Notes: generated by a model from the sequence alone, not told the origin. Shown: positions 1 through 64,000, numbered from the stretch's first letter. The stretch is DNA of 64,000 bases from an uncultured Actinomycetes bacterium (GCA_964510455.1 CAZECO010000001.1:35693-99692); one strand, 5' to 3'. Translations and numbers: made by a program.

Positions 1-753
1 GGCGACCTGCTCCTCGATCGTGGGCAGCGGCACCACCGAGCGGGCCGGGTCGATCGTGACCGACACCCTGGTCGCGACCCGCACCGAGTCGGCCGCGGCG
101 AGCTCCGCCAGCTCCTCCACCAGGTCCCGGGCCACCCGCGGCGCCGCCGGGTCGATCCGGGGCCGCACCGCGGCCGCGAGCACGGCGGGGTCGGCGGGGG
201 CGGTCTCCACGGTGACGGCGATGTGCCGGACCATCGGCGCGAACCCGAGCTTGGCGAGCCAGGTGTGCCAGCTGGAGATCCAGGCGTCGGTCTGCTGAGG
301 GTCTGCCAGCCACGGCGTGGTCGCGGCCACCAGAACGGTCGCCGTCAGCCGGCCCGAGCGGCGGTCCCACACGCAGCCCCACTGCCGCCCGGCCTCGTCC
401 GCGGCGGTCAGGAGCACCGTCCCGGCCAGCGGCCCCGGGAGCGTCCAGGCCGCCCCGTCCGGTCGGCCCTGGCCGGCCCTGTGCGAGGTCCACCCGGCCC
501 GCCTCGCCCGGCGCCAGGCGAAGTGGCGCATGGCCAGGTCCAGCACCGGCTCCCCGCGGACGGAGCCCAGCGCGATCGCCGCGGTGGCCGCGAGGACCGG
601 GACGGCGACCATAAGCGCGCTGCTGGAGACCATGCCCAGCAGCAGCGCCAACACCAGCCCGCCCATCGCCACAGCCGTGCGGCGGCCATCCATCCCGGCG
701 ACGCCGAACCCCTTGCGCTCTCGCCAGCCGCCGTACATCCGCGCATCCGTCAT
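1..753 (-). CDS. N-terminal part of a conjugation-cluster protein running off the left edge (resembles the membrane-anchored N-terminus of actinobacterial VirB4-like / SCO6880-type proteins)
   Basis: Absent from the ORF track (no stop inside the window). Reverse-strand translation from ATG at 751-753 gives MTDARMYGGWRERKGFGVAGMDGRRTAVAMGGLVLALLLGMVSSSALMVAVPVLAATAAIALGSVRGEPVLDLAMRHFAWRR... Strong GC3 bias. ATGA start/stop overlap with the upstream gene. Family call is from memory only. Confidence 0.5.
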   Translation of the reverse strand, partial: MTDARMYGGWRERKGFGVAGMDGRRTAVAMGGLVLALLLGMVSSSALMVAVPVLAATAAIALGSVRGEPVLDLAMRHFAWRRARRAGWTSHRAGQGRPDGAAWTLPGPLAGTVLLTAADEAGRQWGCVWDRRSGRLTATVLVAATTPWLADPQQTDAWISSWHTWLAKLGFAPMVRHIAVTVETAPADPAVLAAAVRPRIDPAAPRVARDLVEELAELAAADSVRVATRVSVTIDPARSVVPLPTIEEQVA

Positions 754-2171
754 CCGTCCGCCCCTGTCCCCTTGTCCACAGCGTCCTTGCTGGCCTTGAC
801 GGCGACCTTCCCGACCGCCACCGCGGCCCCCACCGCGGCTCCCACCGGCCCCGCGGCGGCGGTGCCGGCCGCGACAGCAGCACCGCCGCCCCCGGTCGCG
901 GCGGCGGGCCCGACCGCCGCGCTGCCGCCGGCCGCAGCAGCTCCGCCACCGGCTGCGGCCCCAGCCGCAGCGCCCGCGCCGGGGAGCGCGGAACCGGCGG
1001 CCGCCGATGATGCGGCGGAGGGAGAGGCGCCGGATCCGACCGCGAGACTGCCGCCGGCGGGAGACCCTCCGGGGCCACCTCCGGCGGATGGAGCGGCCCC
1101 GGAGGGCCGGCCGACCCCGCCGCCGGAGGGCCCCAGGTCGCCGGCGGTGCTTGCCGCCTGCCTCGCGGCGCTGAGCCGGCCCCTGGCCATCCCCGCGTTG
1201 GCCGCCAGACCGGCAGCTGCCAGCCCTGCGCCTCCGCCGCCGGGGCCGCCGCCGAACATCCAGGTGAACAGGCGCAGCAGGGACGGCAGGGCGAACATCG
1301 CCACCAGCATCGTCATCATCCCGACGACCACCGAGGCGACCGTGCCGCCGGCGCTGTCGGCGGAGGCCCACGCCTGCCCTTCGGGCCCGGCCAGCGCGGC
1401 ATCGGGCGCGGCGGTGCCGCCGGCCATCCATCCGAGCCCGATCCGGTAGATCAACGCGATCATCGGGCGCAGGAAGATCAGCGCCGTCAGCCACCCGACG
1501 ACCTTGGGCAGCCACGCCCTTGTCGATGTGCCCGGCGACCCGGCTGCGGCGACCGGCAGCAGCAGGGCCAGGATGGCGATGCTGGCCGTGCGGAACGCCA
1601 TGAGCAGCACCATGCCCAGGCTGAGGAACACGCCGACCACGGACAGCAGCAGCAGCAGCAGCGGCAGCCACATCCCGATGCCGGGGGCGATCGCGAACAC
1701 CGAGACGCCGGTCGCGGCGTCGATTGTGGAGGAATCGGGCTTGAGCCGGTCGGTCAGCTCCTCCGAGAGCTGCCACATCGTGAGGACAACGGCAGTGCCC
1801 GCTGCGACGACCAGCACCATCTTGAACACCCCGACTGCGGCGTCGGCCAGCACGGCGCCGTCCCGGCGCCACATCACCTGGATCGCCGAAGAGATCAGGA
1901 CCAGCACGAGGATCGCGGAGGCGAGCAGCGCCACGGTCTCCTTCGCGCCGGCGTCGATGCGGGCCAGGAAGTCGGCCGGGGAGGGGCTGAACTCGGTCCA
2001 CAGCGCGATTGACCAGGCGAACATCGCCAGGAACGCCTCGTAGATCCCGGTCGCGACTGAGACGACGGCGTCCTGGACGAAGCCTCCGGCCGCAGTGCCG
2101 GCGGCGTCGGCTGCTGCGGACGCCACGGTGTCCCCCGCCAGACACGTCGGCACCCAGTTCGGGCAGTTCAT
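750..2171 (-). CDS. polytopic membrane protein, TrbL/VirB6-like conjugal channel component with a Gly/Ala/Ser-rich C-terminal tail
   Basis: Track ORF 750..2270 trimmed to MNCPNWVPTCLAGD (ATG 2171, ATGA overlap with the upstream stop at 2168-2170). Several long hydrophobic segments (LLASAILVLVLISSAIQV, GMWLPLLLLLLSVVGVFLSLGMVLLMAF, ILALLLPVAAAG). Sits in a conjugation operon. Confidence 0.55.
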   Translation of the reverse strand: MNCPNWVPTCLAGDTVASAAADAAGTAAGGFVQDAVVSVATGIYEAFLAMFAWSIALWTEFSPSPADFLARIDAGAKETVALLASAILVLVLISSAIQVMWRRDGAVLADAAVGVFKMVLVVAAGTAVVLTMWQLSEELTDRLKPDSSTIDAATGVSVFAIAPGIGMWLPLLLLLLSVVGVFLSLGMVLLMAFRTASIAILALLLPVAAAGSPGTSTRAWLPKVVGWLTALIFLRPMIALIYRIGLGWMAGGTAAPDAALAGPEGQAWASADSAGGTVASVVVGMMTMLVAMFALPSLLRLFTWMFGGGPGGGGAGLAAAGLAANAGMARGRLSAARQAASTAGDLGPSGGGVGRPSGAAPSAGGGPGGSPAGGSLAVGSGASPSAASSAAAGSALPGAGAAAGAAAGGGAAAAGGSAAVGPAAATGGGGAAVAAGTAAAGPVGAAVGAAVAVGKVAVKASKDAVDKGTGADG

Positions 2172-2941
2172 GCCAAGGCCTCCGGCGGGGGACCCGGAAC
2201 GGTGAACGAGGCCGGAGGGGCGGCGACCGCCGCCGGGGCGTCCTCGGCCCGCGGGGCGTCCATCCGCCACTCGCCGCCGCCGTACACCATGCGATAGGTG
2301 GCTCGAACGGTGACTATCCGGGGCACGGGCCCGGGAGGGGTGGTCACCAGGTACACGTCCACCGCAGCGGCCGGGCCGTCGGCGCTCTGGCCGAGGTCGG
2401 CGACCGCGCCCACCACGACCGTCGTGCCCGGCGGTGCCGATGCGAGGACCGCGGGCGGTACGGCCCAGTCCGGGGCGGCGTTGAACGCATCAGGCCCCAG
2501 AGGTGCCTTGTAGGCCTGCGCACCCGCGGGCGTCAGCGACGCGGCCTCCACTGCCGGCCTCAGCGCCGGCGGCGCGGCCGCCAGGTACGCGCCGTGGCGC
2601 AGCGCCGCGACAGCCGCGCCGGCCGCCGTCGGCTCGTACCCCGACTTCCACCCGCCGCCGTGGTCGACCAGGGGGCCATCGGCCGCGACGGGGACTAGCA
2701 GGGGGCTGCCGCCCAGATCCACTGCCGGCCAGGGCCCCCGGACCCATTCGACCGCAGCGGTGCTGGCCGGCGCGGAGGGCTCTCCGTCCGCAGCCGCCGG
2801 GGCAGCCGCAGGGGGCGGGCTATCGGCTGACGGCGCCGCAGCCCCGCCCGCTGAGCCGCCTGCGGCGACCGCCACGACTACCGCCGTCGCCGCCGATATC
2901 GCGGCCAGCGCAGCACCGGCCGCGAGCGCACGGGTCCTCAT
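2168..2941 (-). CDS. secreted or membrane-anchored conjugation-cluster protein of unknown function
   Basis: Track ORF 2168..3388 trimmed to MRTRALAAGAALAAISAATAVVVAVAAGGSAGG (signal/anchor-like; cat at 2939-2941). High GC3; operon position. Confidence 0.6.
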   Translation of the reverse strand: MRTRALAAGAALAAISAATAVVVAVAAGGSAGGAAAPSADSPPPAAAPAAADGEPSAPASTAAVEWVRGPWPAVDLGGSPLLVPVAADGPLVDHGGGWKSGYEPTAAGAAVAALRHGAYLAAAPPALRPAVEAASLTPAGAQAYKAPLGPDAFNAAPDWAVPPAVLASAPPGTTVVVGAVADLGQSADGPAAAVDVYLVTTPPGPVPRIVTVRATYRMVYGGGEWRMDAPRAEDAPAAVAAPPASFTVPGPPPEALA

Positions 2942-2946
2942 CGCTG

Positions 2947-3234
2947 CTAGCCGAACAGGTTGTTCACGAGCGGGACCGCCAACACCACAGCCGATAGCCC
3001 GCCCACGACCCACGGCAGGCCCACCGCGCCGTCCGCGGACAGGCTGCTGCGGTTGCGGCGGCCCACCATCATCATGATCCCGGAGACGATGATCCCCGCG
3101 ACCCCGCACACGAAGGCAATCCACTTGCCCCAGCCGATCAGGGTGTTCACCGTGGTCTCGACGCCCTCCGGCGGCGACGCGGGGGGGTTTGCGATTTCCG
3201 CGGGCAGCGCCGCGAGCAACTGGACCAGAATCAT
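2947..3234 (-). CDS. small two-TM protein in the position of a VirB2/TrbC-like pilin
   Basis: Track ORF 2947..3342 trimmed to MILVQLLAALPAEIANPP... (ATG 3234, ATGA overlap with the upstream stop). Two hydrophobic helices (WIAFVCGVAGIIVSGIMMMV, LPWVVGGLSAVVLAVPLV). 95 aa. Confidence 0.55.
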   Translation of the reverse strand: MILVQLLAALPAEIANPPASPPEGVETTVNTLIGWGKWIAFVCGVAGIIVSGIMMMVGRRNRSSLSADGAVGLPWVVGGLSAVVLAVPLVNNLFG

Positions 3235-3698
3235 GCTGTTCCTCCTTGATCGGTGTAGCGGCGGTGGCTCTCGACGAGGGCCGCCGCAGCCTTGCGCCAG
3301 GCCCGCGAAGCAGACGCGGCACCCGCCGGGCCGTAGCGCCACGCGGGCACGTACGGCAGTTCATGGACCTCGGCGACCCGGTCGGCAAGCAGGCGCAGCG
3401 CGGCCGAAACCGCGGGGGCGCGGGGCAGCGGGGCGTCGGCCGTCAGCACGACAAGGACCGGCCGGGGCGGGGGGTCGGCGAGCGCCAGGCGCAGCGCCTC
3501 GGCGCCGTGCAGGTTGGTGCGGGCCGCGAGGACGACGAGGCCCGTGCCGGGGGCTTCCCCGGCACGGGCCTCAGCCAGCCCCAGCAGCTGCGCCACCGTG
3601 GTGGCCCCGGCCCCTCCGTGGCCTGCCACCACCACGGAGCGTTGGGGGTTGCGCGCCGGGCGGCGGCGGGTCGGAGCGGTTGCCGGGGCCGTAGCCAT
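3231..3698 (-). CDS. hypothetical conjugation-cluster protein with a degenerate P-loop-like motif
   Basis: Track ORF 3231..3764 trimmed to MATAPATAPTRRRP (ATG 3698) preceded by GGAGG (caGGAGGtgtctaccatcATG). Motif VVVAGHGGAGATTVAQLLG. Confidence 0.6.
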   Translation of the reverse strand: MATAPATAPTRRRPARNPQRSVVVAGHGGAGATTVAQLLGLAEARAGEAPGTGLVVLAARTNLHGAEALRLALADPPPRPVLVVLTADAPLPRAPAVSAALRLLADRVAEVHELPYVPAWRYGPAGAASASRAWRKAAAALVESHRRYTDQGGTA

Positions 3699-3818
3699 GA
3701 TGGTAGACACCTCCTGCCGGTACTGTGTCGGGTACACAATGCACGCCGGAACTGTGGCCGTCAAGTAGGCGCCGCGGGGCGATGGCGGCAGGAGCGCGAG
3801 AGGCTACGATGTGGACCG

Positions 3819-4277
3819 ATGATGAAGGACGGGGAGCGCCGGCGAACGGCACAGGACCGCGGCGCCGCGCTGCGGCGTGCGCGGGAGGGCGCCGGCCTGA
3901 CCCAGGTAGAAGTCGCCAACGGGGTCGGGGTGAGCGTGTCCGCCGTCAAGAAGTGGGAGCACGGCGACCGGTTGCCGGCCGACACCTTCGTCGCCGACCG
4001 GCTCGCAGAGTTCCTGGGAGTCCCCGCCACCTCCCTGCACGTGGTGGTGCCGGACTTCGACACCGCGACGCTGGCCACCATCCGCCGCTCCCGCCGGCAG
4101 TCGGTGGAGGCGCTTGCGGAGGTGCTCGGGATCAGCGCCCGGACCGTGGCGCGGGTGGAGGCCGGGGAAATCCTGCCGCCGGACCCCTTGGCGTGGGGAC
4201 GAGCCCTCGGCATCACCCAGCCGAGACTGGCGCAGGCCTTTACCCATGCCCGAACGGAGGGCCGCACCGGCCAGTGA
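3819..4277 (+). CDS. XRE-family regulator with two helix-turn-helix domains
   Basis: Tail of track ORF 3189..4277 from MMKDGERRR (ATG 3819). HTH 1: LTQVEVANGVGVSVSAVKKWEHG. HTH 2: QSVEALAEVLGISARTVARVEAG. Divergent from the conjugation operon. Confidence 0.8.
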   Translation: MMKDGERRRTAQDRGAALRRAREGAGLTQVEVANGVGVSVSAVKKWEHGDRLPADTFVADRLAEFLGVPATSLHVVVPDFDTATLATIRRSRRQSVEALAEVLGISARTVARVEAGEILPPDPLAWGRALGITQPRLAQAFTHARTEGRTGQ

Positions 4278-5304
4278 CGGCGGGGGGGCTGTGATCCCCG
4301 GGGTCCTGGGCGCCGGCGCCGCCGCCGCGGCTGCCGCGGTGGTCGCGGTCCCGCTGTCCCTGGTCGTGCTGGCCGCCGCGACCGCGGCCCCCACCACGGC
4401 CGCCGGCCTACTAGCCGGGCCGGTGCCCGGCGAGTACCACGGCGCCGTTCAGTCGGCGGCGCAGGCGTGCCCCGGGCTGCCGGCCGCAGTGCTGGCGGCA
4501 CAGCTCGAGGCTGAGTCGGGCTGGAACCCCGCAGCCGTCTCCCCCGCCGGCGCGCAGGGCATCGCCCAATTCATGCCGGGCACCTGGTCGTCCTGGGGGC
4601 GCGATGCGGACGGCGACGGGCAGGCGTCCCCGTTCGACCCCGCGGACGCCATCGACGCCCAGGGCAGGTTCATGTGCAGCCTGGTGGGCGGGGCGAGGCG
4701 CTCAGGACTGCCGGGGGACCCGATCGACCTTGCGCTGGCCGGGTACAACGCAGGGTGGGGCGCGGTCGAACGCTATCGCGGCGTCCCCCCCTATCCCGAG
4801 ACCACGGCCTACATCCAGCGCATCCGCACCGGCGCCGCGCGGTACGCCGCCCCCGTCGGGGGCGGGGCCGTGTGGCCGGTGCGCTCGCCGGACCCCATCA
4901 CCAACGGGTTCGGCAACCGCCCCCCGCGCATCCACTACGCGCTGGGCTACCACACCGGGATCGACCTCAACGCCGACCGGCGCGCCGGGAACGACTACGG
5001 CCAGGCCGTACTTGCCGCCCGGACAGGGGTCGTCGCCCGGATCAGCACCTCGGGGCCGCTCGGGCTCGAGGTCGTCCTGCTGCACGCCGACGGCCTCTAC
5101 AGCTCCTACGCCCACCTCGCCGGGCTGGCGCCCGGCGTCGCCCAGGGCGCAGTCCTCGAGGCGGGGCAGCCGCTCGGCGCGATCGGGTGCAGCGGCATGA
5201 GCACCTGTGCCCCGCACCTGCACTTCGAGGTCCGCCGGACCCCGGGCTGGCAGGCCGGGGCGTTCGTCGACCCGCTGGTCTGGCTCGGGCTGGGCGCGCC
5301 GTGA
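4246..5304 (+). CDS. cell-wall hydrolase: lytic transglycosylase (SLT) domain fused to an M23 peptidase domain
   Basis: SLT motifs LEAESGWNPAAVSPAGAQGIAQFMPGTW and AGYNAG. M23 motifs YHTGIDL and APHLHFEV. N-terminal TM GAGAAAAAAAVVAVPLSLVVLAAA. Start is ATG 4246 or GTG 4291; both are in frame. Confidence 0.85.
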   Translation: MPERRAAPASDGGGAVIPGVLGAGAAAAAAAVVAVPLSLVVLAAATAAPTTAAGLLAGPVPGEYHGAVQSAAQACPGLPAAVLAAQLEAESGWNPAAVSPAGAQGIAQFMPGTWSSWGRDADGDGQASPFDPADAIDAQGRFMCSLVGGARRSGLPGDPIDLALAGYNAGWGAVERYRGVPPYPETTAYIQRIRTGAARYAAPVGGGAVWPVRSPDPITNGFGNRPPRIHYALGYHTGIDLNADRRAGNDYGQAVLAARTGVVARISTSGPLGLEVVLLHADGLYSSYAHLAGLAPGVAQGAVLEAGQPLGAIGCSGMSTCAPHLHFEVRRTPGWQAGAFVDPLVWLGLGAP

Positions 5305-5377
5305 CCGCGGGCGGGGCCGCGGAGAGCGCGTGTGGCAGACTGCATGCCCAGGTGCGAGGGTCGTGAGGGGAGCGCCC

Positions 5378-5803
5378 ATGAAGTCGCAACGAATCGCCGT
5401 CTCATGGTTGCCGGTATGGCTGGAGGCTGCACGCGCCGGGTATCCCGCCACGCCGGCCTCCCAGTACGGGGCATGGGTCAGCAGCCTCGCCGAGCGGATC
5501 AGAATCAGCCTGCACGAGACCCCCGACCTGTGGGGCGCAGGCCACGCGGCGGCGATACTGGCGCTGGCCGACGAGACCGTGGCCGCAGTCGCAGGGTCGC
5601 TGCCGCCGTCGGCCAGGGAGGTGCTGCGCGCCCGCGACCAGGTCGCCGTCGACTCGGTGGAGGCCGCGATCGGGGTCTGGCTGCTGTACGCAGGCGAGTT
5701 CCTGCGGGCGGAGCGCGCCGGCGGGCTGGAACGCTGGCGCGGCGAGCGCGACGCCGCAGCGGCGGCAGCCGTCCGCACGACAGTCCGGATCGCCGCAGTC
5801 TGA
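5378..5803 (+). CDS. hypothetical protein
   Basis: Tail of track ORF 5207..5803 from MKSQRIAVSWLPVWLEAARAG (ATG 5378) with GAGGGG 8 nt upstream. High GC3. Confidence 0.55.
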   Translation: MKSQRIAVSWLPVWLEAARAGYPATPASQYGAWVSSLAERIRISLHETPDLWGAGHAAAILALADETVAAVAGSLPPSAREVLRARDQVAVDSVEAAIGVWLLYAGEFLRAERAGGLERWRGERDAAAAAAVRTTVRIAAV

Positions 5804-6204
5804 CACCCGCGGGACCGCGTCCGGATCGCAGCCGCTGGCGCGTAGCCGGGCGTCCCATGATGTAGCCCCCATACGACCGCTACATCTGCTCTGCGGATGG
5901 TCCCGAATCTTCGGCTCGGAACGCGGTCATTCGCGGCGGAAGGACTCAGGTTCGATGTCAAAGCCCAACTCTCGTTCGCCATACACCTTCCAGCCTGATC
6001 GGCCGTGGCAGCACTGATAGGAGCTGCTCGCACACGACGATGAGCTGGCCCGATACTCGGGGCTGGACGTCGCCGCGCTGCCCCTCGATGAAGCGCCCAT
6101 CCCACGGGTCTGATCCGCGCGCTCGACGACGCCGATGAAGCCCAAACTCGTGGGCTACATCCTTTCGGCCCCGACGCGACCACTGGTGCCCCCAACGGCA
6201 CCCG

Positions 6205-6575
6205 GCCGCGGAGGAACCCACGACGGACGACCTGCACATCACCACAGCCGTCCCGTACGTGAACGGCGCCCCCCACTTGGGACAGGCGCTCGAGTCCGTG
6301 CACGTGGAGGCACCCGCCCGGCATCGTCGGCTTGGCGGCGGCTCCGTCCGGGTGCAGTCGGGCACCGACGATTCTGCGATCAAGAATGGGCCGCGGCCGA
6401 GGCCGCCGACGGCTCGGTGGCGGACCTGGTGGGCGCGAACGGTGACGGTTCGTCGAGCTCGCCCGCGAACTGGACGTGGTCGCCGACGACTTCGTCTGGA
6501 CGAACAGCGACATCCGCCACCTCGCCCTTCACCGGAAGGACTACAGCGGCTTGTACTGCGGCGGCCGCCGCTGAC
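6205..6575 (+). pseudogene. degraded methionyl-tRNA synthetase fragment (N-terminal catalytic region; frameshifts and internal deletion)
   Basis: LHITTAVPYVNGAPHLGQALESVH...ARHRRLGGGSVRVQSGTDDSAIK resembles the MetRS HIGH region (P-Y-x-N-G-x-P-H-[IL]-G-H, here H->Q; GTDEHG here GTDDSA). A later piece in another frame, RFVELARELDVVADDFVWTNSD...YSGLYCGG, resembles the downstream MetRS segment. Confidence 0.55.
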
Positions 6576-6636
6576 GCTGCGGTGATGCCGGCGGCGCCAG
6601 CCGATGCCGACCCCAGGGTGCTGGTCGCGACGCTCA

Positions 6637-7125
6637 CTACGGCGGTGGATTGCGATCCTGTTCGAAGGACGCCTTGAGGGCGTCGATCGTGATGGTGCGC
6701 TCCTTGACGGCGAACCGCCGCCAGATCGGTGTGCCCAAGCGCCAAACACCGTATGACACCAGCTTGGCGCGATGGCGGACCAGCGTCTGGTTGTCACCGG
6801 AGGGCTGCAGGTGGTAGCTGGGCCAGCCCTCGAACTTCAACCTCCCCGACCTCGACGTCTCCCACCAGTGGTAGACGATCGTGTGCGGCGGAGCCAATTC
6901 CACGATCTCCCCGGGCATGGTTCCTTGGCTCGTCTCGTCGACGAATGTCGTACCGACAGCGGGCACTCCAGGGGACGTCTGTCGGGTGTGCTTGAGCATG
7001 CTTCCAGTGCCGGCCATCCACTGGTTGTGCCCCTCGATGTCGATGAGCCGACCGAACACCTCGTCGATCGGTGCCCGAATCGTGCGCTCGAGCTCGAAAA
7101 TGATCGGCCTCACATCTGCGAGCAT
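6637..7125 (-). CDS. SRPBCC (START/polyketide-cyclase-like) family protein
   Basis: Track ORF 6637..7356 trimmed to MLADVRPIIFELERTIRAPIDEVFGRLIDIEGHNQWM, the typical opening of SRPBCC proteins. 162 aa. Confidence 0.7.
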   Translation of the reverse strand: MLADVRPIIFELERTIRAPIDEVFGRLIDIEGHNQWMAGTGSMLKHTRQTSPGVPAVGTTFVDETSQGTMPGEIVELAPPHTIVYHWWETSRSGRLKFEGWPSYHLQPSGDNQTLVRHRAKLVSYGVWRLGTPIWRRFAVKERTITIDALKASFEQDRNPPP

Positions 7126-7439
7126 CCTCTCCCGGTGCAAGCACGGCAAGGCCGCGTCAGTCGACGGTCCTCGGCACGTGATGTCCCGACCCCTCGCCCT
7201 GGTTGTGGCTGCCCTTCGGCGTCGCGGCTGTGCGCGCGTTCGCGGTTCCCGAGGGCACCCGGTCGGCCGTCGTCGGCGCAGTCGAGACGGTGGTCTCGGT
7301 CCTCGTCGTGGTGGGCGGCGTGCTGGCGCTGAGCTGATCAGCAGCCAACCGGCCACGGCCGTAGTGGATGACCCCCTGGGTGAGCGCTAAGGTGGCGCAG
7401 CGGCGCCCACGGCGGGGCCGCGCCCGAGGAGACCCAGTC

Positions 7440-7763
7440 ATGCAGAGCCTCACCGACCTGGCCAGCCTGATCGAGGTGGCCCCCGAGTCCACGGTGTCGC
7501 GCACGGTGCTGCGCGCTGAGGGCGCCCGCGTGGTCCTGTTCGCCTTCGACGCCGGCCAGGAGCTCACCGAGCACACCGCAGCGGTGCCGATCCTGCTGCA
7601 GATCCTGGACGGCCGGCTACGGATCGGCGCTGACGGAGAAGTTGTCGAGCTCCTCCCGGGAGGGCTGATCCATATCGGCGCCCGGGTCGCCCACGAGGTG
7701 TTCGCGATCGAGCCCTCGCGGATGGCGCTGCTCATGCTCGACCCGCGGGCCTCCAGCCGCTGA
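7440..7763 (+). CDS. cupin domain protein
   Basis: Track ORF 7368..7763 trimmed to MQSLTDLASL. Small beta-barrel pattern: FDAGQELTEHTAAVPILLQILDGRLRI...GGLIHIGARVAHEV. Confidence 0.65.
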   Translation: MQSLTDLASLIEVAPESTVSRTVLRAEGARVVLFAFDAGQELTEHTAAVPILLQILDGRLRIGADGEVVELLPGGLIHIGARVAHEVFAIEPSRMALLMLDPRASSR

Positions 7764-7840
7764 GCGCCGTTGATGTCCGCCGATCCTCGACGGGCCGGAT
7801 TCTGAGGTCGACCGCAGCGGCGGGTGCCCACCAGCAATCC

Positions 7841-9022
7841 CTACCCGCTCACCGGTGCGGACCGCACCCGACTGGATGAACCCAGCGCAGACCCGGCCGG
7901 TGTCCGGGGCACATAGGGGCAGAGCGGGTCGGACTCCAGCGGGTCTCCGGTCCGCGCGAAGGCCCGAGCGCGCGACCCCCCGCACCAGGTGCGGAACTCA
8001 CATCGCCCACATCGACCGCCGAATCGATCCGGGTCCCGCAGCTCACGCATGATCGGGCTCGACCGGTACAGGTCGACGATGCTGGTGTCGCGGACGTTGC
8101 CGATCGGCAGGGGCAGGAAACCCGACGGGGTCACGGTTCCGTCGTGCCCGATGAACACGATGCCGTTGCCATCTCGGATTCCGAACCCGCGGCTGATCGG
8201 GTGCCGCTCAATCTCGGCCGTCGTGAGTCCGCGGCGTCTCAGCGCCTGCACCGCTACGCGGCGGTACATCATCGCCTCGGTGGTCTTCACCTGGAAGGGT
8301 GCACTGGCGCTGAGATCCCACAGCCGCTTTATGAGGCGCTCCGCCTCCCCGGGTGAGAGTTCTTGGAGCCGAGCACCCCGTCCGACCGAGATGAGGAAGA
8401 ACAGGCTCCAGCGCAGCAGCGTGCGTCGGGTGAGCAACTGGTACAGCGCAGGAAGGTCGGCGGCCGTGGTCGCGGTCACCAGCGTGTTGATCTGCACCTG
8501 CATTCCCACCTCGGCCGCCTGGTCCACAGCTGCCAGCGTGGCGTCGAAGGTCCCGGGCACTCCTCGCAACCCATCGTGGGTGGCGGCCGTGGAACCGTCC
8601 AGGCTGAGCGAGACGGTCGCCACGCCGTCCTTGCGCAACTCGTCCAGTCGCTGCGCGGTCAGCAGGGGAGTCACCGCCGGCGCAAGCGACACCCCGATGC
8701 CGCGCCCGGTGGCCTCATGGATGAGCAGGCGCAGATCGGCCCGGCGCAGGGGATCCCCGCCGGTCATCACGACGTGGGGCGGAGGGCTGCCGAACGCCGC
8801 GATCTGGTCGAGGACGCCAATCGCCTCCACCGTGCTCAGCTCGCCCGGTGCCGGTTCGGGCATGGCGGTGGCCCGGCAGTGCGCGCAGGCCAGGGCGCAG
8901 GCGCTGGTCAGTTCCCAGTAGACGATCATCGGCACCCTGTCGTAGACCCAGCCCGTGGGCTGGACCGACCCGATCCGGGCCGGAGGGTTCAGCGCCGGGG
9001 GGTGGTGCGGATCCTGGGGCAT
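7841..9022 (-). CDS. radical SAM enzyme with a C-terminal SPASM-like Cys-rich domain
   Basis: Track ORF 7841..9211 trimmed to MPQDPHHPP (ATG 9022) with AAGGAGG 6 nt upstream. CxxxCxxC = SACALACAHC. GGDPL motif. C-terminal cysteines in GGRCGRCEFRTWCGGSRARAF...DPLCPY. Confidence 0.85.
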   Translation of the reverse strand: MPQDPHHPPALNPPARIGSVQPTGWVYDRVPMIVYWELTSACALACAHCRATAMPEPAPGELSTVEAIGVLDQIAAFGSPPPHVVMTGGDPLRRADLRLLIHEATGRGIGVSLAPAVTPLLTAQRLDELRKDGVATVSLSLDGSTAATHDGLRGVPGTFDATLAAVDQAAEVGMQVQINTLVTATTAADLPALYQLLTRRTLLRWSLFFLISVGRGARLQELSPGEAERLIKRLWDLSASAPFQVKTTEAMMYRRVAVQALRRRGLTTAEIERHPISRGFGIRDGNGIVFIGHDGTVTPSGFLPLPIGNVRDTSIVDLYRSSPIMRELRDPDRFGGRCGRCEFRTWCGGSRARAFARTGDPLESDPLCPYVPRTPAGSALGSSSRVRSAPVSG

Positions 9023-9468
9023 GCCCAACCTCCTTGCGACGGCGTTCCGGCCGCCACTTTCCCAGCGTAGGCGGGTCCCAGCGCCCGCCCGCCCGCCGGG
9101 TCCGGTTCGGTAAGCGGGAGGGGGTACATGCGATGCATCATCGAGCAGGCGCCGGCCGGGCGCGTCTTTCCCGCTCCCGGCCGGCGCGGCCTCGGACCCC
9201 GTGGGCGGCAACCACCGCCGCGTTCTAGACCGTCGCCGGCGCCACCTACCTGCTCCTGCTCAAGGAGCGCAACGGCACCGTCTACCTGCACCGCATGAAC
9301 GACGACGGAAGCGTCGGTGCCCGCATCCGCTGATACCCGACTTCGACGGGTCGTGCGGCTGGAGCACGGCGGAGTTCTACACGGCGGGTGCGGATCCCCC
9401 TACCGGTTCCTGTTGAGCCGGAGCAACGGCGCCGTCCGCATCCACGGACTCCAGAGGCGGCGCTGCGG

Positions 9469-10620
9469 CTACCGCACCGCGATGCGGACCTCGGCGAAAC
9501 CCCCAGCCGGGTGCGTGGCGCGGACCGGTTCGCCCGCTGGGCGGAAGCCCGGTAAGGCCGCCAGCAGCGCGTCCAGCAGGATGCCCAGTTCCAGCCGCGA
9601 CAGGCCCTCGCCCGGGCAGGCGTGCGGGCCCCGGCCGTAGAGCAGGTTGCCGGCCGGATCGCGGTCCAGCCGGAACGTCGTCGGGTCGTCGAACGCCGTG
9701 GGGTCGCGCTGGGCCGCGGGCCAGAGGATGGTGATGGCAGCGTCGGCGGGGATCCGCCGGCCGGACACCCCGACCGGGCCTGTGGTGCGGCGCCGGTTGG
9801 CGATCAGCGGCGGCTCCAGGCGCAGGATCTCGTCCATCGCGGTCTGGCGCAGGTCCGGGCGGTCCCGCAGCAGGCCCTGGACGTCGGGGCGTCTGGCGAG
9901 GAACTCCACGATGATGCCGACCGCGGCGGAGATGGTCGCCAGTTCGCCGGCGGTCCAGTTGCGCACGATGCTGACCACCTCGGCGCTGTTCAGCGGCCTG
10001 CCGTCGATCCGCTCCGCGAGCAGGGCGTGGGTCAACGTGCGCGGCGCAGCGGCGTCCTGAGCGCGCGCCCGGTCCAGTTCGGCCACGATGATCGCGTCGA
10101 ACCGCGCCGCGACGCGGTCGAGTTCGGCCCGGTCGCGGGCGCGGGTGGCCCGCTGCGAGTCGGCCGCCCATTGCCGCAGGGCGTCGGCGACCGGTGCCGG
10201 CCAGCCCAGGTAGGCGCACTGCGACAGGGCGGCGTACGGCTCGCCCAGCGCCGCCATCACCTCCACCGGACCAGGGCTCAGGACCAGCGCGCCGACGAGG
10301 TCCGTGGCGATCCCCCGCAGTTGCGGGGCGAAACCCGCGACCCGGTCGGGGGTGAAGCACCGGTCCACGACGGCGCGGTAGGCGGAGTGCTCGGCGCCGT
10401 CCATCCCGTTGGGCACCGCGACGTGCACCGACACCCGGGAGCTGAACGTAGCCGGATCCTGCAGCGCGGCAAGGACGTCGGCGTGCCGCAGCAGCGACCA
10501 GCCATGAACCTCGCTGAAGGCCACCGGGCACCGCTGCCTCAGCGCGTCGTAGGCGGCGACCTGATCGCCCTCGACCGCGCCGGGGTCCCAGTCGCAATCC
10601 GGGCCGGCAAGGCTGTTCAC
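9469..10620 (-). CDS. cytochrome P450
   Basis: Heme-binding loop YGRGPHACPGEGLSR. I-helix AGELATISAAVG. EILRLEPP (ExxR). 383 aa. Confidence 0.9.
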   Translation of the reverse strand: MNSLAGPDCDWDPGAVEGDQVAAYDALRQRCPVAFSEVHGWSLLRHADVLAALQDPATFSSRVSVHVAVPNGMDGAEHSAYRAVVDRCFTPDRVAGFAPQLRGIATDLVGALVLSPGPVEVMAALGEPYAALSQCAYLGWPAPVADALRQWAADSQRATRARDRAELDRVAARFDAIIVAELDRARAQDAAAPRTLTHALLAERIDGRPLNSAEVVSIVRNWTAGELATISAAVGIIVEFLARRPDVQGLLRDRPDLRQTAMDEILRLEPPLIANRRRTTGPVGVSGRRIPADAAITILWPAAQRDPTAFDDPTTFRLDRDPAGNLLYGRGPHACPGEGLSRLELGILLDALLAALPGFRPAGEPVRATHPAGGFAEVRIAVR

Positions 10621-10885
10621 GGTGACCAGGGTAGGACTTGGCAGTACACGAGTTCCGCGATCGGGTCAGGTATCGCCCGCGGATGGACCGTCCACCACCT
10701 CGTGTGCGCCAGCCTCCATCCGCCGCCCTCATGCACGAGAACTGCAGAGATCCGCAGCCTGACCGACGGCCCGCCGCTGAAGTTGAAGTCCGGGTCGCCA
10801 ACGCCCAGCCGGTGTCCCCGTTCTCCCTGGCCAGCACTTCGCCGGTGTCTTGGAGGCTGATCGCGATGCCCGCGTAGGTGGTCAT
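10617..10885 (-). pseudogene. NTF2/SnoaL-like (DUF4440-type) fragment, apparently frameshifted and N-terminally short
   Basis: C-terminal part DPDFNFSGGPSVRLRISAVLVHEGGGWRLAHTRWW is in the frame of track ORF 10617..11033. The N-terminal part MTTYAGIAISLQDTGEVLARENGDTGWALA is in the frame of ORF 9377..10885. Confidence 0.4.
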
Positions 10886-11026
10886 CCACCTTGGTCCAGG
10901 TCATTCCGCGTCCTCCCCAGTCCCACGAGCTCCCGGAGTCTTGTGTCGCAGGACGGGCAGCACTCTCCCGAATCGTCGTCGATCCGGCCGCAGCCCGGGC
11001 ACACCCGTGGCAGCCAACAGGCCGGG

Positions 11027-11513
11027 TCACCACCCTGCTCGTTCAATGTGACCCCCGAACTGCGCCGTTACGTGGTTGGGTGCGGACCGCGAGACGTTGA
11101 CGGCGCACGCCCACGCTGCCTCGTCGAGGGCGACGGCTGCGGTAGTGAGGATGCCGTTCTGCTCCTTGTCGATGTGCCGGCGCAGCAGTTCTCGAGCTCC
11201 GGGACCTCTGCGTGGTCGCCATCGGCGACTCTGGCCAGGCGGGCGTCGATCTCCCGGTGCTCGGCGCACAGGCCGCCGACGTGGCCCCGCGCAGACCTCG
11301 CCGAGGCGCAGCTAGGCGAATCGGCACTGCTCATCGCCCCTCGTGTGCGGGTCGACCAGGGTCGAGCGCTCCTCGACGGCGCTTCACCGCCGCCGCACGG
11401 TCACCGTCGAGGGCGACCCGACGCAGGGCGCAGTGGCACTGATGATCGCCACGTGCTCGGTGGACAGCCGACCGATAATGGTGATGGCCCGGCAGCCGCA
11501 GTAGGAGCCCATG
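11027..11513 (-). pseudogene. hemerythrin-domain protein disrupted by frameshifts
   Basis: Three pieces in different reverse frames. Piece 1: MGSYCGCRAITIIGRLSTEHVAIISA (from 11513). Piece 2: HVGGLCAEHREIDARLARVADGDHAEVPEL (ORF 11068..11334). Piece 3: LLRRHIDKEQNGILTTAAVALDEAAWA (ORF 11027..11269). Confidence 0.5.
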
Positions 11514-11518
11514 GGAGA

Positions 11519-11854
11519 TCAGGCGCGCTGCAGCCGGATGTGCCAGGCCTGCGGACCGGTCTGCAGGTACTCCACCGCGACTCCTTCGGGGTAGCGGTCG
11601 CGGGCCTGCGCGAGCAGGGGCTTCGGATCGTGCGGGGCCACCAGGACCAGGGCGCCCCCGCTGGGCAGGGAGTCCAGAGCCCCGAAGATGGCGGCGTGCC
11701 GGATGGCGTGCGGGATTGCCCGAGCATCGAGCACCGGCGCGTCGTGGCCATGGGCCTCGCCACAGGTGCAGCCGGAGTGGGAGTGGGCCAGCGGCGGGGT
11801 GGGCAGGGGCTCGATCACGGTGGACTCCTCGGTGTTGGCTGGACTGTTCGACAA
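11519..11854 (-). CDS. DUF2249-like small protein
   Basis: PVLDARAIPHAIRHAAIFGALDSLPSGGALVLVAPHDPKPLLAQARDRYPEGVAVEYLQTGPQAWHIRLQR matches my memory of the DUF2249 pattern (RH...dHdPkPL...GP..W). Such genes usually sit next to hemerythrin/NnrS genes. Confidence 0.7.
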   Translation of the reverse strand: MSNSPANTEESTVIEPLPTPPLAHSHSGCTCGEAHGHDAPVLDARAIPHAIRHAAIFGALDSLPSGGALVLVAPHDPKPLLAQARDRYPEGVAVEYLQTGPQAWHIRLQRA

Positions 11855-11862
11855 ATACTACA

Positions 11863-12585
11863 GTGGGTTCTGTGGAAAATCACGGCCCTCGTCCGGTACG
11901 GCACGACGACGCCCCGGCGCTGTCTGCTGCCCGTGCCCGGGTCCTGGAGTTCCTCCAGTCCCAGGACGGTCCGGTCGGTGCCGAGCAGGTTGCCGGGGTG
12001 TTCGGCCAGCATGTGAACACCGTGCGCGGGCATCTCGACGCGCTCGTCGACGACGGCCTGGCCCTGCGCCGCCGGCAGGGCACCTCCGGTCGCGGCCGAC
12101 CCGCGTGGTACTACCGGGCCAACCCGCAGAACCCGGAGCCCGACGCGCGGGTCCGCGAGTACGGGGCGCTGGCCGGAGCACTTGCAGCGCACCTGATCCG
12201 GACGAGCCCAGCCCCCGCCGACGAGGCCCGGGTCGCGGGCGTCGAGTGGGGCCGCCGGATCGCCCAGGAAAGGGATCGCCAGCGGGCCTCTGCCGCGGAA
12301 GGAGCCACCACCCGCGCCCGCCAGGAGGTTCTGGCCATCCTCGACGACCTCGGGTTCGCCCCGCAGGAGTCCCCCGGCTGCGACATCGTGCGGTTGCGCC
12401 GGTGCCCCCTGCTGGACGTCGCACGCCGGTACCCCGAGGTCATCTGCCAGGTGCACCAGGGGCTGATCTCAGGTGCGCTCACTGAGCTCGGAGGCGACGA
12501 CGCGGGCGTGGACCTGCTGCCGTTCGCCGAGTCGGACGCCTGCCAGCTGGTCCTGCCCCACGCCTCCTCGCCGGAGCTGTCATGA
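11863..12585 (+). CDS. winged-HTH transcriptional regulator (ArsR-like N-terminal domain)
   Basis: Track ORF 11716..12585 trimmed to GTG 11863 (or 11872). SAARARVLEFLQSQDGPVGAEQVAGVFGQHVNTVRGHLDALVDDGL. Stop overlaps the next gene (ATGA at 12582-12585). Confidence 0.75.
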   Translation: MGSVENHGPRPVRHDDAPALSAARARVLEFLQSQDGPVGAEQVAGVFGQHVNTVRGHLDALVDDGLALRRRQGTSGRGRPAWYYRANPQNPEPDARVREYGALAGALAAHLIRTSPAPADEARVAGVEWGRRIAQERDRQRASAAEGATTRARQEVLAILDDLGFAPQESPGCDIVRLRRCPLLDVARRYPEVICQVHQGLISGALTELGGDDAGVDLLPFAESDACQLVLPHASSPELS

Positions 12586-13730
12586 CCACCACCGATGTGG
12601 ATGCGGAGCAGCCCCGGCAAACCTCGCGCCGCGCACCGGCGCCCCGCCCGGCGCCCCGCCCGGCGCCCCGCCCGGCGCCCCGGGGCAGGCTGGTGCTGCT
12701 GCTCGGCGGCGGGGTCGCCATGCTCCTGGGGCTGGACGCGGGACTGCTGCTGCTCGGCCTGCCAGCACCGGTGACGACCGAGCGCCTGCCCGAGGTCCAC
12801 GGGCAGCTGATGCTCATCGGCTTCCTCGGCACCGTGATCGCCCTGGAGCGGGCCGTGGCGCTGCACCGGCCCTGGGGTTTCAGCGCGCCCCTGGCCACCG
12901 GGTTCGGCTCCCTGCTGCTGCTCACCGCGCTGCCCGTGGCGGTCGGGCAGGTCGTCCAGCTGATCGGGCTCACCGTGCTGGTCGGGATCTACGGTGCACT
13001 GTGGCGGCGGGCGGCGTCCACGGCAGTCGCGATCCAGTGGCTGGGCGCCTTCCTGGCCGTCGGTGGGATGCTGCTGTGGACCGCCGGCGTCGCCACCGGC
13101 GCCCTGTTCCCCTGGCTGGCCGGCTTCCTCGCGCTGACGATCGCCGGCGAGCGCCTCGAGCTGGCCCGTGTGGCTGCCCCGGGACCGGGTGCGCAGGCCG
13201 GCCTGCTGGGGATCAGCGCCGCAGTCGCGATCGGGTCGGCCGCGGCCCTGCTCTGGCCCACGCCCGGGACCGAGGGTTTCGGCCTGGCCCTGCTGGCCCT
13301 CGTCGGGTGGCTGCTGCGCCACGACGTAGCCACCCGCACGGTGCGATCGGTGGGACTGCCCCGGTACTCGGCGGTCAACCTGCTGCTGGGGATGGTCTGG
13401 CTGGCGGTCGCCGGCGCGGCCTGGGTGGTGCTCGGCCCGCAGATCGACGGCCCCGGCTACGACCTGGTGGTCCACGCGGTGGCCCTGGGGTTCGCCATGT
13501 CCATGGTGCTCGCGCACGCCCCGATCATCCTGCCCGCGGTCCTGGTCCGGCCGCTGCCCTACCGACCGGTGCTGTACGCCGCGACCCTGGCGCTGCAGCT
13601 CTCGCTGATCCTGCGGGTCGCTGGTGACGTCCGCGGGGTCGCGTGGGCCTGGCAGGTCGGCGGGGCGGGCAACGTCCTGGCGCTCCTGGGCTTCGCGGCC
13701 CTGTCGGCCGTCCTGGTCGTGCGCCGATGA
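12582..13730 (+). CDS. polytopic membrane protein, NnrS-like
   Basis: 382 aa with about 10-12 hydrophobic helices. Conserved-looking His residues (EVHGQLMLIGF, VVHAVALGFAMSMVLAHAPII). Translationally coupled to the regulator and to the NirK fusion. Family call from memory. Confidence 0.6.
   Translation: MTTTDVDAEQPRQTSRRAPAPRPAPRPAPRPAPRGRLVLLLGGGVAMLLGLDAGLLLLGLPAPVTTERLPEVHGQLMLIGFLGTVIALERAVALHRPWGFSAPLATGFGSLLLLTALPVAVGQVVQLIGLTVLVGIYGALWRRAASTAVAIQWLGAFLAVGGMLLWTAGVATGALFPWLAGFLALTIAGERLELARVAAPGPGAQAGLLGISAAVAIGSAAALLWPTPGTEGFGLALLALVGWLLRHDVATRTVRSVGLPRYSAVNLLLGMVWLAVAGAAWVVLGPQIDGPGYDLVVHAVALGFAMSMVLAHAPIILPAVLVRPLPYRPVLYAATLALQLSLILRVAGDVRGVAWAWQVGGAGNVLALLGFAALSAVLVVRR
12638..12682 (+). 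repeat. 12-bp tandem repeat GGCGCCCCGCCC x3.75 inside the NnrS-like gene (encodes APRPAPRPAPRPAPR)
   Basis: Read directly: copies start at 12638, 12650 and 12662, with a partial copy at 12674. Confidence 0.9.
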
Positions 13731-16351
13731 ACCGGTCCGCCTGGCACGCCCGCACCTCCGCCGTCGTGCTGTCCTGGCTGGCCGCCGCCGCGCTCGTGGC
13801 GCTGGCGCATCGGCAGGTCCCCGCCTCGGCCTGGCTGATGGTGCACCTGCTGATGCTGGGCGCGGTCACCAACGCCCTGGTCATCTGGAGCTGGCATTTC
13901 ACGGTCGCGGTGCTGCGGGCCCCGCCGGCCCGGTCCCGCCGAGGTGAGGCCCTGCGCCTGGCCGGGGTCAACTGCGGTGCGCTCGCGGTCGTCGCGGGGG
14001 TGCTGCTCGACGCCGCCCCCGCCGTGGCCGCTGGCGCCGTGGTCCTGGCCGGCGCCGTGCTCAGCCATGTCGCGGCCCTGCTCACGATGATGCGCCGGAC
14101 CCTGCCCAGCCGGTTCGCGATCACGGTGCGCGCCTACGTCGCCGCAGGGCTCCTGCTGATCCCGGGCGTCGCCCTGGGGGTGGCCCTCGCTGAAGGGTCG
14201 CTGGCTCCCGCCCGGCACAGCGAGCTGCTGCTGGCCCATGTGTCGGTGAACCTGATGGGCTGGGTCGGGCTGCCCATCATGGGGACACTGGTGACGCTGT
14301 GGCCCACAATGCTGCGCACCCGGCTGGCACCCGGAGCTGAGCGATACGCGCGGCGGGCGCTGCCGGCTTTCGTTCTGGGCACCGTGGTCACCGCCGCGGG
14401 CGTCCTGGCCTCGGCCCACCTGCTCGCGGTCGCCGGGATCGCCGCGTACCTGGTCGGAGTCGCCTGGACGATCGGCCCCATGGCGGTGGCGGTGCGCCAA
14501 CGCCCGCCCGCATCGTTCCCCGCCTGGTCGACGCTGGCGGGGGTCGGATGGATCGTGCTGTCGCTGGCGTCCTTCGCCCTGGTGCTCGCGCTGAACCCGG
14601 ACGCGGAGACGGCGACCCAGAGCATGGGGACGTTGACGGCCGCGGTGGTCGTGGGGGGAGTCCTGCAGGTGCTCCTGGGCGCCCTGAGCCACCTGTTGCC
14701 GGTCATGGCCGGTGGGGGGCCCGCAGCGATGCGTCGGCGAATCGCCCACGTCGATCGGGGACTCGGCCTGCGCCTGGTGACCGTGAACCTCGGGCTGGCT
14801 GTGTGCGTGCTGCCGAGCCCGAGCGCCGTCCGGGTGCTGGCCTCCGTGGCCGTGCTCGCAGCGCTGGTCGGCACAGGTGTTCTCCTCGTCACCGGAACCC
14901 GCGGCGCCGCACCCGGAGCAGACCCGGGAGCCCCGGAAGGCGCCGTTGCCGCCGCACCGGGCCCGGGCCGGCACGCCCACGGCATCGCGCTCGGGCTAGC
15001 CGTCATCCTGCTCGCCGTGGCCGGCGGGGCGGCCGTCGACCCGGCGGCCCTGGGAGGTGCTGCGGCCACGGCCGAGCCGGCCTCCGCGGGAGTTGCGGCC
15101 ACCGGCGAGGTCACCCGCGTCACGGTCACCATCCAGGGGATGCGCTTCACCCCGGACACGCTGCGGGTGCCCGCCGGGGACTCCCTGCAGATCACCGTGG
15201 TCAACAGCGGCGACGACGTGCACGACCTCGTCCTGGAGACCGGCGAGCGCACGCCGCGGCTCTCCCCGGGGCAGTCGGCGACCGTGGAGATCCCCGTCGT
15301 GGGCCGTGACCTGGCCGGATGGTGCTCGATCGCCGGTCACCGCCAGATGGGCATGGTCCTGGTCATCGAGGTCGACGGTGCCGGCGACACCACCGCCGGG
15401 CTCGGGACCCCCGGGGAGCACTCGGGCCACACCGACCACGGCGAGGGCGTCGAGGACACCGACGCCGCTGAGCACCCCGCGCCGGACCTGATGGCGCAGC
15501 CCGGTCCCGGGTTCAGAGCCTACGACGCGCGCCTGGCGCCGGCATCCACCAGCCGCACCCACCGGGTCCGCCTGGTCGTGACCGAGACGCAGGCCGAGGT
15601 GGCCCCGGGTGTCCGCCAGACCCGATGGACCTTCGGCGGGACCGCACCTGGACCCGTCCTGCGCGGGCGGGTCGGCGACACGTTCCTGGTCACCCTGGTC
15701 AACGACGGCTCCATCGGGCACTCGATCGACTTCCACGCCGGCGCCCTGGCCCCGGACCGCCCAATGCGCACCATCGCCCCCGGGGAGGAGCTGCTCTACC
15801 AGTTCACCGCCACCAGGGCGGGCATCTGGATGTACCACTGCTCGACGATGCCGATGTCCATGCACATCGCCAACGGCATGTTCGGGGCGGTGATTATCGA
15901 CCCACCCGACCTCGCCCCGGTCGACGAGGAGTTCGTCCTCGTGCAGTCCGAGTCCTCCCTCGGACCCCAGGGCGGCACCGCCGATGCCGACGCCATCGCT
16001 GCGGGTGAGCACGACCTGGTCAGCTTCAACGGCTACCCCATGCAGTACCGGCACCAGCCCCTGACCGTCGGGGTGGGCGACCGGGTGCGGATCTGGGTCC
16101 TGGCAGCCGGACCAAACGTCGGCTCAGCGTTCCACGTCGTCGGAGGCCAGTTCGACACCGTGTACCGGGAGGGCGCCTCCGACCTGACCCCCGGTGCCGG
16201 TGGCTCCCAGGTCCTCGGGCTGTTCCCCGCGCAGGGCGGCTTCGTCGAGCTCAGCCTCCCCGAGGCCGGCAGTTACCCCTTCGTCTCCCACGTCATGTCC
16301 GACGCCGAGCGCGGCGCCACAGGGATCCTGCAGGCCGTGGCCGCCCCCTGA
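13727..16351 (+). CDS. nirK: copper nitrite reductase (NirK-type) fused to an N-terminal polytopic membrane domain and a cupredoxin domain
   Basis: Track ORF 13643..16351 trimmed to MNRSAWH (ATG 13727, ATGA overlap). Cupredoxin ligands: DVHDL...WCSIAGHRQMGM. NirK motifs: GHSIDFHAG (type 2 Cu) and WMYHCSTMPMSMHIANGMFG (type 1 Cu, C..H..M). About 420 aa of TM helices come first. Confidence 0.85.
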   Translation: MNRSAWHARTSAVVLSWLAAAALVALAHRQVPASAWLMVHLLMLGAVTNALVIWSWHFTVAVLRAPPARSRRGEALRLAGVNCGALAVVAGVLLDAAPAVAAGAVVLAGAVLSHVAALLTMMRRTLPSRFAITVRAYVAAGLLLIPGVALGVALAEGSLAPARHSELLLAHVSVNLMGWVGLPIMGTLVTLWPTMLRTRLAPGAERYARRALPAFVLGTVVTAAGVLASAHLLAVAGIAAYLVGVAWTIGPMAVAVRQRPPASFPAWSTLAGVGWIVLSLASFALVLALNPDAETATQSMGTLTAAVVVGGVLQVLLGALSHLLPVMAGGGPAAMRRRIAHVDRGLGLRLVTVNLGLAVCVLPSPSAVRVLASVAVLAALVGTGVLLVTGTRGAAPGADPGAPEGAVAAAPGPGRHAHGIALGLAVILLAVAGGAAVDPAALGGAAATAEPASAGVAATGEVTRVTVTIQGMRFTPDTLRVPAGDSLQITVVNSGDDVHDLVLETGERTPRLSPGQSATVEIPVVGRDLAGWCSIAGHRQMGMVLVIEVDGAGDTTAGLGTPGEHSGHTDHGEGVEDTDAAEHPAPDLMAQPGPGFRAYDARLAPASTSRTHRVRLVVTETQAEVAPGVRQTRWTFGGTAPGPVLRGRVGDTFLVTLVNDGSIGHSIDFHAGALAPDRPMRTIAPGEELLYQFTATRAGIWMYHCSTMPMSMHIANGMFGAVIIDPPDLAPVDEEFVLVQSESSLGPQGGTADADAIAAGEHDLVSFNGYPMQYRHQPLTVGVGDRVRIWVLAAGPNVGSAFHVVGGQFDTVYREGASDLTPGAGGSQVLGLFPAQGGFVELSLPEAGSYPFVSHVMSDAERGATGILQAVAAP

Positions 16352-16390
16352 CCTGGCGGTCCTGCGACGCTCGAAGGGACCGGAACCTGG

Positions 16391-16416
16391 CCGGGTCGGA
16401 TTGACCGGACCCTTTT
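16391..16416 (+). terminator. possible intrinsic terminator after the nirK operon
   Basis: GGGTCGG-attga-CCGGACCC (one bulge) followed by TTTT, 40 nt after the stop codon. Confidence 0.4.
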
Positions 16417-16566
16417 GGGCGATGTGATGCGTGACCCATACCGGGCGAAGTGACGCGTTGTGGGCGGTAGCCACAGGCCCCACTGACCGGGTCGCCCAAC
16501 GCATCCCGAGATTTCGTTGTGCCCCGCGCTTCTCATGGTCCCCACACCCGGCATAGCCTGTCCCTC

Positions 16567-17367
16567 ATGGAAGACGCCGGCGCGGTGAGCGCAGCGAGGA
16601 TCATCTCCGCGAACGAGCTCGCCTGGCTGCGGTGGCGAAGCGCAGCCAAGGACAGCCCGGTGCCGCAATGGATGCGCAGCCGGGGACTGGATCCCGGCGC
16701 CGCAACTGCGGCCGGCTGGCAGTTGGGCTGGGCCGGGCCCGAGTGGCGCGGCACCGCAGACCTGCTTGAGCGGCACGGGGTCCCGCTAGCGGTGGGCGCG
16801 GCGGCGGGGCTGGTGCGGCGGGCCCCCAGCGGACGCGTCTACGACGTCTTCCGTGGGCGGGTCGTGCTTCCGGTCCGGCATCTCGTCGACGGACGGATAG
16901 CCGGGTTCACCGCTCGGTCCGCCGTGTCCGACCCGGCTGTGCCGAAGTACCTCAACTCCCCCGCCAGCGCGGCGTACAGGAAAGGCTCGCTGCTGTTCGG
17001 GGCGTGGGAGGCGCGGCAGCGGCGCCGGGCGGACCCCGGTTCGGTGGCTGCGCTCGTGCTGTGCGAGGGGCCGCTCGACGCCCTCAATGTCAGCAGCTGC
17101 GGCCCTTGGGCGGGGGTCGCGGCGTGCGGCACCGCCCTGTCCACCGACCAGGCGGAGTGGTTGGCGGCGCTGAGCAACGGCCTCGATGTGCCGCTGGTGC
17201 TCGCCTACGACGGCGACGAGGCCGGAAGGCGGGCGGAGGTCCGGGCGTGGGACCTGCTGAAGCCGGCCATGACCCGGCAGCTGCGGGTCGCCGACATCCC
17301 CGAGGGCAGGGACCCGGGCGACCTCGACTGCGACGCCCTCACCGCCGCCATCGGGCCCCTGCGGTGA
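16567..17367 (+). CDS. toprim-domain (DnaG-like) protein lacking a zinc finger
   Basis: Track ORF 16519..17367 trimmed to MEDAGAV. Toprim motifs LVLCEGPLDALNV and VLAYDGDEAGRRA. KYLNSPASAAYRKGSLLFG resembles the DnaG RNA-polymerase-domain motif. Confidence 0.75.
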   Translation: MEDAGAVSAARIISANELAWLRWRSAAKDSPVPQWMRSRGLDPGAATAAGWQLGWAGPEWRGTADLLERHGVPLAVGAAAGLVRRAPSGRVYDVFRGRVVLPVRHLVDGRIAGFTARSAVSDPAVPKYLNSPASAAYRKGSLLFGAWEARQRRRADPGSVAALVLCEGPLDALNVSSCGPWAGVAACGTALSTDQAEWLAALSNGLDVPLVLAYDGDEAGRRAEVRAWDLLKPAMTRQLRVADIPEGRDPGDLDCDALTAAIGPLR

Positions 17368-17410
17368 CCCGCGGGGCTGCGACACGGCAAGGTCCTAGAC
17401 TCATACTGGT

Positions 17411-17448
17411 CGGCCGGGCGGCCGTCACCCCCGTCGGACGCCCGGCCG
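17411..17448. terminator. GC-rich hairpin between convergent genes
   Basis: CGGCCGGGCG (17411-17420) pairs with CGCCCGGCCG (17439-17448). Further imperfect pairing lies inside the loop. Confidence 0.4.
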
Positions 17449-17489
17449 CCGCCAGCCATCGCTGGCGGACTGTGCGGCCAGTCCTGCCG

Positions 17490-17993
17490 TCAGGGTCGAG
17501 GCGGCTGCGGGTCGTCGGGCTCCACCGCTGCCTCCGCTGCCGTTTCGGCTGGACTGGCGGGATCGTAGGCGCCCACCGGAGGGCAGGCGCTGACGTGCCA
17601 CTCAACCGAAGCGTCCGCGAACGGGCGTGGGCCGTCGATGACTGCGCGGATGTCGTCCAGGCTCCCCGACACGCAGCGGATGCACTCCAGCACCCGCCGC
17701 GGCGGCCGCCCGTCGCCCAGCTGCAACTCGAAGGCCAGGATGTCGAGGGCCTCACCGGCCTCCCCCACCAGGTCGTCCAGTTCGGTGACGGCCTTCGCGT
17801 CAAAGCTGCCGCCGGCGTACGCAGCTGCCAGCGCCGCGTCGCCTGCTGCGCCGGCCGCCGATGCCACCGCATCGCGGGCGATGTCGCCCAGGGCGCGGGA
17901 GTCGATCGCCTCGAGGCACGCCCGCAGGTGCTGTGCCGTGCCCTCCAGCCGGCGCAGAGCGCGGCCCAGGCGCAACTCAGCGGTGCGGTCCAT
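17490..17993 (-). CDS. hypothetical protein (acidic, helical)
   Basis: Track ORF 17490..18434 trimmed to MDRTAELRLGRALRRLEG (ATG 17993). The longer start MSTAQNF (18107) would overlap the divergent gene. High GC3. Confidence 0.5.
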   Translation of the reverse strand: MDRTAELRLGRALRRLEGTAQHLRACLEAIDSRALGDIARDAVASAAGAAGDAALAAAYAGGSFDAKAVTELDDLVGEAGEALDILAFELQLGDGRPPRRVLECIRCVSGSLDDIRAVIDGPRPFADASVEWHVSACPPVGAYDPASPAETAAEAAVEPDDPQPPRP

Positions 17994-18113
17994 GCTCACG
18001 GGCCGAACATACCGGCAGGCTGCGGCTGTGGTGGACAGGTCCGGCACACATACTTCGGCGCAGATCGGCGTGTCGCGGACTTTCAGAAAGTTCTGCGCGG
18101 TAGACATGCCCCC

Positions 18114-18374
18114 ATGGCCAATGCACAGATGGGCAGACCTCATAAGGGAGATCGAGTCCTCGTCGCCTCGGCGCGGTTCCCCCGTGTCGTGTTCGAGCGG
18201 ATCGACGCGGACGCCAAGCGGCTCGGGGTTCCCAGAAGCGACGTCATGGTCCATGTGGCGTGCGCCTTCTACGGGATCGATGAGCAGGATCCGGTTCTGG
18301 CGGTAGAGGCGGCCGCGCAGCAGCAGTTGAAGATCGGAGGCGACGACCCCGCAAGCCCTACCCGGGCCGCGTAG
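18114..18374 (+). CDS. small ribbon-helix-helix-like DNA-binding protein
   Basis: Tail of track ORF 17004..18374 from MANAQMGRPHKGDRVLVASARFPRVVFERIDADAKRLGVPRSDVMVHVACAFYGI. This is a typical RHH layout (beta strand, then two helices). Confidence 0.55.
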   Translation: MANAQMGRPHKGDRVLVASARFPRVVFERIDADAKRLGVPRSDVMVHVACAFYGIDEQDPVLAVEAAAQQQLKIGGDDPASPTRAA

Positions 18375-18491
18375 AGCGGCTGCCCACCACCTAACGGCGG
18401 CGGCTGGGCAAAGGAAAACCCCGACGGCTCCCAAGTCTTAGTTTCGCGGCTAAATAGGGAGCAGCGCCGGGGTTACCTATAACAACCTGGA

Positions 18492-20429
18492 GTGACCATA
18501 ACAACCCCGGACACGGGGTGTCCAGCATCTGCGGCGCTTCCGCGCGCCGCGTCGGGCGGGGCACCCGACTTCTTCGACACCGCTGCGGCGACGTCCGCGT
18601 GGTCCGCGCTCGGCGCCCGGCTCGCCGGCCGTCCTGCGATGCGGATGGCCCGCATCGTCCGCAAGGACGACGGCACACGCCGCGCGTCCTACGACCGCGG
18701 CGAGACGCCGATCACCTCAGCCCTGCCGACCGCCCCGGCTGCGGTGCTGCTGTACGACAGCCCAGACCGCGCGACGGCTCGCATCCGCGTGCTGGCGTTC
18801 GACCTCGACGCCAAGCAGCGCATAGACGGCGCCCCCGCCGGGCGCCGCGCCGCCGCACGCGACGCCGTCCTCATCGCCGAAACCGTTGAGCGGGCAGGGG
18901 GCGCTTGCGTGGTGTCCGCCGGACCGACCGGCGGACACCACGTCTGGATCCCACTCGCATGCCCGCTACCGCTCGCCCAGGCGGCTGCGCTTGCCCACGC
19001 CCTGCGCCAGGTGTGCCCGACGATCGACCCCGCCCCGCTGGGCAACGCCGCCACCGGCTGCATGCGGCCGCCGGGCTCCCCACATGCCGCAGGCGGGTTC
19101 CAGGCGCTTCTGACCCCCCTGCCGGAGGCTGTCGCGTGCCTGGACAACCCCAACCGATCCGGCGTGCTGGACGCTCTCTGGAACCTTGTGGCTCCAGAGG
19201 CAGGGCCTGTTCCCACCGGGCAGGCGGCCGTCGTACTGCCCGAGCGGCAGCGGCCCCTGCCCCGGCGGTGGGAACAGCTGGCGGCGGAGGGCCCTGTCCC
19301 CGGCCAGTACAGCAACGACGCCTCCCTGGCCCGCTGGTACCTGATCCTCGCGGTCGTCCGCGCCGGCTGGACCGCCGACGAGTGGGTCGCCGCGATCGGG
19401 AGCTGGCCATGGTTATCGGCCCAGTTGGCCAATCCACGCCGGCTGGCCCTGGCCAGGTCCGAGTTCGAGAAAGCGGCTACCCAGCGGCGACAGGGGATTT
19501 CTGTTCAGATACCTGACACCAGCCAGGAATCCCTACACGGCGGGGGGGCTGGAGATGGAGAGGAAGAATCGACTACACCCCGTGACCAACCCCAGCTCGA
19601 GACCATCCACCGACGGCTGCGGCGGGTCCGGACATGGCTGCAGAGCCTGGTCCGCAGCGGCAGGCTCTCCCCCGGCGTGCATGCCATCGCCCGCGCCGTC
19701 CTGCTGTTCGCCCATGCCGGGGAGTCGCAGCGCATCCAGGTCGGCGTGCGGGCGCTGGCGATCGCCGCCGCCGTGTCGCGCACCACCGCCGGCACGGCGC
19801 TTCGGACGCTGGAGTCCGCCGGACTCGTCGCGCTGGTCGGACGGGGTATCGGTCGCGGCGCGGACGTGTGGGAGGTCGACCTGTCCCTCGGCGAAGGGCT
19901 CGCCCCTGCATCCGGGCGCATCTGGGCCACCAGGCCCGTCTTCCGAGTCATCGGCGGGCACGGCGCGGCCGAGGTCTACGAGGCGCTGGCCACCGCGTCC
20001 ACCCCGCTGTCGTGCCGGAACCTGGCCGGGATACTCGGCCGCTCCCCCACGACCATCAACGCGCACCTGACAGAGCTGGCGGCGTGGGGACTGTCGACCG
20101 GCGGCGGAAGGGGCGGCTGGATCGTCGGCCCGTCGGACCCCGACGAACTGGCGACCAGGCTCGGGGCGGTCGGGCTCATGGCCGAGCAGGTCGCCCGGTT
20201 CCGAGCCGAGCGACTGGCCTGGTGGCGGTGGCTGGAAGCCAAGGGCCTGGACAAACCCTCCAGGCGCTCCCCCGGCCTGGGCCAGGTGGTGCTGCTGCCC
20301 GCCTCCGCCCCGGTGCAACGTCACGCCGCCTCTGCCCGTGGAGACCGGGCCGGCCCAGAAAGCGCCGCCCTGAGAGCGATCGACCTGGTGCGGTCCGTGC
20401 TCGGCGCAACTCTCGTCACCGCAGGGTGA
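18492..20429 (+). CDS. replication-initiator candidate: AEP (archaeo-eukaryotic primase)-like N-terminal domain plus C-terminal winged-HTH
   Basis: Ordered motifs VLAFDLDAK (DxD), PTGGHHVWIPL (sGxxHxW) and CMRPPGSPH (RxPGSxH). wHTH-like: VRALAIAAAVSRTTAGTALRTLESAGLV and CRNLAGILGRSPTTINAHLTELAAWGL. Confidence 0.55.
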   Translation: MTITTPDTGCPASAALPRAASGGAPDFFDTAAATSAWSALGARLAGRPAMRMARIVRKDDGTRRASYDRGETPITSALPTAPAAVLLYDSPDRATARIRVLAFDLDAKQRIDGAPAGRRAAARDAVLIAETVERAGGACVVSAGPTGGHHVWIPLACPLPLAQAAALAHALRQVCPTIDPAPLGNAATGCMRPPGSPHAAGGFQALLTPLPEAVACLDNPNRSGVLDALWNLVAPEAGPVPTGQAAVVLPERQRPLPRRWEQLAAEGPVPGQYSNDASLARWYLILAVVRAGWTADEWVAAIGSWPWLSAQLANPRRLALARSEFEKAATQRRQGISVQIPDTSQESLHGGGAGDGEEESTTPRDQPQLETIHRRLRRVRTWLQSLVRSGRLSPGVHAIARAVLLFAHAGESQRIQVGVRALAIAAAVSRTTAGTALRTLESAGLVALVGRGIGRGADVWEVDLSLGEGLAPASGRIWATRPVFRVIGGHGAAEVYEALATASTPLSCRNLAGILGRSPTTINAHLTELAAWGLSTGGGRGGWIVGPSDPDELATRLGAVGLMAEQVARFRAERLAWWRWLEAKGLDKPSRRSPGLGQVVLLPASAPVQRHAASARGDRAGPESAALRAIDLVRSVLGATLVTAG

Positions 20430-20431
20430 CC

Positions 20432-20458
20432 GGGCCTGCGCATCTTCGTGCGCGGCCC
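20432..20458. terminator. hairpin between convergent genes
   Basis: GGGCCTGCGCA-tcttcg-TGCGCGGCCC (one bulged T), lying exactly between stop codons at 20429 and 20460. Confidence 0.45.
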
Positions 20459-20459
20459 C

Positions 20460-21455
20460 TCAGCCGGCGTCCTTGCTCCCCCGCTGTCGACGCGGGGGTG
20501 TGCGCAGTTGCGCCAGTTCGGCCTCCAGCTCCGCGATACGGTCCTTTGCGAGCGCCTGGACCCGCTCGATCTCGCGGTCGGCCCGCGCGACCTCGCGCTC
20601 TTCGATCCGACGTGCCTCTTGCCTCGCCTGCTGCAGGGAGTCCACCGCGGCTTCCGTTCGAGCCTGTGCGGCCGCCGCTGCGGCAACCCCTTCCTGTGCG
20701 GCCTGGCGCGCATCCCGGAGTTCCTGCTGAGTCGTAGCCAGTGACGTTTCAGCCTGTGCGGCCCTGGCGAGGGCCGCGTCCTTGTCTCCTTCTGCACGAT
20801 TGGCTCGAGCGGCCTGCTCATCCCGTTGGGCTTCGGCGGTCTCGGCCCTGGCCAGGGCGGCCTTCAGTTCCGCCCGCGTGGCTTCGGCGGCCGCCGCATG
20901 CTCGGCGGCCTCGGCGCGGGCTGTCCGCTCCCCCGCTTCCGCCTGTTCGGCCCGATCCTGGGCCACCTGGGCAGCAGCGACCGCTGCCGCCTGCTTGTCC
21001 TGCGCTGCAGCGACCGCTTCGACCTGCTCCGCCTGGGCGCGCTCGGCGACTGCGACGGCAGCAGCGGTCTGCTGCCGCGCCTGCTCAGCATCTGCCTCCG
21101 CCTCGCTGGCCTGCCGCAGCGCTTCGGCCCGCACCGCACCGATCTCAGCCTCCACCATCGCCGGGTCGCCGATGTCGTCGAGGGATTCGAGGGCGGCCGC
21201 AACCTGGGCCGCCACGGCGTTCCGGTGACCGGCCAGCATGGGCGCCAGCGACTCGACGACTAAGCGCAGCCGCGCGGAGGCCGTGGATACGGCGAGCTCC
21301 CCTGACCGGTCGGCTTCGGTCGCCGCAGCCGCCTGCTTGGCGCGGAAGGCGCTGGTCCGGTTGTGCTCGGGCAGATCGCAGTACTTGGGCGGCCGACCCC
21401 CACCAGTCGCGTCGGCGGCTGGCCGTCCGCAGCCGGGGAACGCGCAGACCCTCAT
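20460..21455 (-). CDS. Ala/Glu/Gln-rich coiled-coil protein with an N-terminal Cys-rich (zinc-finger-like) motif
   Basis: Track ORF 20460..21626 trimmed to MRVCAFPGCGRPAADATGGGRPPKYCDLPEHN, followed by about 250 aa of heptad-like AEAxxAQ sequence. Confidence 0.65.
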   Translation of the reverse strand: MRVCAFPGCGRPAADATGGGRPPKYCDLPEHNRTSAFRAKQAAAATEADRSGELAVSTASARLRLVVESLAPMLAGHRNAVAAQVAAALESLDDIGDPAMVEAEIGAVRAEALRQASEAEADAEQARQQTAAAVAVAERAQAEQVEAVAAAQDKQAAAVAAAQVAQDRAEQAEAGERTARAEAAEHAAAAEATRAELKAALARAETAEAQRDEQAARANRAEGDKDAALARAAQAETSLATTQQELRDARQAAQEGVAAAAAAQARTEAAVDSLQQARQEARRIEEREVARADREIERVQALAKDRIAELEAELAQLRTPPRRQRGSKDAG

Positions 21456-21496
21456 AGCGGTGAATTCGCTCACCAGCTCAGCATACGTGACATGCG

Positions 21497-21565
21497 ACGA
21501 AACGAAACCTTGCCCAAACAAAACGGAACGATACGAAACAGAACAAAACGAATCGGGACGGAAAC
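21497..21565. repeat. iteron-like array of ACGRAAC motifs in an AT-richer patch
   Basis: ACGAAAC at 21497, 21502 and 21533. ACGGAAC at 21523. ACGAATC at 21548. ACGGAAAC at 21558. Spacings of 10-15 bp. Confidence 0.7.
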
Positions 21566-21624
21566 CAGCGCTCCGGTTGCTGACTGGGACGATGGGCCCC
21601 CCGCTCGCTCGGGCGCTCCACCGC

Positions 21625-21663
21625 ATGTCACGGCGGCGGAAGCGGTCCCCGCCGCCGTGACAT
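21625..21663. repeat. 15-bp perfect inverted repeat ATGTCACGGCGGCGG-N9-CCGCCGCCGTGACAT
   Basis: Read directly. Arms at 21625-21639 and 21649-21663. Confidence 0.9.
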
Positions 21664-21856
21664 CAGCGCACGCTTCCCACGCCCACAGGCCTCTCCCCCA
21701 CGGCAGGGTGCGAAACGTCCGCAGGCCCGGCCCACCCGTCCGGCCCCACGGACGATGAAGGGATTGCCCAACGTCGCGCGGCGCGGCAGCTCTCCACCCC
21801 CGGCTCCCCGTGTCACACCGGGCGCGGTGAGCTCACCGATGTCCGGGCCGGGAGCG

Positions 21857-22445
21857 TGTCGCGGCGACATGGCCGCGACAGCGGGGGCGACGTCGCCGCG
21901 ACCGCGAGGGCGGCACCCAGGGTGTTCTCGAGGGACCCACGCGGACGGGTCCCTGGTGATCTCAGTGGGCCGGCGAGCCCGGATTCAGGCCACTGGTGCT
22001 AGGCGCGGCCCCACAGATGGCTGGCGGGCATCCACGAACTGCCCAGGGCTCCCCTGTCGGGCCCGTACGGGGCTTCGGACTGGTTGCCATCCCGTTTACC
22101 CGCCCCTGTAGAGCGACGCCGGATGGGCGCCCCTCCAGCGCCGCAGCCGCGACGTCGTGGCGATGGCTGCCCACGCCACGCGGCGATGTCGCGGCGACGT
22201 AGGCCCACCGCACCGGACCGGCTGCGAGACCACCGCCGCGACGGAGCGGCCACGCACCGGACGGGTCGGACCAGCGTCGCGGTCGCCTAGCGGCCACGCC
22301 GCCCACGCGAGCGCGTTACGCACGCCGCGACAACACCGCTACGGATCGGCCATGCAACGGCGATGTCGCGGCACAGCAGCGGCGACGCGGTGGGGCGCTG
22401 TCGCAGCGATGTCGCGGCCCCGTGCTGGGCCTGTCGCTGCGACAC
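21857..22445. promoter_or_regulatory. centromere/operator-like array of TGTCGCGGC / GCCGCGACA motifs upstream of parA
   Basis: IR TGTCGCGGC-gacatg-GCCGCGACA at 21857-21880. ATGTCGCGGC at 22186, 22363 and 22409. Reverse copies at 22146 and 22324. Palindrome TGTCGCtGCGACA at 22432-22444. Variant GTCGCCGCGAC near 21892. Confidence 0.6.
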
Positions 22446-22537
22446 TCCGGCGACGGTCCTTGAACCGGGCGGGGGAGAGGGGCACTCTGCACAGAGAGGC
22501 CGTATCCATCGACTTCCCCACGATGAGGAGCCCGGCG

Positions 22538-23593
22538 ATGACCGATATCCATGTGATCGACCACCCGCTGGACCGCGTGGTGCAGATCGCCAACGGCAAG
22601 GGCGGGGTCGGCAAGACCAGCCTGGCCGCGAATCTGGCCGTCGAGGCCGCGCGCGACGGACTGAACGTGCTGCTGATCGACATGGACCCCCAGGGGAACC
22701 TCGCCGAGGACCTCGGGTACGGGCCGGCGGAGTGGGACGACGACGGAGCGAACCTGGCCCAGGCGCTGATCGACGGCTCGCCGCTGGAGTCCCACCCGAG
22801 CGGCCGCACCGGCCTGGACGTCATCTGCGGCGGAACCGAGCTGCGGCGGGCCGAGCGGCACCTGGTCATCGCCTCGTCGATCAACCACGACGGCGCAGTC
22901 CAGGCCGACCACAACAACGGCGGCTCCTACCGAGCGCTGGCGTACCCGCTCGCACAGATCGCGGAGCGCTACGACCTGGTGCTGCTGGACAGCCCGCCCG
23001 GGTTCGAGTGCCTACTGCAGAGCGCACTGGGCGCGGCGCGCTGGTTGGTCGTGCCAGCCCGCGAGGACGACTCCAGCCTGAAGGGTCTGTCCAGGATCGG
23101 ACAGGACTTCGCCGACGCCGTCCGGGCGTCCGCCCGCATCGACTTCCTAGCCGTGGTGCTGTTCGGAACCCCGAGCACGGCGACCGCGAAACGGGCCCAG
23201 GCCAAGGAGCGGTTGCAGGAGCTGGTGCCGGAGCACACGCACCTGTGCACATCGGTGGTGCGCGCGTCGACCTCGGCGGCCGCGGCCCGCTACCTGGGCC
23301 TGGCGGTCTCGGAACTGGCGGCCGCAGTCGCAGCGCTGCCGCCCTGGCACGAGGGCCTGCGCCGCAAAGGGGCTAAGGCCACGGCGGCGGCCGTGCAGAA
23401 GCCTTTGCCGCTGCCGGACACCGCAGCCCTGATCGAGCTCGGGAGCGACGAGGTGCTGCGGGTGCTGCGCACGACGGCCGGGAACCTGTCCCACCTGGCC
23501 GAGGATTACGACGCGCTGGCCGAGGAGCTGTTCGGCCTCATCAACGACCGCGAAGCCGCGGCCGAGGCCGAGACGGCGAAGGCGGTTGTCTGA
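22538..23593 (+). CDS. parA: ParA/Soj-family partition ATPase with a ~100-aa C-terminal extension
   Basis: Track ORF 22157..23593 trimmed to MTDIHVIDHPL (ATG 22538) with GAGGAG 7 nt upstream. Deviant Walker A is NGKGGVGKTSLAANLA, followed by LLIDMDPQGN. Confidence 0.9.
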   Translation: MTDIHVIDHPLDRVVQIANGKGGVGKTSLAANLAVEAARDGLNVLLIDMDPQGNLAEDLGYGPAEWDDDGANLAQALIDGSPLESHPSGRTGLDVICGGTELRRAERHLVIASSINHDGAVQADHNNGGSYRALAYPLAQIAERYDLVLLDSPPGFECLLQSALGAARWLVVPAREDDSSLKGLSRIGQDFADAVRASARIDFLAVVLFGTPSTATAKRAQAKERLQELVPEHTHLCTSVVRASTSAAAARYLGLAVSELAAAVAALPPWHEGLRRKGAKATAAAVQKPLPLPDTAALIELGSDEVLRVLRTTAGNLSHLAEDYDALAEELFGLINDREAAAEAETAKAVV

Positions 23594-24201
23594 TGGTGTT
23601 GAAGAAGGCCGCCATGGGAGTCCAGATGGATCGCGACGCGATCCTGCAGGGCAAGGCAGAACAGGCCCCCGCGCCGGAGCCGGAGGCCGCGGCGCAGCCG
23701 GTCCTAGACATCCGCCAGCAGTCCGCCCCGTTGCGGCAGGCGCAGTCGCCCGGACTCGCCCCGACCAAGCGCGCCGCGAAGCCGAGGACGGCCCCGGCTG
23801 CCGCGACGCCAGCCGAGCCGAATTCCGCGCAGCCCGGCCCCGCCGGGGGAGTGGGCGTCTCCGTCACGGTCCTGCTGACCGAGGAGCAGTGGCAGTGGGT
23901 GCTTGCCGAGGCCAAGCGGCGGGGGATCGCGCAGCGGTACGTGCTGCTGTCGGCCGTCGACCGGCACCGGGACGCAATCGCGGAGCATTTCCGCACGACC
24001 GTGCACGAGGGGGCGAACCTGTTCCGGTGGACAGGGGAGCCGAAGGACGTCGAGGGCAAGAAGATCGGCCGGCCCCTGCGCATCCCGGCGGGGGAGCGGG
24101 AGATCCTGCAGCAGCTCGTGGACGAGGTGGGAGCCCCGTCGCTGTCGATGTACCTGCGGATCGCCGCGGAGCAGCAGATGGTGGAGCAGAGCCTGGAGTG
24201 A
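23593..24201 (+). CDS. putative centromere-binding partner of ParA (RHH-like segment; not a canonical ParB)
   Basis: TGATG overlap with the parA stop. Disordered Pro/Ala-rich N-terminus, then VSVTVLLTEEQWQWVLAEAKRRGIAQRYVLLSAVDRH. Confidence 0.5.
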   Translation: MVLKKAAMGVQMDRDAILQGKAEQAPAPEPEAAAQPVLDIRQQSAPLRQAQSPGLAPTKRAAKPRTAPAAATPAEPNSAQPGPAGGVGVSVTVLLTEEQWQWVLAEAKRRGIAQRYVLLSAVDRHRDAIAEHFRTTVHEGANLFRWTGEPKDVEGKKIGRPLRIPAGEREILQQLVDEVGAPSLSMYLRIAAEQQMVEQSLE

Positions 24202-24306
24202 CGCCCGCCGAGCGCGGCCGTCAAAGCCTGAGTCCGCGTTGCCCAGGTATCGAGCGGCGCGAGGTGATCCGGTGCGGCTAAGCCGGGGCGACAGTCAGGC
24301 GACCCG

Positions 24307-24951
24307 TTACTCCGCCTTCGGGCGCGGTCGCTGGCAATCGGGGGGGTTGGGCGGTTCATAGTCCAGATACCAGCCGGTGGTCGAGTCGTAGCACGTGAAG
24401 TCCATGACAGCGCCGTCCAGATAAGCGTCGGTCAGGTCCGCGCCCCTCAGGTCCGTCCAGTTAAGGTTGGCGCCGGTAAGGATGGCGCCGGTCAAGTCCG
24501 CGGCGGCCAGGTCCGCGCCAGTCAGGTAGGCGCCGGTCAGGTCCGCGCCGCCCAGGGCAGCCCCGCGCAGGTTGGCGTCGGTCAGGTCCGCGCCGCTCAA
24601 GTTGGCCTGGACAAAGTTCGCGCAACCGGCGGCTACATCTTGGACTGGAGCACCTTGGGGGCAGTTCAGCGGAAGAGCGGCCAACTGCGCGCCGCTGAGC
24701 TCCATGGACTGGAACGGCTTCAACGTGGCACCCGGGGTCATAACCGCGCCGCGGACGAAGCGCGTGTTCTCGAGCACTTCTGCCTGGGCCGCGCGGGTGT
24801 TCTCGAGCTCTTCGGCCCGGGCCGCGCGGGTGTTCTCTAGATGGTTGGCCGCCCAGAAGAGGAGGCCGCCGACCAGAATCGTCGTGAACCCCGCCAGGAG
24901 CACATCGCGGAGGAGGTCGTCCTTGTTGAGTCGTTCGTGCAGTCGGTTCAA
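24307..24951 (-). CDS. membrane-anchored pentapeptide-repeat protein
   Basis: Run of A(D/N)LxG pentads: ANLSGADLTDANLRGAALGGADLTGAYLTGADLAAADLTGAILTGANLNWTDLRGADLTDAYL. N-terminal TM is LLAGFTTILVGGLLFWAA. Tandem ENTRAA(R/Q)AE(E/V)L units. Confidence 0.85.
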   Translation of the reverse strand: MNRLHERLNKDDLLRDVLLAGFTTILVGGLLFWAANHLENTRAARAEELENTRAAQAEVLENTRFVRGAVMTPGATLKPFQSMELSGAQLAALPLNCPQGAPVQDVAAGCANFVQANLSGADLTDANLRGAALGGADLTGAYLTGADLAAADLTGAILTGANLNWTDLRGADLTDAYLDGAVMDFTCYDSTTGWYLDYEPPNPPDCQRPRPKAE

Positions 24952-25149
24952 CGGCCCGGCCCCTTCGCATTCCGGCCCGCATGGCCGTCATCAGGACTGA
25001 GTGGTTGGGGCTTCGCGGGGCGCATGCCGCCAGTATCGGGACCCGCACGCCGGGCGGCGTGATTGACTGCTGGCCCGGCCGTGTCGCGGCTGCGATGGAT
25101 AGCAACGGGGGAGTCACCAACGCGACTAGCGCCGGGAGAATTTCCCCCG

Positions 25150-25692
25150 TCACCGCGCAGGCATCCCCAGCCGCTGCGTCTCTGCTGGCTCACCGGGCGG
25201 GATCAGCGCCGCCAGCGACAGGAGCTGCTCCCGAATCGCCAGCTCCCGGCGACGGCGCTCGTCCTCCAGCTGGGCGCGCAGTCGGGCCACCTCGAGCTCG
25301 ACGTCCTCGGCCCGGGCGTGGGCGGCCATCCGGTCGAACTCGCGATCGCGCCGCTCCCGCTCCAGCAGCGCCAGCAGCTCCCGCTCGCGTGGGGTGGCGG
25401 CCGCGGTCAGGGCGTCCTCGCTGAGCCGTGAGGCGATCTGTGCCGGCCACGGGGTCGCCAGCGTCCCAACATGCCGGACCCGCTCATGCCGCCATTCGGG
25501 CTTGACCCGATCCGCCCGGTACGCCAACAGGCCATCGGAGTCGATCAGGATGCGCCACGTCTGGCCATCACGGGTCGCCGCCAGCCGGCCCTCACGGGCA
25601 GCGGACTGAATCCGGGAGCGATCCAGCCCGAGCAGGTCGGACACCTGCTGCACGGTCATGAATCCGGCGGCCATAGAACTGACGCTAGCCAA
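25150..25692 (-). CDS. excisionase/MerR-type HTH DNA-binding protein with a coiled-coil tail
   Basis: MTVQQVSDLLGLDRSRIQSAAREGRLAATRDGQTWRI is typical of HTH_17/Xis-type domains. Start may be 25692, 25674 or 25659. Confidence 0.65.
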   Translation of the reverse strand: MASVSSMAAGFMTVQQVSDLLGLDRSRIQSAAREGRLAATRDGQTWRILIDSDGLLAYRADRVKPEWRHERVRHVGTLATPWPAQIASRLSEDALTAAATPRERELLALLERERRDREFDRMAAHARAEDVELEVARLRAQLEDERRRRELAIREQLLSLAALIPPGEPAETQRLGMPAR

Positions 25693-26347
25693 GGCTTAGC
25701 CCATCCGTGGGAGACACGCCGAGGCTTGCCGATGCAAGATCACCCGCAGTGACTCCTTAACCCGTGCCAATGACGCAAGCACGGGTCAGACCTATGCCTG
25801 GCACGGTCTAGGCCTGTTAGGCCTTCGCCGCGCATGGGTTAGACACGGGCTAGTCACCCGTTGTCACCGGCAGCGGATTTCGGGGTACGCGGGAAAACCG
25901 CCCAGGCGCGCTACAACGGACTCGACCAGCTCTAGACCATCCAGGAGGCCCGGCCACCGAACGGCCAGCTCAACCCAACAAAGAAGAGACCCTCACTGCG
26001 GCAACAGCGAGGGTTCTCAACGATCACTCGGAGAGTGACATGACTCCACCACCGAGTGTAGGTACGTTACGCCCTCGAGCTGACATCTCGTGCGGCGTGT
26101 CGCACGCCTACCCTTGCGCCAGTCCGCACATGGGCGCCTTAGCGACGGGTGCCACCATTAGCTGGACCTGGCTCGTCGTCGACGATTCGCGACGACTGCT
26201 GGATGTCGTCTGTGAGGCATGGCCGCACTGGCGGACGGCGCTGGCGATGGCTGGGGTGTTCGGACAGACCAGCCATCCCGCGATCGAGGTCCAAGGCTGC
26301 GACGACATCTACCTCGTATTCACCGCGACAATCGTGGGACCGGCGCG

Positions 26348-27226
26348 ATGAGCGTCCAGTTGATGGCGGCCGTCTTCGAACGGGGTCCGTCAAACCCGCA
26401 CCTGCGCCTCCTGATGCTCGCCATCGCCGACCATGCCGACGACGAGGGCTTGGCTTGGCCTGGGGTTGAACGGTTGGCGGCCAAATGTGCGGTGTCGGCG
26501 CGGTCAGTGCAGCGGTCGCTGCAGCAGCTAGAGGCCGCCGGTTGGTTGGTGATCGAGCACGGGAAGGGCCGTGGCAATACCAACCTGTACCGGTTGGCTG
26601 TGGATCGGCTGCTGATGCCTCCACCGCAGAGAAAGGGTGACGCCCATGACACCCATTCGTGGGTGCAGAAGGGTGACGCCGGTAGCGCAAAAGGTGACGT
26701 CCACGCCATCGAAACGGTGACACCGGCGTCACCCGAAACATCAGTGGTTAACCTCCAAGAACCCTCAATCACCGCTCGGCCAGCCGAATCAGCCCCGACC
26801 AGATTGATTGACCTGACTGAAGTCGCAGACTGGCTTTCGCTGCTGCACCCCGACCTGGCGGTGAATGCTCGAACCGCGCCGCCAGCGACATCGGCCATGT
26901 CCAACTCGATCAGCCCGGACTCGGCTCGTCGGTTGTTGGAAGCCGCAGGGCACCGGACCGACCGGGCGGCCGTCGTTGCCCATGTCCTGCCGAACGTGAT
27001 TGCGGCCGAAGTGGAACGGCGTCGCGTCGCGGGGGAACGTCGCCGGGCTGCGGCCGAGGCGGCACAGGCAAGGCGTTCATCTGACCCTGTCATCGAGTGG
27101 CCTGACCATCTCTCTGGGCAGCCGATCACGATGAAGTTGGCCTGGCTTCGAACTGAGGACGGGGTGGCGTGGGCCGAGGATTCGGCGTCCGAAGACTGCG
27201 AGGCGGCGGCGATGGGCCGCTCTTAG
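26348..27226 (+). CDS. helix-turn-helix protein of the plasmid/phage replication-associated type
   Basis: Track ORF 26219..27226 trimmed to MSVQLMAAVFERGPSNPHLRLLMLAIADHADDEGLAWPGVERLAAKCAVSARSVQRSLQQLEAAGWLVIEHGKGRGNTNLYRL. This pattern is typical of HTH_36-like proteins (from memory). Confidence 0.65.
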   Translation: MSVQLMAAVFERGPSNPHLRLLMLAIADHADDEGLAWPGVERLAAKCAVSARSVQRSLQQLEAAGWLVIEHGKGRGNTNLYRLAVDRLLMPPPQRKGDAHDTHSWVQKGDAGSAKGDVHAIETVTPASPETSVVNLQEPSITARPAESAPTRLIDLTEVADWLSLLHPDLAVNARTAPPATSAMSNSISPDSARRLLEAAGHRTDRAAVVAHVLPNVIAAEVERRRVAGERRRAAAEAAQARRSSDPVIEWPDHLSGQPITMKLAWLRTEDGVAWAEDSASEDCEAAAMGRS

Positions 27227-27460
27227 GCCGGTGTGCCGCTGGTCCAGGCGAAGAGTCTCCCGCCGCGACGGGGGAGACGCGGCGAGAGACCCGCTGGAGT
27301 TTAGCGGCACGGGCACCTGTGTCGGCAGGGGGCACGCTCCACGAGCGAATCCGACATCGTTGGTCGTGTGGGCGAGACAATTATCCGACCGCATGCGAGG
27401 TGTTGACGCCGCGTCCGTGCATTTCCACACGTCAGGAGGTCGATACGTTCTACACCCGTC

Positions 27461-30400
27461 CTACCGCCGCGAGCCAGAGGCACCCTCAGCGGTTTGGGCC
27501 TCGGCCGGCACCCCAAGCGCGGCCAGGACGCCACGGATTTCGTCGGGGGTGCGGGCCGCAGCGTCGCCAGATGCACTTGGCGGCACGTCCACTGCGAGCA
27601 GCGTCCCGCCCGCAGGCGCGCGGTAGGTGTTGCCGTCGATGACGGCAGACGACGCAATGATCTCGGAGAGCGGGATCGCAGTGGTGGAGCTGTACGTCCG
27701 GATGCACACCAGGGTGCCGGCGGCGCACACCGACGCAGGACCAGGCCCGGCCTCGAACGTGTTGCCCTCCAGTCGCACCAGCGATGGCCGCCAGGTAAGG
27801 CCCGGCGTCAAGCTGCCGGGCCGGGCGGTGTCGAGGTCGGAGGACAGGCCGGGGGAGCAGTCGGTGGGGTATCCGGTCCCTTGGCCGTACCGCTGGGCGT
27901 GCTCGGCGCAAGGCCGGTCCTGGGGGCCGTAGCCCCCGGAGCGGGGATCGGCCGTGAGCGCCACCGGAACAGCGCCGCCCTCCACGGTGTTGTCGACGAG
28001 CTCCACGCCCGACGCGCCAGCCAGGCGGATCGTCGGGCTGGACGTGGCGCTGCCGCCGCGGCGCACCAGGTTGTCCTTGAGTAGGAGTCCGTGGCTGATT
28101 TCGTAGAAGACCGCAGAGCCCGTCGTACCGGCCACCACGCTGCCCTCGACCCGCGAGTCGTAGCTCGACTGGTCCCACCAGATGCCGTGGCCGTTCACGT
28201 CGTACACCGCCGAGGCCTCAACCGCCATGCGGTGCGTGCGGCTCGCCTTCACGGCGCCGGCCTTCGGCGCTGCGGCGAACTCGGCGTCGGTGTTGACCGA
28301 CCGGATCACGCTGTCGCGCAGCAGCACGCCCTCGCCGTAGTTGACCGACATCCCCATCCATCCCGCGCGCTCCACCGTCACCCGGTCGAACAGGGCGTCG
28401 CGCACCAGCCGCGACCTATCGGCCGCACCACCGCCGGCGACCTTCAGAGGGATTGAGGACACCGAGTCGAGCGCGACGTCGCGGACCACGGCACCGTCGG
28501 CGCCAGCGCGCACAAGGAGCCCGAACCCTGCCCAGGAGGGGGAGTGCCGCTCCACCCGGATCCCCTGGATCGTGACGTCGTCGGCTGCGACCGTCAGGAA
28601 CGTTCCGGTGGAGAACGAGACACGGACCTGGGACATGTCGGCCGCGTCATCGCGGCTGAGGTACATGCGGCCCATCGCCGGCCGTGTCGGTTCGCCGGTC
28701 CGCTCGACGTAGAAGTACCCGGGACGGACTAGCGCCTTGTCGAGCACCTGGACCAGGGGGACTCGTCCCACCCATGCTTGGTCGGGCCAGAACCCCGCGG
28801 CGAGCCGTGCCGCCGAAGGTCCGCCGGCGCATCCGGGGCCGACGCCGGGGGAGGGGGGCGCCAGGCCGCCCGAGGGGCGGAGGCAGGCCCATCCGCGCTC
28901 TGCCGCCAGGCCTGCCGGTGCGCCGTCGGTGCCCAACGAGGCGGGCGGGAGGTGCGCCAGCGCGAGTCCATCCCCCTCCTGGGCGGGTTTCGGCAGGTAG
29001 TCGAACCACCGCAGCTCGCCCTCGGACCTGACTGCGCCGGGCGCCTGGGCCGACCCGTCGAACACCGGCACCTCCCCGGGGTAGGCGGTGACCGTGATGC
29101 CGGGGACGTCGAGGACCGCCTCGTTCTCCGTCACCGGGTAGGTGCCGCCGCGCAGCACTACCGAGTCGCCGGCGGCCGAGGCTGCCAGCGCCTTCGGGAG
29201 GGTGCGGAAAGGGCGGTCGAGGGTGCCGGGCCCGGCGTCCGAGCCCTCGGCAGAGACGAAGCGGACATCGCCGGGCAGGCCCCGCATGTCGTAGTCGACC
29301 GGCAGGTCGGCTCCCGGACCCTCCTCATCGGCACCTTCGGCTGTCGGGGCGGGGGTCGGCGCGGCGGGAGCAGGGGAGGGTGTGCGCACCCTCGGAGCCC
29401 ACATATTCGCGCGCTGCACCGCGCCCTTGCGGGTCGGCGGAGTGATCGTGGTCGCGCACCCGGCGGCGGCCTGGGTCCCGCGCAGGAACGTGTTGCCGGT
29501 GATGTCAAGACCCTCGATGCCGGCGCCGCCGTCGTAGACGTTGATGGTGCAGACGCCGCCGCCGAGGATGTTGCCGCGCAGCGCCAGGTCCGCGACCGGG
29601 CCCCACTTCTGGGTGACCATGAGCGCCGCGTTGTAGATCGCGCCGTCGAACCGGTTTCCCTCGATCACGATATTCCGGCCCGCCACGACCTGGATCCCGT
29701 CGTTGTGGCTGCCGTCGGGGTGGCTGCCGTCTTTCAGATGCACCAGGTCGTGGATCCACGATCCGGTGATCCGCACGTTCCCCGCGTCTGGGTCGTTGCC
29801 GCCAGGCGCGCCGAAGATGTGGACGCCGTCGACAGTCCCGGTGATCTCGACCCGGTCGAGGGTGAAGTTCGAGCCGCGGACCCCGTCGGCCCGGATGCCG
29901 GCCAGCCGCGGGATGAACGAAGACGTTTCGACGAGCGCGGACGGGGGCGGCGAGTGCGGGGGCCGGTCGTTGCGCACCGATAGCAGCCCGATGTCTGACG
30001 TCGGCCGGCCCGGCCCGGCGAACAGGCTGTTGCGGAACACCACCCCGGGAGCGCGGACCTCGACAAGGTCGTTGAACCGCCAGCCGTCGTAGATCGCCCC
30101 GGGGGTGGACACCAACAGCCGGCCGGCGCTCAGCGTGTCGGACGGGTACGGCACCGTCTGGGGCGTCAGCGTCCGCAGTGTCGTCCCGTCCGGGACGCCG
30201 GTGGTCTCTGCGGTTGGAGCCGGGGTGAGGACCGCTCGGAACACGTCCGGCCACAGGTCCGGGTCGGCCTCTCCGATCAGGGCCGCGTCGATGCAGCTGC
30301 CGCTGCCGGTGTCGCTTCCGGGGGCGGCGACCCACCAGTCCACGTCCCCGCCGGAGGTGAACCGGAAGCAGATTCGGTCCGGCAGGGCCGCCCCGGCAGA

Positions 30401-30502
30401 CGGTGCCGCAGACCGAACGAGGCCCGCAGCCGCTATGGCGAGGACCGCCACCACAACGAGAATCCGCGGGTACAGTTTCCGGCAAGAACTGTCTACCTTC
30501 AT
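27461..30502 (-). CDS. large secreted protein with right-handed parallel beta-helix (PbH1) repeats
   Basis: Track ORF 27461..30577 trimmed to MKVDSSCRKLYPRILVVVAVLAIAAAGLVRSAAPSAGAA (signal). Two blocks of beta-helix-like repeats (GNRFDGAIYNAALMV, GNILGGGVCTINVYDGG, ITGNTFLRG; later DNLVRRGGSATSSPTIRLAGASGVELVDNTVEGG). Confidence 0.7.
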   Translation of the reverse strand: MKVDSSCRKLYPRILVVVAVLAIAAAGLVRSAAPSAGAALPDRICFRFTSGGDVDWWVAAPGSDTGSGSCIDAALIGEADPDLWPDVFRAVLTPAPTAETTGVPDGTTLRTLTPQTVPYPSDTLSAGRLLVSTPGAIYDGWRFNDLVEVRAPGVVFRNSLFAGPGRPTSDIGLLSVRNDRPPHSPPPSALVETSSFIPRLAGIRADGVRGSNFTLDRVEITGTVDGVHIFGAPGGNDPDAGNVRITGSWIHDLVHLKDGSHPDGSHNDGIQVVAGRNIVIEGNRFDGAIYNAALMVTQKWGPVADLALRGNILGGGVCTINVYDGGAGIEGLDITGNTFLRGTQAAAGCATTITPPTRKGAVQRANMWAPRVRTPSPAPAAPTPAPTAEGADEEGPGADLPVDYDMRGLPGDVRFVSAEGSDAGPGTLDRPFRTLPKALAASAAGDSVVLRGGTYPVTENEAVLDVPGITVTAYPGEVPVFDGSAQAPGAVRSEGELRWFDYLPKPAQEGDGLALAHLPPASLGTDGAPAGLAAERGWACLRPSGGLAPPSPGVGPGCAGGPSAARLAAGFWPDQAWVGRVPLVQVLDKALVRPGYFYVERTGEPTRPAMGRMYLSRDDAADMSQVRVSFSTGTFLTVAADDVTIQGIRVERHSPSWAGFGLLVRAGADGAVVRDVALDSVSSIPLKVAGGGAADRSRLVRDALFDRVTVERAGWMGMSVNYGEGVLLRDSVIRSVNTDAEFAAAPKAGAVKASRTHRMAVEASAVYDVNGHGIWWDQSSYDSRVEGSVVAGTTGSAVFYEISHGLLLKDNLVRRGGSATSSPTIRLAGASGVELVDNTVEGGAVPVALTADPRSGGYGPQDRPCAEHAQRYGQGTGYPTDCSPGLSSDLDTARPGSLTPGLTWRPSLVRLEGNTFEAGPGPASVCAAGTLVCIRTYSSTTAIPLSEIIASSAVIDGNTYRAPAGGTLLAVDVPPSASGDAAARTPDEIRGVLAALGVPAEAQTAEGASGSRR

Positions 30503-30739
30503 GGAGGTACTGTGAGCGTCCCCAGGTTGAAGGTCAAGCCCGGCGCGAGGGATGCTTTGGCATCGCGGCCGGGACACACGTGCGCAGTCGTTCGGCCAAC
30601 GATCACTTGCTGTTCGTGGAGAACTCGCTCCGCTCGTTGTGATCCGACAGCTGCCGGCTACTGGGAGATGCTGTGCGACCGCCGCTCTACACCTCCAGCA
30701 CGGCCGGCCTCGTTGGCGCCTCTGGGGCGTGGTGCAAAC

Positions 30740-31018
30740 TCACGTCTCCCGCACCGGCCGGCGGGACCGTGGCGGCCGTGGCGCGCCGGCCTCTCGGAGG
30801 TCTTCCTCGGCGAAGAAGCGCCGAGCCGCTGTGCGCGCTTGGGCGTATGCGGAGATCGCCTCATCCAGCGCAGTCGCGGAGCGCTCGAGGGCATCCTCTG
30901 CCGCGCGCAGCTCTTTGAGCCGCAGCTCGAGTTCCCGGGCGGACTCCTTGGCCCGCGAGGCCGCTTTCGCGACCAGTTGCGCACCCACGCCCGATCCGTT
31001 TACGCGGTCGCCGTTCAC
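30740..31018 (-). CDS. small coiled-coil protein
   Basis: Last 92 codons of track ORF 30740..33262: VNGDRVNGSGVGAQLVAKAASRAKESARELELRLKELRAAEDALERSATALDEAISAYAQ... GTG 31018 is preceded by GGGAGG. High GC3. Confidence 0.5.
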   Translation of the reverse strand: MNGDRVNGSGVGAQLVAKAASRAKESARELELRLKELRAAEDALERSATALDEAISAYAQARTAARRFFAEEDLREAGAPRPPRSRRPVRET

Positions 31019-31356
31019 GCACACCTCCCAACTCCCGACGCGGCCATAACGACCACGACGCAACGAATCCAGAGTCTGGCCGACCGTGCTGAGTGGGTGG
31101 TGCCCAACCGAATAGGCAAGATATACCGGAAGTGCCCACAAGTGGGCTCCTCCGGACGGACTCCGCAGGCGGACTCCGGATGCGCCCGAGCGCGGACGCG
31201 GGCCGCTGCGGCGGCGGGTTCCAGCCTGCGGCCGGGGCACGGCGGGCGGATGCCGGGGGACCGGTGACCAGGTCGGTGCGCCCGTCACAACTGTGGCGGG
31301 AGACGCCGGAGGAGCCCGCCGGGGCGGGCGCGGGAAACACCGGACGGCGCGATGTC

Positions 31357-32466
31357 GTGGTGAAGATCTCCCTGTCGCAGGGAGAGGCGCATGCTGTCTG
31401 GGCGGCCGCCGAAGGGTCGGGCTGGCGACCGGGGGCATGGGTCGGAGCGGTGATCGAGGTGGCGCTGTTGGGCGGCCCGCCGCCGCCGATGTTCCGGCCG
31501 TGGGTTGCGGCGTGGACTGCTCTGGAGACAGCACTTGGGTTGCTGCGGTGGGTGGCGGAGGCGGTAGCTGCGGGTCCCCCTCCACTGCAGCAGGGGCCGG
31601 GCCGAGGGGCTGTTTCGGCGAGGGTGTCGGCGGAGGAAATGTTCGACTCCTGGGTGGCGGCTTGGGTGCCGCTAGGCGACCCCCGGGACGGCCGTGCGGG
31701 GGAGGAGGCGGCGGCCCGAGCCCGCGCGGCGGAGCTGGTGGCGCAGCGGGAAGAGTTGCTGCGAGGGGGACGATCCGCGCAGGCCGCGGCTGCCGAGCGC
31801 GCGGCGCTGCGCCAGCTGGAGGTCGCCCACGCCGCATCGACACGTAGGGCGCTGCTGACGAAGGAGTTCCTCGCGATCGGTGGGATCGGCGGACGGGACG
31901 CCGCTGCATCAGCACCGCCGACTCCGTCGTTGCGGGCAGCGGCAGGGGCGCAGCGGGCGGCGGCCAGGGCAGCCCTGGCGGCTGCCCTGGCGGGGTCTGC
32001 GGCCGCGGCGAGGCGGCGGGAGGCGCAGGAGGACGCGGGGGTCTGGGCGGGCCGGGCGGCGGCGGTCGCGGTGCTGGAGGCCGAGCGGCGGCAGGGCGCC
32101 AGGGCGGCGCGGCGCGGCAAGGGCGCCGGGCGGGTGCGGGCGAACGTGCGGCTGTCCCCGGTCGGCTCGGAGGCACTGGACCTGGTGCTGTCGGACGGGG
32201 GCTGGACGCGTGCGGATTGGCTGGCGACGGTTGGGGTCGTGGCGGCGCAGGCCGCAGCCGGCAGCAACGAGCTGCGGCGGCGCACAGAAGAGGTCCGGGC
32301 GGCGGCGGTGCTGGTGCGGGACGCGGCCGTGGCGCTGCACGCCGAGGCCTCCAGCCCAGCGGGCGCGGGGGCCGATGCGCTGGATGCGGCGCAGCGGACC
32401 GCTGCGGGCGGCGAGGTTCAGAGGGTGCTGAAGGACATCGACGAAGACGGAGGGGGTGTCGGATGA
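31357..32466 (+). CDS. relaxosome accessory (MobC-like) protein candidate; start uncertain (31093-31357)
   Basis: Sits directly upstream of the relaxase and overlaps it (ATGA at 32463-32466). Two RHH-like segments: VVVKISLSQGEAHAVWAAAEGSGWRPGAWVGAVIE and VRANVRLSPVGSEALDLVLSDGGWTRADWLATVG. Confidence 0.45.
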   Translation: MVKISLSQGEAHAVWAAAEGSGWRPGAWVGAVIEVALLGGPPPPMFRPWVAAWTALETALGLLRWVAEAVAAGPPPLQQGPGRGAVSARVSAEEMFDSWVAAWVPLGDPRDGRAGEEAAARARAAELVAQREELLRGGRSAQAAAAERAALRQLEVAHAASTRRALLTKEFLAIGGIGGRDAAASAPPTPSLRAAAGAQRAAARAALAAALAGSAAAARRREAQEDAGVWAGRAAAVAVLEAERRQGARAARRGKGAGRVRANVRLSPVGSEALDLVLSDGGWTRADWLATVGVVAAQAAAGSNELRRRTEEVRAAAVLVRDAAVALHAEASSPAGAGADALDAAQRTAAGGEVQRVLKDIDEDGGGVG

Positions 32467-34544
32467 TCGCGAAGATCGTGCCCCGCGGGGCCGCGGGCAC
32501 GGCGGGGACGCGAGCCGGCGCGGACCGGCTGATGGCGTACCTGCTGGGGGAGGGGGACAAGGACCGCGCGGCCGAGACGGGCGCGGCGCCGGAACTTGTC
32601 CCGTCGGAATCCGGCGGCCCGGCCGGCGATGCGGAACGCAGTAGGGGGGCCCGGGAGGCGGGGCTGCCGCCCGAACAGCGGCCGGCCGTCGCGTCGCACA
32701 CCGGCGCCCCGCCGTCCGCGGGCAACCGGCACGTCCAGCCGCGGGTGGTCGCCGCGTGGGACCCGTTGATCGAGCGGTCGTGGGGCCAGGTGTGCGCGTC
32801 GGTGGACTGGGCCGACGAGGCGTCGGCTTGGGCGGCGATGCGGAAGCTGGCGAGCGGCTTCTCGGCCTCGGTGGCCGGCGCGCTGCCCCTGGACCGCGGA
32901 GGCGCGGACCGCGACCTGGTGTGGCACACGATCATGGCGGCGCACCCCGACGACGGGGAGCTGAGCGACGAGCAGTGGCGGGCGGTCGCGCACCGGCTGA
33001 TGAAGGAGACAGGGCTCGACGACGGGAAGCTGCCGCCGGTGCGGTGGGTGGCGGTGCGGCACGGGGCCAACGAGGCCGGCGCCGACCACATCCATGTGAT
33101 GGCCGTGCTCGTGCGGGAGGACGGGTCCCGCCCCCGGCTGCACAACGACGCCTTCGCCGCGCAGCGGGCGGCGCGGTGGGCCGAGGCGGAGTTCGGGCTG
33201 CGGAAAGGACTGGGCCGGACGTCGGCGTCGGACCCGCGGCAGGGGAGGGGGCGGGCGGACAAACCGGCGGCGCGGGGGGAGCAGGCGGCCGCGGAGAAGG
33301 CCGGTCCGCCCTACCCGCGGCCCCAGGGGATGGGCGACGACCTGTGGGCGTGGCTGTGCCGGGAGGGCACGTCGGCGGCGTGGACCCGGCGGGGCGTGGC
33401 CCGGGGCGCAGTGCTGTCGGCCGCTGCGCGGGCGGTGTCGATGGAGCACCTGGTGCAACTGGTGGAGGAACAGGGGTACAGGGTGACGCTGCGCGAATCG
33501 GTGCGGGAGCCGGGAACGGTCACCGGCTGGTCGATCACCGCCCCGTCGGCGGGGCCGCGGGGCAAGCCGAAGTCGTACTCCGGCGGGGCGCTCGGACGGG
33601 ACTGCACCTGGGGTGCGCTGCGGCAGCATGTGGAGGTCAAGAACCGGCACCTGTCGCCGGCCAGGGGTACGGTCGTCGCTGCGGAGGAGGACGCGATGCT
33701 GAGCCGGGAGCGGATGGCGGCGGCGGGCTGGGGCCCGGAGTTCATCGCGCGGGTCATCGAGGCCGACCAGGCGCTCGCGGCCGGGGACCGGTCGGTGGCG
33801 TACTGGCTGCGGGACGCGGTGTGGCAGGTCGCCTGGGACCTGGAGGGGTCCAAGGGCAAGCACGGCGTCTGGTCCGACGCGGCGTACCTGTACTCCGTCG
33901 CCGCAGAGGGCGGGGTGCCGCAGCCGCCGCAGGAGATGATCGACGCGCTGGCCGCAGTCCGGGTGCAGATCGAGGACGTGTGGGCGCGCAAGCAGGCGTT
34001 CGGGTCGCGGATCGCCGCCCGCGAGGCCGGGCGGGACCAGCGGGACACGGAGGTCGCCGCAGCGCAGGGGGACTGGCGGCGAGCGCAAGCGGCGGTGGAC
34101 AGGGCGGTGGCGCGGATCCCGTTCGCGAACCCGTACGCCCCCGGGCACAGAACAGTGGCCGGCATCGCGCTGCTGGCGAAAGCGGAGGCAACCGGGCTGC
34201 AGGAGCGAGCCAACGAGCTGGCGCGAAGGTCGCGCGAGGTGGTGCGGGTCGCCACCGAGGCGGCAAGGGCGAGCCGGGCCGCGGCGGAGGCCGACGGGCG
34301 AGAGCTCGACGCGCTCAACGAGTGGCTGGAGCGCGCCGCGGCCTACGAGCGGCACGCCGAGCGGGCGGTGCAACGGCACGCCGCAGCGGCCGCGGCCTGG
34401 CGCACCGCGATGGGCGAGCTGCTGATCGACGCCCGCGCGGGCGGGGACGACCTGGCCGCCGCGCGGATCGCCGCCATCGACGTCCGCTACGCCGGGGCCC
34501 CGGCTGCGGGCGACGCGGCGCCGGCCGGGTCGGCGGCGCGGTAG
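32463..34544 (+). CDS. MobA/VirD2-family relaxase
   Basis: Track ORF 32217..34544 trimmed to MIAKIVPRG (the classic relaxase opening). Histidine triad region is RWVAVRHGANEAGADHIHVMAVLV. Long helical C-terminal part. Confidence 0.85.
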   Translation: MIAKIVPRGAAGTAGTRAGADRLMAYLLGEGDKDRAAETGAAPELVPSESGGPAGDAERSRGAREAGLPPEQRPAVASHTGAPPSAGNRHVQPRVVAAWDPLIERSWGQVCASVDWADEASAWAAMRKLASGFSASVAGALPLDRGGADRDLVWHTIMAAHPDDGELSDEQWRAVAHRLMKETGLDDGKLPPVRWVAVRHGANEAGADHIHVMAVLVREDGSRPRLHNDAFAAQRAARWAEAEFGLRKGLGRTSASDPRQGRGRADKPAARGEQAAAEKAGPPYPRPQGMGDDLWAWLCREGTSAAWTRRGVARGAVLSAAARAVSMEHLVQLVEEQGYRVTLRESVREPGTVTGWSITAPSAGPRGKPKSYSGGALGRDCTWGALRQHVEVKNRHLSPARGTVVAAEEDAMLSRERMAAAGWGPEFIARVIEADQALAAGDRSVAYWLRDAVWQVAWDLEGSKGKHGVWSDAAYLYSVAAEGGVPQPPQEMIDALAAVRVQIEDVWARKQAFGSRIAAREAGRDQRDTEVAAAQGDWRRAQAAVDRAVARIPFANPYAPGHRTVAGIALLAKAEATGLQERANELARRSREVVRVATEAARASRAAAEADGRELDALNEWLERAAAYERHAERAVQRHAAAAAAWRTAMGELLIDARAGGDDLAAARIAAIDVRYAGAPAAGDAAPAGSAAR

Positions 34545-34599
34545 CGGCTGGCGTGCCAGGCGATAGCGGCTAGACGTCTAGAGGACTAGCATCGCTGCC

Positions 34600-35325
34600 A
34601 TGAGGCTGAACCCGACCCACGGCGACATCAACATCGGCGACGACCACGACCCGGTCGCCGACGCTGGCCAGCGGCTGCAGTCCGCGATCCAGCACGCCAA
34701 CAGCGTGCTCAGCATGTACGCCAACCAGCGGCTGTACCGAGAGCGCACGCCCCGCCCAGCAGAGGGCGCCGGGGCGGACGGGGAGCGGCAGGCGGAAGAC
34801 AGCGCAGGGCGCGCTGAGGACGCCGCCAACGGGGCGAAGGAGCGGCGGCGGCCGCACGTCGAGGCGGGCCAGTCAGAGGCGGCGGAAGCGGACGCAGCCC
34901 CGGAGAGGTGGCGGCCCGCCGCGGGCCGGGACGGCGCGGACGACAAACAGCGGCAGCTCGACGCCGCCGAAGTCGACCGGGAACCCCGGCCCGCCCGGCA
35001 TCTGCAACCCGTGCCGGACATGGAGGCCGAGCAGCAGCAGGAGCGCGATGCCGATGCAGCCGATGCAGCCGATGCCGCGGCTCTGCAGGCGCAGAACGAC
35101 GACGACCCGCGCACAGTGGTGCATCTGCACGGCACCAACCCGCGAGCCAAGGGGCCGCGGTCCCGCGACGCCGCGGGCGACGCTTCGGAGCACCTGGCCG
35201 ACGAAGCGGCCGACCCGCTGGCTCTCGTCGGCGACCCGCTGTCCGAGGGCACCGGCGACCCCCTGGCCGAGGGAGCGCCCTCCGACGACCCGGGACTGGC
35301 ACCCATCGTCCCGCTTCGGCCCTGA
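34600..35325 (+). CDS. acidic, probably disordered hypothetical protein
   Basis: 241 aa with high GC3. Runs of D/E/A, including the 9-bp repeat GATGCAGCC (DAADAADAA) near 35050. Confidence 0.5.
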   Translation: MRLNPTHGDINIGDDHDPVADAGQRLQSAIQHANSVLSMYANQRLYRERTPRPAEGAGADGERQAEDSAGRAEDAANGAKERRRPHVEAGQSEAAEADAAPERWRPAAGRDGADDKQRQLDAAEVDREPRPARHLQPVPDMEAEQQQERDADAADAADAAALQAQNDDDPRTVVHLHGTNPRAKGPRSRDAAGDASEHLADEAADPLALVGDPLSEGTGDPLAEGAPSDDPGLAPIVPLRP

Positions 35326-35345
35326 CCGCCGCGCCTACCCTTGTG

Positions 35346-36242
35346 ATGGCGCGGAAGCATCGAGGAGGAGCCGTGGACCTAATCGGATACCTGTGGGGCC
35401 GGGTGGAGCTGCGCGAGGGAGCCGGGATGCTGGCCGCCGCGATGAACACCACCCCCATCCGCGACGCCCTGCTGCGGGAGGCCGCCCGGCGCGGCGGCTG
35501 GTCCGCTTTGGCCGGCGCTGCCGGCGCCGCGGCGCGGGAGGCCCGGGCCGCGGGCTGGTCGCCGACAGGTCCGGAGACTGTGGAGGCGGTGTGCCACTGG
35601 GTGCTCGCCGACCAGATGCTGCGCGGGGTGCCACGCTATGGCGCCGGCGCGGAGCTCGCCGACGCCGTCCTGGCGTTCTGGGACCGTCCTGCAGAGGCCG
35701 CCGCCGCGCTCGCCGCCGCGCCGCCGCTGCACCCCGATGACGCCGCGGACTTCACAGAGATGATCGAGAACCGGGATTCGGCGGCGCAGCGCGAGCTGGC
35801 CGACCAACTCGACGACGCCGCCCAGGCCGACCCCGAACTGTTCGCCCTCGCACTGAACACCCCGCCGATCCGCGACGGGCTGCTGCGGCAGGCCGCGCGC
35901 ACGGGGGAGTGGGACGACCTGCGGGCCTCAGCCCGCGACGCCGCCGAAGCCGCCGCCGCAGCTGGCGCCAGCACGGCTGGCCCTGACTGCGTCGCGGCGC
36001 TGGCCTGTTGGATGCTCGGCGACCGTGGGCAGGCCCGTGCGCTGCTGGCGGCGCACCCTGACCACGACCTCGCCGCGGCGCTGGGCGCATCCTGGGACGA
36101 GAAGCCGTCTGCGGTCGCCGGACAGATGGCGGAGTCAGCACCCCCTGACGAGCAGGACGCCCGCTCGTTCCTGGCCGATGCCGACCCGGTGATTCTCCTG
36201 GAGGACGGCGCGCGGGAGCAGAACCTCGGCCCGGTCCGCTGA
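35346..36242 (+). CDS. hypothetical protein with an internal duplication
   Basis: Tail of track ORF 34908..36242 from MARKHRGG (ATG 35346). Repeat 1 is MNTTPIRDALLREAARRGGWSAL...EAVCHWVLADQ. Repeat 2 is LNTPPIRDGLLRQAARTGEWDDL...VAALACWMLGDR. Confidence 0.6.
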   Translation: MARKHRGGAVDLIGYLWGRVELREGAGMLAAAMNTTPIRDALLREAARRGGWSALAGAAGAAAREARAAGWSPTGPETVEAVCHWVLADQMLRGVPRYGAGAELADAVLAFWDRPAEAAAALAAAPPLHPDDAADFTEMIENRDSAAQRELADQLDDAAQADPELFALALNTPPIRDGLLRQAARTGEWDDLRASARDAAEAAAAAGASTAGPDCVAALACWMLGDRGQARALLAAHPDHDLAAALGASWDEKPSAVAGQMAESAPPDEQDARSFLADADPVILLEDGAREQNLGPVR

Positions 36243-36247
36243 GCAAG

Positions 36248-36850
36248 GTGGACACGGCGCGGGGCATCCGGATGAGCCGATGGGCGGGCCTGCACTCGGC
36301 CCCCTCGCTCGCCGCGGAACTGCTCGAAACGCAGCAGACGCGGATGCGCCATGTGACCGGCGTCGCCGCAGCCGCGCGCGCCGCTGCGGCGGCCGTCCCA
36401 GCCGCCGACGCAGACCTGCTGGTCGCGGCGGCATGGCTGCACGACATCGGGTACGGGGAGGCGGCTGTCGAGACGGGGTTCCATCCCCTCGACGGGGCGC
36501 GGTACCTGCAGCGGATCGGCGCCCCTGCCCGGCTGTGCCGGCTGGTGGCCCACCACACCGGCGCCCAGGTCGAGGCCCAGTCCCGCGGCCTGCTGGCGGT
36601 GCTCATGGGCGAGTTCCCGCCCGAGGAGTCGCCGACCGCGGATGCGCTGACGTTCGCGGACATGACCACCGGCCCGGACGGCGTGGGGCTGCCGGCGGCC
36701 GACCGGGTTGCGGAGATCCTGACCCGCTACCCGCGTGAGCATGTCGTGCACAGATCCATCTCCACGTCAGCGCCGCAACTGCTCGCCACGGTCGCCCGCG
36801 TGGAGGCCCGGCTCGCGGCGGCAGCAGAGCCGCCGCGGCGCCGGCGATGA
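36248..36850 (+). CDS. HD-domain phosphohydrolase-like protein
   Basis: AAWLHDIGYGE (HD dyad). Upstream H (MRHVTGV) and downstream HH (LVAHHTGA). 200 aa. Confidence 0.7.
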   Translation: MDTARGIRMSRWAGLHSAPSLAAELLETQQTRMRHVTGVAAAARAAAAAVPAADADLLVAAAWLHDIGYGEAAVETGFHPLDGARYLQRIGAPARLCRLVAHHTGAQVEAQSRGLLAVLMGEFPPEESPTADALTFADMTTGPDGVGLPAADRVAEILTRYPREHVVHRSISTSAPQLLATVARVEARLAAAAEPPRRRR

Positions 36851-37190
36851 GCGGGTCGCGAGCCGGGCAGGGACGGCCAGGAAGAGGCTCCTCGATACCG
36901 TGCACGAGAGCTGGGCCGGGGGTGTCGCCTCCCGCGGTCGAGTCACGGAGCCTGGCCACGGCCCGTGGCGGACGCCGATGTTCGCTCTAACCGTCCCTGC
37001 GCGGCTGCATTCATGTTCCCAGCGCGACCGCAGATTGCTACCGGAGCCCCGAGCGGGGGGATAGGGCGGCACTGCCGCGACGCTCCGGCCTGTGCTGGAT
37101 TTGAGCCTGCGTGCTCGCGTCGCCTGATTCGCAGGGGCGACTGACGCCAGCCAGCTCTCGGCAGCGCAATCGAATGCGCGTGCGCGATGC

Positions 37191-40100
37191 TCAGGTGGTC
37201 TCCTTGGCGTACTCGTGCACGAGCTCCCCGATGCGGGCGATGAGTTCGTCGATGCCCGCCCCGTGGCCGAAGAAGTATTCGGCCATCTTGTTGTGGCTGC
37301 CCTGGTTGCCGGCGACGGCAGCGATGATCGCGTCGCGCAGGTCGGGGGATTCCAGGAATTGCTTGCTGGTGTTGGCCCGGGCCTGGGTGGCGAGCTTCGG
37401 GTTCTCCAACAGGGTTCGCAGCAGGGCCTCGAGGAACGACTCCTTCTGGCCGGCGCTGAAGTCCTCGTCGCCGAACAGGTCGTTGAGGCGGTCGATGACT
37501 TCCTGGAAGGCGACCATCTTGGGGTCCTTCTTGCCGGCGGAGCCGGCGCCGGACACTCCTTTGAGTCCGGTGCGTGTGCCGAGGCCGATGTCGGTCTCCC
37601 CCTTGTCGGTCTGCTTGATCTTGACGAGGGTGACGTCGGACAGGTCGATGCCGGCAGTGAAGTTCTCCGGACGGATCAGCCGTTCCAGCAGCCGCAGGAA
37701 GATGGATCGCTTCTCCAGCTCGGGGTCGCCGTAGTCGACGATCTGGCTCATGAAGTCGTACAGCCGCACGAAGGTGCCGACGTCCTTCCGGAAGATGTCC
37801 AGCTCGTCGACGGCCGCTTTGTCGCCGGCGTCCAGGGCGGAGGTGTACCGGGTGGCGAACCGCTGCTTGGCCGGGCCGAGGGCGGCGGCCAGGGCGTTGT
37901 TGCCCGCCCGCTTGACCCACGCCTCCGCGCACCGGTCGATCTCGTCCTCGGTGAAGATGCCGGCCTGGTCGAGCTTGCTGGAGATGTCGTGGACGAGGTT
38001 CGGGTCGGTGGCGGTCTCCAGGAACGCGTCGGTGTAGTAGGGCTCGAAGGAGTCGCGGATCTCCTGCGGGTCGTTGACGAAGTCTAGGACGAACGTGCGG
38101 TCCTTCACCTGCCCGTCGGGGGCCCGGTAGGTGCGGTTGAGCCGGGACAAGGTCTGCACCGCGGTGACGCCGGAAAGCCGCTTGTCGATATACATCGCGC
38201 ACAGCAGCGGCTGGTCGAAGCCGGTCTGGAACTTGTTGGCGACCAGCATGATCCGGTAGTCGTCGCCGGCGAAAGCGGTGCGCAGGTCCTTACCGCCCAG
38301 GGCCGGGTTGATCGTCGATTCGGTGAACGGCTCGGGCCCCGATTCCAGGTCGTCCACGGATCCCGAGAACGCAACCAGCGTCTTCAGCGGGTACCCCTTC
38401 TTCGCGATGTAGGCGTCGATGGCGAGCTTGTAGCGGACCGCGGCCTTGCGGGAATCGGTGACGACCATCGCCTTGGCGTGCCCGTCGAGCAGTCCCTCGA
38501 CGTTGGCGCGGAAGTGCTCGACGATGATCTGCACCTTCTGGCCGATGTTCGTGGGATGCAGCTTCACCCACCGCATCAGGCCCTTGGTCGCGGTCGACTC
38601 GTCGACCATCTCCTGCGCGCTCGCCTCTGCCTGGGATACGGGACCGCTGGCGACGTTCTGGGCGATCTGGAACGCGGTGCCGAACGTCTGGTAGCCGCGC
38701 AGCACGTCCAGGATGAAGCCCTCCTCGATGGCCTGCCGCATCGTGTACACGTGGAACGGCACCGGCAGACCGTCGGCGTCCGGGCGGCCGAACAGCTCCA
38801 GGGTCTTGGCCTTCGGGGTTGCGGTGAACGCGAAGTAGGAGATGTTGCCGTCCTCGGCGCGCGATGCGGCGTCGGCGGCGAGGATGGCCTCCACGTCGAT
38901 CTCCCCGCCGTCCTCCAGCTCGGCCAGCTCCTCGGCGGTCAGGACCTGCTTCAACCGGTTGGCGGTGGCGCCGGTCTGGGAGGAGTGGGCCTCGTCGGCG
39001 ATCACTGCGAACCGCTTGCCCGCCAGCCCCTTGCGGCTTCGGATCGCGTCCAGCGCGTAGGGGAACGTCTGGATGGTGACCACGACGATCAGCTTGCCCT
39101 CGGCCAGCACCTTGGCCAGCAGGCCGGATTTGCTGCCCTCCTCGGAGCGGGCCACCTCGTCGGGGCCGATCGCGGCGACCACGCCCTGCGCGGAGTCGAT
39201 CTGCCGGATCGCCTCCTGCAGCTGGTCGTCGAGCACGGTGCGGTCGGTGACCACGATCACCGAGTCGAACACCTTCGTGTTGCCCGCGTCGTGCAGCCGC
39301 GCCAACCGGTGCGCCGTCCACGCGATCGAGTGGGTCTTGCCCGACCCGGCCGAGTGCTGCACCAGGTACCTGTTGCCCGGGCCTTCCGCGCGGGCGGCGG
39401 ACGTCAGCGCGGTCACCGCCTCCCACTGGTGGAACCGGGGGAACAGCATGGCGGTGGACGTGCTGACCTGGCCGCTGATCGGGTCGGTCTGTTTCGCGGT
39501 CTCCACGTGCAGGAACCTGCCGATGATGTCCAGCCAGGCGTCGCGCTGCAGCACCCGCTCCCACAGGTACGACGACGCCGACCCGTGCGGGTTCGGCGGG
39601 TTCCCGGCGCCCCCGGCGTCGCCGCGGTTGAACGGCAGGAAATGGGTCTTCGGGCCCGCCAGTTTCGTGGTCATCCACACCTCGTCATTGGACACCGCGA
39701 AATGCACCAGGGCCCGAGACCCGAACCCGAACAGCGGCTCGGCGTGCTTGGTGGCCGGATCCCTCGGCGGCCGGGTCGTCTTGTACTGGTCGATCGCCTC
39801 GGCCACCGACTGGGTGAAATCGGTCTTCAGCTCGCAGGTGGCCACCGGCAGCCCGTTGACGAACAGCACCAGATCCACCGACCGGTTGCTGGCGGTCGAG
39901 TAGTGCACCTGCCGCATGACGCGGACCCGGACCGCCTCGTACCGTGCCAGGGTGGCGGCGTTCAGGCCCGTCTCCGGCTTGAACTGGCACATGTCGAACG
40001 ACGACGCCACATGCTTGAAGCCCCGACGCAGCACCGCCAGCGTCCCCCCGCCCTGATCCAGCGGCGCGTTGAGCCGATCCACGAGCCGGTCGAGGAGCTG

Positions 40101-40310
40101 TGCGCGCTTCTTGGCCTCGTCCGGCGCCCCCGCCTTAACCGCCTTCTCCCACGCCTCCGGCTGGGTGTCGGCGAGCCAGCCGAACACGTCCTCGGGGAAC
40201 AGGGCGCGCTGCTTGTCGTAGCCGGCGTCGTCCGGCGAGTACAGCCAGCCGTATGCAGCCAGGTGCTCGCACAGCTCCGCCTCGAACGGCGCCTCGTTGT
40301 AGTCCGCCAT
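37191..40310 (-). CDS. hsdR: type I restriction enzyme, R subunit
   Basis: Track ORF 37191..40493 trimmed to MADYNEAPFEAELCEHL. Helicase motifs VQHSAGSGKTHSIAW (Walker A) and AVIADEAHSSQ (DEAH). TGATG overlap with the hsdS stop. Confidence 0.95.
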   Translation of the reverse strand: MADYNEAPFEAELCEHLAAYGWLYSPDDAGYDKQRALFPEDVFGWLADTQPEAWEKAVKAGAPDEAKKRAQLLDRLVDRLNAPLDQGGGTLAVLRRGFKHVASSFDMCQFKPETGLNAATLARYEAVRVRVMRQVHYSTASNRSVDLVLFVNGLPVATCELKTDFTQSVAEAIDQYKTTRPPRDPATKHAEPLFGFGSRALVHFAVSNDEVWMTTKLAGPKTHFLPFNRGDAGGAGNPPNPHGSASSYLWERVLQRDAWLDIIGRFLHVETAKQTDPISGQVSTSTAMLFPRFHQWEAVTALTSAARAEGPGNRYLVQHSAGSGKTHSIAWTAHRLARLHDAGNTKVFDSVIVVTDRTVLDDQLQEAIRQIDSAQGVVAAIGPDEVARSEEGSKSGLLAKVLAEGKLIVVVTIQTFPYALDAIRSRKGLAGKRFAVIADEAHSSQTGATANRLKQVLTAEELAELEDGGEIDVEAILAADAASRAEDGNISYFAFTATPKAKTLELFGRPDADGLPVPFHVYTMRQAIEEGFILDVLRGYQTFGTAFQIAQNVASGPVSQAEASAQEMVDESTATKGLMRWVKLHPTNIGQKVQIIVEHFRANVEGLLDGHAKAMVVTDSRKAAVRYKLAIDAYIAKKGYPLKTLVAFSGSVDDLESGPEPFTESTINPALGGKDLRTAFAGDDYRIMLVANKFQTGFDQPLLCAMYIDKRLSGVTAVQTLSRLNRTYRAPDGQVKDRTFVLDFVNDPQEIRDSFEPYYTDAFLETATDPNLVHDISSKLDQAGIFTEDEIDRCAEAWVKRAGNNALAAALGPAKQRFATRYTSALDAGDKAAVDELDIFRKDVGTFVRLYDFMSQIVDYGDPELEKRSIFLRLLERLIRPENFTAGIDLSDVTLVKIKQTDKGETDIGLGTRTGLKGVSGAGSAGKKDPKMVAFQEVIDRLNDLFGDEDFSAGQKESFLEALLRTLLENPKLATQARANTSKQFLESPDLRDAIIAAVAGNQGSHNKMAEYFFGHGAGIDELIARIGELVHEYAKETT

Positions 40311-41572
40311 CACGCCGCCCCCCGCACATCGATCCGGCCGGTCACGGCGGCCGTGATCAGCGCCGCCCGGCGTTCTTTGGCCAACTCGATGAACCGCTGC
40401 GCCCTCGCGATCAGACGGTCGATCTTGGCCGTCTGATCGTCCAGGTAGTCGGCGACGGCGCGCTGCTCGGCGAGGGGCGGCACCACGACCCACAATCGGA
40501 GGAACGACTCTGGGTAGAGGCGCAGCCGCGAGGTCCAGACGCCCCGGGAGAACCGTGTCATCTCGGTAACGTAGGCCTGGGACCTGTACAGGTAGCCGAA
40601 GAACCGCTTCTCGAAGAGTTCAGGCCGCACCACTTGGTAGACGCCGTAGGCAGGGCTCACGATGCCGTCATACGTCGAGACGCCGAGGGCGCCCATCCAG
40701 GCCCACATCGTGTTGATCACCAAATCGCCCGACTGCACGATGCGATATCCCTCAAGGCTCTCGGCCTCGAACATGTTGACGTCCTTCTCGGAACGTGGGG
40801 TGACGCCCGTCAGGTGTGACACCGTGAGCAACTCTTCAGACCCGTCGGTCGACACTTCTTGCCGCTCGCGCAGCAGCGCCTTGTTCCGGAGACGGAGCCA
40901 GTGCTTGGGTGCACCGGGCACCGGACCAATCCCCGTCGCGGCACGCTCCGCCCCGTCGAGACCTTTCCACAAAACGTTGTCCACGACTGCAGCCCGCCGC
41001 TCTCGCAGCGTCTCGACCAGCCGTTCCTGCTTCCCGATCAGCCGGTCGATCTGCCCGGTCTCCCGATCCAGGAAGTCGGCGATCGCCCGCTGCTCGGAAT
41101 GAGGCGGAACAAGCAGCCCGAAGGACGTCAGGGTTGATGCCGCGATGGCTGGGTAGCTGACGCCCTCGCTGTGCGCCACCACGCGGTCGACGAAGTCATC
41201 ACTCTGCAGGTAGTAGGCGAGCCAGTGGGGATGGATGCCCGGCCTTGGATGGAGCACGGCGAAGCCGGTGGAGAAGACGATTCGGTGCTCAGGGTCGGGA
41301 GGCGAGGGCACTGTAGCTACCGCGCGCAAGTAGGTTCTTACCGTTGACACCACGATGTCCCCTGGTTCGGCGAGTCGGCGTGCGCGTGAGGGCGCTTCAG
41401 CGAACCGTATTGGGGAAGATTCCAATCGCATCGAGCCCTGGGTGACGTTGCCGATGTCCACGTAGATGAACGACAACTCCTTGTCGGTGTCCTCAGGTAG
41501 GACTCCACAATTGCAGTCGGCGATGAACTTCAGCCGAGAAGGCTGCCAGTCAGGATGATGTCCCTCGGTCAC
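40310..41572 (-). CDS. hsdS: type I restriction enzyme, S (specificity) subunit
   Basis: Track ORF 40310..41941 trimmed to VTEGHHPDWQPSRLKFI (GTG 41572, GTGA overlap with the hsdM stop). Two target-recognition halves, each followed by a conserved helix (LRERRAAVVDNVLWKGL; AKERRAALITAAVTGRIDV). Confidence 0.9.
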   Translation of the reverse strand: MTEGHHPDWQPSRLKFIADCNCGVLPEDTDKELSFIYVDIGNVTQGSMRLESSPIRFAEAPSRARRLAEPGDIVVSTVRTYLRAVATVPSPPDPEHRIVFSTGFAVLHPRPGIHPHWLAYYLQSDDFVDRVVAHSEGVSYPAIAASTLTSFGLLVPPHSEQRAIADFLDRETGQIDRLIGKQERLVETLRERRAAVVDNVLWKGLDGAERAATGIGPVPGAPKHWLRLRNKALLRERQEVSTDGSEELLTVSHLTGVTPRSEKDVNMFEAESLEGYRIVQSGDLVINTMWAWMGALGVSTYDGIVSPAYGVYQVVRPELFEKRFFGYLYRSQAYVTEMTRFSRGVWTSRLRLYPESFLRLWVVVPPLAEQRAVADYLDDQTAKIDRLIARAQRFIELAKERRAALITAAVTGRIDVRGAA

Positions 41573-43578
41573 CGTTCCACCTCCCGCAGCAGTTCGATGA
41601 TCTCGCTGGCGAGGGCGTTGAGGTCGTTGTCGATCTCTTCGAGGGGCCGGGGCGGGGCGTACTTGTAGAAGTGGCGGGTGAAGGGGATCTCGTAGCCGAC
41701 CTTGGTCTTGGCGGGGTCGATCCAGGCGTCGGGGACGTGGGGGAGGACCTCGTGCTCGACGTAGGCGGCGATCAGCGCGTCGCGGTCGCTGCGGCCGCCG
41801 GCGCTGTCGCCGTGCTGTCCGGGCGGCGCCCAGTCGAAGGGGACGTTCTCGGTGTCGCGCAGCGAGACGTCCGGTTCGGGGTTGCCCTTGCTGTCGGTGC
41901 AGATGTCGGCGGTGTCGTCGCGCCGCGAGAGCCCCTGCCACAGGGCCTTCATAGCGGGCGCGCCGAGGGTGATCCCGGCGGTCTGCAGGTGGGGTTTCAG
42001 CGCGGCGAGGAACGCCTCCCGGTTGGTGTGCACGGCGCCGCCGAACGACTCCAGCGCGGCTCGCAGGGCCGACGGGTCGACGGCTTTCAGCGAGCCCTTG
42101 CCCGCGGCTGTGTCGAGGAGTGCGTCGATCCGTTCCGGGGCGCAGGCGAAGTTCAGCCGCAGCGGCCGTTCGACGGTGATGGTGCAGTACCCGAAGTCGG
42201 TGGAGGCGAACACCCGGGAGTACTCCGCGTCCTGCTCGGGCTGCTCGTCGAGCGCGTCGTAGATCCGCACGATGCGGGCGCGGTCGGCCGGAGACACCTC
42301 GCGTGACTTGTCGCCGAGGTTGCGGCGCATCTTGGTGAAGAACTGCGACCCGTCGATCAGTTGCACCTTCCCGGCCCGGGTCGGCGGTTTGGTGTTGTCC
42401 AGTACCCAGATGTAGGTGGCGATCCCGGTGTTGTAGAACATGCTGGTCGGTAGGGCCACGATGGCGTCGACGAGGTCGTTCTCCAGCAGCCAGCGGCGGA
42501 TCTCGGACTCGCCGGACTCCGCGGCGCCGTTGAACAGCGGCGACCCGTTGAGGACCATCCCGGCCCTGCCGCCGCCCTCGCCGGCGGGCCGCATCTTGGA
42601 CGCCAGGTGGGTGAGGAACAGCATCTGGCCGTCGCCGATCTTCGGCAGCCCGGGACCGAAGCGGCCGCTACTGCCGGTGCGGGCGCGCTCGGCCTTCACC
42701 GACTCCTCCGATGCCTTCCAGTCCACGCCGTACGGCGGATTGGACAGGCAGTAGTCGAAGGTCTTGCCCGCGAACTGGTCGTCGGCGAGGGTGTCGCCGA
42801 GCCGGATGTTGGAGGCGTCCTGACCCTTGGCGATCATGTCGGACTTGCAGATCGCGTAGGACTGGTCGTTGAGCTCCTGCCCGTACAGGCGCAGCCGGGC
42901 GTCGGGGTTCTGGGCCAGCAGGTGCTCCTCGGCGACCGACAGCATGCCGCCGGTGCCGGCGGTCGGGTCGTACACCGACCGGACCACGCCCGGTTCCAGC
43001 AGCGCGGCGTTGTCCTCCGCGAACAGCAGGTCCACCATCAGCCGGATCGCGTCGCGCGGGGTGAAGTGCTCCCCGGCCTCCTCGTTCGACGCCTCGGCGA
43101 ACTTGCGGATCAGCTCCTCGAACAGGTCGCCCATGTCCGCGTTCGGGACGGTATCGGGGTGCAGGTCCACCTCGGCGAACCTCGACACCACCAGGTAGAG
43201 CCGGTTCTTCTCGGCCAGGGTGGCGATCTCGTTTTCGAACTTGAACCGGGCGAACACGTCGATGTTGGGGGAGAAGCGGCTGATGTAGTCGGTCAGGTTC
43301 GCCGCCAGCCCGTCCGGGTCGGACAGCAGCCGTGCCATGTCGTACTCGGAGGTGTTGTAGAACGCCATCTGCGTCCGCTGCCGCACCAGGGCCGACAGTA
43401 CGGCCGGGTTCTCCGTGGTCTCCGCGATGGCTCGGACCTGATCGCGGGTCGGGGCCATCAGGCAGTCCAGCCGGCGCAGGATCGTCATAGGCAGGATCAC
43501 GTTGCCGTACTGGTGCGGCTTGTAGACACCGCGCAACTGGTCCGCGATCGACCACACGAAGTTGCCCAGGTTGCTCAT
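41569..43578 (-). CDS. hsdM: type I restriction enzyme, M subunit (N6-adenine methyltransferase)
   Basis: MSNLGNFVWSIADQLRGVYKPHQYGNVILPMTILRRLD. SAM motif is VYDPTAGTGGML. Catalytic motif is LSNPPYGVDW. Confidence 0.95.
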   Translation of the reverse strand: MSNLGNFVWSIADQLRGVYKPHQYGNVILPMTILRRLDCLMAPTRDQVRAIAETTENPAVLSALVRQRTQMAFYNTSEYDMARLLSDPDGLAANLTDYISRFSPNIDVFARFKFENEIATLAEKNRLYLVVSRFAEVDLHPDTVPNADMGDLFEELIRKFAEASNEEAGEHFTPRDAIRLMVDLLFAEDNAALLEPGVVRSVYDPTAGTGGMLSVAEEHLLAQNPDARLRLYGQELNDQSYAICKSDMIAKGQDASNIRLGDTLADDQFAGKTFDYCLSNPPYGVDWKASEESVKAERARTGSSGRFGPGLPKIGDGQMLFLTHLASKMRPAGEGGGRAGMVLNGSPLFNGAAESGESEIRRWLLENDLVDAIVALPTSMFYNTGIATYIWVLDNTKPPTRAGKVQLIDGSQFFTKMRRNLGDKSREVSPADRARIVRIYDALDEQPEQDAEYSRVFASTDFGYCTITVERPLRLNFACAPERIDALLDTAAGKGSLKAVDPSALRAALESFGGAVHTNREAFLAALKPHLQTAGITLGAPAMKALWQGLSRRDDTADICTDSKGNPEPDVSLRDTENVPFDWAPPGQHGDSAGGRSDRDALIAAYVEHEVLPHVPDAWIDPAKTKVGYEIPFTRHFYKYAPPRPLEEIDNDLNALASEIIELLREVER

Positions 43579-43858
43579 CCGACCTCCGTTCTAGTGCCAG
43601 TACACAGGCGAAGCCACGTGCTGAGATGCAATAGAGCGCAAGTCGTTGGCACGGGGGCCCGGCGTGGGACTCAGTCCTGGCGGTTGGACCCCCCCACAGA
43701 TCGGTCTCCGACCCCAGCCTTCCCATTCGTGATCAAGGCCGACGCCGGTGACGTGAGGAACCTGAGCACTCAGTGCCTCCAAGCCGGACTCTCGCTGCGT
43801 CCCGCCTGGGAAAAGGTGCAGTCCGCTCACTGACGGGCCCGGCTGCGACACTGCCTCC

Positions 43859-44869
43859 GTGCGAAGAGCCGAGGTAGAGGTGAAAGTTCTGGCGGCGGTC
43901 GACGCGGTTCGGCGAGGGCAGCGAGTCGAGGATGACCTCGTCGAATGCAAGAGCGACTGGCCGGATACCGAGAAGGCAAGACAGTTCGCTGGACTCTGCA
44001 ATAGGGCACGAGGGCATCCAGTGCTGTTGATAGTCGGGCTCGACGAGAAGACGGGCCGGGTGACCACGCTGAACTCAACCGACCCCGCCAACTGGTGGCC
44101 GTCCTTTTCCGCGCGTTTCGACGAGGTAGCACCCGACCTTGATGTCCACATGGTTGTCCCAGTTGGCAACGATGAGCAAGTCGTCGCCCTTCTGTTCGGA
44201 ACCGGCCGGGTCCCATACGTGGTCAAGAGTTCCGACGGCACCGGGCCCCATCGCGAGATCCCAATGCGGGCAGGAACGGCAACACGGGCTGCCTACCGGC
44301 ACGAGATCGTCAAGATGCTTGGGCCGACGATCAACCTGCCGAGCATCACAGCGCTCAGCGCAGAGATCTTCGCTGCCCGGCGGATATCACCGGGCGGGCC
44401 AGCAAGCGAAGAGACAACGGTTCAGATAGCCGGAACTGTCTGGGTGTATATCGAACACCTCGCGGCGGACTTCGCCATGATCCCCGCGCACCGCATCGAA
44501 GCCCGTCTGTCGTTCATCGATGTCGTCCTACCTGTCAGCGTCCAGACTGCACAGTCGACCCTCCGGTTCTTTGGTAAGGATGAAAGCCCGCCAACGCGGC
44601 AGCCAGAACGGCGATTTGGTGTGGACGCACGCCATGACGGCCTGCTTGTCACCGGTCCTGGGCGAACACCGATGTACTTCAGCCGGCAGGTGAACCTGGA
44701 GGACATGGAGGAGATTGCGACCGCGAAGTCCTGCAAGATCACGATGACGCTATACGTCGATGGATCGGACGTTCCCGTCCGACTGGTTACGGTCGCAGAT
44801 CGTCAAGATTCTCGCAATACGAATGGAAGCGAGGTGGCCTACTGGGCTTCCCCCGTCGGTATGGCTTAG
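43859..44869 (+). CDS. AlbA_2 (Schlafen-like) N-terminal domain protein with an uncharacterised C-terminal half
   Basis: EDDLVECKSDWPD...ARQFAGLCNRARGHPVLLIVGLDEKTGRV...VVALLFGTGRVPYVVKSS...IPMRAGTATRAAYRHEIVKML follows the AlbA_2 pattern as I remember it (E.K....A..N..GG.l..Gv.d.g...PY....iR.Gs.T..A...Ei). A sampled line was ~57% GC, below the rest. Confidence 0.5.
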   Translation: MRRAEVEVKVLAAVDAVRRGQRVEDDLVECKSDWPDTEKARQFAGLCNRARGHPVLLIVGLDEKTGRVTTLNSTDPANWWPSFSARFDEVAPDLDVHMVVPVGNDEQVVALLFGTGRVPYVVKSSDGTGPHREIPMRAGTATRAAYRHEIVKMLGPTINLPSITALSAEIFAARRISPGGPASEETTVQIAGTVWVYIEHLAADFAMIPAHRIEARLSFIDVVLPVSVQTAQSTLRFFGKDESPPTRQPERRFGVDARHDGLLVTGPGRTPMYFSRQVNLEDMEEIATAKSCKITMTLYVDGSDVPVRLVTVADRQDSRNTNGSEVAYWASPVGMA

Positions 44870-44944
44870 CCCGTCCGGCGAAGGGCCCAGCGGCCGGCAA
44901 CCGTCGCCTTCGCGGAGTGGTGGGTTAGACGATGGGTTAGACGT

Positions 44945-45065
44945 GTCGAGGGTCTTGCCCCGCGAACTGGTCGTCGGCGAGGGTGTCGCCGAGACGGATG
45001 TTGGAAGGATCCTGCCCCATGGCGATCATGTCCGACTGACAGATCGCGAGAGACTGGTCCTTAGG
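44945..45065 (-). pseudogene. relic of a second hsdM gene (internal ~40 codons only)
   Basis: Nucleotide match to hsdM 42760-42870, about 85-90% by hand alignment with one 1-nt indel. Encodes QSLAICQSDMIAMGQDPSNIRLGDTLADDQFAG versus intact QSYAICKSDMIAKGQDASNIRLGDTLADDQFAG. Confidence 0.85.
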
Positions 45066-45201
45066 CTGCCGAGCGGCCGTGCGCGCGTGATCCCTGCTCA
45101 CGGCCCAGGGACAATGAACGGGATCTGGAACCTTACGAATCGGCAAAGTCCGCCGCCGATGCACTCTTGATCCAAGCGACCTGACGGAGGGAAGAGTTTC
45201 C

Positions 45202-45807
45202 GTGACTGAATGGCTACCGCTGACCTCGGCCATTGCCACGATGGTCTCGGCGACGGCCGCCTGGGCAGCGGTCTTCGTGGTCGGGCGCCAGGTGCGGGAG
45301 ATGCGCAGACTCCGGGAGGAACAGGCTCGGCCTTTCGTCGTAGTGCGGCTGAAACTCGGCCGGCTGGTGTCGATCGTTGTTGAGAACGTCGGCCCAGCAC
45401 AAGCCCGCGATGTCCGCTTCAGCTTCGCTCCACCGCTAACGTCCACATCGACCAGCAGCGGCGGGCCCTATCCGGCGGTGAGGGCTCTCGCACTGCAAGA
45501 GGGACTCGAGAGCCTCGCGCCCGGCGACGCTTTCGAGTTCGTGCTGGACGCATCCGCTGATCGATTTAAGAGAAGTGATCTGCCCATGCGGATCGAGGCG
45601 TCTGCGACCTACCACCAGACTCTCGATGGCAAACTTCGGCGATACACCGACACATACGTCCTGGACCTGCAGTCCCTGGGTTTCGCGACCCTCCCGACTA
45701 ACCCGCTGGACGAAACGCGGAAGGAACTGGCAAAGATCGCGGGCCAAATGAAGGGGCTGAATGAGGCGGCAGCTCGAGTCAGCAGGCAGCTCGAGCGGGA
45801 GACGTAG
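45202..45807 (+). CDS. hypothetical protein with one N-terminal TM helix
   Basis: GTG start. TM is LPLTSAIATMVSATAAWAAVFVV. The rest is soluble with no motif I recognise. Lower GC. Confidence 0.55.
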   Translation: MTEWLPLTSAIATMVSATAAWAAVFVVGRQVREMRRLREEQARPFVVVRLKLGRLVSIVVENVGPAQARDVRFSFAPPLTSTSTSSGGPYPAVRALALQEGLESLAPGDAFEFVLDASADRFKRSDLPMRIEASATYHQTLDGKLRRYTDTYVLDLQSLGFATLPTNPLDETRKELAKIAGQMKGLNEAAARVSRQLERET

Positions 45808-45919
45808 GCGCCCTGTGGCAGCGCGCGCGCTTGCTGTTCGTCCCCGCCACCCAGCCATCTCAGCGCTTAAGGACCGGCGTTACCACCGGCGAGTCACAGG
45901 GCTTCTGCGCGTCGCCGCG

Positions 45920-47005
45920 TCACAGCTCGACCGACGCGCGCGCGGGCGGGTTGACGACGTCCATGACGGTCTCCAGTGGGAGCCCGCTGAACTCGGCGAC
46001 TGCCTCGGGCGTCGCGCCGCTGGCGAGGGCGAGCTGGTACGCCCTCGACAGCAGTTGGGGCCGTTCCACGGTGGGGAGCGGGAATGGTTCGTACGTCCGC
46101 CCGTAGGTCTGCCCTAGGACGATCATCGCGCGACGGTAGGCGCCGTCGCTGATGACAGCCAGGGTCTTGGCCCGGTACAGAAGCGCCTGGATGGACACCC
46201 CCCACCGGGCCTTGAGCCGGGCGTACCTGCCCAGGTCGAAGCGGCGGGGCAGTTCGTCGGCGATCAAGTGCGCGGGCATGAGCAGTTCGGCGGCGAAGGC
46301 GTGCGCCTGCGCCTCGTGCGCTCCAGATGGGTCGGGGTCGGGGTGGCAGACGAGGTGGCCGAGCTCGTGGGCCGTGCTGAACCTCAGCCGCGCGGCGTCG
46401 CTTCCCCGTTCAGGACCCAGGACGACGACTGGGCGGCGGGATTGGTTTTGGCTGAACGCGTCGATCCGCGGCGAGTACGGTCCGGACCAAGCGGTGACGG
46501 TGCCGTGAACCTCAAGGTTCCGAAGGAGGTTCCCGATCGGGCCGTCGGGCAACTGCCACTCCCGGCGAAGAGTGTTGGTCGCTTCCCGCAACTCGGCCGG
46601 TCCGGCGTCGGGTGCCAGGGGGAAGGTCGGGACGGCGGCGGCTGGCAGATCAACCCAGGCCTCTAACGCCGCCGCGATGTCCAGCACCATCTCGCTCCAT
46701 GCCCAGGCGGACTGTCGTTCGCGCAGGGTTGAGGACCGCAGCGAGCGGAAGTGAACCCCGTTCGCGCCGGCGCCGGACAGATCGCGGCGGCCCATGGTGA
46801 AGAACAGCAGTGGCAGTTGGAGTGCCAGCGCCAGACGCGCGGCCGTTGCCGGCGTCGGGCCGATCCGTCCGGACTCCATCTGGGACAGGCCGCCCGCAGT
46901 CACTCCTGCGGCCGCGGACAGATCGCGCAGGGTCATGCCCCGCAGGTGGCGCGCCAGGCGAAGCCGCTCTCCATCGAAGGCTGCGGCGGCTTGTTCAGCC
47001 TGCAT
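45920..47005 (-). CDS. XRE-HTH fused to an ImmA/IrrE-type (COG2856) metallopeptidase
   Basis: HTH is MTLRDLSAAAGVTAGGLSQMESG. Peptidase motifs are TAHELGHLVCH (HExxH) and EAQAHAFAAELLMPAHLI. Confidence 0.85.
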   Translation of the reverse strand: MQAEQAAAAFDGERLRLARHLRGMTLRDLSAAAGVTAGGLSQMESGRIGPTPATAARLALALQLPLLFFTMGRRDLSGAGANGVHFRSLRSSTLRERQSAWAWSEMVLDIAAALEAWVDLPAAAVPTFPLAPDAGPAELREATNTLRREWQLPDGPIGNLLRNLEVHGTVTAWSGPYSPRIDAFSQNQSRRPVVVLGPERGSDAARLRFSTAHELGHLVCHPDPDPSGAHEAQAHAFAAELLMPAHLIADELPRRFDLGRYARLKARWGVSIQALLYRAKTLAVISDGAYRRAMIVLGQTYGRTYEPFPLPTVERPQLLSRAYQLALASGATPEAVAEFSGLPLETVMDVVNPPARASVEL

Positions 47006-47654
47006 CGTGCTGACGCTGCGCGCGAGGGGACAGGACGATGACGGGCTCGGGCTGCAGGTGGTAGTCCGGGGTGGCCGCCGCCGGCCCCGTCTCGGGGAAG
47101 ACGGCGCGCTGGCGGCCCTGGCTCGCTGCCTCGAAGGGAATGAGTTCGGCCCAGCGGGCCTCCGCGTCGGTTCGGGCGGGGAGGATACGCCCGACGTGGA
47201 CAGCCGTCAGCCGGCCCTCGCCGGGGATCGTCCAGACGAGATGGACAACCGCCTCCACGCCCGCTACTGGCATCCCGGGCAGTTCCGGCTGCACGGCACC
47301 GCTGTTGATCGCAGCCGCGCGACGGCGGGTGGCAGACGATCCCGCGTCGAATACCCCCCGATGCCGCAGATCGTCACTGCCTGCCGTGGCGAACTGCAAC
47401 TCGTGGCGGTCCCTGGCCGCGATGAGCGCGGCACCCTGTCGACGCAGTCGGTACCCAGCACGTTGGAGTGCGGGCTCGGCGATGGCAGTTGCGCGCAGAT
47501 AGCGCTCGATGCCGAACAGAAGGGGGCTGCTGCCTGCCTCTCCCAGCCCTGCGCCGGCGATCCGGGCGGCCGTGTGGCCTGCCTCGGCGAGTCCTTGCAG
47601 CAGCTCCTCCGACAGGCTCACCGGACCGATATCCATGGACAGAATGTACAGCAA
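46995..47654 (-). CDS. hypothetical protein, translationally overlapped with the HTH-ImmA/IrrE gene
   Basis: 219 aa (or a start at MDIGPVS, 47636). Its stop overlaps the downstream start by 11 nt. No motif recognised. Confidence 0.55.
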   Translation of the reverse strand: MLYILSMDIGPVSLSEELLQGLAEAGHTAARIAGAGLGEAGSSPLLFGIERYLRATAIAEPALQRAGYRLRRQGAALIAARDRHELQFATAGSDDLRHRGVFDAGSSATRRRAAAINSGAVQPELPGMPVAGVEAVVHLVWTIPGEGRLTAVHVGRILPARTDAEARWAELIPFEAASQGRQRAVFPETGPAAATPDYHLQPEPVIVLSPRAQRQHDAG

Positions 47655-47807
47655 TACGTTGCATGAGCGTCCCCTTGTATAGTGGCGTGATCAAGTCGAT
47701 ACCCAGTCGTGGCGAGCGACCGGCGCTACGGGACCTAGAATGGGAGCCAACATGGCCAGCCCCTCTGCTCGCAAGGGCTGGTTCTTGCTTTCCCCGCCGG
47801 CGGCGAC

Positions 47808-48791
47808 GTGAGCCGCGCATACCTCAAGCCGTTCCTGACCATCGCCCAGCAGCGCGAACTCATGCAGTCCCGCGGGCTTGTGGTGGCCGACCCCGACGCC
47901 CTGGAGCACGCGCTCCGCACGGTCGGGTACTACCGGCTCAGCGCCTACACCCACACGTTCCGCGTTCGAACGGTCGGCATCGACGGTGCACAAGTTGTCC
48001 AGGACACCTACCTCCAAGGCACGACGGCCGAGCACGTACTGGCGCTGTACGAGTTCGACCGCAGGCTGAAACTCCTCGTCCTCGACGCGGTCGAGCGGAT
48101 CGAGATCGCGATGCGGTTCAGCGTGGCGCACACCCTGGGGGAACGGGACCCGTTCGGCCACCTCAATCCAGCCAGCCTCGACGGCCGGTTCACGGCAGCA
48201 ACTGGGCACGATGCCGGCTATGCCCGCTGGCTGCAGGGGTACGAGGATGCGCAGGGAAGGGCGAAGGAGGCCTTCGTCGAGCACTTCTCCGTCCAGTATG
48301 ACGGCCGGCTGCCGATCTGGGTCGCGGTCGAGATCATGCAGTTCGGACAGTTGTCGGTCCTGTTTCGGGGTCTCAGGCCGGAGGACCGGTTCCGTATCGC
48401 GGAATCGTACGGCCTGCGCGATCCGAAGGTCATCGGCTCATGGCTTCATTCGATGACCTACATCCGGAACGTCTGCGCGCACCACTCAAGACTGTGGAAC
48501 CGGAACATTGATGTCCAGCCACGGCTGCCGGCCGTTGGCCGGACCCCGGTGCTGGACCACGTGCGCGAGCACCTACCCCACGCCCTGGCCAGGCCGTACG
48601 GGGTTCTCTGCGTGATCCGATTCCTGATGGGGCGGATCGAACCCGAGGGATTTTGGGCGGCCGCCCTGCACCGCCATCTCGACACGCTCCCTGTGGGAGG
48701 CCCCGTCCACGCATACGCCATGGGATTCCCTCCCGACTGGCGCAGCCAACCGCTCTGGCACGGTCGAACGATGGCTGATCCTGAGTTGTGA
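47808..48791 (+). CDS. Abi_2 (AbiD/AbiF-type) abortive-infection family protein
   Basis: YLKPFLTIAQQRELMQSRGLVV...LRTVGYYRLSAYTHTF...LALYEFDRRLKLLVLDAVERIEIAMR...IRNVCAHHSRLWNR are the hallmark blocks of the Abi_2 family. Confidence 0.85.
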   Translation: MSRAYLKPFLTIAQQRELMQSRGLVVADPDALEHALRTVGYYRLSAYTHTFRVRTVGIDGAQVVQDTYLQGTTAEHVLALYEFDRRLKLLVLDAVERIEIAMRFSVAHTLGERDPFGHLNPASLDGRFTAATGHDAGYARWLQGYEDAQGRAKEAFVEHFSVQYDGRLPIWVAVEIMQFGQLSVLFRGLRPEDRFRIAESYGLRDPKVIGSWLHSMTYIRNVCAHHSRLWNRNIDVQPRLPAVGRTPVLDHVREHLPHALARPYGVLCVIRFLMGRIEPEGFWAAALHRHLDTLPVGGPVHAYAMGFPPDWRSQPLWHGRTMADPEL

Positions 48792-48950
48792 AGTTGCAGG
48801 CTCGATGGCGGCCTTCTGGTCGATTTGGTTGGCGGCTTCATCCGGGTGGCCGGTTCACAGACGAGTAGCGACCATAGGCCCGTCAGGAGCCCCAAACCGC
48901 CCCGCCAGAGGCTCTCGCTTCTGCCGAACCAGTCAGGTTGGACTGCACTC

Positions 48951-48968
48951 GTGACGGGCGTCAGGGTC
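48951..48968 (+). other. orphaned first six codons (GTG ACG GGC GTC AGG GTC) of the resolvase gene split by the transposon
   Basis: Joining 48951-48968 to 56737 onward gives (M)TGVRVGYVRVSSEGQ in frame. GGGTC at 48964-48968 is repeated at 56732-56736. Confidence 0.7.
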
Positions 48969-48971
48969 TGA

Positions 48972-48996
48972 TGTCAAAGTCCGAAGTCCTGTGCAC
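48972..48996. repeat. left terminal inverted repeat TGTCAAAGTCCGAAGTCCTGTGCAC
   Basis: Exact reverse complement of 56704-56728. Begins TGTC and ends GCAC, like Tn402/Tn5053 IRs. Confidence 0.9.
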
Positions 48997-49114
48997 GGGC
49001 CGCCGAGGTGGGACCGGGTTGGTGCAGTCAGGTTCAGACCTACGGCCGGACCGGATTCCTATGCACTAACGTTCGATCTGACCGTGTTCCTGTGCACGAC
49101 AGTGAGGATCGGCG

Positions 49115-50773
49115 ATGGACGACCCGGGCGTGGTGGCGGAACGCGGAGTGCTGACAGCGCCTGCGGAGGTGTGGCAGCTGGCGGTACGCCGGGCGGAGGT
49201 GATCGGCCGGCTGGCCGGCTTTGACGCCATCGGGCATGCGGCGGCCGACAGTGCCGCTGCCGAGCTGGGCATTTCCCGTCGGCATGTGTACGGACTGCTG
49301 CGGCGTTGGCGGGCCGGAGCGGGCGTGGTCTCCGATCTGGTCCCGGGCAAGTCCAGCGGCGGCCGCGGCCGTGAGCAGCTTTCCGCGCCCGTGGAGGCTG
49401 TGATCCGCGAGGTGCTGCGCACCCGCTATTTGAGCAGACAGCGGCGATCAATGGCTGCGGTGCACCGCGAAGTCGCCCGGGTGTGCCTGAGCCGGGGCCT
49501 GCCGGTCCCGTCGAAGGGCGCAGTGGTGCGCCGAGCGGCGAAGCTCGATCCGGCGGCCGCTGTGGCCGCGCGCCATGGACCGGACGCCGCGCGGGATCGC
49601 AGGTCCGCCGGTGGTGTCGCGCCGCCAGTGACCAGGCTGCTGGAGCAGGTGCAGATGGATCACACCCCGGTTGATGTGATCGTCGTGGACGAGCGGCATC
49701 GCCTGCCGATCGGTCGTCCTTACCTCACGGTGGCGATCGATGTCCTCAGTCGCGGCATTGGGGGCATGGTTGTGACGCTGGAGGCGCCGTCGGCGCTGTC
49801 GGTGGGGCTGTGCCTGGCGCATCTGGTCACGGACAAGAGGGCCTGGCTGGAACGCCTCAGTGTGAGTGAAGCGGTGTGGCCGGTGAGCGGCAAGCCGTCC
49901 GAGATCTACGTGGACAACGCTGCGGAGTTCAAGAGCGAGGCCCTGCACCGGGGCTGTGAGCAGCACGGGATCAGGATCGAGTGGCGACCGCCGGGGCAGC
50001 CGCACTTCGGCGGGATCGTGGAACGGGTGATCGGCACGATGATGCAGATGGTCCACGAGCTGCCGGGCGCAACGTTCTCCAACCCGCAGCAGCGCAAGGG
50101 CTACGACTCCGATCGCACCGCGGTGCTGACGATCCGCGAGCTGGAGCGGTGGCTCGCCCTGGCGGTGGCCGTCTACCACGGGCAGGTGCACAGCACCTTG
50201 GGCCAAACCCCCGCCGCGCTGTGGGCCGAGGCCGCCACCGCGAACGGTCATCCGCCAACGGTCACCAGCGAAACGGCGTTCCTGGTGGACTTCCTGCCGG
50301 TGATCCGGCGCACCCTGACCCGGACCGGGTTCGTCATCGACCACGTGGGCTACTTCAGTAACGCCCTGAAGCCCTGGATTGCCCGCCGCGAGCAGCTGGG
50401 CCGGTTCGTGTTGCGTCGCGACCCGCGCGACATCAGCCGGATCTGGGCCTTGGACCCGCAGGAACGCACCTATATAGAGGTGCCGTACCGGACGGTGTCG
50501 CATCCGCCGATCAACCTGTGGGAGCACCAGGCCGCAGTAGCCCGGCTGCGGGAGCAGGGCCGCGCCCAGGTCGACGAGCATGCCCTGTTCCGCACGGTCG
50601 AGCAGATGCGCGCGATCACTGACACGGCGACGAAGACCACCCGTCGGGCCCGCCGCGACGTGCAGCGGCGTGCCGCGACGCCCTCGCCGCGGACCGCGCT
50701 GACGATGCCGCCACCGACGGTGGTCGACGCAACGGAAGCCGCTGCACCGTTCACCGTGGTCGAGGAATGGTGA
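49115..50773 (+). CDS. tniA: TniA (Mu/Tn7 TnsB-like DDE transposase)
   Basis: N-terminal HTH (AAAELGISRRHVYGLLRRW). DDE region is QMDHTPVDVIVVD ... IYVDNAAEFKS ... GGIVERVIGT. GAGGA sits upstream of ATG 49115. Confidence 0.9.
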   Translation: MDDPGVVAERGVLTAPAEVWQLAVRRAEVIGRLAGFDAIGHAAADSAAAELGISRRHVYGLLRRWRAGAGVVSDLVPGKSSGGRGREQLSAPVEAVIREVLRTRYLSRQRRSMAAVHREVARVCLSRGLPVPSKGAVVRRAAKLDPAAAVAARHGPDAARDRRSAGGVAPPVTRLLEQVQMDHTPVDVIVVDERHRLPIGRPYLTVAIDVLSRGIGGMVVTLEAPSALSVGLCLAHLVTDKRAWLERLSVSEAVWPVSGKPSEIYVDNAAEFKSEALHRGCEQHGIRIEWRPPGQPHFGGIVERVIGTMMQMVHELPGATFSNPQQRKGYDSDRTAVLTIRELERWLALAVAVYHGQVHSTLGQTPAALWAEAATANGHPPTVTSETAFLVDFLPVIRRTLTRTGFVIDHVGYFSNALKPWIARREQLGRFVLRRDPRDISRIWALDPQERTYIEVPYRTVSHPPINLWEHQAAVARLREQGRAQVDEHALFRTVEQMRAITDTATKTTRRARRDVQRRAATPSPRTALTMPPPTVVDATEAAAPFTVVEEW

Positions 50774-51681
50774 GCGTGACCGCAGGACCCGACGACCTGG
50801 CGCACCTGCACCAGACCGCGCGGGGGGTCGCGCTGCTGCCGGCCGAGGAACGGCTGCGCCATGTGCGGGCGGATCGGTGGATCGGTTACACCCGCGCCAC
50901 TGACGCGATCACCCGGTTGGAGGCGTTGTTCTCATGGCCGGATAAGCAGCGGATGCCCAATCTGCTGCTGATCGGGCCGACGAACAACGGCAAGTCCATG
51001 ATCGTGGAGAAGTTCCGGCGGATGCATCCGCCGGTGTCGTACCCGGACCACGAGCACATCCCGGTGCTGGCCGTGCAGATGCCCTCCGAGCCGTCCGTGA
51101 TCCGCTTCTACATCGCGTTGCTCGCGGCCCTCGGCGCCCCGCTTCGTCCCCGGCATCGGCTGGCCGAGCTGGAGCAGGTCACCCTCGGGCTGCTGCGTCA
51201 GGTTGGCGTGCGGGTGCTGGTCATCGACGAACTGCACAACGTGCTTGCCGGGCGCGGCGACGCCCGCCGGGAGTTCCTGAACCTGATCCGGTTCCTGGGC
51301 AACGAATTGCGGATCCCCCTGGTCGGGGTCGGCACCCGTGAGGCGTACCTGGCGATCCGTTCCGACGACCAGCTGGAGAACCGGTTCGAGCCGTTCCCCC
51401 TGCCGCGATGGCAGCCCGACGCCGAGGCGCGCTCGCTGCTGGCCAGCTTCGCCACCTCGTTCCCGCTGCGGCGGTCCTCACCGATCGCCACCGAGGAGAT
51501 GGCCGCCTACCTGCTCACCCGCAGCGAAGGCACGATCGGCGAACTGGCCCGGCTGCTGACCGACGCCGCGATTGCCGCGATCGAATCCGGCGAAGAAGCG
51601 ATCAACCAGCGCACCCTGCTCATGGCCAGCTACGCCGGTCCCACCGAACGGCGCCGGCTGTTCGAGCGGGAGCTGGCGTGA
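50767..51681 (+). CDS. tniB: TniB (AAA+ transposition helper ATPase)
   Basis: LLLIGPTNNGKSMIVEKF (Walker A). VLVIDELHNVL (Walker B). Overlaps tniA by 7 nt. Confidence 0.9.
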   Translation: MVSVTAGPDDLAHLHQTARGVALLPAEERLRHVRADRWIGYTRATDAITRLEALFSWPDKQRMPNLLLIGPTNNGKSMIVEKFRRMHPPVSYPDHEHIPVLAVQMPSEPSVIRFYIALLAALGAPLRPRHRLAELEQVTLGLLRQVGVRVLVIDELHNVLAGRGDARREFLNLIRFLGNELRIPLVGVGTREAYLAIRSDDQLENRFEPFPLPRWQPDAEARSLLASFATSFPLRRSSPIATEEMAAYLLTRSEGTIGELARLLTDAAIAAIESGEEAINQRTLLMASYAGPTERRRLFERELA

Positions 51682-52853
51682 GCCTGGGCCGACGGTGGCC
51701 GCTGCACCCTCGGCCGTTGGCTGGTGAGACGCTGTCGTCGTGGCTGACTCGGATCGCTGATGTCCACGACCTAGGTATCGACGAGTTGCTGCGATACAAC
51801 CTCGGTTCGGTCCGTGTCGACCCTTGGCGTGACCTTGCCGGTCTCGATGTCGATCCGCCCGCCGTCGTTCTTGATGTGCTGGCCGAGCGGACCGGGGTGC
51901 CGACGCCCGACCTGGCCAGGATGGCGGTCAGCGGTTGGATCCCGTGGCTGCTGGACACTCTTGAGCATCACTCGGACGCTTACGCCACCTATGTCCGGCA
52001 GGACTGTGTGCTGCTCGCTCCTGGCGAGGCTCCACCCCGCAATCCGGCCCGGTGGCGACCGTGGCTCGCGCGGGAGCCGATGCGCCGTGGCTGCCCCCTG
52101 TGCATGAGCGGATCGACACCGGCGTTCAGCCTGGTGTCGCAGATACCACTCACCTTGTCCTGCCCTGAGCACGGTTGCAGGCTCCAGGCCACCTCCGGCG
52201 TTCCGGGCAGGTTTCTGGGCTGGGCCACGACCTCCGGCGAGCCCGTGGCAGCCGGCGCTGCCGTGCAGACGATGGACCGGCTCACTTATGAAGGCATGGC
52301 CACCGGGATGGTCACCCTGCCCCGCCGGTCCGTGCACCTCGGGGTATGGCTGCGCCTGCTGCGCGGCCTGCTCGACGAGGTCAACACCCCGCTGTCGCTG
52401 GTGCGTCGGGCGAGCGCCCGCACCATTCGCCAGATATGGGCCGCCGCCGGTCAGCGAATCCGCGCCGGCGAAACCGCATGGCGACCGTACGAGTCCCTGG
52501 ACTGGAGTGTGCAGCAGGCGATGCTCGAAGCCGCAGCCGCCGCATTGCATCTGGCCGAGACTGGCAGCATCACACCCCACGGCAGCCTCGGTCCGCTGCT
52601 GCAGGCCGAGCCCTACCGCCCTGCAAGCGATGGCGTGCCACCCAGACTTTCCGACCGACGAATCGACGTCGCCAACCCGGCGCGCGACCGAGCCGGCGAC
52701 GCATTGCAGGAAGCCACGACCGTGCTGCAGGACGCAATCGCCGCCGCCCAGGCCGACCCGAACTCGGCACGGCAGCTGCTCGGCGTGATCACCGAGTTCT
52801 GGAGGAGCTCCTGCCCGATCAGGACGAGATCGCCGAGTCTTTGTAGATCTTGA
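51678..52853 (+). CDS. tniQ: TniQ (target-selection protein)
   Basis: Tail of track ORF 51408..52853 from GTG 51678 (GTGA overlap with tniB). RRWPLHPRPLAGETLSSWLTRIADVHDLGIDELL is the typical TniQ N-terminus. Cys pairs: CPLC...CPEHGC. Confidence 0.85.
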   Translation: MSLGRRWPLHPRPLAGETLSSWLTRIADVHDLGIDELLRYNLGSVRVDPWRDLAGLDVDPPAVVLDVLAERTGVPTPDLARMAVSGWIPWLLDTLEHHSDAYATYVRQDCVLLAPGEAPPRNPARWRPWLAREPMRRGCPLCMSGSTPAFSLVSQIPLTLSCPEHGCRLQATSGVPGRFLGWATTSGEPVAAGAAVQTMDRLTYEGMATGMVTLPRRSVHLGVWLRLLRGLLDEVNTPLSLVRRASARTIRQIWAAAGQRIRAGETAWRPYESLDWSVQQAMLEAAAAALHLAETGSITPHGSLGPLLQAEPYRPASDGVPPRLSDRRIDVANPARDRAGDALQEATTVLQDAIAAAQADPNSARQLLGVITEFWRSSCPIRTRSPSLCRS

Positions 52854-52922
52854 GGCAGTCCTCAGCGGCAAGGGCGTCGAGCTGCAGCTGCGGATCTTGG
52901 TCCGCGGTACTGACTCGGGCAT

Positions 52923-53396
52923 GTGGCCACCGGCACCAAGAGCGACCGCCCCGAGTGGAATGCTTGCCTCGCCGATCTGCGCCCCGGCGACACGCTGATC
53001 ATTTGGAAGATCGACCGGCTCGGCCGAAACCTGCGCGACCTGGTGGACATCGTCGCCGTTCTTGAAGCCCGCGGCGTCGGCGTCAAGTCGCTGACCAACG
53101 GCATCGTCGACACGACCACCGCCCACGGCAAGCTCGTCTTCGGCATGTTCGCTCTCATGGCCGAGTACGAAGCGGCCCTCATCAAAGAACGCACCCTCGC
53201 CGGCCTAGCCGCCGCCCGCGCACGCGGCCGCACCGGCGGGCGCAAACCCAAAATGACCCCAGCCCTGATCAACAAGGCGCAACGCATGTACGACGCGAAG
53301 CAATTCACGATGGCCGAGATCGCTGCCTCCTGCGGCGTCACCCCCATGACGATCTACCGCAATATCAAGACCAGCCCGGCCGCCGCAGCGCTATGA
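52923..53396 (+). pseudogene. tniR: 5'-truncated serine resolvase (tniR-like); catalytic-Ser region missing
   Basis: The ORF begins at ...GTKSDRPEWNACLADLRPGDTLIIWKIDRLGRNLRDL, about residue 40 of a normal resolvase. No YxRVSxxxQ segment upstream. Only 70 nt separate it from tniQ. The C-terminal HTH is intact (FTMAEIAASCGVTPMTIYRNI). Confidence 0.75.
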
Positions 53397-53411
53397 CCTG
53401 GAGTTCGGCCC

Positions 53412-53446
53412 TGTGAGGCAGCATTCTGTGATCGCTGTATGTCCCC
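53412..53446. repeat. inner inverted repeat, left copy (TGTGAGGCAGCATTCTGTGATCGCTGTATGTCCCC)
   Basis: Matches the reverse complement of 56619-56653 at 28 of 35 positions, including a 16-nt perfect core GCATTCTGTGATCGCT (hand alignment). Confidence 0.8.
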
Positions 53447-53728
53447 ATCCCGTTCGACGAGAAGTGCTCAGCCAACCAACCCCGACCGCATTCCTGGGGA
53501 GGCGAAGGACGACGGTCATTCCGCCCAGAGTGGGGCGGTGCGGAGACTCAGGAGAATCGGGTTCCTAGTGGGATCAGGGCCCAGGAATCCCTCGACGAGA
53601 GTGAGTCCGCTGGACCGGTTTGCGGGTCCCTTCGGCAGGGCATAACGTCCGCGTCTCGCCGTTGGCTTCGCTGCGGGCGGGTCCCCATGCCCGGGTGGCT
53701 GGTTTAACCGTGAGGTGCGTGATCGTGA

Positions 53729-55498
53729 ATGACCATTTCCGCTGATTTGGTGGCTGAGCCGACGCTGGCCGTCGTTGATGGCCTTCGAGTCGTGTGGGCA
53801 CCGGGCGCCGGGCCACGCTCGCACGCTGGCCTGGTCTTTCGCGTGGGTCAAGCCGACGAGTCCTTGAGCACTCGCGGGATCACGCATCTGTTGGAGCACC
53901 TTGCCCTCGAGGGAACTGGAGGGTCAGCCCCGCACAATGGCGAGACCGACCTGTTCACGACCACGTTCACCGTTTCGGGCACTTGGTCGGAGATCGACAC
54001 TCACCTCGCGAGGGTCGTCGCCAACCTGAGGAGTCTGCCCGAGCAGCGCCTTGACTTCGAGAAGCAAATCTTGGCCGCGGAGGAGCGGGGTCATTCGGCA
54101 GGAGTCTTTGGGCAACTCGCGCTGTACCGTTACGGAGCGACGGGGGCGGGGTTGACCCAGTTCCCTGAGTGGGGCTTACCGCGGATCGGCGCGCCGGCAT
54201 TGCGGGACTGGGCGGACCGCTACTTCTCGCGGGAGAACGCGGTGCTCGTCATCGTGGGCCCTCAACCGCCGGATCAACTGTCCTGGCAACTGCCCGCAGG
54301 GGAAGCCCGTGCCACTCCGGAGCCCGCGCCTCCCACCTCGCGCGTGCCGAGCTACGCGTTCGACCACGTGGCCGGCCCGGCCCTGATGGCCGAAGTCGCC
54401 CGTTCGACCGCCGCCACTGCGTTCACGGCAATCGCCGATCGCGAACTGATGCGGCACGTCCGCGGCGAACTGGGTCTGGCCTACCGCGCATCCGCCGGAT
54501 ACGTACCGGTCTCCGCCAATCGTGCCGTGATCATCGCCCACACGGATTCGGTCGACGGCCAAACGCAGCAGACCGTCGACGCGTTCCTCGACGTCTTGTT
54601 CCGACTGGCTTCCCATGGCCCGGATGAGCAAGTGCTGGCCGAAGTGGCCGCGATGCGGAAGGCCGCACTCGCCGAGCCGAACGCGGCCTTCGCTCTGGCC
54701 CACAACGCGGCCCGCAACATCCTCGATGGCCTGCCCATCACACATCAGGCTGAACTGGACAGGAAGTTCGATGCGTTGACTCCTGCCGATGTGCAGGCGG
54801 TCGCCTCAGCGGTGCTGCGCAGCGCCGTGGTGCTGTTGCCGCACCAGGCCCGGGCGATCGGCCGCGGCGGTTTCACCCCAATCGGGGTCGCAGACTCCGT
54901 GCCCGTGGAAGGCAAGAAGATCTTCCTTCCCAACGATCCCGACGGCACGAGGGCCAACCTGATCATTGGGACCGATGGCATCAGCCGCCTGCGCGGCGAC
55001 GAGGCCATGACCATCCGATTTACCGAGGTCGCCGCGTTGCTGAGGCGGTCCGACGGGACACGCGTCCTCATCGCCAACTCGGCCGACACCATCGAGGTGG
55101 ACCCCAAGAAACTTGGCCCCACGCGCATGGAGCAGGTCGATGAGGCGGTCCCCAGGGACCGCTGGATCGACCTCGCGGGACCTTCCGCGCCGGTGCCTGA
55201 ACGCGAGGACGGGACCCCGAAGGCGCCGCTGACGTGGTACCAGAAATTCCTGTTCGTCCCCCTCCGCGCTGCGGTGGTGGCGCTTCTGGTGATCATCGTC
55301 TTCACGCTGGTCTGGCCGATGGACGCCCAGGAGAACCTCATTCCGCCTGGGGACCAAATCATGCTCGGGCTGGGGATCGTGGCCGCGTACGCGGACCACG
55401 CCCTGTACGCGCGCCGGGCACGGCGGCGCAACGGGGAACGGGCTGACCACAGGGCGAATCGCGAACGGGACCGACGCAACGCGGAGGCAGCCTCATGA
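53729..55498 (+). CDS. M16 (pitrilysin/insulinase)-like metallopeptidase homologue with C-terminal TM helices
   Basis: Inverted zinc motif HxxEH in GITHLLEHLALEG. Downstream FEKQILAAEE resembles the distal Glu region. C-terminal hydrophobic stretches FLFVPLRAAVVALLVIIVFTLVW and IMLGLGIVAAYA. Confidence 0.7.
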   Translation: MTISADLVAEPTLAVVDGLRVVWAPGAGPRSHAGLVFRVGQADESLSTRGITHLLEHLALEGTGGSAPHNGETDLFTTTFTVSGTWSEIDTHLARVVANLRSLPEQRLDFEKQILAAEERGHSAGVFGQLALYRYGATGAGLTQFPEWGLPRIGAPALRDWADRYFSRENAVLVIVGPQPPDQLSWQLPAGEARATPEPAPPTSRVPSYAFDHVAGPALMAEVARSTAATAFTAIADRELMRHVRGELGLAYRASAGYVPVSANRAVIIAHTDSVDGQTQQTVDAFLDVLFRLASHGPDEQVLAEVAAMRKAALAEPNAAFALAHNAARNILDGLPITHQAELDRKFDALTPADVQAVASAVLRSAVVLLPHQARAIGRGGFTPIGVADSVPVEGKKIFLPNDPDGTRANLIIGTDGISRLRGDEAMTIRFTEVAALLRRSDGTRVLIANSADTIEVDPKKLGPTRMEQVDEAVPRDRWIDLAGPSAPVPEREDGTPKAPLTWYQKFLFVPLRAAVVALLVIIVFTLVWPMDAQENLIPPGDQIMLGLGIVAAYADHALYARRARRRNGERADHRANRERDRRNAEAAS

Positions 55499-56418
55499 GC
55501 ACGCCAGGTTGGGTGACCGACCCATTCCAGGGAAGCGTCGCTGCGGCTGACGCGACCGCCGCGGCCAAAGGACGGGACCGGGTCCGGATCGTTGACGCGA
55601 TCACTGCAGCACAACCGTCAGAGCGTTCCATCCTCGTGCTCAGCGTTGCCGAGGTGCCGGACCTCGTCGATTGGCTAAGTGAATGGCTGACCGACGACCC
55701 GAACGACCCATGGTTGAACGCGATCACAGCCGAGGCCTACCTGAACTGGGCGAAGCAGGCGCGCGGAGATGCCCCGGTGAAATGGGTGACCGCCCAAGAG
55801 TGGCAGCGGTTCCACGCCCGAGCCGCGGCGGCCGCCGACATCGTCAGGCACGCCCAGAACCTCACGAACGACACCGCACTCGCCGGCCTGCCCGCCCTAG
55901 GCGTCGCGGTGATCAACGGCGGAACCACCGAGGACGTGCATCGCGCCCTCTCGGCCATCGACACCGCCTACCCACACGACTACACCGTGCTCCGCAGGGC
56001 CCTCACCTACTTCGCGCCGAGGTGGTACGGCGACATCACGCAGGTGTGGGACCTGGCGCTACCCCAGTCGGCAGCCGCGCCCGATGGCGCCCCCACCGCG
56101 GCCATCGTCGCCGCAGCCGTCGTAGAACAGTGCGTTTGGGTGCCCAAGGCCCCCGGCGGCCAGCCTGGACCGCGGATGGCAGAACTGCTTGACGAGGCTG
56201 CCGCACGAACCGTCGAGCACCCCTCGTGGCAATGGACTCCGTCCGGCTGGGTGGCGGTGAACGAACTCGTGCTGGCCAACCTGGTTGCAGGCCGGGCGGG
56301 GATCGCACGCCAGCTGTACGGAAAACTCACTGAGCAGCGACGGACGCAGTCTCCGTGGGAACTGCTCAGCGGCGTCAACCGCTCCAAGCACTTCGCCCGG
56401 CTCTCGGGATCCGGATAG
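55495..56418 (+). CDS. hypothetical helical protein (possibly DUF4034-like), translationally coupled to the M16-like gene
   Basis: ATGA overlap at 55495-55498. 307 aa. The segment LTYFAPRWYGDITQVWDLA recalls the l.PrW.Gs motif of DUF4034 (memory only). Confidence 0.55.
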   Translation: MSTPGWVTDPFQGSVAAADATAAAKGRDRVRIVDAITAAQPSERSILVLSVAEVPDLVDWLSEWLTDDPNDPWLNAITAEAYLNWAKQARGDAPVKWVTAQEWQRFHARAAAAADIVRHAQNLTNDTALAGLPALGVAVINGGTTEDVHRALSAIDTAYPHDYTVLRRALTYFAPRWYGDITQVWDLALPQSAAAPDGAPTAAIVAAAVVEQCVWVPKAPGGQPGPRMAELLDEAAARTVEHPSWQWTPSGWVAVNELVLANLVAGRAGIARQLYGKLTEQRRTQSPWELLSGVNRSKHFARLSGSG

Positions 56419-56618
56419 GCCCAGCAGCGGCTGTGGAGAGCCGGTGAAGCCCGCCACCTGGGAAGGCGAGGGTGCGTGTCACAGCGCCGCCTGTGACCTT
56501 GCCGGCTAAAGCCGCAAGGGGACGACAGGGCAGATGTTGCCGTGGCCGACGTCCACCCAGGCCGTGGTCGGCCGGCTGGTCCTCAGCCCGCGCGTTTGAG
56601 CAGCGATTACCAAATGCT

Positions 56619-56653
56619 GGCGACACGTAGCGATCACAGAATGCCGCCATACA
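56619..56653. repeat. inner inverted repeat, right copy
   Basis: GGCGACACGTAGCGATCACAGAATGCCGCCATACA. A degenerate tandem copy lies just upstream of it (AGCGATTACCAAATGCTGGC, about 56602-56621). Confidence 0.8.
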
Positions 56654-56703
56654 TCGCGGAGCTCCAACAACTATGACCCCCGTGCAGACGACTCCGGTCA
56701 TCC

Positions 56704-56728
56704 GTGCACAGGACTTCGGACTTTGACA
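56704..56728. repeat. right terminal inverted repeat GTGCACAGGACTTCGGACTTTGACA
   Basis: Exact reverse complement of 48972-48996. Confidence 0.9.
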
Positions 56729-56730
56729 CG

Positions 56731-57318
56731 AGGGTCGGGTACGTGCGGGTTAGCAGCGAGGGGCAGAACCTTGACCGTCAGCTCGCCGACGTTGAACTGG
56801 ACCGGGTGTTCGCCGACAAGGTGTCGGGGAAGGACACCGAACGGCCGGCGCTGGCGGAGCTGCTGGCGTGGGTGCGCGACGGGGACACCGTGGTGGTGCA
56901 TTCGATGGACCGGCTGGCCCGGAACCTGGACGACCTGCGCCGCCTGGTCCGCGACCTGACCGGGCGGGGGGTGCGGGTGGAGTTCGTCAAGGAGGGCCTG
57001 ACGTTCACCGGCGACGACAGCCCGATGGCCACCCTGCTGCTCTCGGTGATGGGGGCGTTCGCCGAATTCGAGCGGGCCCTCATCCGCGAACGGCAATTGG
57101 AGGGCATCGCGGCCGCGAAGCTGCGCGGGGTCTACAAGGGCCGAAAGCCGAAGCTGACGCTGGAACTGGTCGTGGATCTGCGGGCGCGGGCGGCGGCGGG
57201 GGAGCCGAAGGCGGCGCTGGCGCGGGAGTTCGGGATCAGCAGGGAAACGCTGTACCAGTACCTGCGGGCGGTGCCGTCCGAGGCACCAACGGCCCCGAAC
57301 CCCGGTTCCTCTGTTTGA
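56731..57318 (+). CDS. small serine recombinase (resolvase/invertase) body, separated from its native first codons by the transposon
   Basis: RVGYVRVSSEGQNLDRQ (catalytic Ser region), DRLARNLDDL, and C-terminal HTH LAREFGISRETLYQYL. The track ORF starts at GTG 56704, which lies inside the transposon IR. Confidence 0.85.
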   Translation, partial: RVGYVRVSSEGQNLDRQLADVELDRVFADKVSGKDTERPALAELLAWVRDGDTVVVHSMDRLARNLDDLRRLVRDLTGRGVRVEFVKEGLTFTGDDSPMATLLLSVMGAFAEFERALIRERQLEGIAAAKLRGVYKGRKPKLTLELVVDLRARAAAGEPKAALAREFGISRETLYQYLRAVPSEAPTAPNPGSSV

Positions 57319-57461
57319 TGCAACCGACGGCCTGCGGTTGTGGTCCAGGTCGTCATGGTGCCACTCCCGGATCGGAATCGGAACCATCATCGGCGGCAAC
57401 CCGAGCCCTGGGGGCTCTCTGCCGCCACTGGCCGTTCGGCTGCTGCTCTACCCGCGTCCCC

Positions 57462-57954
57462 TCAGCCGGCCCAGCGGGGTGGCTGACTGTGCCTGCGCTG
57501 ATGCAGCTGCGCAACCCTTTGGCTGAACTCCGGGAACGGGCCGGTGCAGCGAACGTATGGGGCGACCTCGTTGATCGTCAGGGGAAGCACCGGCGCGTTG
57601 TCGAGTCCGATGTCGTGCAACCAGTTCGTCAGCTGGGCCGCCGAGGCTGCGTACACGATCTCGCCGAGCCCGGACCAGCCGTGCGCGGCCGCGCACATGG
57701 CGCAGTGCTCCCCGGAGGTGTAGACGGTGGCCTCCATACGCTGCTGCGGGGTGAGGTGCTGCACCGCCCACCGGGACCAGGGCGAGCTCGGGATGGGCAG
57801 TGGGGTCTCCGTCGCCCTGGCGGTTGTGGTCCTCGGCGAGGATGCGGCCGTCGGCTGCGACCAGGATCGAGCCGAACGGCTCGTGGCCGGCGTCCAGCGC
57901 GGTAGTCGCCAGTTCGATGCACCTTCCCAGGTACGGCGCGTGGTCTCGATCCAT
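57462..57954 (-). pseudogene. CMP/dCMP-type nucleoside deaminase with a single frameshift
   Basis: N-terminal part (ORF 57448..57954): MDRDHAPYLGRCIELA...PFGSILVAADGRILAEDHN...DPTAHPELALV. C-terminal part is in another frame (ORF 57462..57764): ...TVYTSGEHCAMCAAA. Removing one C from the run GGTCCCGGT near 57783 restores LVRWAVQHLTPQQ. Confidence 0.7.
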
Positions 57955-57969
57955 GTCCGGGCGCTCCCT

Positions 57970-58300
57970 TCAGGCCGCTACTTGGTGGCGTCGTACCAGG
58001 ATCCGACGGCGAGCGTGCGGAACCAGCCGAACAGGGCGAACACGGTGACGCCGAACAGCGAAGGCGACGATGATCGCGGAGAAGAGTTGCGGGGACTGCA
58101 CCTGGGCCTGATAGCGACTGATCAGGGTGCCGATGCCCGGGTCGCCCTGTCGGAAGAAGAAGTCCGCCACGATGGCTCCTACGACGGCGAGCCCCGCCGA
58201 GATCCTCATGCCGGCGAATATGGCGGGCACCGCGGCGGGCAGCTCGCCGCTGCAACCCTGCTCGCCGGTGCGCGGAGGATGGTCTCGCCGCCCGCCACGT
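57970..58300 (-). pseudogene. relic of an ABC-transporter permease (C-terminal part, frameshifted)
   Basis: LPAAVPAIFAGMRISAGLAVVGAIVADFFFRQGDPGIGTLI is a typical nitrate/sulfonate-type permease EAA-distal segment. The natural tail FGVTVFALFGWFRTLAVGSWYDATK is in a shifted frame. No N-terminal half is present. Confidence 0.55.
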
Positions 58301-58608
58301 CCAGCTGAGCCTGGATCCCGACATCACCGAAGCCCAGGTCACGCTCAACCAGGCCACGGCTGACACCGATGACTACTTGCCTCAGACGCGGATGGGGGGC
58401 GCGGTGCGTGGACCTCCGTTCGAGTCGTCGCCCGCGGATGCTTTGGTCATCGGAGGTAGCCTCCGGGGTTCATTCACCCCACAGGCATCCCAGGCTCCGA
58501 TGCCCCCGCCGCCGCCGGAAGCGGCGGGGGCATCATCTTCCCGCAAACAATGGGCGGCAGGGCCGAGCCGATGCCAACATTCCACCTAACCCGACCTGAG
58601 GAGCCCGG

Positions 58609-58944
58609 GTGGGCCCCGACGTTTACATGAGTATCAAGCGACACGGCACCCACAGTCAGGCCGACCGGCTGAACGCCAGCGGGGCCAACCGCGACCTGCT
58701 GCCGCTGTTCGACCATATGGCGAGGACCGCGTTCCAGGACGAAGAGTTGCTCGCCTTCCTCGACGACGACGCCCTGGCCGGGGACCTCGGCTTGACCGCG
58801 GAGCAGTTGGGGGAGCAACTGGGTCGGCTGGAGAACCTCGCGCTCATCAAGCGGCTGGAGGTGGAGACCAGCGGCTACCACGGCTGGGATGTTGGGCCGC
58901 TTGCGTTCAATCCCGATGACTTCGGTGAAGCTGAGACAGCGTGA
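58609..58944 (+). CDS. hypothetical small protein
   Basis: 111 aa (or MSIKRHG at 58627). Helical C-terminus LGLTAEQLGEQLGRLENLALIKRLEV suggests a wHTH, but this is weak. Confidence 0.4.
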   Translation: MGPDVYMSIKRHGTHSQADRLNASGANRDLLPLFDHMARTAFQDEELLAFLDDDALAGDLGLTAEQLGEQLGRLENLALIKRLEVETSGYHGWDVGPLAFNPDDFGEAETA

Positions 58945-60226
58945 AGGGGGTCGGCTCCGGGTGTTCCCGCGACTAGCATGATCCCCAAATCAGCCTTGGC
59001 AACCATCGATCGAACGTCGCGCTCTTGACGACCCCGACTATCTGTCAACTTCGCACGGTGCGGCCCGACCCCTGCTCCGGCGCCGGGCACCGCGACTCCA
59101 CCCAACTGTGTCCGATCTCCTGACATACCAGAAGCCCACCCGACCCGCGCGAACTTAGGGAGGCCGCCCGGCGAAGCAACGCCATGCAGCGAAACCCAAC
59201 CGCCACGCACTGCCTGGCCACCAAGAAGCGCACTCCGCCAAGGCCGGTGGGGCGCATATTGTCACCGCCACTCTGTGCGCGGCGACCGCCTCCAGCCCGG
59301 CGGGTGCCATCCGCGGCGCACAGCCGCCGCTCCTGGATCCCCGGGACTTGGGCGGGCCTGTGGAACACCGCCCTGCGCGACAAGCGACCGGGGAGGGGTC
59401 TGGATCCCGATCACGCGCTGTTGCCCCGGTTTAGTCTTAGCAATTCACCGCGGGTTGCTCCGGCTTTCCGTGCCCTGACCCCGACCCCTACTGCCTTCGG
59501 GCGAAGGCACGCTCCGTCGGCTCACGGATCGGCCTTCGGCGGCCCGGCGGCCGACTGTCGGTGGGTCCGCCAAGCTTGGCGTGCGACGCGGGACATGACG
59601 GGAGGATCAACCAAGGTCGTCGGAGAGGTCAGCTGTGCTGCACCTGGCTGAAGGCGAGGTTGACTTGATCGTCGCCGGAAGGCCCCAGTAGGGTGGAAGT
59701 GGATCATCGGATCGGTCCGTCGGCCCGGTCGCAGGCCTCCACGTTTGTGCTGCTGCGACCGGGCCACCCGTCTGTAAGGCCAGAGCCGACAGCCTTTCGC
59801 GGCGCCCGTCGAGCCCGTCGACGTGGCCCCATCGCGCCGGCGCCCTGAACCGCTGCAGAACAGTCGCGGCAGACGGCTCCCGCGACCGGCTTCGGCGCCA
59901 CCCCACCGCTGAGCGACGCGACCGTCGCAGTTCTCGAGGTCCACTCCTGCCGCACCGCTGCTGATCGGCCACCGCTTGCAGGACAGCGAGGGTCGGAAGG
60001 TTCTGCGAACCTATCCCGCACATGAGGCAGCCGCCGGGCAACGGCAGTCCACGGCCCATGCCCGTGGGCTCCCGAGGAGGCGGCGGGCAGTTAGACCGCC
60101 GGGGAGGACCGGCCGCGCGCTCGGCCAAGTGAGTGTCGTCAAGTGATTTGGCCCCATCACCTTCACGAATTTTGGCCCCGGGTTGGCTGTGGGCTCTTCC
60201 TTGGCCGTCTGGTCGATGGGACCGGG

Positions 60227-60621
60227 CGTTACCGGGTAACGTTTGGTGCCGCTGTCTGGCGGCGCGGGATCGGCGGATCCGGCCGGTGCGGGTGCGCGCG
60301 CGATCGCCCCTCCCGGTTCGGTGGCGCGTTACCGGGTAGCGCCTTCGGGTGCTCAGAGGTCGCGGTAGTACTGCTCCCCGGCGTCGCTGCTCGCCTCGGC
60401 GACGGCGCGCTGCTGGTCCAGCAGGATCTTCTCCAGCGCCGCTTTCTGGCTGAGCCCGTAGTGCCGCGCGAGCCGTTTCAGGGCCATGCGGGCGTGGAGG
60501 TCGAGCATGATGTCGAGGCGCTCCTCCATGGGCCCGCCGGCCTGTCGGCGGGCCTGCCGGTAGCGCTGCTGCCGCTGCGCCCCGGGGGTCGCGGCGGGCT
60601 GGTCGGCGTTACCGGGTAGCG
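60227..60621. promoter_or_regulatory. three copies of a 15-bp palindromic motif CGTTACCGGGTARCG
   Basis: 60227-60241 (CGTTACCGGGTAACG, perfect 6-3-6 palindrome), 60327-60341 and 60607-60621 (both CGTTACCGGGTAGCG). Copies 1 and 2 are exactly 100 bp apart. Copies 2 and 3 bracket the small RHH-like gene. Confidence 0.8.
60353..60529 (-). CDS. small ribbon-helix-helix/CopG-like protein (58 aa)
   Basis: Tail of track ORF 60353..61591: MEERLDIMLDLHARMALKRLARHYGLSQKAALEKILLDQQRAVAEASSDAGEQYYRDL. Confidence 0.5.
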   Translation of the reverse strand: MEERLDIMLDLHARMALKRLARHYGLSQKAALEKILLDQQRAVAEASSDAGEQYYRDL

Positions 60622-60759
60622 GCCGCGCCATCAGCGGCCGCCCGAGGGCTGGACGGCGATCCGGTCGCGCAGGAGCTGCAGCGGTCCGCCGATCCCGGCG
60701 GGGCCGGCGGCGGCGCCGCGGCCGTGGTCGGTGGTGGGCATGGTCGGTGGTCCTTCCGG

Positions 60760-61375
60760 TCAGCCGGAGCTGCTGCGGCGGGTCCTGCTGGTGCGCAGCC
60801 GGTAGGACTCGGCACCGGTCTGCAGGATGTGGGCGTTGAACGTGACCCGGTCCACGATCGCGGCGACCAGGCGCGGGTCGGCGACGACGGATCCCCATTC
60901 GCTGAAGGGCAGGTTGGTGGCGATGGCGATGCTGGCGCGCTCTTCCCGCTCGGTGATGATCTGGAACAGCAGCTCCGCGCCGCGGGGGTCGAGCTTGACG
61001 TAGCCCAGCTCGTCGATCAGCAGCAGGTCCAGCCGGGCGTACCGGGCCACGATGCGGGACAGCTGCCGGTCGTCGGCGGCCTCCACGAGCTCGTTGGCCA
61101 GCTGCGCGCAGGTGGTGTACCGGACCTTGCGGCCCTGTTCGCAGGCGGCCAGCCCCAGCCCGATCAGCAGGTGCGTCTTGCCTGTCCCGGAGTCGCCCAG
61201 CAGCACCACCGGCCGCCCGGCGTCGAGGTAGGAGCCGGCGGCGAGCGCCGCGATCTCGGCGGCGGCGATCGAGGGCGCGGCGCCCAGGTCGAACTCCGCC
61301 AGCCGCTTCAGCCGCGGGAAGCGGGCCTCGGCGATCCGCCGCGCGCGGCGCCGGTCGCCGCGGTCGCATCGCCCA
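60760..61375 (-). pseudogene. istB: 5'-truncated IstB (IS21-family helper ATPase); no istA present
   Basis: In-frame translation upstream of track ORF 60760..61209: ARRIAEARFPRLKRLAEFDLGAAPSIAAAEIAALAAGSYLDAGRPVVLLGDSGTGKTHLLIGLG...LLLIDELGY...NLPFSEW. Similarity stops near 61375, next to a hairpin. Confidence 0.75.
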
Positions 61376-61383
61376 AAAGGTCA

Positions 61384-61405
61384 CACGGATCTGCCGAGAT
61401 CCGTG
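61384..61405. repeat. 9-bp perfect hairpin CACGGATCT-gccg-AGATCCGTG at the IstB truncation point
   Basis: Read directly. Confidence 0.85.
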
Positions 61406-61435
61406 CATAACTAACCGACGCGGCAGGATGTCGCC

Positions 61436-61888
61436 ATGGACGAAGCGCGGCGACTGGTATCGGTCACCCGTGGGTGGCCCTGGGGACTCGCGGTCGTGAT
61501 GGATCCGGGATCTAGTTCTCCAGTCCCAGCGCACCTCGACCTCAGTGGCGTCGCCGCGAGCCTCGATATTGTCGCCGTGGCGATCCTGCACGAGGTGGAC
61601 GGCGAAGCAGTTGCCGAGGTATGGCTCGGCTCATTAGCCGCCGAGTTGCCATGTGTCTACGACGGTGAGTTCGTCACCGTCAGCGGTGCGGTCACGCTGG
61701 GCGACGCGGGGAGCGAACAGCATGTCCCGGCAGAAGTCGGCGAAGGCTCGCATCGGCTCAGAGTCCTCGTTGATCATGTCGGCTCACCCCAGAAGATTGT
61801 GTTCGAGTTCACCAGGGGCAACACCGCATGGGCTCGTGCGCCTCGATCCATCTTGGAGGGCGAACGAGTGCGCGGATCTGCCACATAA
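61436..61888 (+). CDS. hypothetical protein
   Basis: 150 aa in a lower-GC patch. No motif recognised. Confidence 0.4.
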   Translation: MDEARRLVSVTRGWPWGLAVVMDPGSSSPVPAHLDLSGVAASLDIVAVAILHEVDGEAVAEVWLGSLAAELPCVYDGEFVTVSGAVTLGDAGSEQHVPAEVGEGSHRLRVLVDHVGSPQKIVFEFTRGNTAWARAPRSILEGERVRGSAT

Positions 61889-62011
61889 CGGGCTCGCCCG
61901 CATCTGCCGCGATTTGGGCGAGCTTTGGAGAATGAGTCACTTCGCCGGGTGGTGGCTACCCCTGTCTTGCAAGGCACATCGTTGAGACGGGGCCAGCGCC
62001 GGATGGGCTCG

Positions 62012-62242
62012 CTATCGTCGTGCCGAAACCCGCCAGAAGGAGATCACTGCGCTTATGATCAAGCGCTGCTCGTCAACAGATCCCTCAAACTGGTCAAACA
62101 CGTAGGGTTTAGGCGAGGCCACCACAACCGGACCTCGGTCGTCTACGGTGAAGATCGCCTCGATCTCACGGTCGCCCAGGTCAATCCGCGCGAGGCATTG
62201 ATTCTTTCCCATCGCTGTAAGCGATACCAGCCGGAAGTTCAT
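62012..62242 (-). CDS. hypothetical small protein
   Basis: Track ORF 62012..62293 trimmed to MNFRLVSLTAMGKNQCLARIDLGDREIEAIFTVDDRGPVVV. Lower GC. Confidence 0.4.
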   Translation of the reverse strand: MNFRLVSLTAMGKNQCLARIDLGDREIEAIFTVDDRGPVVVASPKPYVFDQFEGSVDEQRLIISAVISFWRVSARR

Positions 62243-62309
62243 CGTAAGAGCCTTCCTCTTGAAAATCAGGCTCAAAGCGGCATGAGCGTCCACTGACTAC
62301 TCTGGTCGC

Positions 62310-62708
62310 ATGGCGGATCTGGCGAGAGCGGTTGCGACGCTCCGGGTCGTGGGGGACGACTTGGTCCCCTCGGAGATTACCCGCGTGCTTGGCTGTGAGC
62401 CGACAACGGGATGGGCAAAGGGAGACGAACGAACGCTTCACGGGGTCGCCAGGACAGCCACTTTCGGCAAGTGGTCTTTGGAGGCGGAGGAGACGAGCCC
62501 CGCGGACATTGACGCGCAGGTGGCCAACCTCCTTGGCCGACTCACGAGCGATCTAAGTGTTTGGGCAGACCTTGGCGATCGCTTCGACGTCAACTTGTTT
62601 TGCGGGTGGTTCATGGATGTGGGGAACGAAGGTGTGTCCCTGGATCCCAGCACCATGTCCTCCCTCGGTAGCAGGGGGATCATGCTCGACGTTGATCTGT
62701 ATGGATAG
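62310..62708 (+). CDS. DUF4279-like protein
   Basis: ATLRVVGDDLVPSEITRVLGCEPT...FGKWSLEAEETSPADIDAQVANLLGRL...NLFCGWF...GIMLDVDLY follows the DUF4279 layout as I remember it. Confidence 0.6.
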   Translation: MADLARAVATLRVVGDDLVPSEITRVLGCEPTTGWAKGDERTLHGVARTATFGKWSLEAEETSPADIDAQVANLLGRLTSDLSVWADLGDRFDVNLFCGWFMDVGNEGVSLDPSTMSSLGSRGIMLDVDLYG

Positions 62709-62910
62709 GGGACAACGACAAGGCCCCCGCCTAGGCCCGCCGAAGTCCTCCGCCGCGATCGCTCATCGGCAGATTCGCGCTGCCGTACTCCTGCGTCACA
62801 CCGCCGCGTGTGGACGCACGTCAGGACAGGCATCACAGCGCCCGGAAGGGGCTACCTCGAGTCAGCGCGTGCCGGGGTGGGGCCTGGGGGCCCAGTTCTG
62901 GTCATGGCGA

Positions 62911-63147
62911 CTACGAGTTCGTCGAATGGGTGGCGACCGGGGCTTCGGCGGCGTCGATCGGGTGCTCGTAGTGGCCACGGCGGAGGTTCTGGATGAGGAG
63001 TGCCCTCGGGCAACCACGCCCGCCGTGCGATTCGTCTTCTCGCATGGGTTGCAGCCGGGACTTGAGCCGGCCCTGGTCGCGTTGAATCTGGTTGTTCTGG
63101 TGCTGGCCGGTGTTGTGCCACTCGGCAGGAAGCGGGTCCTCAACCAC
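62911..63147 (-). pseudogene. C-terminal relic of an IS6-family (IS6100-like) transposase, frameshifted
   Basis: WHNTGQHQNNQIQRDQGRLKSRLQPMR...ALLIQNLRRGHYE resembles the IS6-family tail (..NNRIE.DHGRLKARLRPMRGLK...GHAF.QNLRRGHYEL). No DDE core or terminal IR seen. Confidence 0.55.
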
Positions 63148-63217
63148 GTTGGTGGACGGCTTGACATCACGACGCGGCGCCGGAAGTGAGTCGTCCTGGA
63201 AGGGCGCAGCCGCTCAC

Positions 63218-64000
63218 CTATTCCAACGCATCCGATTCGTCCTGGGCTGGGAGCGCGGCCGTCCATTCGGCGATCCCGTGACGGATCTCTTTGCTCCATT
63301 GCAGCCCGCTGGAGTCCAGCAGCCGCCTGATCCCGGCGTTGTCGCCGATCATGTGGGCGGCAACTCGGGTGAACCCGAGGCGAGCCGCCACCTCGAGCAT
63401 CCGGCGCAGCAGGACGCGGCCCACGCCTTTGCCCTGGTAGGCGTCCTCCACGATCACCGCGATCTCGGCGATTCCCTCCCCCGGCGGACCCTCGGGGAAC
63501 ACGTTGCCGAGCCCCACCACCTTGCCGTCGTCGGACATGGCCACCAGCGTGGCCCCCCGGTGGCCGCCGGACAGCCGGCGCAACTGCGATTCGCGCCACT
63601 CCACATTGGTGAAGTACCGCAGGTAGATGGTGCGTTCGGAGGAGCGCTCATGCATCTGGGCCACTGCTTCGGCGTCGTCAGGGTGTCCGAGCCGGATCCA
63701 CACCGTTCCGTCCTTGATGGGATCGACCCAGCCGCTCTGCTCGTCGCTGCCCGACAACTTCGCGATGGCCGACGAGAGACGAAGCAGCGCGGAGGCGCGC
63801 ATCTGCTCGCTGCGGGTGAAGGGGCACCAGTCGCGGCGCAGGAGGACGTGCCGGTCCGGGGTCCACTGCAGGCGCAGGACAGTTGGCTGCGCGTTTGTTC
63901 CCTCCGCGGCGTCGACGACTTCGTATGAGTCGGCCGCCACCAGCGCCGCTGCGACCTTCGGCGCCTGGTCGGGCTTTCTCACGAGGTACGCGGCACCGTC
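63218..64000 (-). CDS. GNAT-family N-acetyltransferase domain protein; may continue beyond the right edge
   Basis: VVGLGNVFPE...IAEIAVIVEDAYQGKGVGRVLLRRMLEVAARLGFTRV (GNAT motif A). The track start (GTG 63982) has no in-frame stop upstream before the window ends. Confidence 0.75.
   Translation of the reverse strand, partial: DGAAYLVRKPDQAPKVAAALVAADSYEVVDAAEGTNAQPTVLRLQWTPDRHVLLRRDWCPFTRSEQMRASALLRLSSAIAKLSGSDEQSGWVDPIKDGTVWIRLGHPDDAEAVAQMHERSSERTIYLRYFTNVEWRESQLRRLSGGHRGATLVAMSDDGKVVGLGNVFPEGPPGEGIAEIAVIVEDAYQGKGVGRVLLRRMLEVAARLGFTRVAAHMIGDNAGIRRLLDSSGLQWSKEIRHGIAEWTAALPAQDESDALE

Follow-up and report, generated by a model that had tools for sequence, protein, structure and literature searches.

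Positions 48972-56728 of the window (the whole 64,000-nucleotide stretch of DNA that was analysed) hold a 7,757-bp actinobacterial member of the Tn402/Tn5053 family of res-site-hunting transposons, and this element sits in the res site of a Tn21-TnpR-like resolvase on a plasmid- or ICE-like replicon. The DNA missing relative to intact alleles of the target amounts to 122-125 bp and takes in res subsites, the Shine-Dalgarno sequence and, from the resolvase gene, its start codon and 2-3 codons. This copy has no target duplication. It is an ordinary, decaying member of a known family, and the GGGTC pair outside its ends is a coincidence. The explanation that we favour, and consider probable as a whole, is that the element inserted into res, that about 125 bp beside its IRo end were then lost, that the GGGTC pair is coincidental and that the element has decayed since.

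The two ends of the element comprise the following features:
48972-48998, plus strand: IRt, the terminal inverted repeat on the side of tniA (TGTCAAAGTCCGAAGTCCTGTGCACGG); 48972 is the first base of the element.
49049-49097, plus strand: two subterminal copies of the IR core (49049-49066 and 49080-49097), each with 4 mismatches of 18.
56682-56728, minus strand: IRo end, with a subterminal repeat at 56682-56699 and, outside it, the terminal IR at 56702-56728; 56728 is the last base of the element.

An earlier note on this DNA had described perfect 25-bp repeats in an inverted pair; the pair is confirmed, but it is perfect over 27 bp (48972-48998 and 56702-56728). The 25-mer occurs exactly twice in the 64-kb window, whereas no copy is expected (100 shuffles). 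The termini of close relatives align from base 48972 on and their duplications abut it, and the IRo end has homologous counterparts in L089 and L090; the exact termini of the element are 48972 and 56728. Additional copies of the IR core accompany both ends, two at IRt and one at IRo. Those at 49049-49097 are presumed TniA binding sites, and the last subterminal repeat lies 17 nt before the tniA start, likewise in In2. Both junctions, as well as a scar between tniQ and tniR, are identical across independent Logan assemblies of several runs, which shows that they are not artefacts.

Inside the element, the following genes and repeats were identified:
49115-50773, plus strand: tniA, DDE transposase of 552 aa (Pfam rve and Mu-transpos_C).
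50767-51681, plus strand: tniB, AAA+ ATPase of 304 aa (Pfam TniB, 1.8e-77; same length in L089 and L091).
51678-52853, plus strand: tniQ, 391 aa from a GTG overlapping the tniB stop (Pfam TniQ, 2e-17).
52837-52920, minus strand: inverted 84-nt block of tniR, the element's own serine resolvase gene, codons ~8-37 (ARVSTADQ…KIYKD, with the catalytic Ser), corresponding to L090 14041-13958 in reverse orientation (91.7% identity).
52923-53396, plus strand: 3′ part of tniR, codon ~38 to stop (Pfam Resolvase profile positions 43-144 only, plus HTH_7; 87% identical to L090 14042-14500).
53399-53447, no strand: left arm of an imperfect 49-nt inverted repeat bounding the cargo.
53729-55498, plus strand: cargo gene for an M16-type zinc peptidase-like protein with an HLLEH motif.
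55495-56418, plus strand: cargo gene for a 307-aa protein with no family assigned.
56618-56666, no strand: right arm of the cargo-bounding inverted repeat.

The assignment to the Tn5053/Tn402 type with tniABQ, as made in the earlier note, holds: TniA (rve plus Mu-transposase C-terminal domain), TniB and TniQ are present, the ends read TGTC…GCAC, and the element occupies a res/resolvase locus in the preferred orientation. TniA is 59.9% identical to the In2/Tn21 TniA over residues 7-552, and it falls into a 90%-identity cluster with other 552-aa members, its close relatives having the same length. The 3′ end of tniQ and the adjoining resolution module are damaged. Compared with the TniQ of L089 and L091, the native C-terminus of TniQ is gone owing to a ~57-nt deletion and a frameshift near 52790, which replaced approximately the last 40 residues; the frame-2 tail EELLPDQDEI matches L090. 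To the left of the inverted block, the element's res and tniR codons 1-7 are deleted, and 37 nt stand in for L090 13679-13957. This deletion and inversion form a microhomology-associated scar (GCCGAGTC/GCCCGAGTC), and the inverted block has the same sequence in the independent assembly L097. Together, the inverted block and the 3′ part of tniR are a pseudogene, so that the element's own resolution module (res and TniR), which L090 has whole with a 197-aa TniR, is not intact here. The cargo at 53729-56418 was absent in all relatives compared and is unique to this copy.

The element is flanked by the following features of the target:
47808-48791, plus strand: AbiD/Abi_2 abortive-infection gene, the last gene of the defence island upstream of the target (Pfam Abi_2, 2.8e-52; PADLOC AbiD, 1.3e-62).
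48792-48971, plus strand: surviving distal part of the target res region, by alignment to L083 and L084.
48964-48968, no strand: left GGGTC, which belongs to a res half-site rather than to a target duplication.
56729-57318, plus strand: decapitated target resolvase gene, starting in mid-codon 3 (gCG AGG GTC…), without promoter, Shine-Dalgarno sequence or start codon.
56732-56736, no strand: right GGGTC, resolvase codons 4-5 (aGG GTC, Arg-Val), conserved in intact alleles.

The target gene encodes a Tn21-subgroup TnpR-like serine recombinase (Pfam Resolvase, 4.1e-37; HTH_7, 1.1e-10) that is 74% identical at the amino acid level to TnpR of the TnAs1/Tn21 type and is truncated here at its 5′ end. 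Two Tn3-family TnpA queries had no match in the 64-kb window by tblastn, and the resolvase module stands alone beside the defence island on a replicon with a ParA-like ATPase and a relaxase. In the left flank, a palindromic GTCAGG-N12-CGTGAC subsite at 48932-48955 is the putative resI, an assignment based on its palindromy and on a mosaic breakpoint with L092, which is ~93% identical on the AbiD side and diverges at 48948/48949, within the palindrome. The left half-site CGTCAGGG of the next subsite (putative resII) follows at 48959-48966. A tripartite res directly in front of the gene is characteristic of Tn21-subgroup modules; intact alleles have about four GTCAGG-type palindromic elements upstream of the gene, and the window retains the distal one and a half of these putative subsites. 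On the right side, the in-frame GTG at 56704 in the IR, pointed out in the earlier note, opens a 204-aa ORF. A shortened resolvase may be made from GTG 56743, or from GTG 56704 in IRo, via read-through from the cargo genes. A GAGGG motif is located 8 nt upstream of GTG 56743.

The extent of the missing DNA was determined from two intact target alleles, L083 and L084, whose resolvases are 94% and 81% identical, respectively, to the target resolvase at the amino acid level. Alignment of the right flank to L083 (91% identity) and to L084 begins with the flank's very first base: 56729 corresponds to L083 1012 and to L084 3011. On the left, 48792-48966 aligned with L084 2706-2880 (175 nt) at 81% identity over 177 columns, with a score of 176 against a shuffle maximum of 33, and 48923-48969 aligned with L083 842-887 at ~81% identity over 47 nt, a score reached by 0 of 1000 shuffles. 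L084 has the longer left-flank match, but its gene is the more distant one. Between the projected junctions lie 122 nt in L083 and 125 nt in L084, and the two most conserved motifs of this segment were not found anywhere in the window. A truly isogenic empty site was not found, the closest intact allele being L083 with its 94% identical protein.

The earlier note had read the GGGTC pair as a 5-bp target duplication and had placed the insertion inside the 5′ end of the resolvase gene, which could then be rebuilt exactly. GGGTC does occur at 48964-48968 and 56732-56736, each copy 3 nt outside an IR, and a join of 48951-48968 with 56737-57318 does encode VTGVRVGYVRVSSEGQ… (199 aa). The flanking 5-mers that abut the element differ, however (TCTGA and CGAGG). 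A target duplication is therefore absent, and the GGGTC pair is due to chance, with a res half-site (CGTCAGGGTC) on the left and gene codons 4-5 (AGG GTC) on the right. The repeat is actually AGGGTC with unequal spacers (TGA left, CG right), and the apparent spacer CGA by the right IR is original gene sequence in intact alleles (gCG AGG GTC, Ala-Arg-Val). The left flank with GTG ACG GGC GTC AGG GTC is res DNA that ends ~115 nt before the real start codon, as judged from L083 and L084, and exact rebuilding fails on the 122-125 bp that are missing, start codon included. The proposed start, GTG 48951, lies inside the palindromic res-like subsite without a Shine-Dalgarno sequence, whereas real alleles carry GGGGAG or GGGAGG upstream. 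RVGYVRVSS is encoded by the right flank alone, and this is the only reason why the rebuilt protein resembled a textbook N-terminus. Among random junction pairs from this window, 1.1% had a 5-mer repeated at the same offset of 1-5 nt on both sides, and 6.1% had one when any offsets were allowed; the chance here is higher, since L083 already has CAGGGGC and GAGGGTC at the two homologous places. Thus, the rebuildable gene and the duplication offset by 3 nt are a coincidence, as the insertion was most likely in res, with ~125 bp lost afterwards.

Related copies have duplications that abut the termini and differ from GGGTC, a result that the earlier note had itself named as one that would refute its reading. 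In 13 relatives the duplications directly abut TGT(C/G)…ACA and are never offset, and in 10 of these they are exactly 5 bp (9 of the 10 perfect); several relatives lack clean duplications and some end calls are weak IR matches, so this rule rests on the 13 clean cases. The 5-bp class includes the three closest relatives, which are 87-91% identical to the window at the nucleotide level from base 48972 on and in which the repeats directly flank TGTC…GACA (L089, GCGAC/GCGAC; L091, GCGGC/GCGGC; L090, ACCGC/CCCGC, 4/5), as well as the more distant L005, L019, L033, L044, L046, L062 and L064. In five independent relatives (L005, L019, L026, L089 and L091), the element has the same orientation as in the window, with IRo facing the resolvase gene, and the flanking resolvase has its catalytic Ser codon 116-128 nt downstream of IRo. 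In the window this distance is only 23 nt. The left junction mapped on L083 would give an IRo-Ser distance of ~150 nt, and 150 minus ~125 is ~23.

Elements of the Tn402/Tn5053 family transpose replicatively through a cointegrate and depend on the resolvase of the target. We propose a history whose order of events, original junction and deletion mechanism are inferred from a single sequence. The element would have inserted between resI and resII of the resolvase's res in the family's preferred orientation, IRo towards the gene, at the present left junction ~115 nt upstream of the start codon. Later, 122-125 bp between IRo and resolvase codon 3 would have been lost. This loss would have taken the other copy of the 5-bp duplication, the rest of the res subsites and the promoter/Shine-Dalgarno region, along with the start codon and the first 2-3 codons. 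The internal scars described above, at the element's own res, in tniR and at the 3′ end of tniQ, would have arisen since. Previous work on the family describes 5-bp direct repeats, IRo by the resolvase gene and insertions clustered in resI-resII (PMC7765201), and copies without direct repeats have been ascribed to post-insertion transposon activity, as with Tn502 (PMC7765201).

Since the last base of IRo is precisely where the deletion stops, the transposition machinery itself most likely made it. This could have happened by intramolecular replicative transposition into the adjacent half of res, to which resolvase was still bound, or through recombination between two copies at different positions, with the same outcome in sequence. 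We tentatively suggest, somewhat against the odds, that the deletion marks a second attack by a res hunter on the res that it had just split, aimed at the half to which resolvase was still bound; the deletion would then be transposase-made and IRo-precise. Target immunity, usual in Tn7/Mu-like elements, would, if the present family has it, disfavour an attack 120 bp away from an end of the element itself. If the suggestion is true, such a re-attack erases the prey's resolution system (resII/III, promoter and start codon) in one step and strands the element; with its own res and tniR also lost, res hunters would be self-limiting parasites that tend to wreck both of the resolution systems they need.

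Other routes to the present arrangement appear unlikely. The 125 bp could have been lost by a transposase-independent replication-slippage or repair deletion, or during insertion, if the two ends were joined in an uncoupled manner to sites 125 bp apart, and the microhomology-associated tniQ-tniR scar shows that such errors occur in this DNA; there is no microhomology between ACA|TCT and GCG|CGA, however, and the endpoint coincides with the terminal base of an intact IRo, where a random deletion would seldom halt, which makes this route improbable. Slightly less probable still is the mirror order, in which the element inserted at the right junction in codon 3 with a CGAGG duplication and ~125 bp to the left of IRt were deleted later. 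It fits the same sequence data equally well, and relatives such as L002, L017 and L090 provide cases of insertion outside res and of insertion beside a resolvase gene on the IRt side, but an IRo 23 nt from the catalytic Ser codon is ~100 nt off the relatives' tight 116-128 nt cluster and outside the resI-resII cluster of the family (PMC7765201), whereas the left junction falls in the typical zone. A clean transposition into resolvase codons 5-6 with GGGTC duplicated and 3 extra nt at each end, such that excising 48969-56736 restores MTGVRVGYVRVSS…, implies an uninterrupted …GGCGTCAGGGTC joined straight to GGGTACGTGCGG…, without the extra ~120 bp and with its start at the 48951-homologous GTG, and is very improbable: the GGGTC pair is real, the joined sequence is in frame and the intact homologue P0003 begins MSGARVGYTRVSS with the same leader length, but the offset is found in no relative (13 with abutting duplications, 10 of them exactly 5 bp), the "spacer" CG(A) matches the Ala codon GCG that stands before AGG/CGG GTC in intact alleles, the left flank has its homologue in res DNA that L083 and L084 carry 115-125 nt before the start, GTG 48951 lacks a Shine-Dalgarno sequence, such a repeat arises by chance in 1-6% of cases even before the shared AGGG.C motif is counted, and a prior 125-bp deletion plus an unprecedented insertion geometry would be needed.

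Several known systems are close to the element and its target. Tn402/Tn5090 and its class 1 integron derivatives (for example In2 in Tn21) share the element's tniA-tniB-tniQ order, the 25-bp TGTC…GCAC termini, several subterminal repeats at the tniA end, of which the last precedes the tniA start by ~16-17 nt, and the targeting of res of Tn21-type resolvases. The element differs from them in its host, a 70% GC actinobacterium-like replicon, in carrying an M16-like peptidase and a 307-aa protein instead of an integron, in its wrecked tniR and res, and in the absence of 5-bp direct repeats in this copy. Tn5053, Tn502 and Tn512 (mer-type) have the same tniABQ-res-tniR plan, intact in the relative L090, and likewise insert in resI-resII with IRo by the target resolvase gene, and relatives of the element carry 5-bp direct repeats; the element, in contrast, lacks a mer operon, and its deletion has a measurable size of 122-125 bp and removes the start of the target resolvase gene. 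An experimental transposition test of the element's clade was not found in the literature searched. In104 of Salmonella genomic island 1 is a Tn402-family element just upstream of a resolvase gene, and the split res inactivates the Tn3-like resolution system (PMC12217951). The insertion in the window is likewise directly upstream of a resolvase gene, but precise removal cannot restore the system here, because res subsites and the gene start are gone. The target itself resembles the TnpR-res of the Tn21/TnAs1 subgroup, with several GTCAGG-type inverted half-sites upstream in its intact alleles, but it has no Tn3-family transposase in the window. As a stand-alone module on a replicon with a ParA-like ATPase and a relaxase, it resembles a plasmid multimer-resolution system, e.g. 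the parA-res of IncP.

Perfect inverted repeats (TGTCAAAGTCCGAAGTCCTGTGCAC) were found at 48972-48996 and, inverted, at 56704-56728, exactly where the earlier note had placed them; their perfection stands, and their length is corrected from the 25 bp claimed to 27 bp (48972-48998 and 56702-56728) by a repeat finder. The 25-mer occurred at these two places in the window and nowhere else, even with 3 mismatches allowed (0 expected). The G+C content was 70% for the window and 68% for the element, and the following genes lie between the repeats.

49115-50773: tniA, with rve and Mu-transposase C-terminal domains
50767-51681: tniB, TniB domain (1.8e-77)
51678-52853: tniQ, starting at a GTG, TniQ domain (2e-17)
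Also between the repeats: a resolvase fragment, an M16-like peptidase and a 307-aa protein without a family

Residues 7-552 of TniA share 59.9% identity with the TniA of thousands of enterobacterial plasmids, and one such plasmid record shows the classical Tn21/In2 context (merD-merE-urf2-tniA-tniBΔ-IS1326). The Tn402/Tn5053 family is defined by a tniABQ-res-tniR module, 25-bp IRo/IRt termini and replicative transposition; its members prefer res sites occupied by their resolvase, with IRo nearest the resolvase gene, and they make 5-bp direct repeats, with insertions clustering in resI-resII (PMC7765201). In the window, the tniA-proximal end (IRt) is followed by extra copies of the repeat core at 49049-49066 and 49080-49097, with tniA starting 17 nt after the last copy, and the distal end (IRo) has one extra copy at 56682-56699; the In2 end has the same layout of core copies. 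The tniABQ domains, the TniA identity of ~60% to In2/Tn21 and the matching ends show that the element had been rightly assigned to the Tn5053/Tn402 type.

GGGTC is present at 48964-48968 and 56732-56736, and the earlier note took it for a target duplication with an unusual 3-nt offset from each repeat. When species-representative genomes were scanned with TniA, 79 related loci were obtained, most of them from actinomycetes; their ends were called by a TGT/ACA-anchored 25-mer comparison, an exact-seed search being too strict. Among the loci with both ends callable, the duplication directly abuts TGT(C/G)…ACA. Three near-identical elements (L089, L090 and L091), reached via the TniA cluster at 90% identity, share 87-91% nucleotide identity with the window, and this homology begins exactly at 48972.

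Sequences abutting the termini of related elements
L005: 5-bp duplication GAGAC
L019: 5-bp duplication CCCGT
L033: 5-bp duplication ATGGA
L044: 5-bp duplication GACCA
L046: 5-bp duplication TGGCT
L062: 5-bp duplication ATGGT
L064: 5-bp duplication GCGTC
L002, L027 and L017: abutting duplications of 6, 7 and 4 bp, respectively
L089: left flank GCGAC, right flank GCGAC
L091: left flank GCGGC, right flank GCGGC
L090: left flank ACCGC, right flank CCCGC

No copy among the called relatives has an offset between termini and duplication, which shows that the element ends at 48972 and 56728. The 5-mers abutting these termini in the window are unlike (TCTGA and CGAGG), so that there is no target duplication; the proposed offset does not hold. 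We considered whether the extra 3 nt could be carried donor flanks, as in the 3-nt offset of Tn7 TnsA cleavage; this was rejected because the extra bases differ between the two ends (left TGA, right CGA), which a single donor duplication cannot yield, because the element has no tnsA, and because CGA is accounted for as target sequence. Termini 3 nt longer in this lineage are excluded by the three closest relatives. The right flank of L017 resembles that of the window by coincidence, as there is no resolvase at that locus. In two Nonomuraea loci with 95% identical elements, L019 (9818-9836) and L036 (295-313), ~19 nt of the left flank are common (gtcccgaaac.cgt), and the right flank and farther-out DNA are not; this pair may be a second derivative without a direct repeat (DR) or an insertion into related res sites.

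The reconstruction of an uninterrupted resolvase gene from a clean insertion also failed. Joining 48951-48968 to 56737-57318 does translate to VTGVRVGYVRVSSEGQ…, as had been reported, with a length of 199 aa. The homologues begin with MARVGYTRVSS, MSGARVGYTRVSS or MRVGY…, and the closest intact allele (P0002 on locus L083, 94% amino acid identity) starts with GTG GGC GCG AGG GTC GGA TAT. Alignment of the right flank starts with its very first base, 56729, which pairs with 1012 in L083 (91% identity) and with 3011 in L084, which has an intact allele of 81% amino acid identity; the supposed spacer CGA therefore consists of the last two bases of the Ala codon and the first base of AGG. The left flank is upstream, res-homologous DNA: 48923-48969 aligns to L083 842-887 with a score reached by 0 of 1000 shuffles, and 48792-48966 matches L084 2706-2880 with 81% identity (score 176; best score among shuffles, 33). 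Column 136 of the multiple alignment is the last one of the left flank and column 262 the first one of the right flank, and the DNA between the projected junctions measures 122 nt in L083 and 125 nt in L084. In the intact alleles, this missing stretch contains the conserved palindromic elements TGTCAGG…CCTGAC and GGGTCATAGAGTCCA..CTGACAG, a Shine-Dalgarno sequence, the start codon and two to four codons. Neither conserved motif occurs anywhere in the window and there is no third copy of the inverted repeat, so relocation of the missing res segment within the window was rejected. GTG 48951, the start used for the reconstruction, lies inside the palindrome GTCAGG-N12-CGTGAC (48932-48955) and has no Shine-Dalgarno sequence, whereas the real alleles have one.

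GGGTC is therefore best read as a chance pair of shared motifs. The left copy is the end of the res half-site CGTCAGGGTC and the right copy comes from codons 4-5 (AGG GTC), and the intact alleles have CAGGGGC and GAGGGTC at the two homologous places. For random junction pairs from the window, a 5-mer repeat at equal non-zero offset was found in 1.1% of cases, and at any offsets in 6.1%. The rebuilt protein looked textbook because RVGYVRVSS is encoded by the right flank alone. For annotation this is a caution: res half-sites and the conserved 5′ codons of resolvase genes have sequence in common, and for this reason a short direct repeat that seems plausible and a rebuilt gene that stays in frame may both be accidents. 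If insertion was followed by loss of the missing stretch, an uninterrupted allele would have ~120 bp between …GGCGTCAGGGTCTGA and CGAGGGTCGGGTAC…, predicted to contain two further GTCAGG-type palindromes, a GGAG-like Shine-Dalgarno sequence and a GTG/ATG start ahead of Gly/Ser-Ala codons; if the insertion was clean, the allele would read contiguously …GGCGTCAGGGTCGGGTACGTG…. A metagenome scan with the left-flank pattern gave no matches and missed L083 itself, and a scan with the 5′ end of the gene gave L099 as its sole match. The L099 allele of the resolvase (700-800; 76% nucleotide identity) contains an in-frame stop, its upstream region is much shorter, and it is apparently one more degraded res-resolvase module. 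Upstream, its match to the left flank (score 23) was within shuffle noise and was used neither for nor against either reading.

The distance from IRo to the catalytic Ser codon of the flanking resolvase bears on which junction is probably the original one. Five independent relatives have IRo 116, 123, 123, 124 and 128 nt upstream of this codon, a positioning much tighter than a simple preference for somewhere in res would give; the orientation is always the same in these loci (L005, L019, L026, L089 and L091). In the window the distance is 23 nt. When the left junction is projected on L083, IRo falls at ~150 nt, and subtracting the missing 122-125 nt leads to the observed 23 nt. These distances fit a left junction in the normal zone (resI-resII, as in PMC7765201) and a displaced right junction, rather than a first insertion at the right junction. 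The deletion stops at the final base of an intact IRo and there is no microhomology between its two endpoints, which suggests that the transposase made it. In one route, the element would transpose replicatively within the same molecule, into what was left of res next to it, and so produce an adjacent deletion without a duplication; in another, recombination would occur between two copies inserted independently. The two routes are inseparable by sequence. Family members without direct repeats have been reported, and PMC7765201 ascribes them to post-insertion transposon activity, as observed with Tn502.

The gene to the right of the element encodes a small serine recombinase (Resolvase and HTH_7 domains) with 74% amino acid identity to a TnpR of TnAs1/Tn21 type from an E. 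coli plasmid; this cross-phylum similarity, like that of TniA to In2 (60%), is high, and its context here is 70% GC. No Tn3-family transposase was found in the 64-kb window. The target is preceded by a type I restriction-modification system, an RmrA-like gene and AbiD, and at a greater distance the replicon encodes a ParA-like ATPase as well as a MobA/VirD2-type relaxase. This makes the target a lone res-resolvase module of a plasmid- or ICE-like replicon, the classical prey of Tn402/Tn5053 transposons. The features that give the replicon its plasmid- or ICE-like look lie in 37191-48791, 22157-23593 and 32217-34544, and neither the replicon nor the element was found in PLSDB. The defence island (hsdR/S/M, the RmrA-like HTH-M78 gene and AbiD) stops at the res site, and homologous resolvases in L084 and L086 likewise adjoin defence-type genes. 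In L092, from another sample, the AbiD gene and downstream DNA are ~93% identical to the window and diverge at 48948/48949 (L092 2340-2400). This point lies inside the palindrome at 48932-48955, a putative resI, and is a mosaic breakpoint of the kind expected of a res crossover site; such a crossover would be expected to join different cargo to different resolvase modules.

The element itself is decaying. L090 has an intact plus-strand tniR (197 aa, VGHKIGYARVSTADQ…) with a res-like intergenic region upstream, and the window corresponds to it as follows.

Window 52837-52920: inverted tniR block, L090 14041-13958 in reverse, 91.7% identity
Window 52923-53381: remainder of tniR, L090 14042-14500, 87% identity
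L090 13679-13957: replaced stretch, with 37 nt in the window instead

Compared to L090, ~175 nt are deleted (the final codons of tniQ, the res of the element and codons 1-7 of tniR), and the following 84 nt, including the catalytic Ser codon, are inverted; the deletion/inversion junction shows 8/9-nt microhomology (GCCGAGTC / GCCCGAGTC). A second deletion of ~57 nt frameshifts the 3′ end of tniQ, with roughly the last 40 native residues lost. We rejected the inversion as a programmed switch because the start and res are deleted, tniQ is frameshifted and the junction has only 8/9-nt microhomology. The tniQ-tniR scar is base-for-base the same in an independent assembly (L097, SRR16797979) and both outer junctions are also found in assemblies of several other runs, which shows that these structures are real. 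In length, TniA and TniB do not differ from their counterparts in intact relatives. We infer that the resolution system of the prey is dead, since resI is 7.7 kb from the gene, the proximal subsites are gone, and the gene lacks its promoter, Shine-Dalgarno sequence and start codon. The in-frame GTG 56704 previously noted does open a reading frame of 204 aa in the resolvase frame; this start has no Shine-Dalgarno sequence, and its product would include nine residues encoded by the inverted repeat. GTG 56743 has GAGGG 8 nt upstream, and its product would lack the β1 strand (RVGY). Any truncated resolvase made from either start is predicted to be inactive, given the loss of the β1 strand and of every proximal res subsite. 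The element would form cointegrates at best, with help in trans, and self-resolution appears impossible.

A 49-nt inverted repeat (53399-53447 and 56618-56666, 78% complementary, core GCATTCTGTGATCGCT) brackets the cargo (53382-56681) exactly where homology with relatives ends. Its core was in no other fetched locus and no duplication flanks its arms; it may be what is left of a nested mobile unit, or else a site of recombination. The two overlapping cargo genes (53729-56418) were found in this copy alone, on a replicon rich in defence genes. The product of the first resembles an M16-type peptidase; it is 589 aa long, and its HLLEH zinc motif lies at residue 53. The 307-aa protein had no match in Pfam, NCBIfam or PADLOC and no significant one among PDB sequences (best E 0.03), and for the cargo as a whole nothing useful came from searches of NCBIfam, PADLOC and PDB sequences. 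L089 (13754-14314) and L091 (9271-9831) carry a minus-strand 186-aa resolvase instead of the tniR of the window and L090; it shares 74% nucleotide identity with the target resolvase of the window (56734-57278), and homology of both loci to the window ends inside tniQ. This suggests that the hunters exchange the tniQ-3′/resolvase module with their prey.

With this element the Tn402/Tn5053 family gains a new member in a replicon of actinomycete type, present as a partly degraded copy that bears a deletion and no direct repeat. It represents a typical end state, in which the direct repeat is absent, prey resolution is destroyed, and its own resolution module and tniQ are decaying. The element is ordinary, with a precedent for each individual feature, and its biological value is modest. 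Tn7-like and Tn5053-like elements of Actinobacteria have already been catalogued, and were described there as experimentally uncharacterised (Benler et al., PMC8649781). Many actinomycete genera harbour close relatives of the Tn402/Tn5053 res hunters, with TniA ~60% identical to that of the class 1 integron backbone; these relatives carry varied cargo, land at a strikingly fixed distance of 116-128 nt upstream of the catalytic serine codon, and prey on Tn21-type resolvase loci with 74% identity to enterobacterial TnpR.
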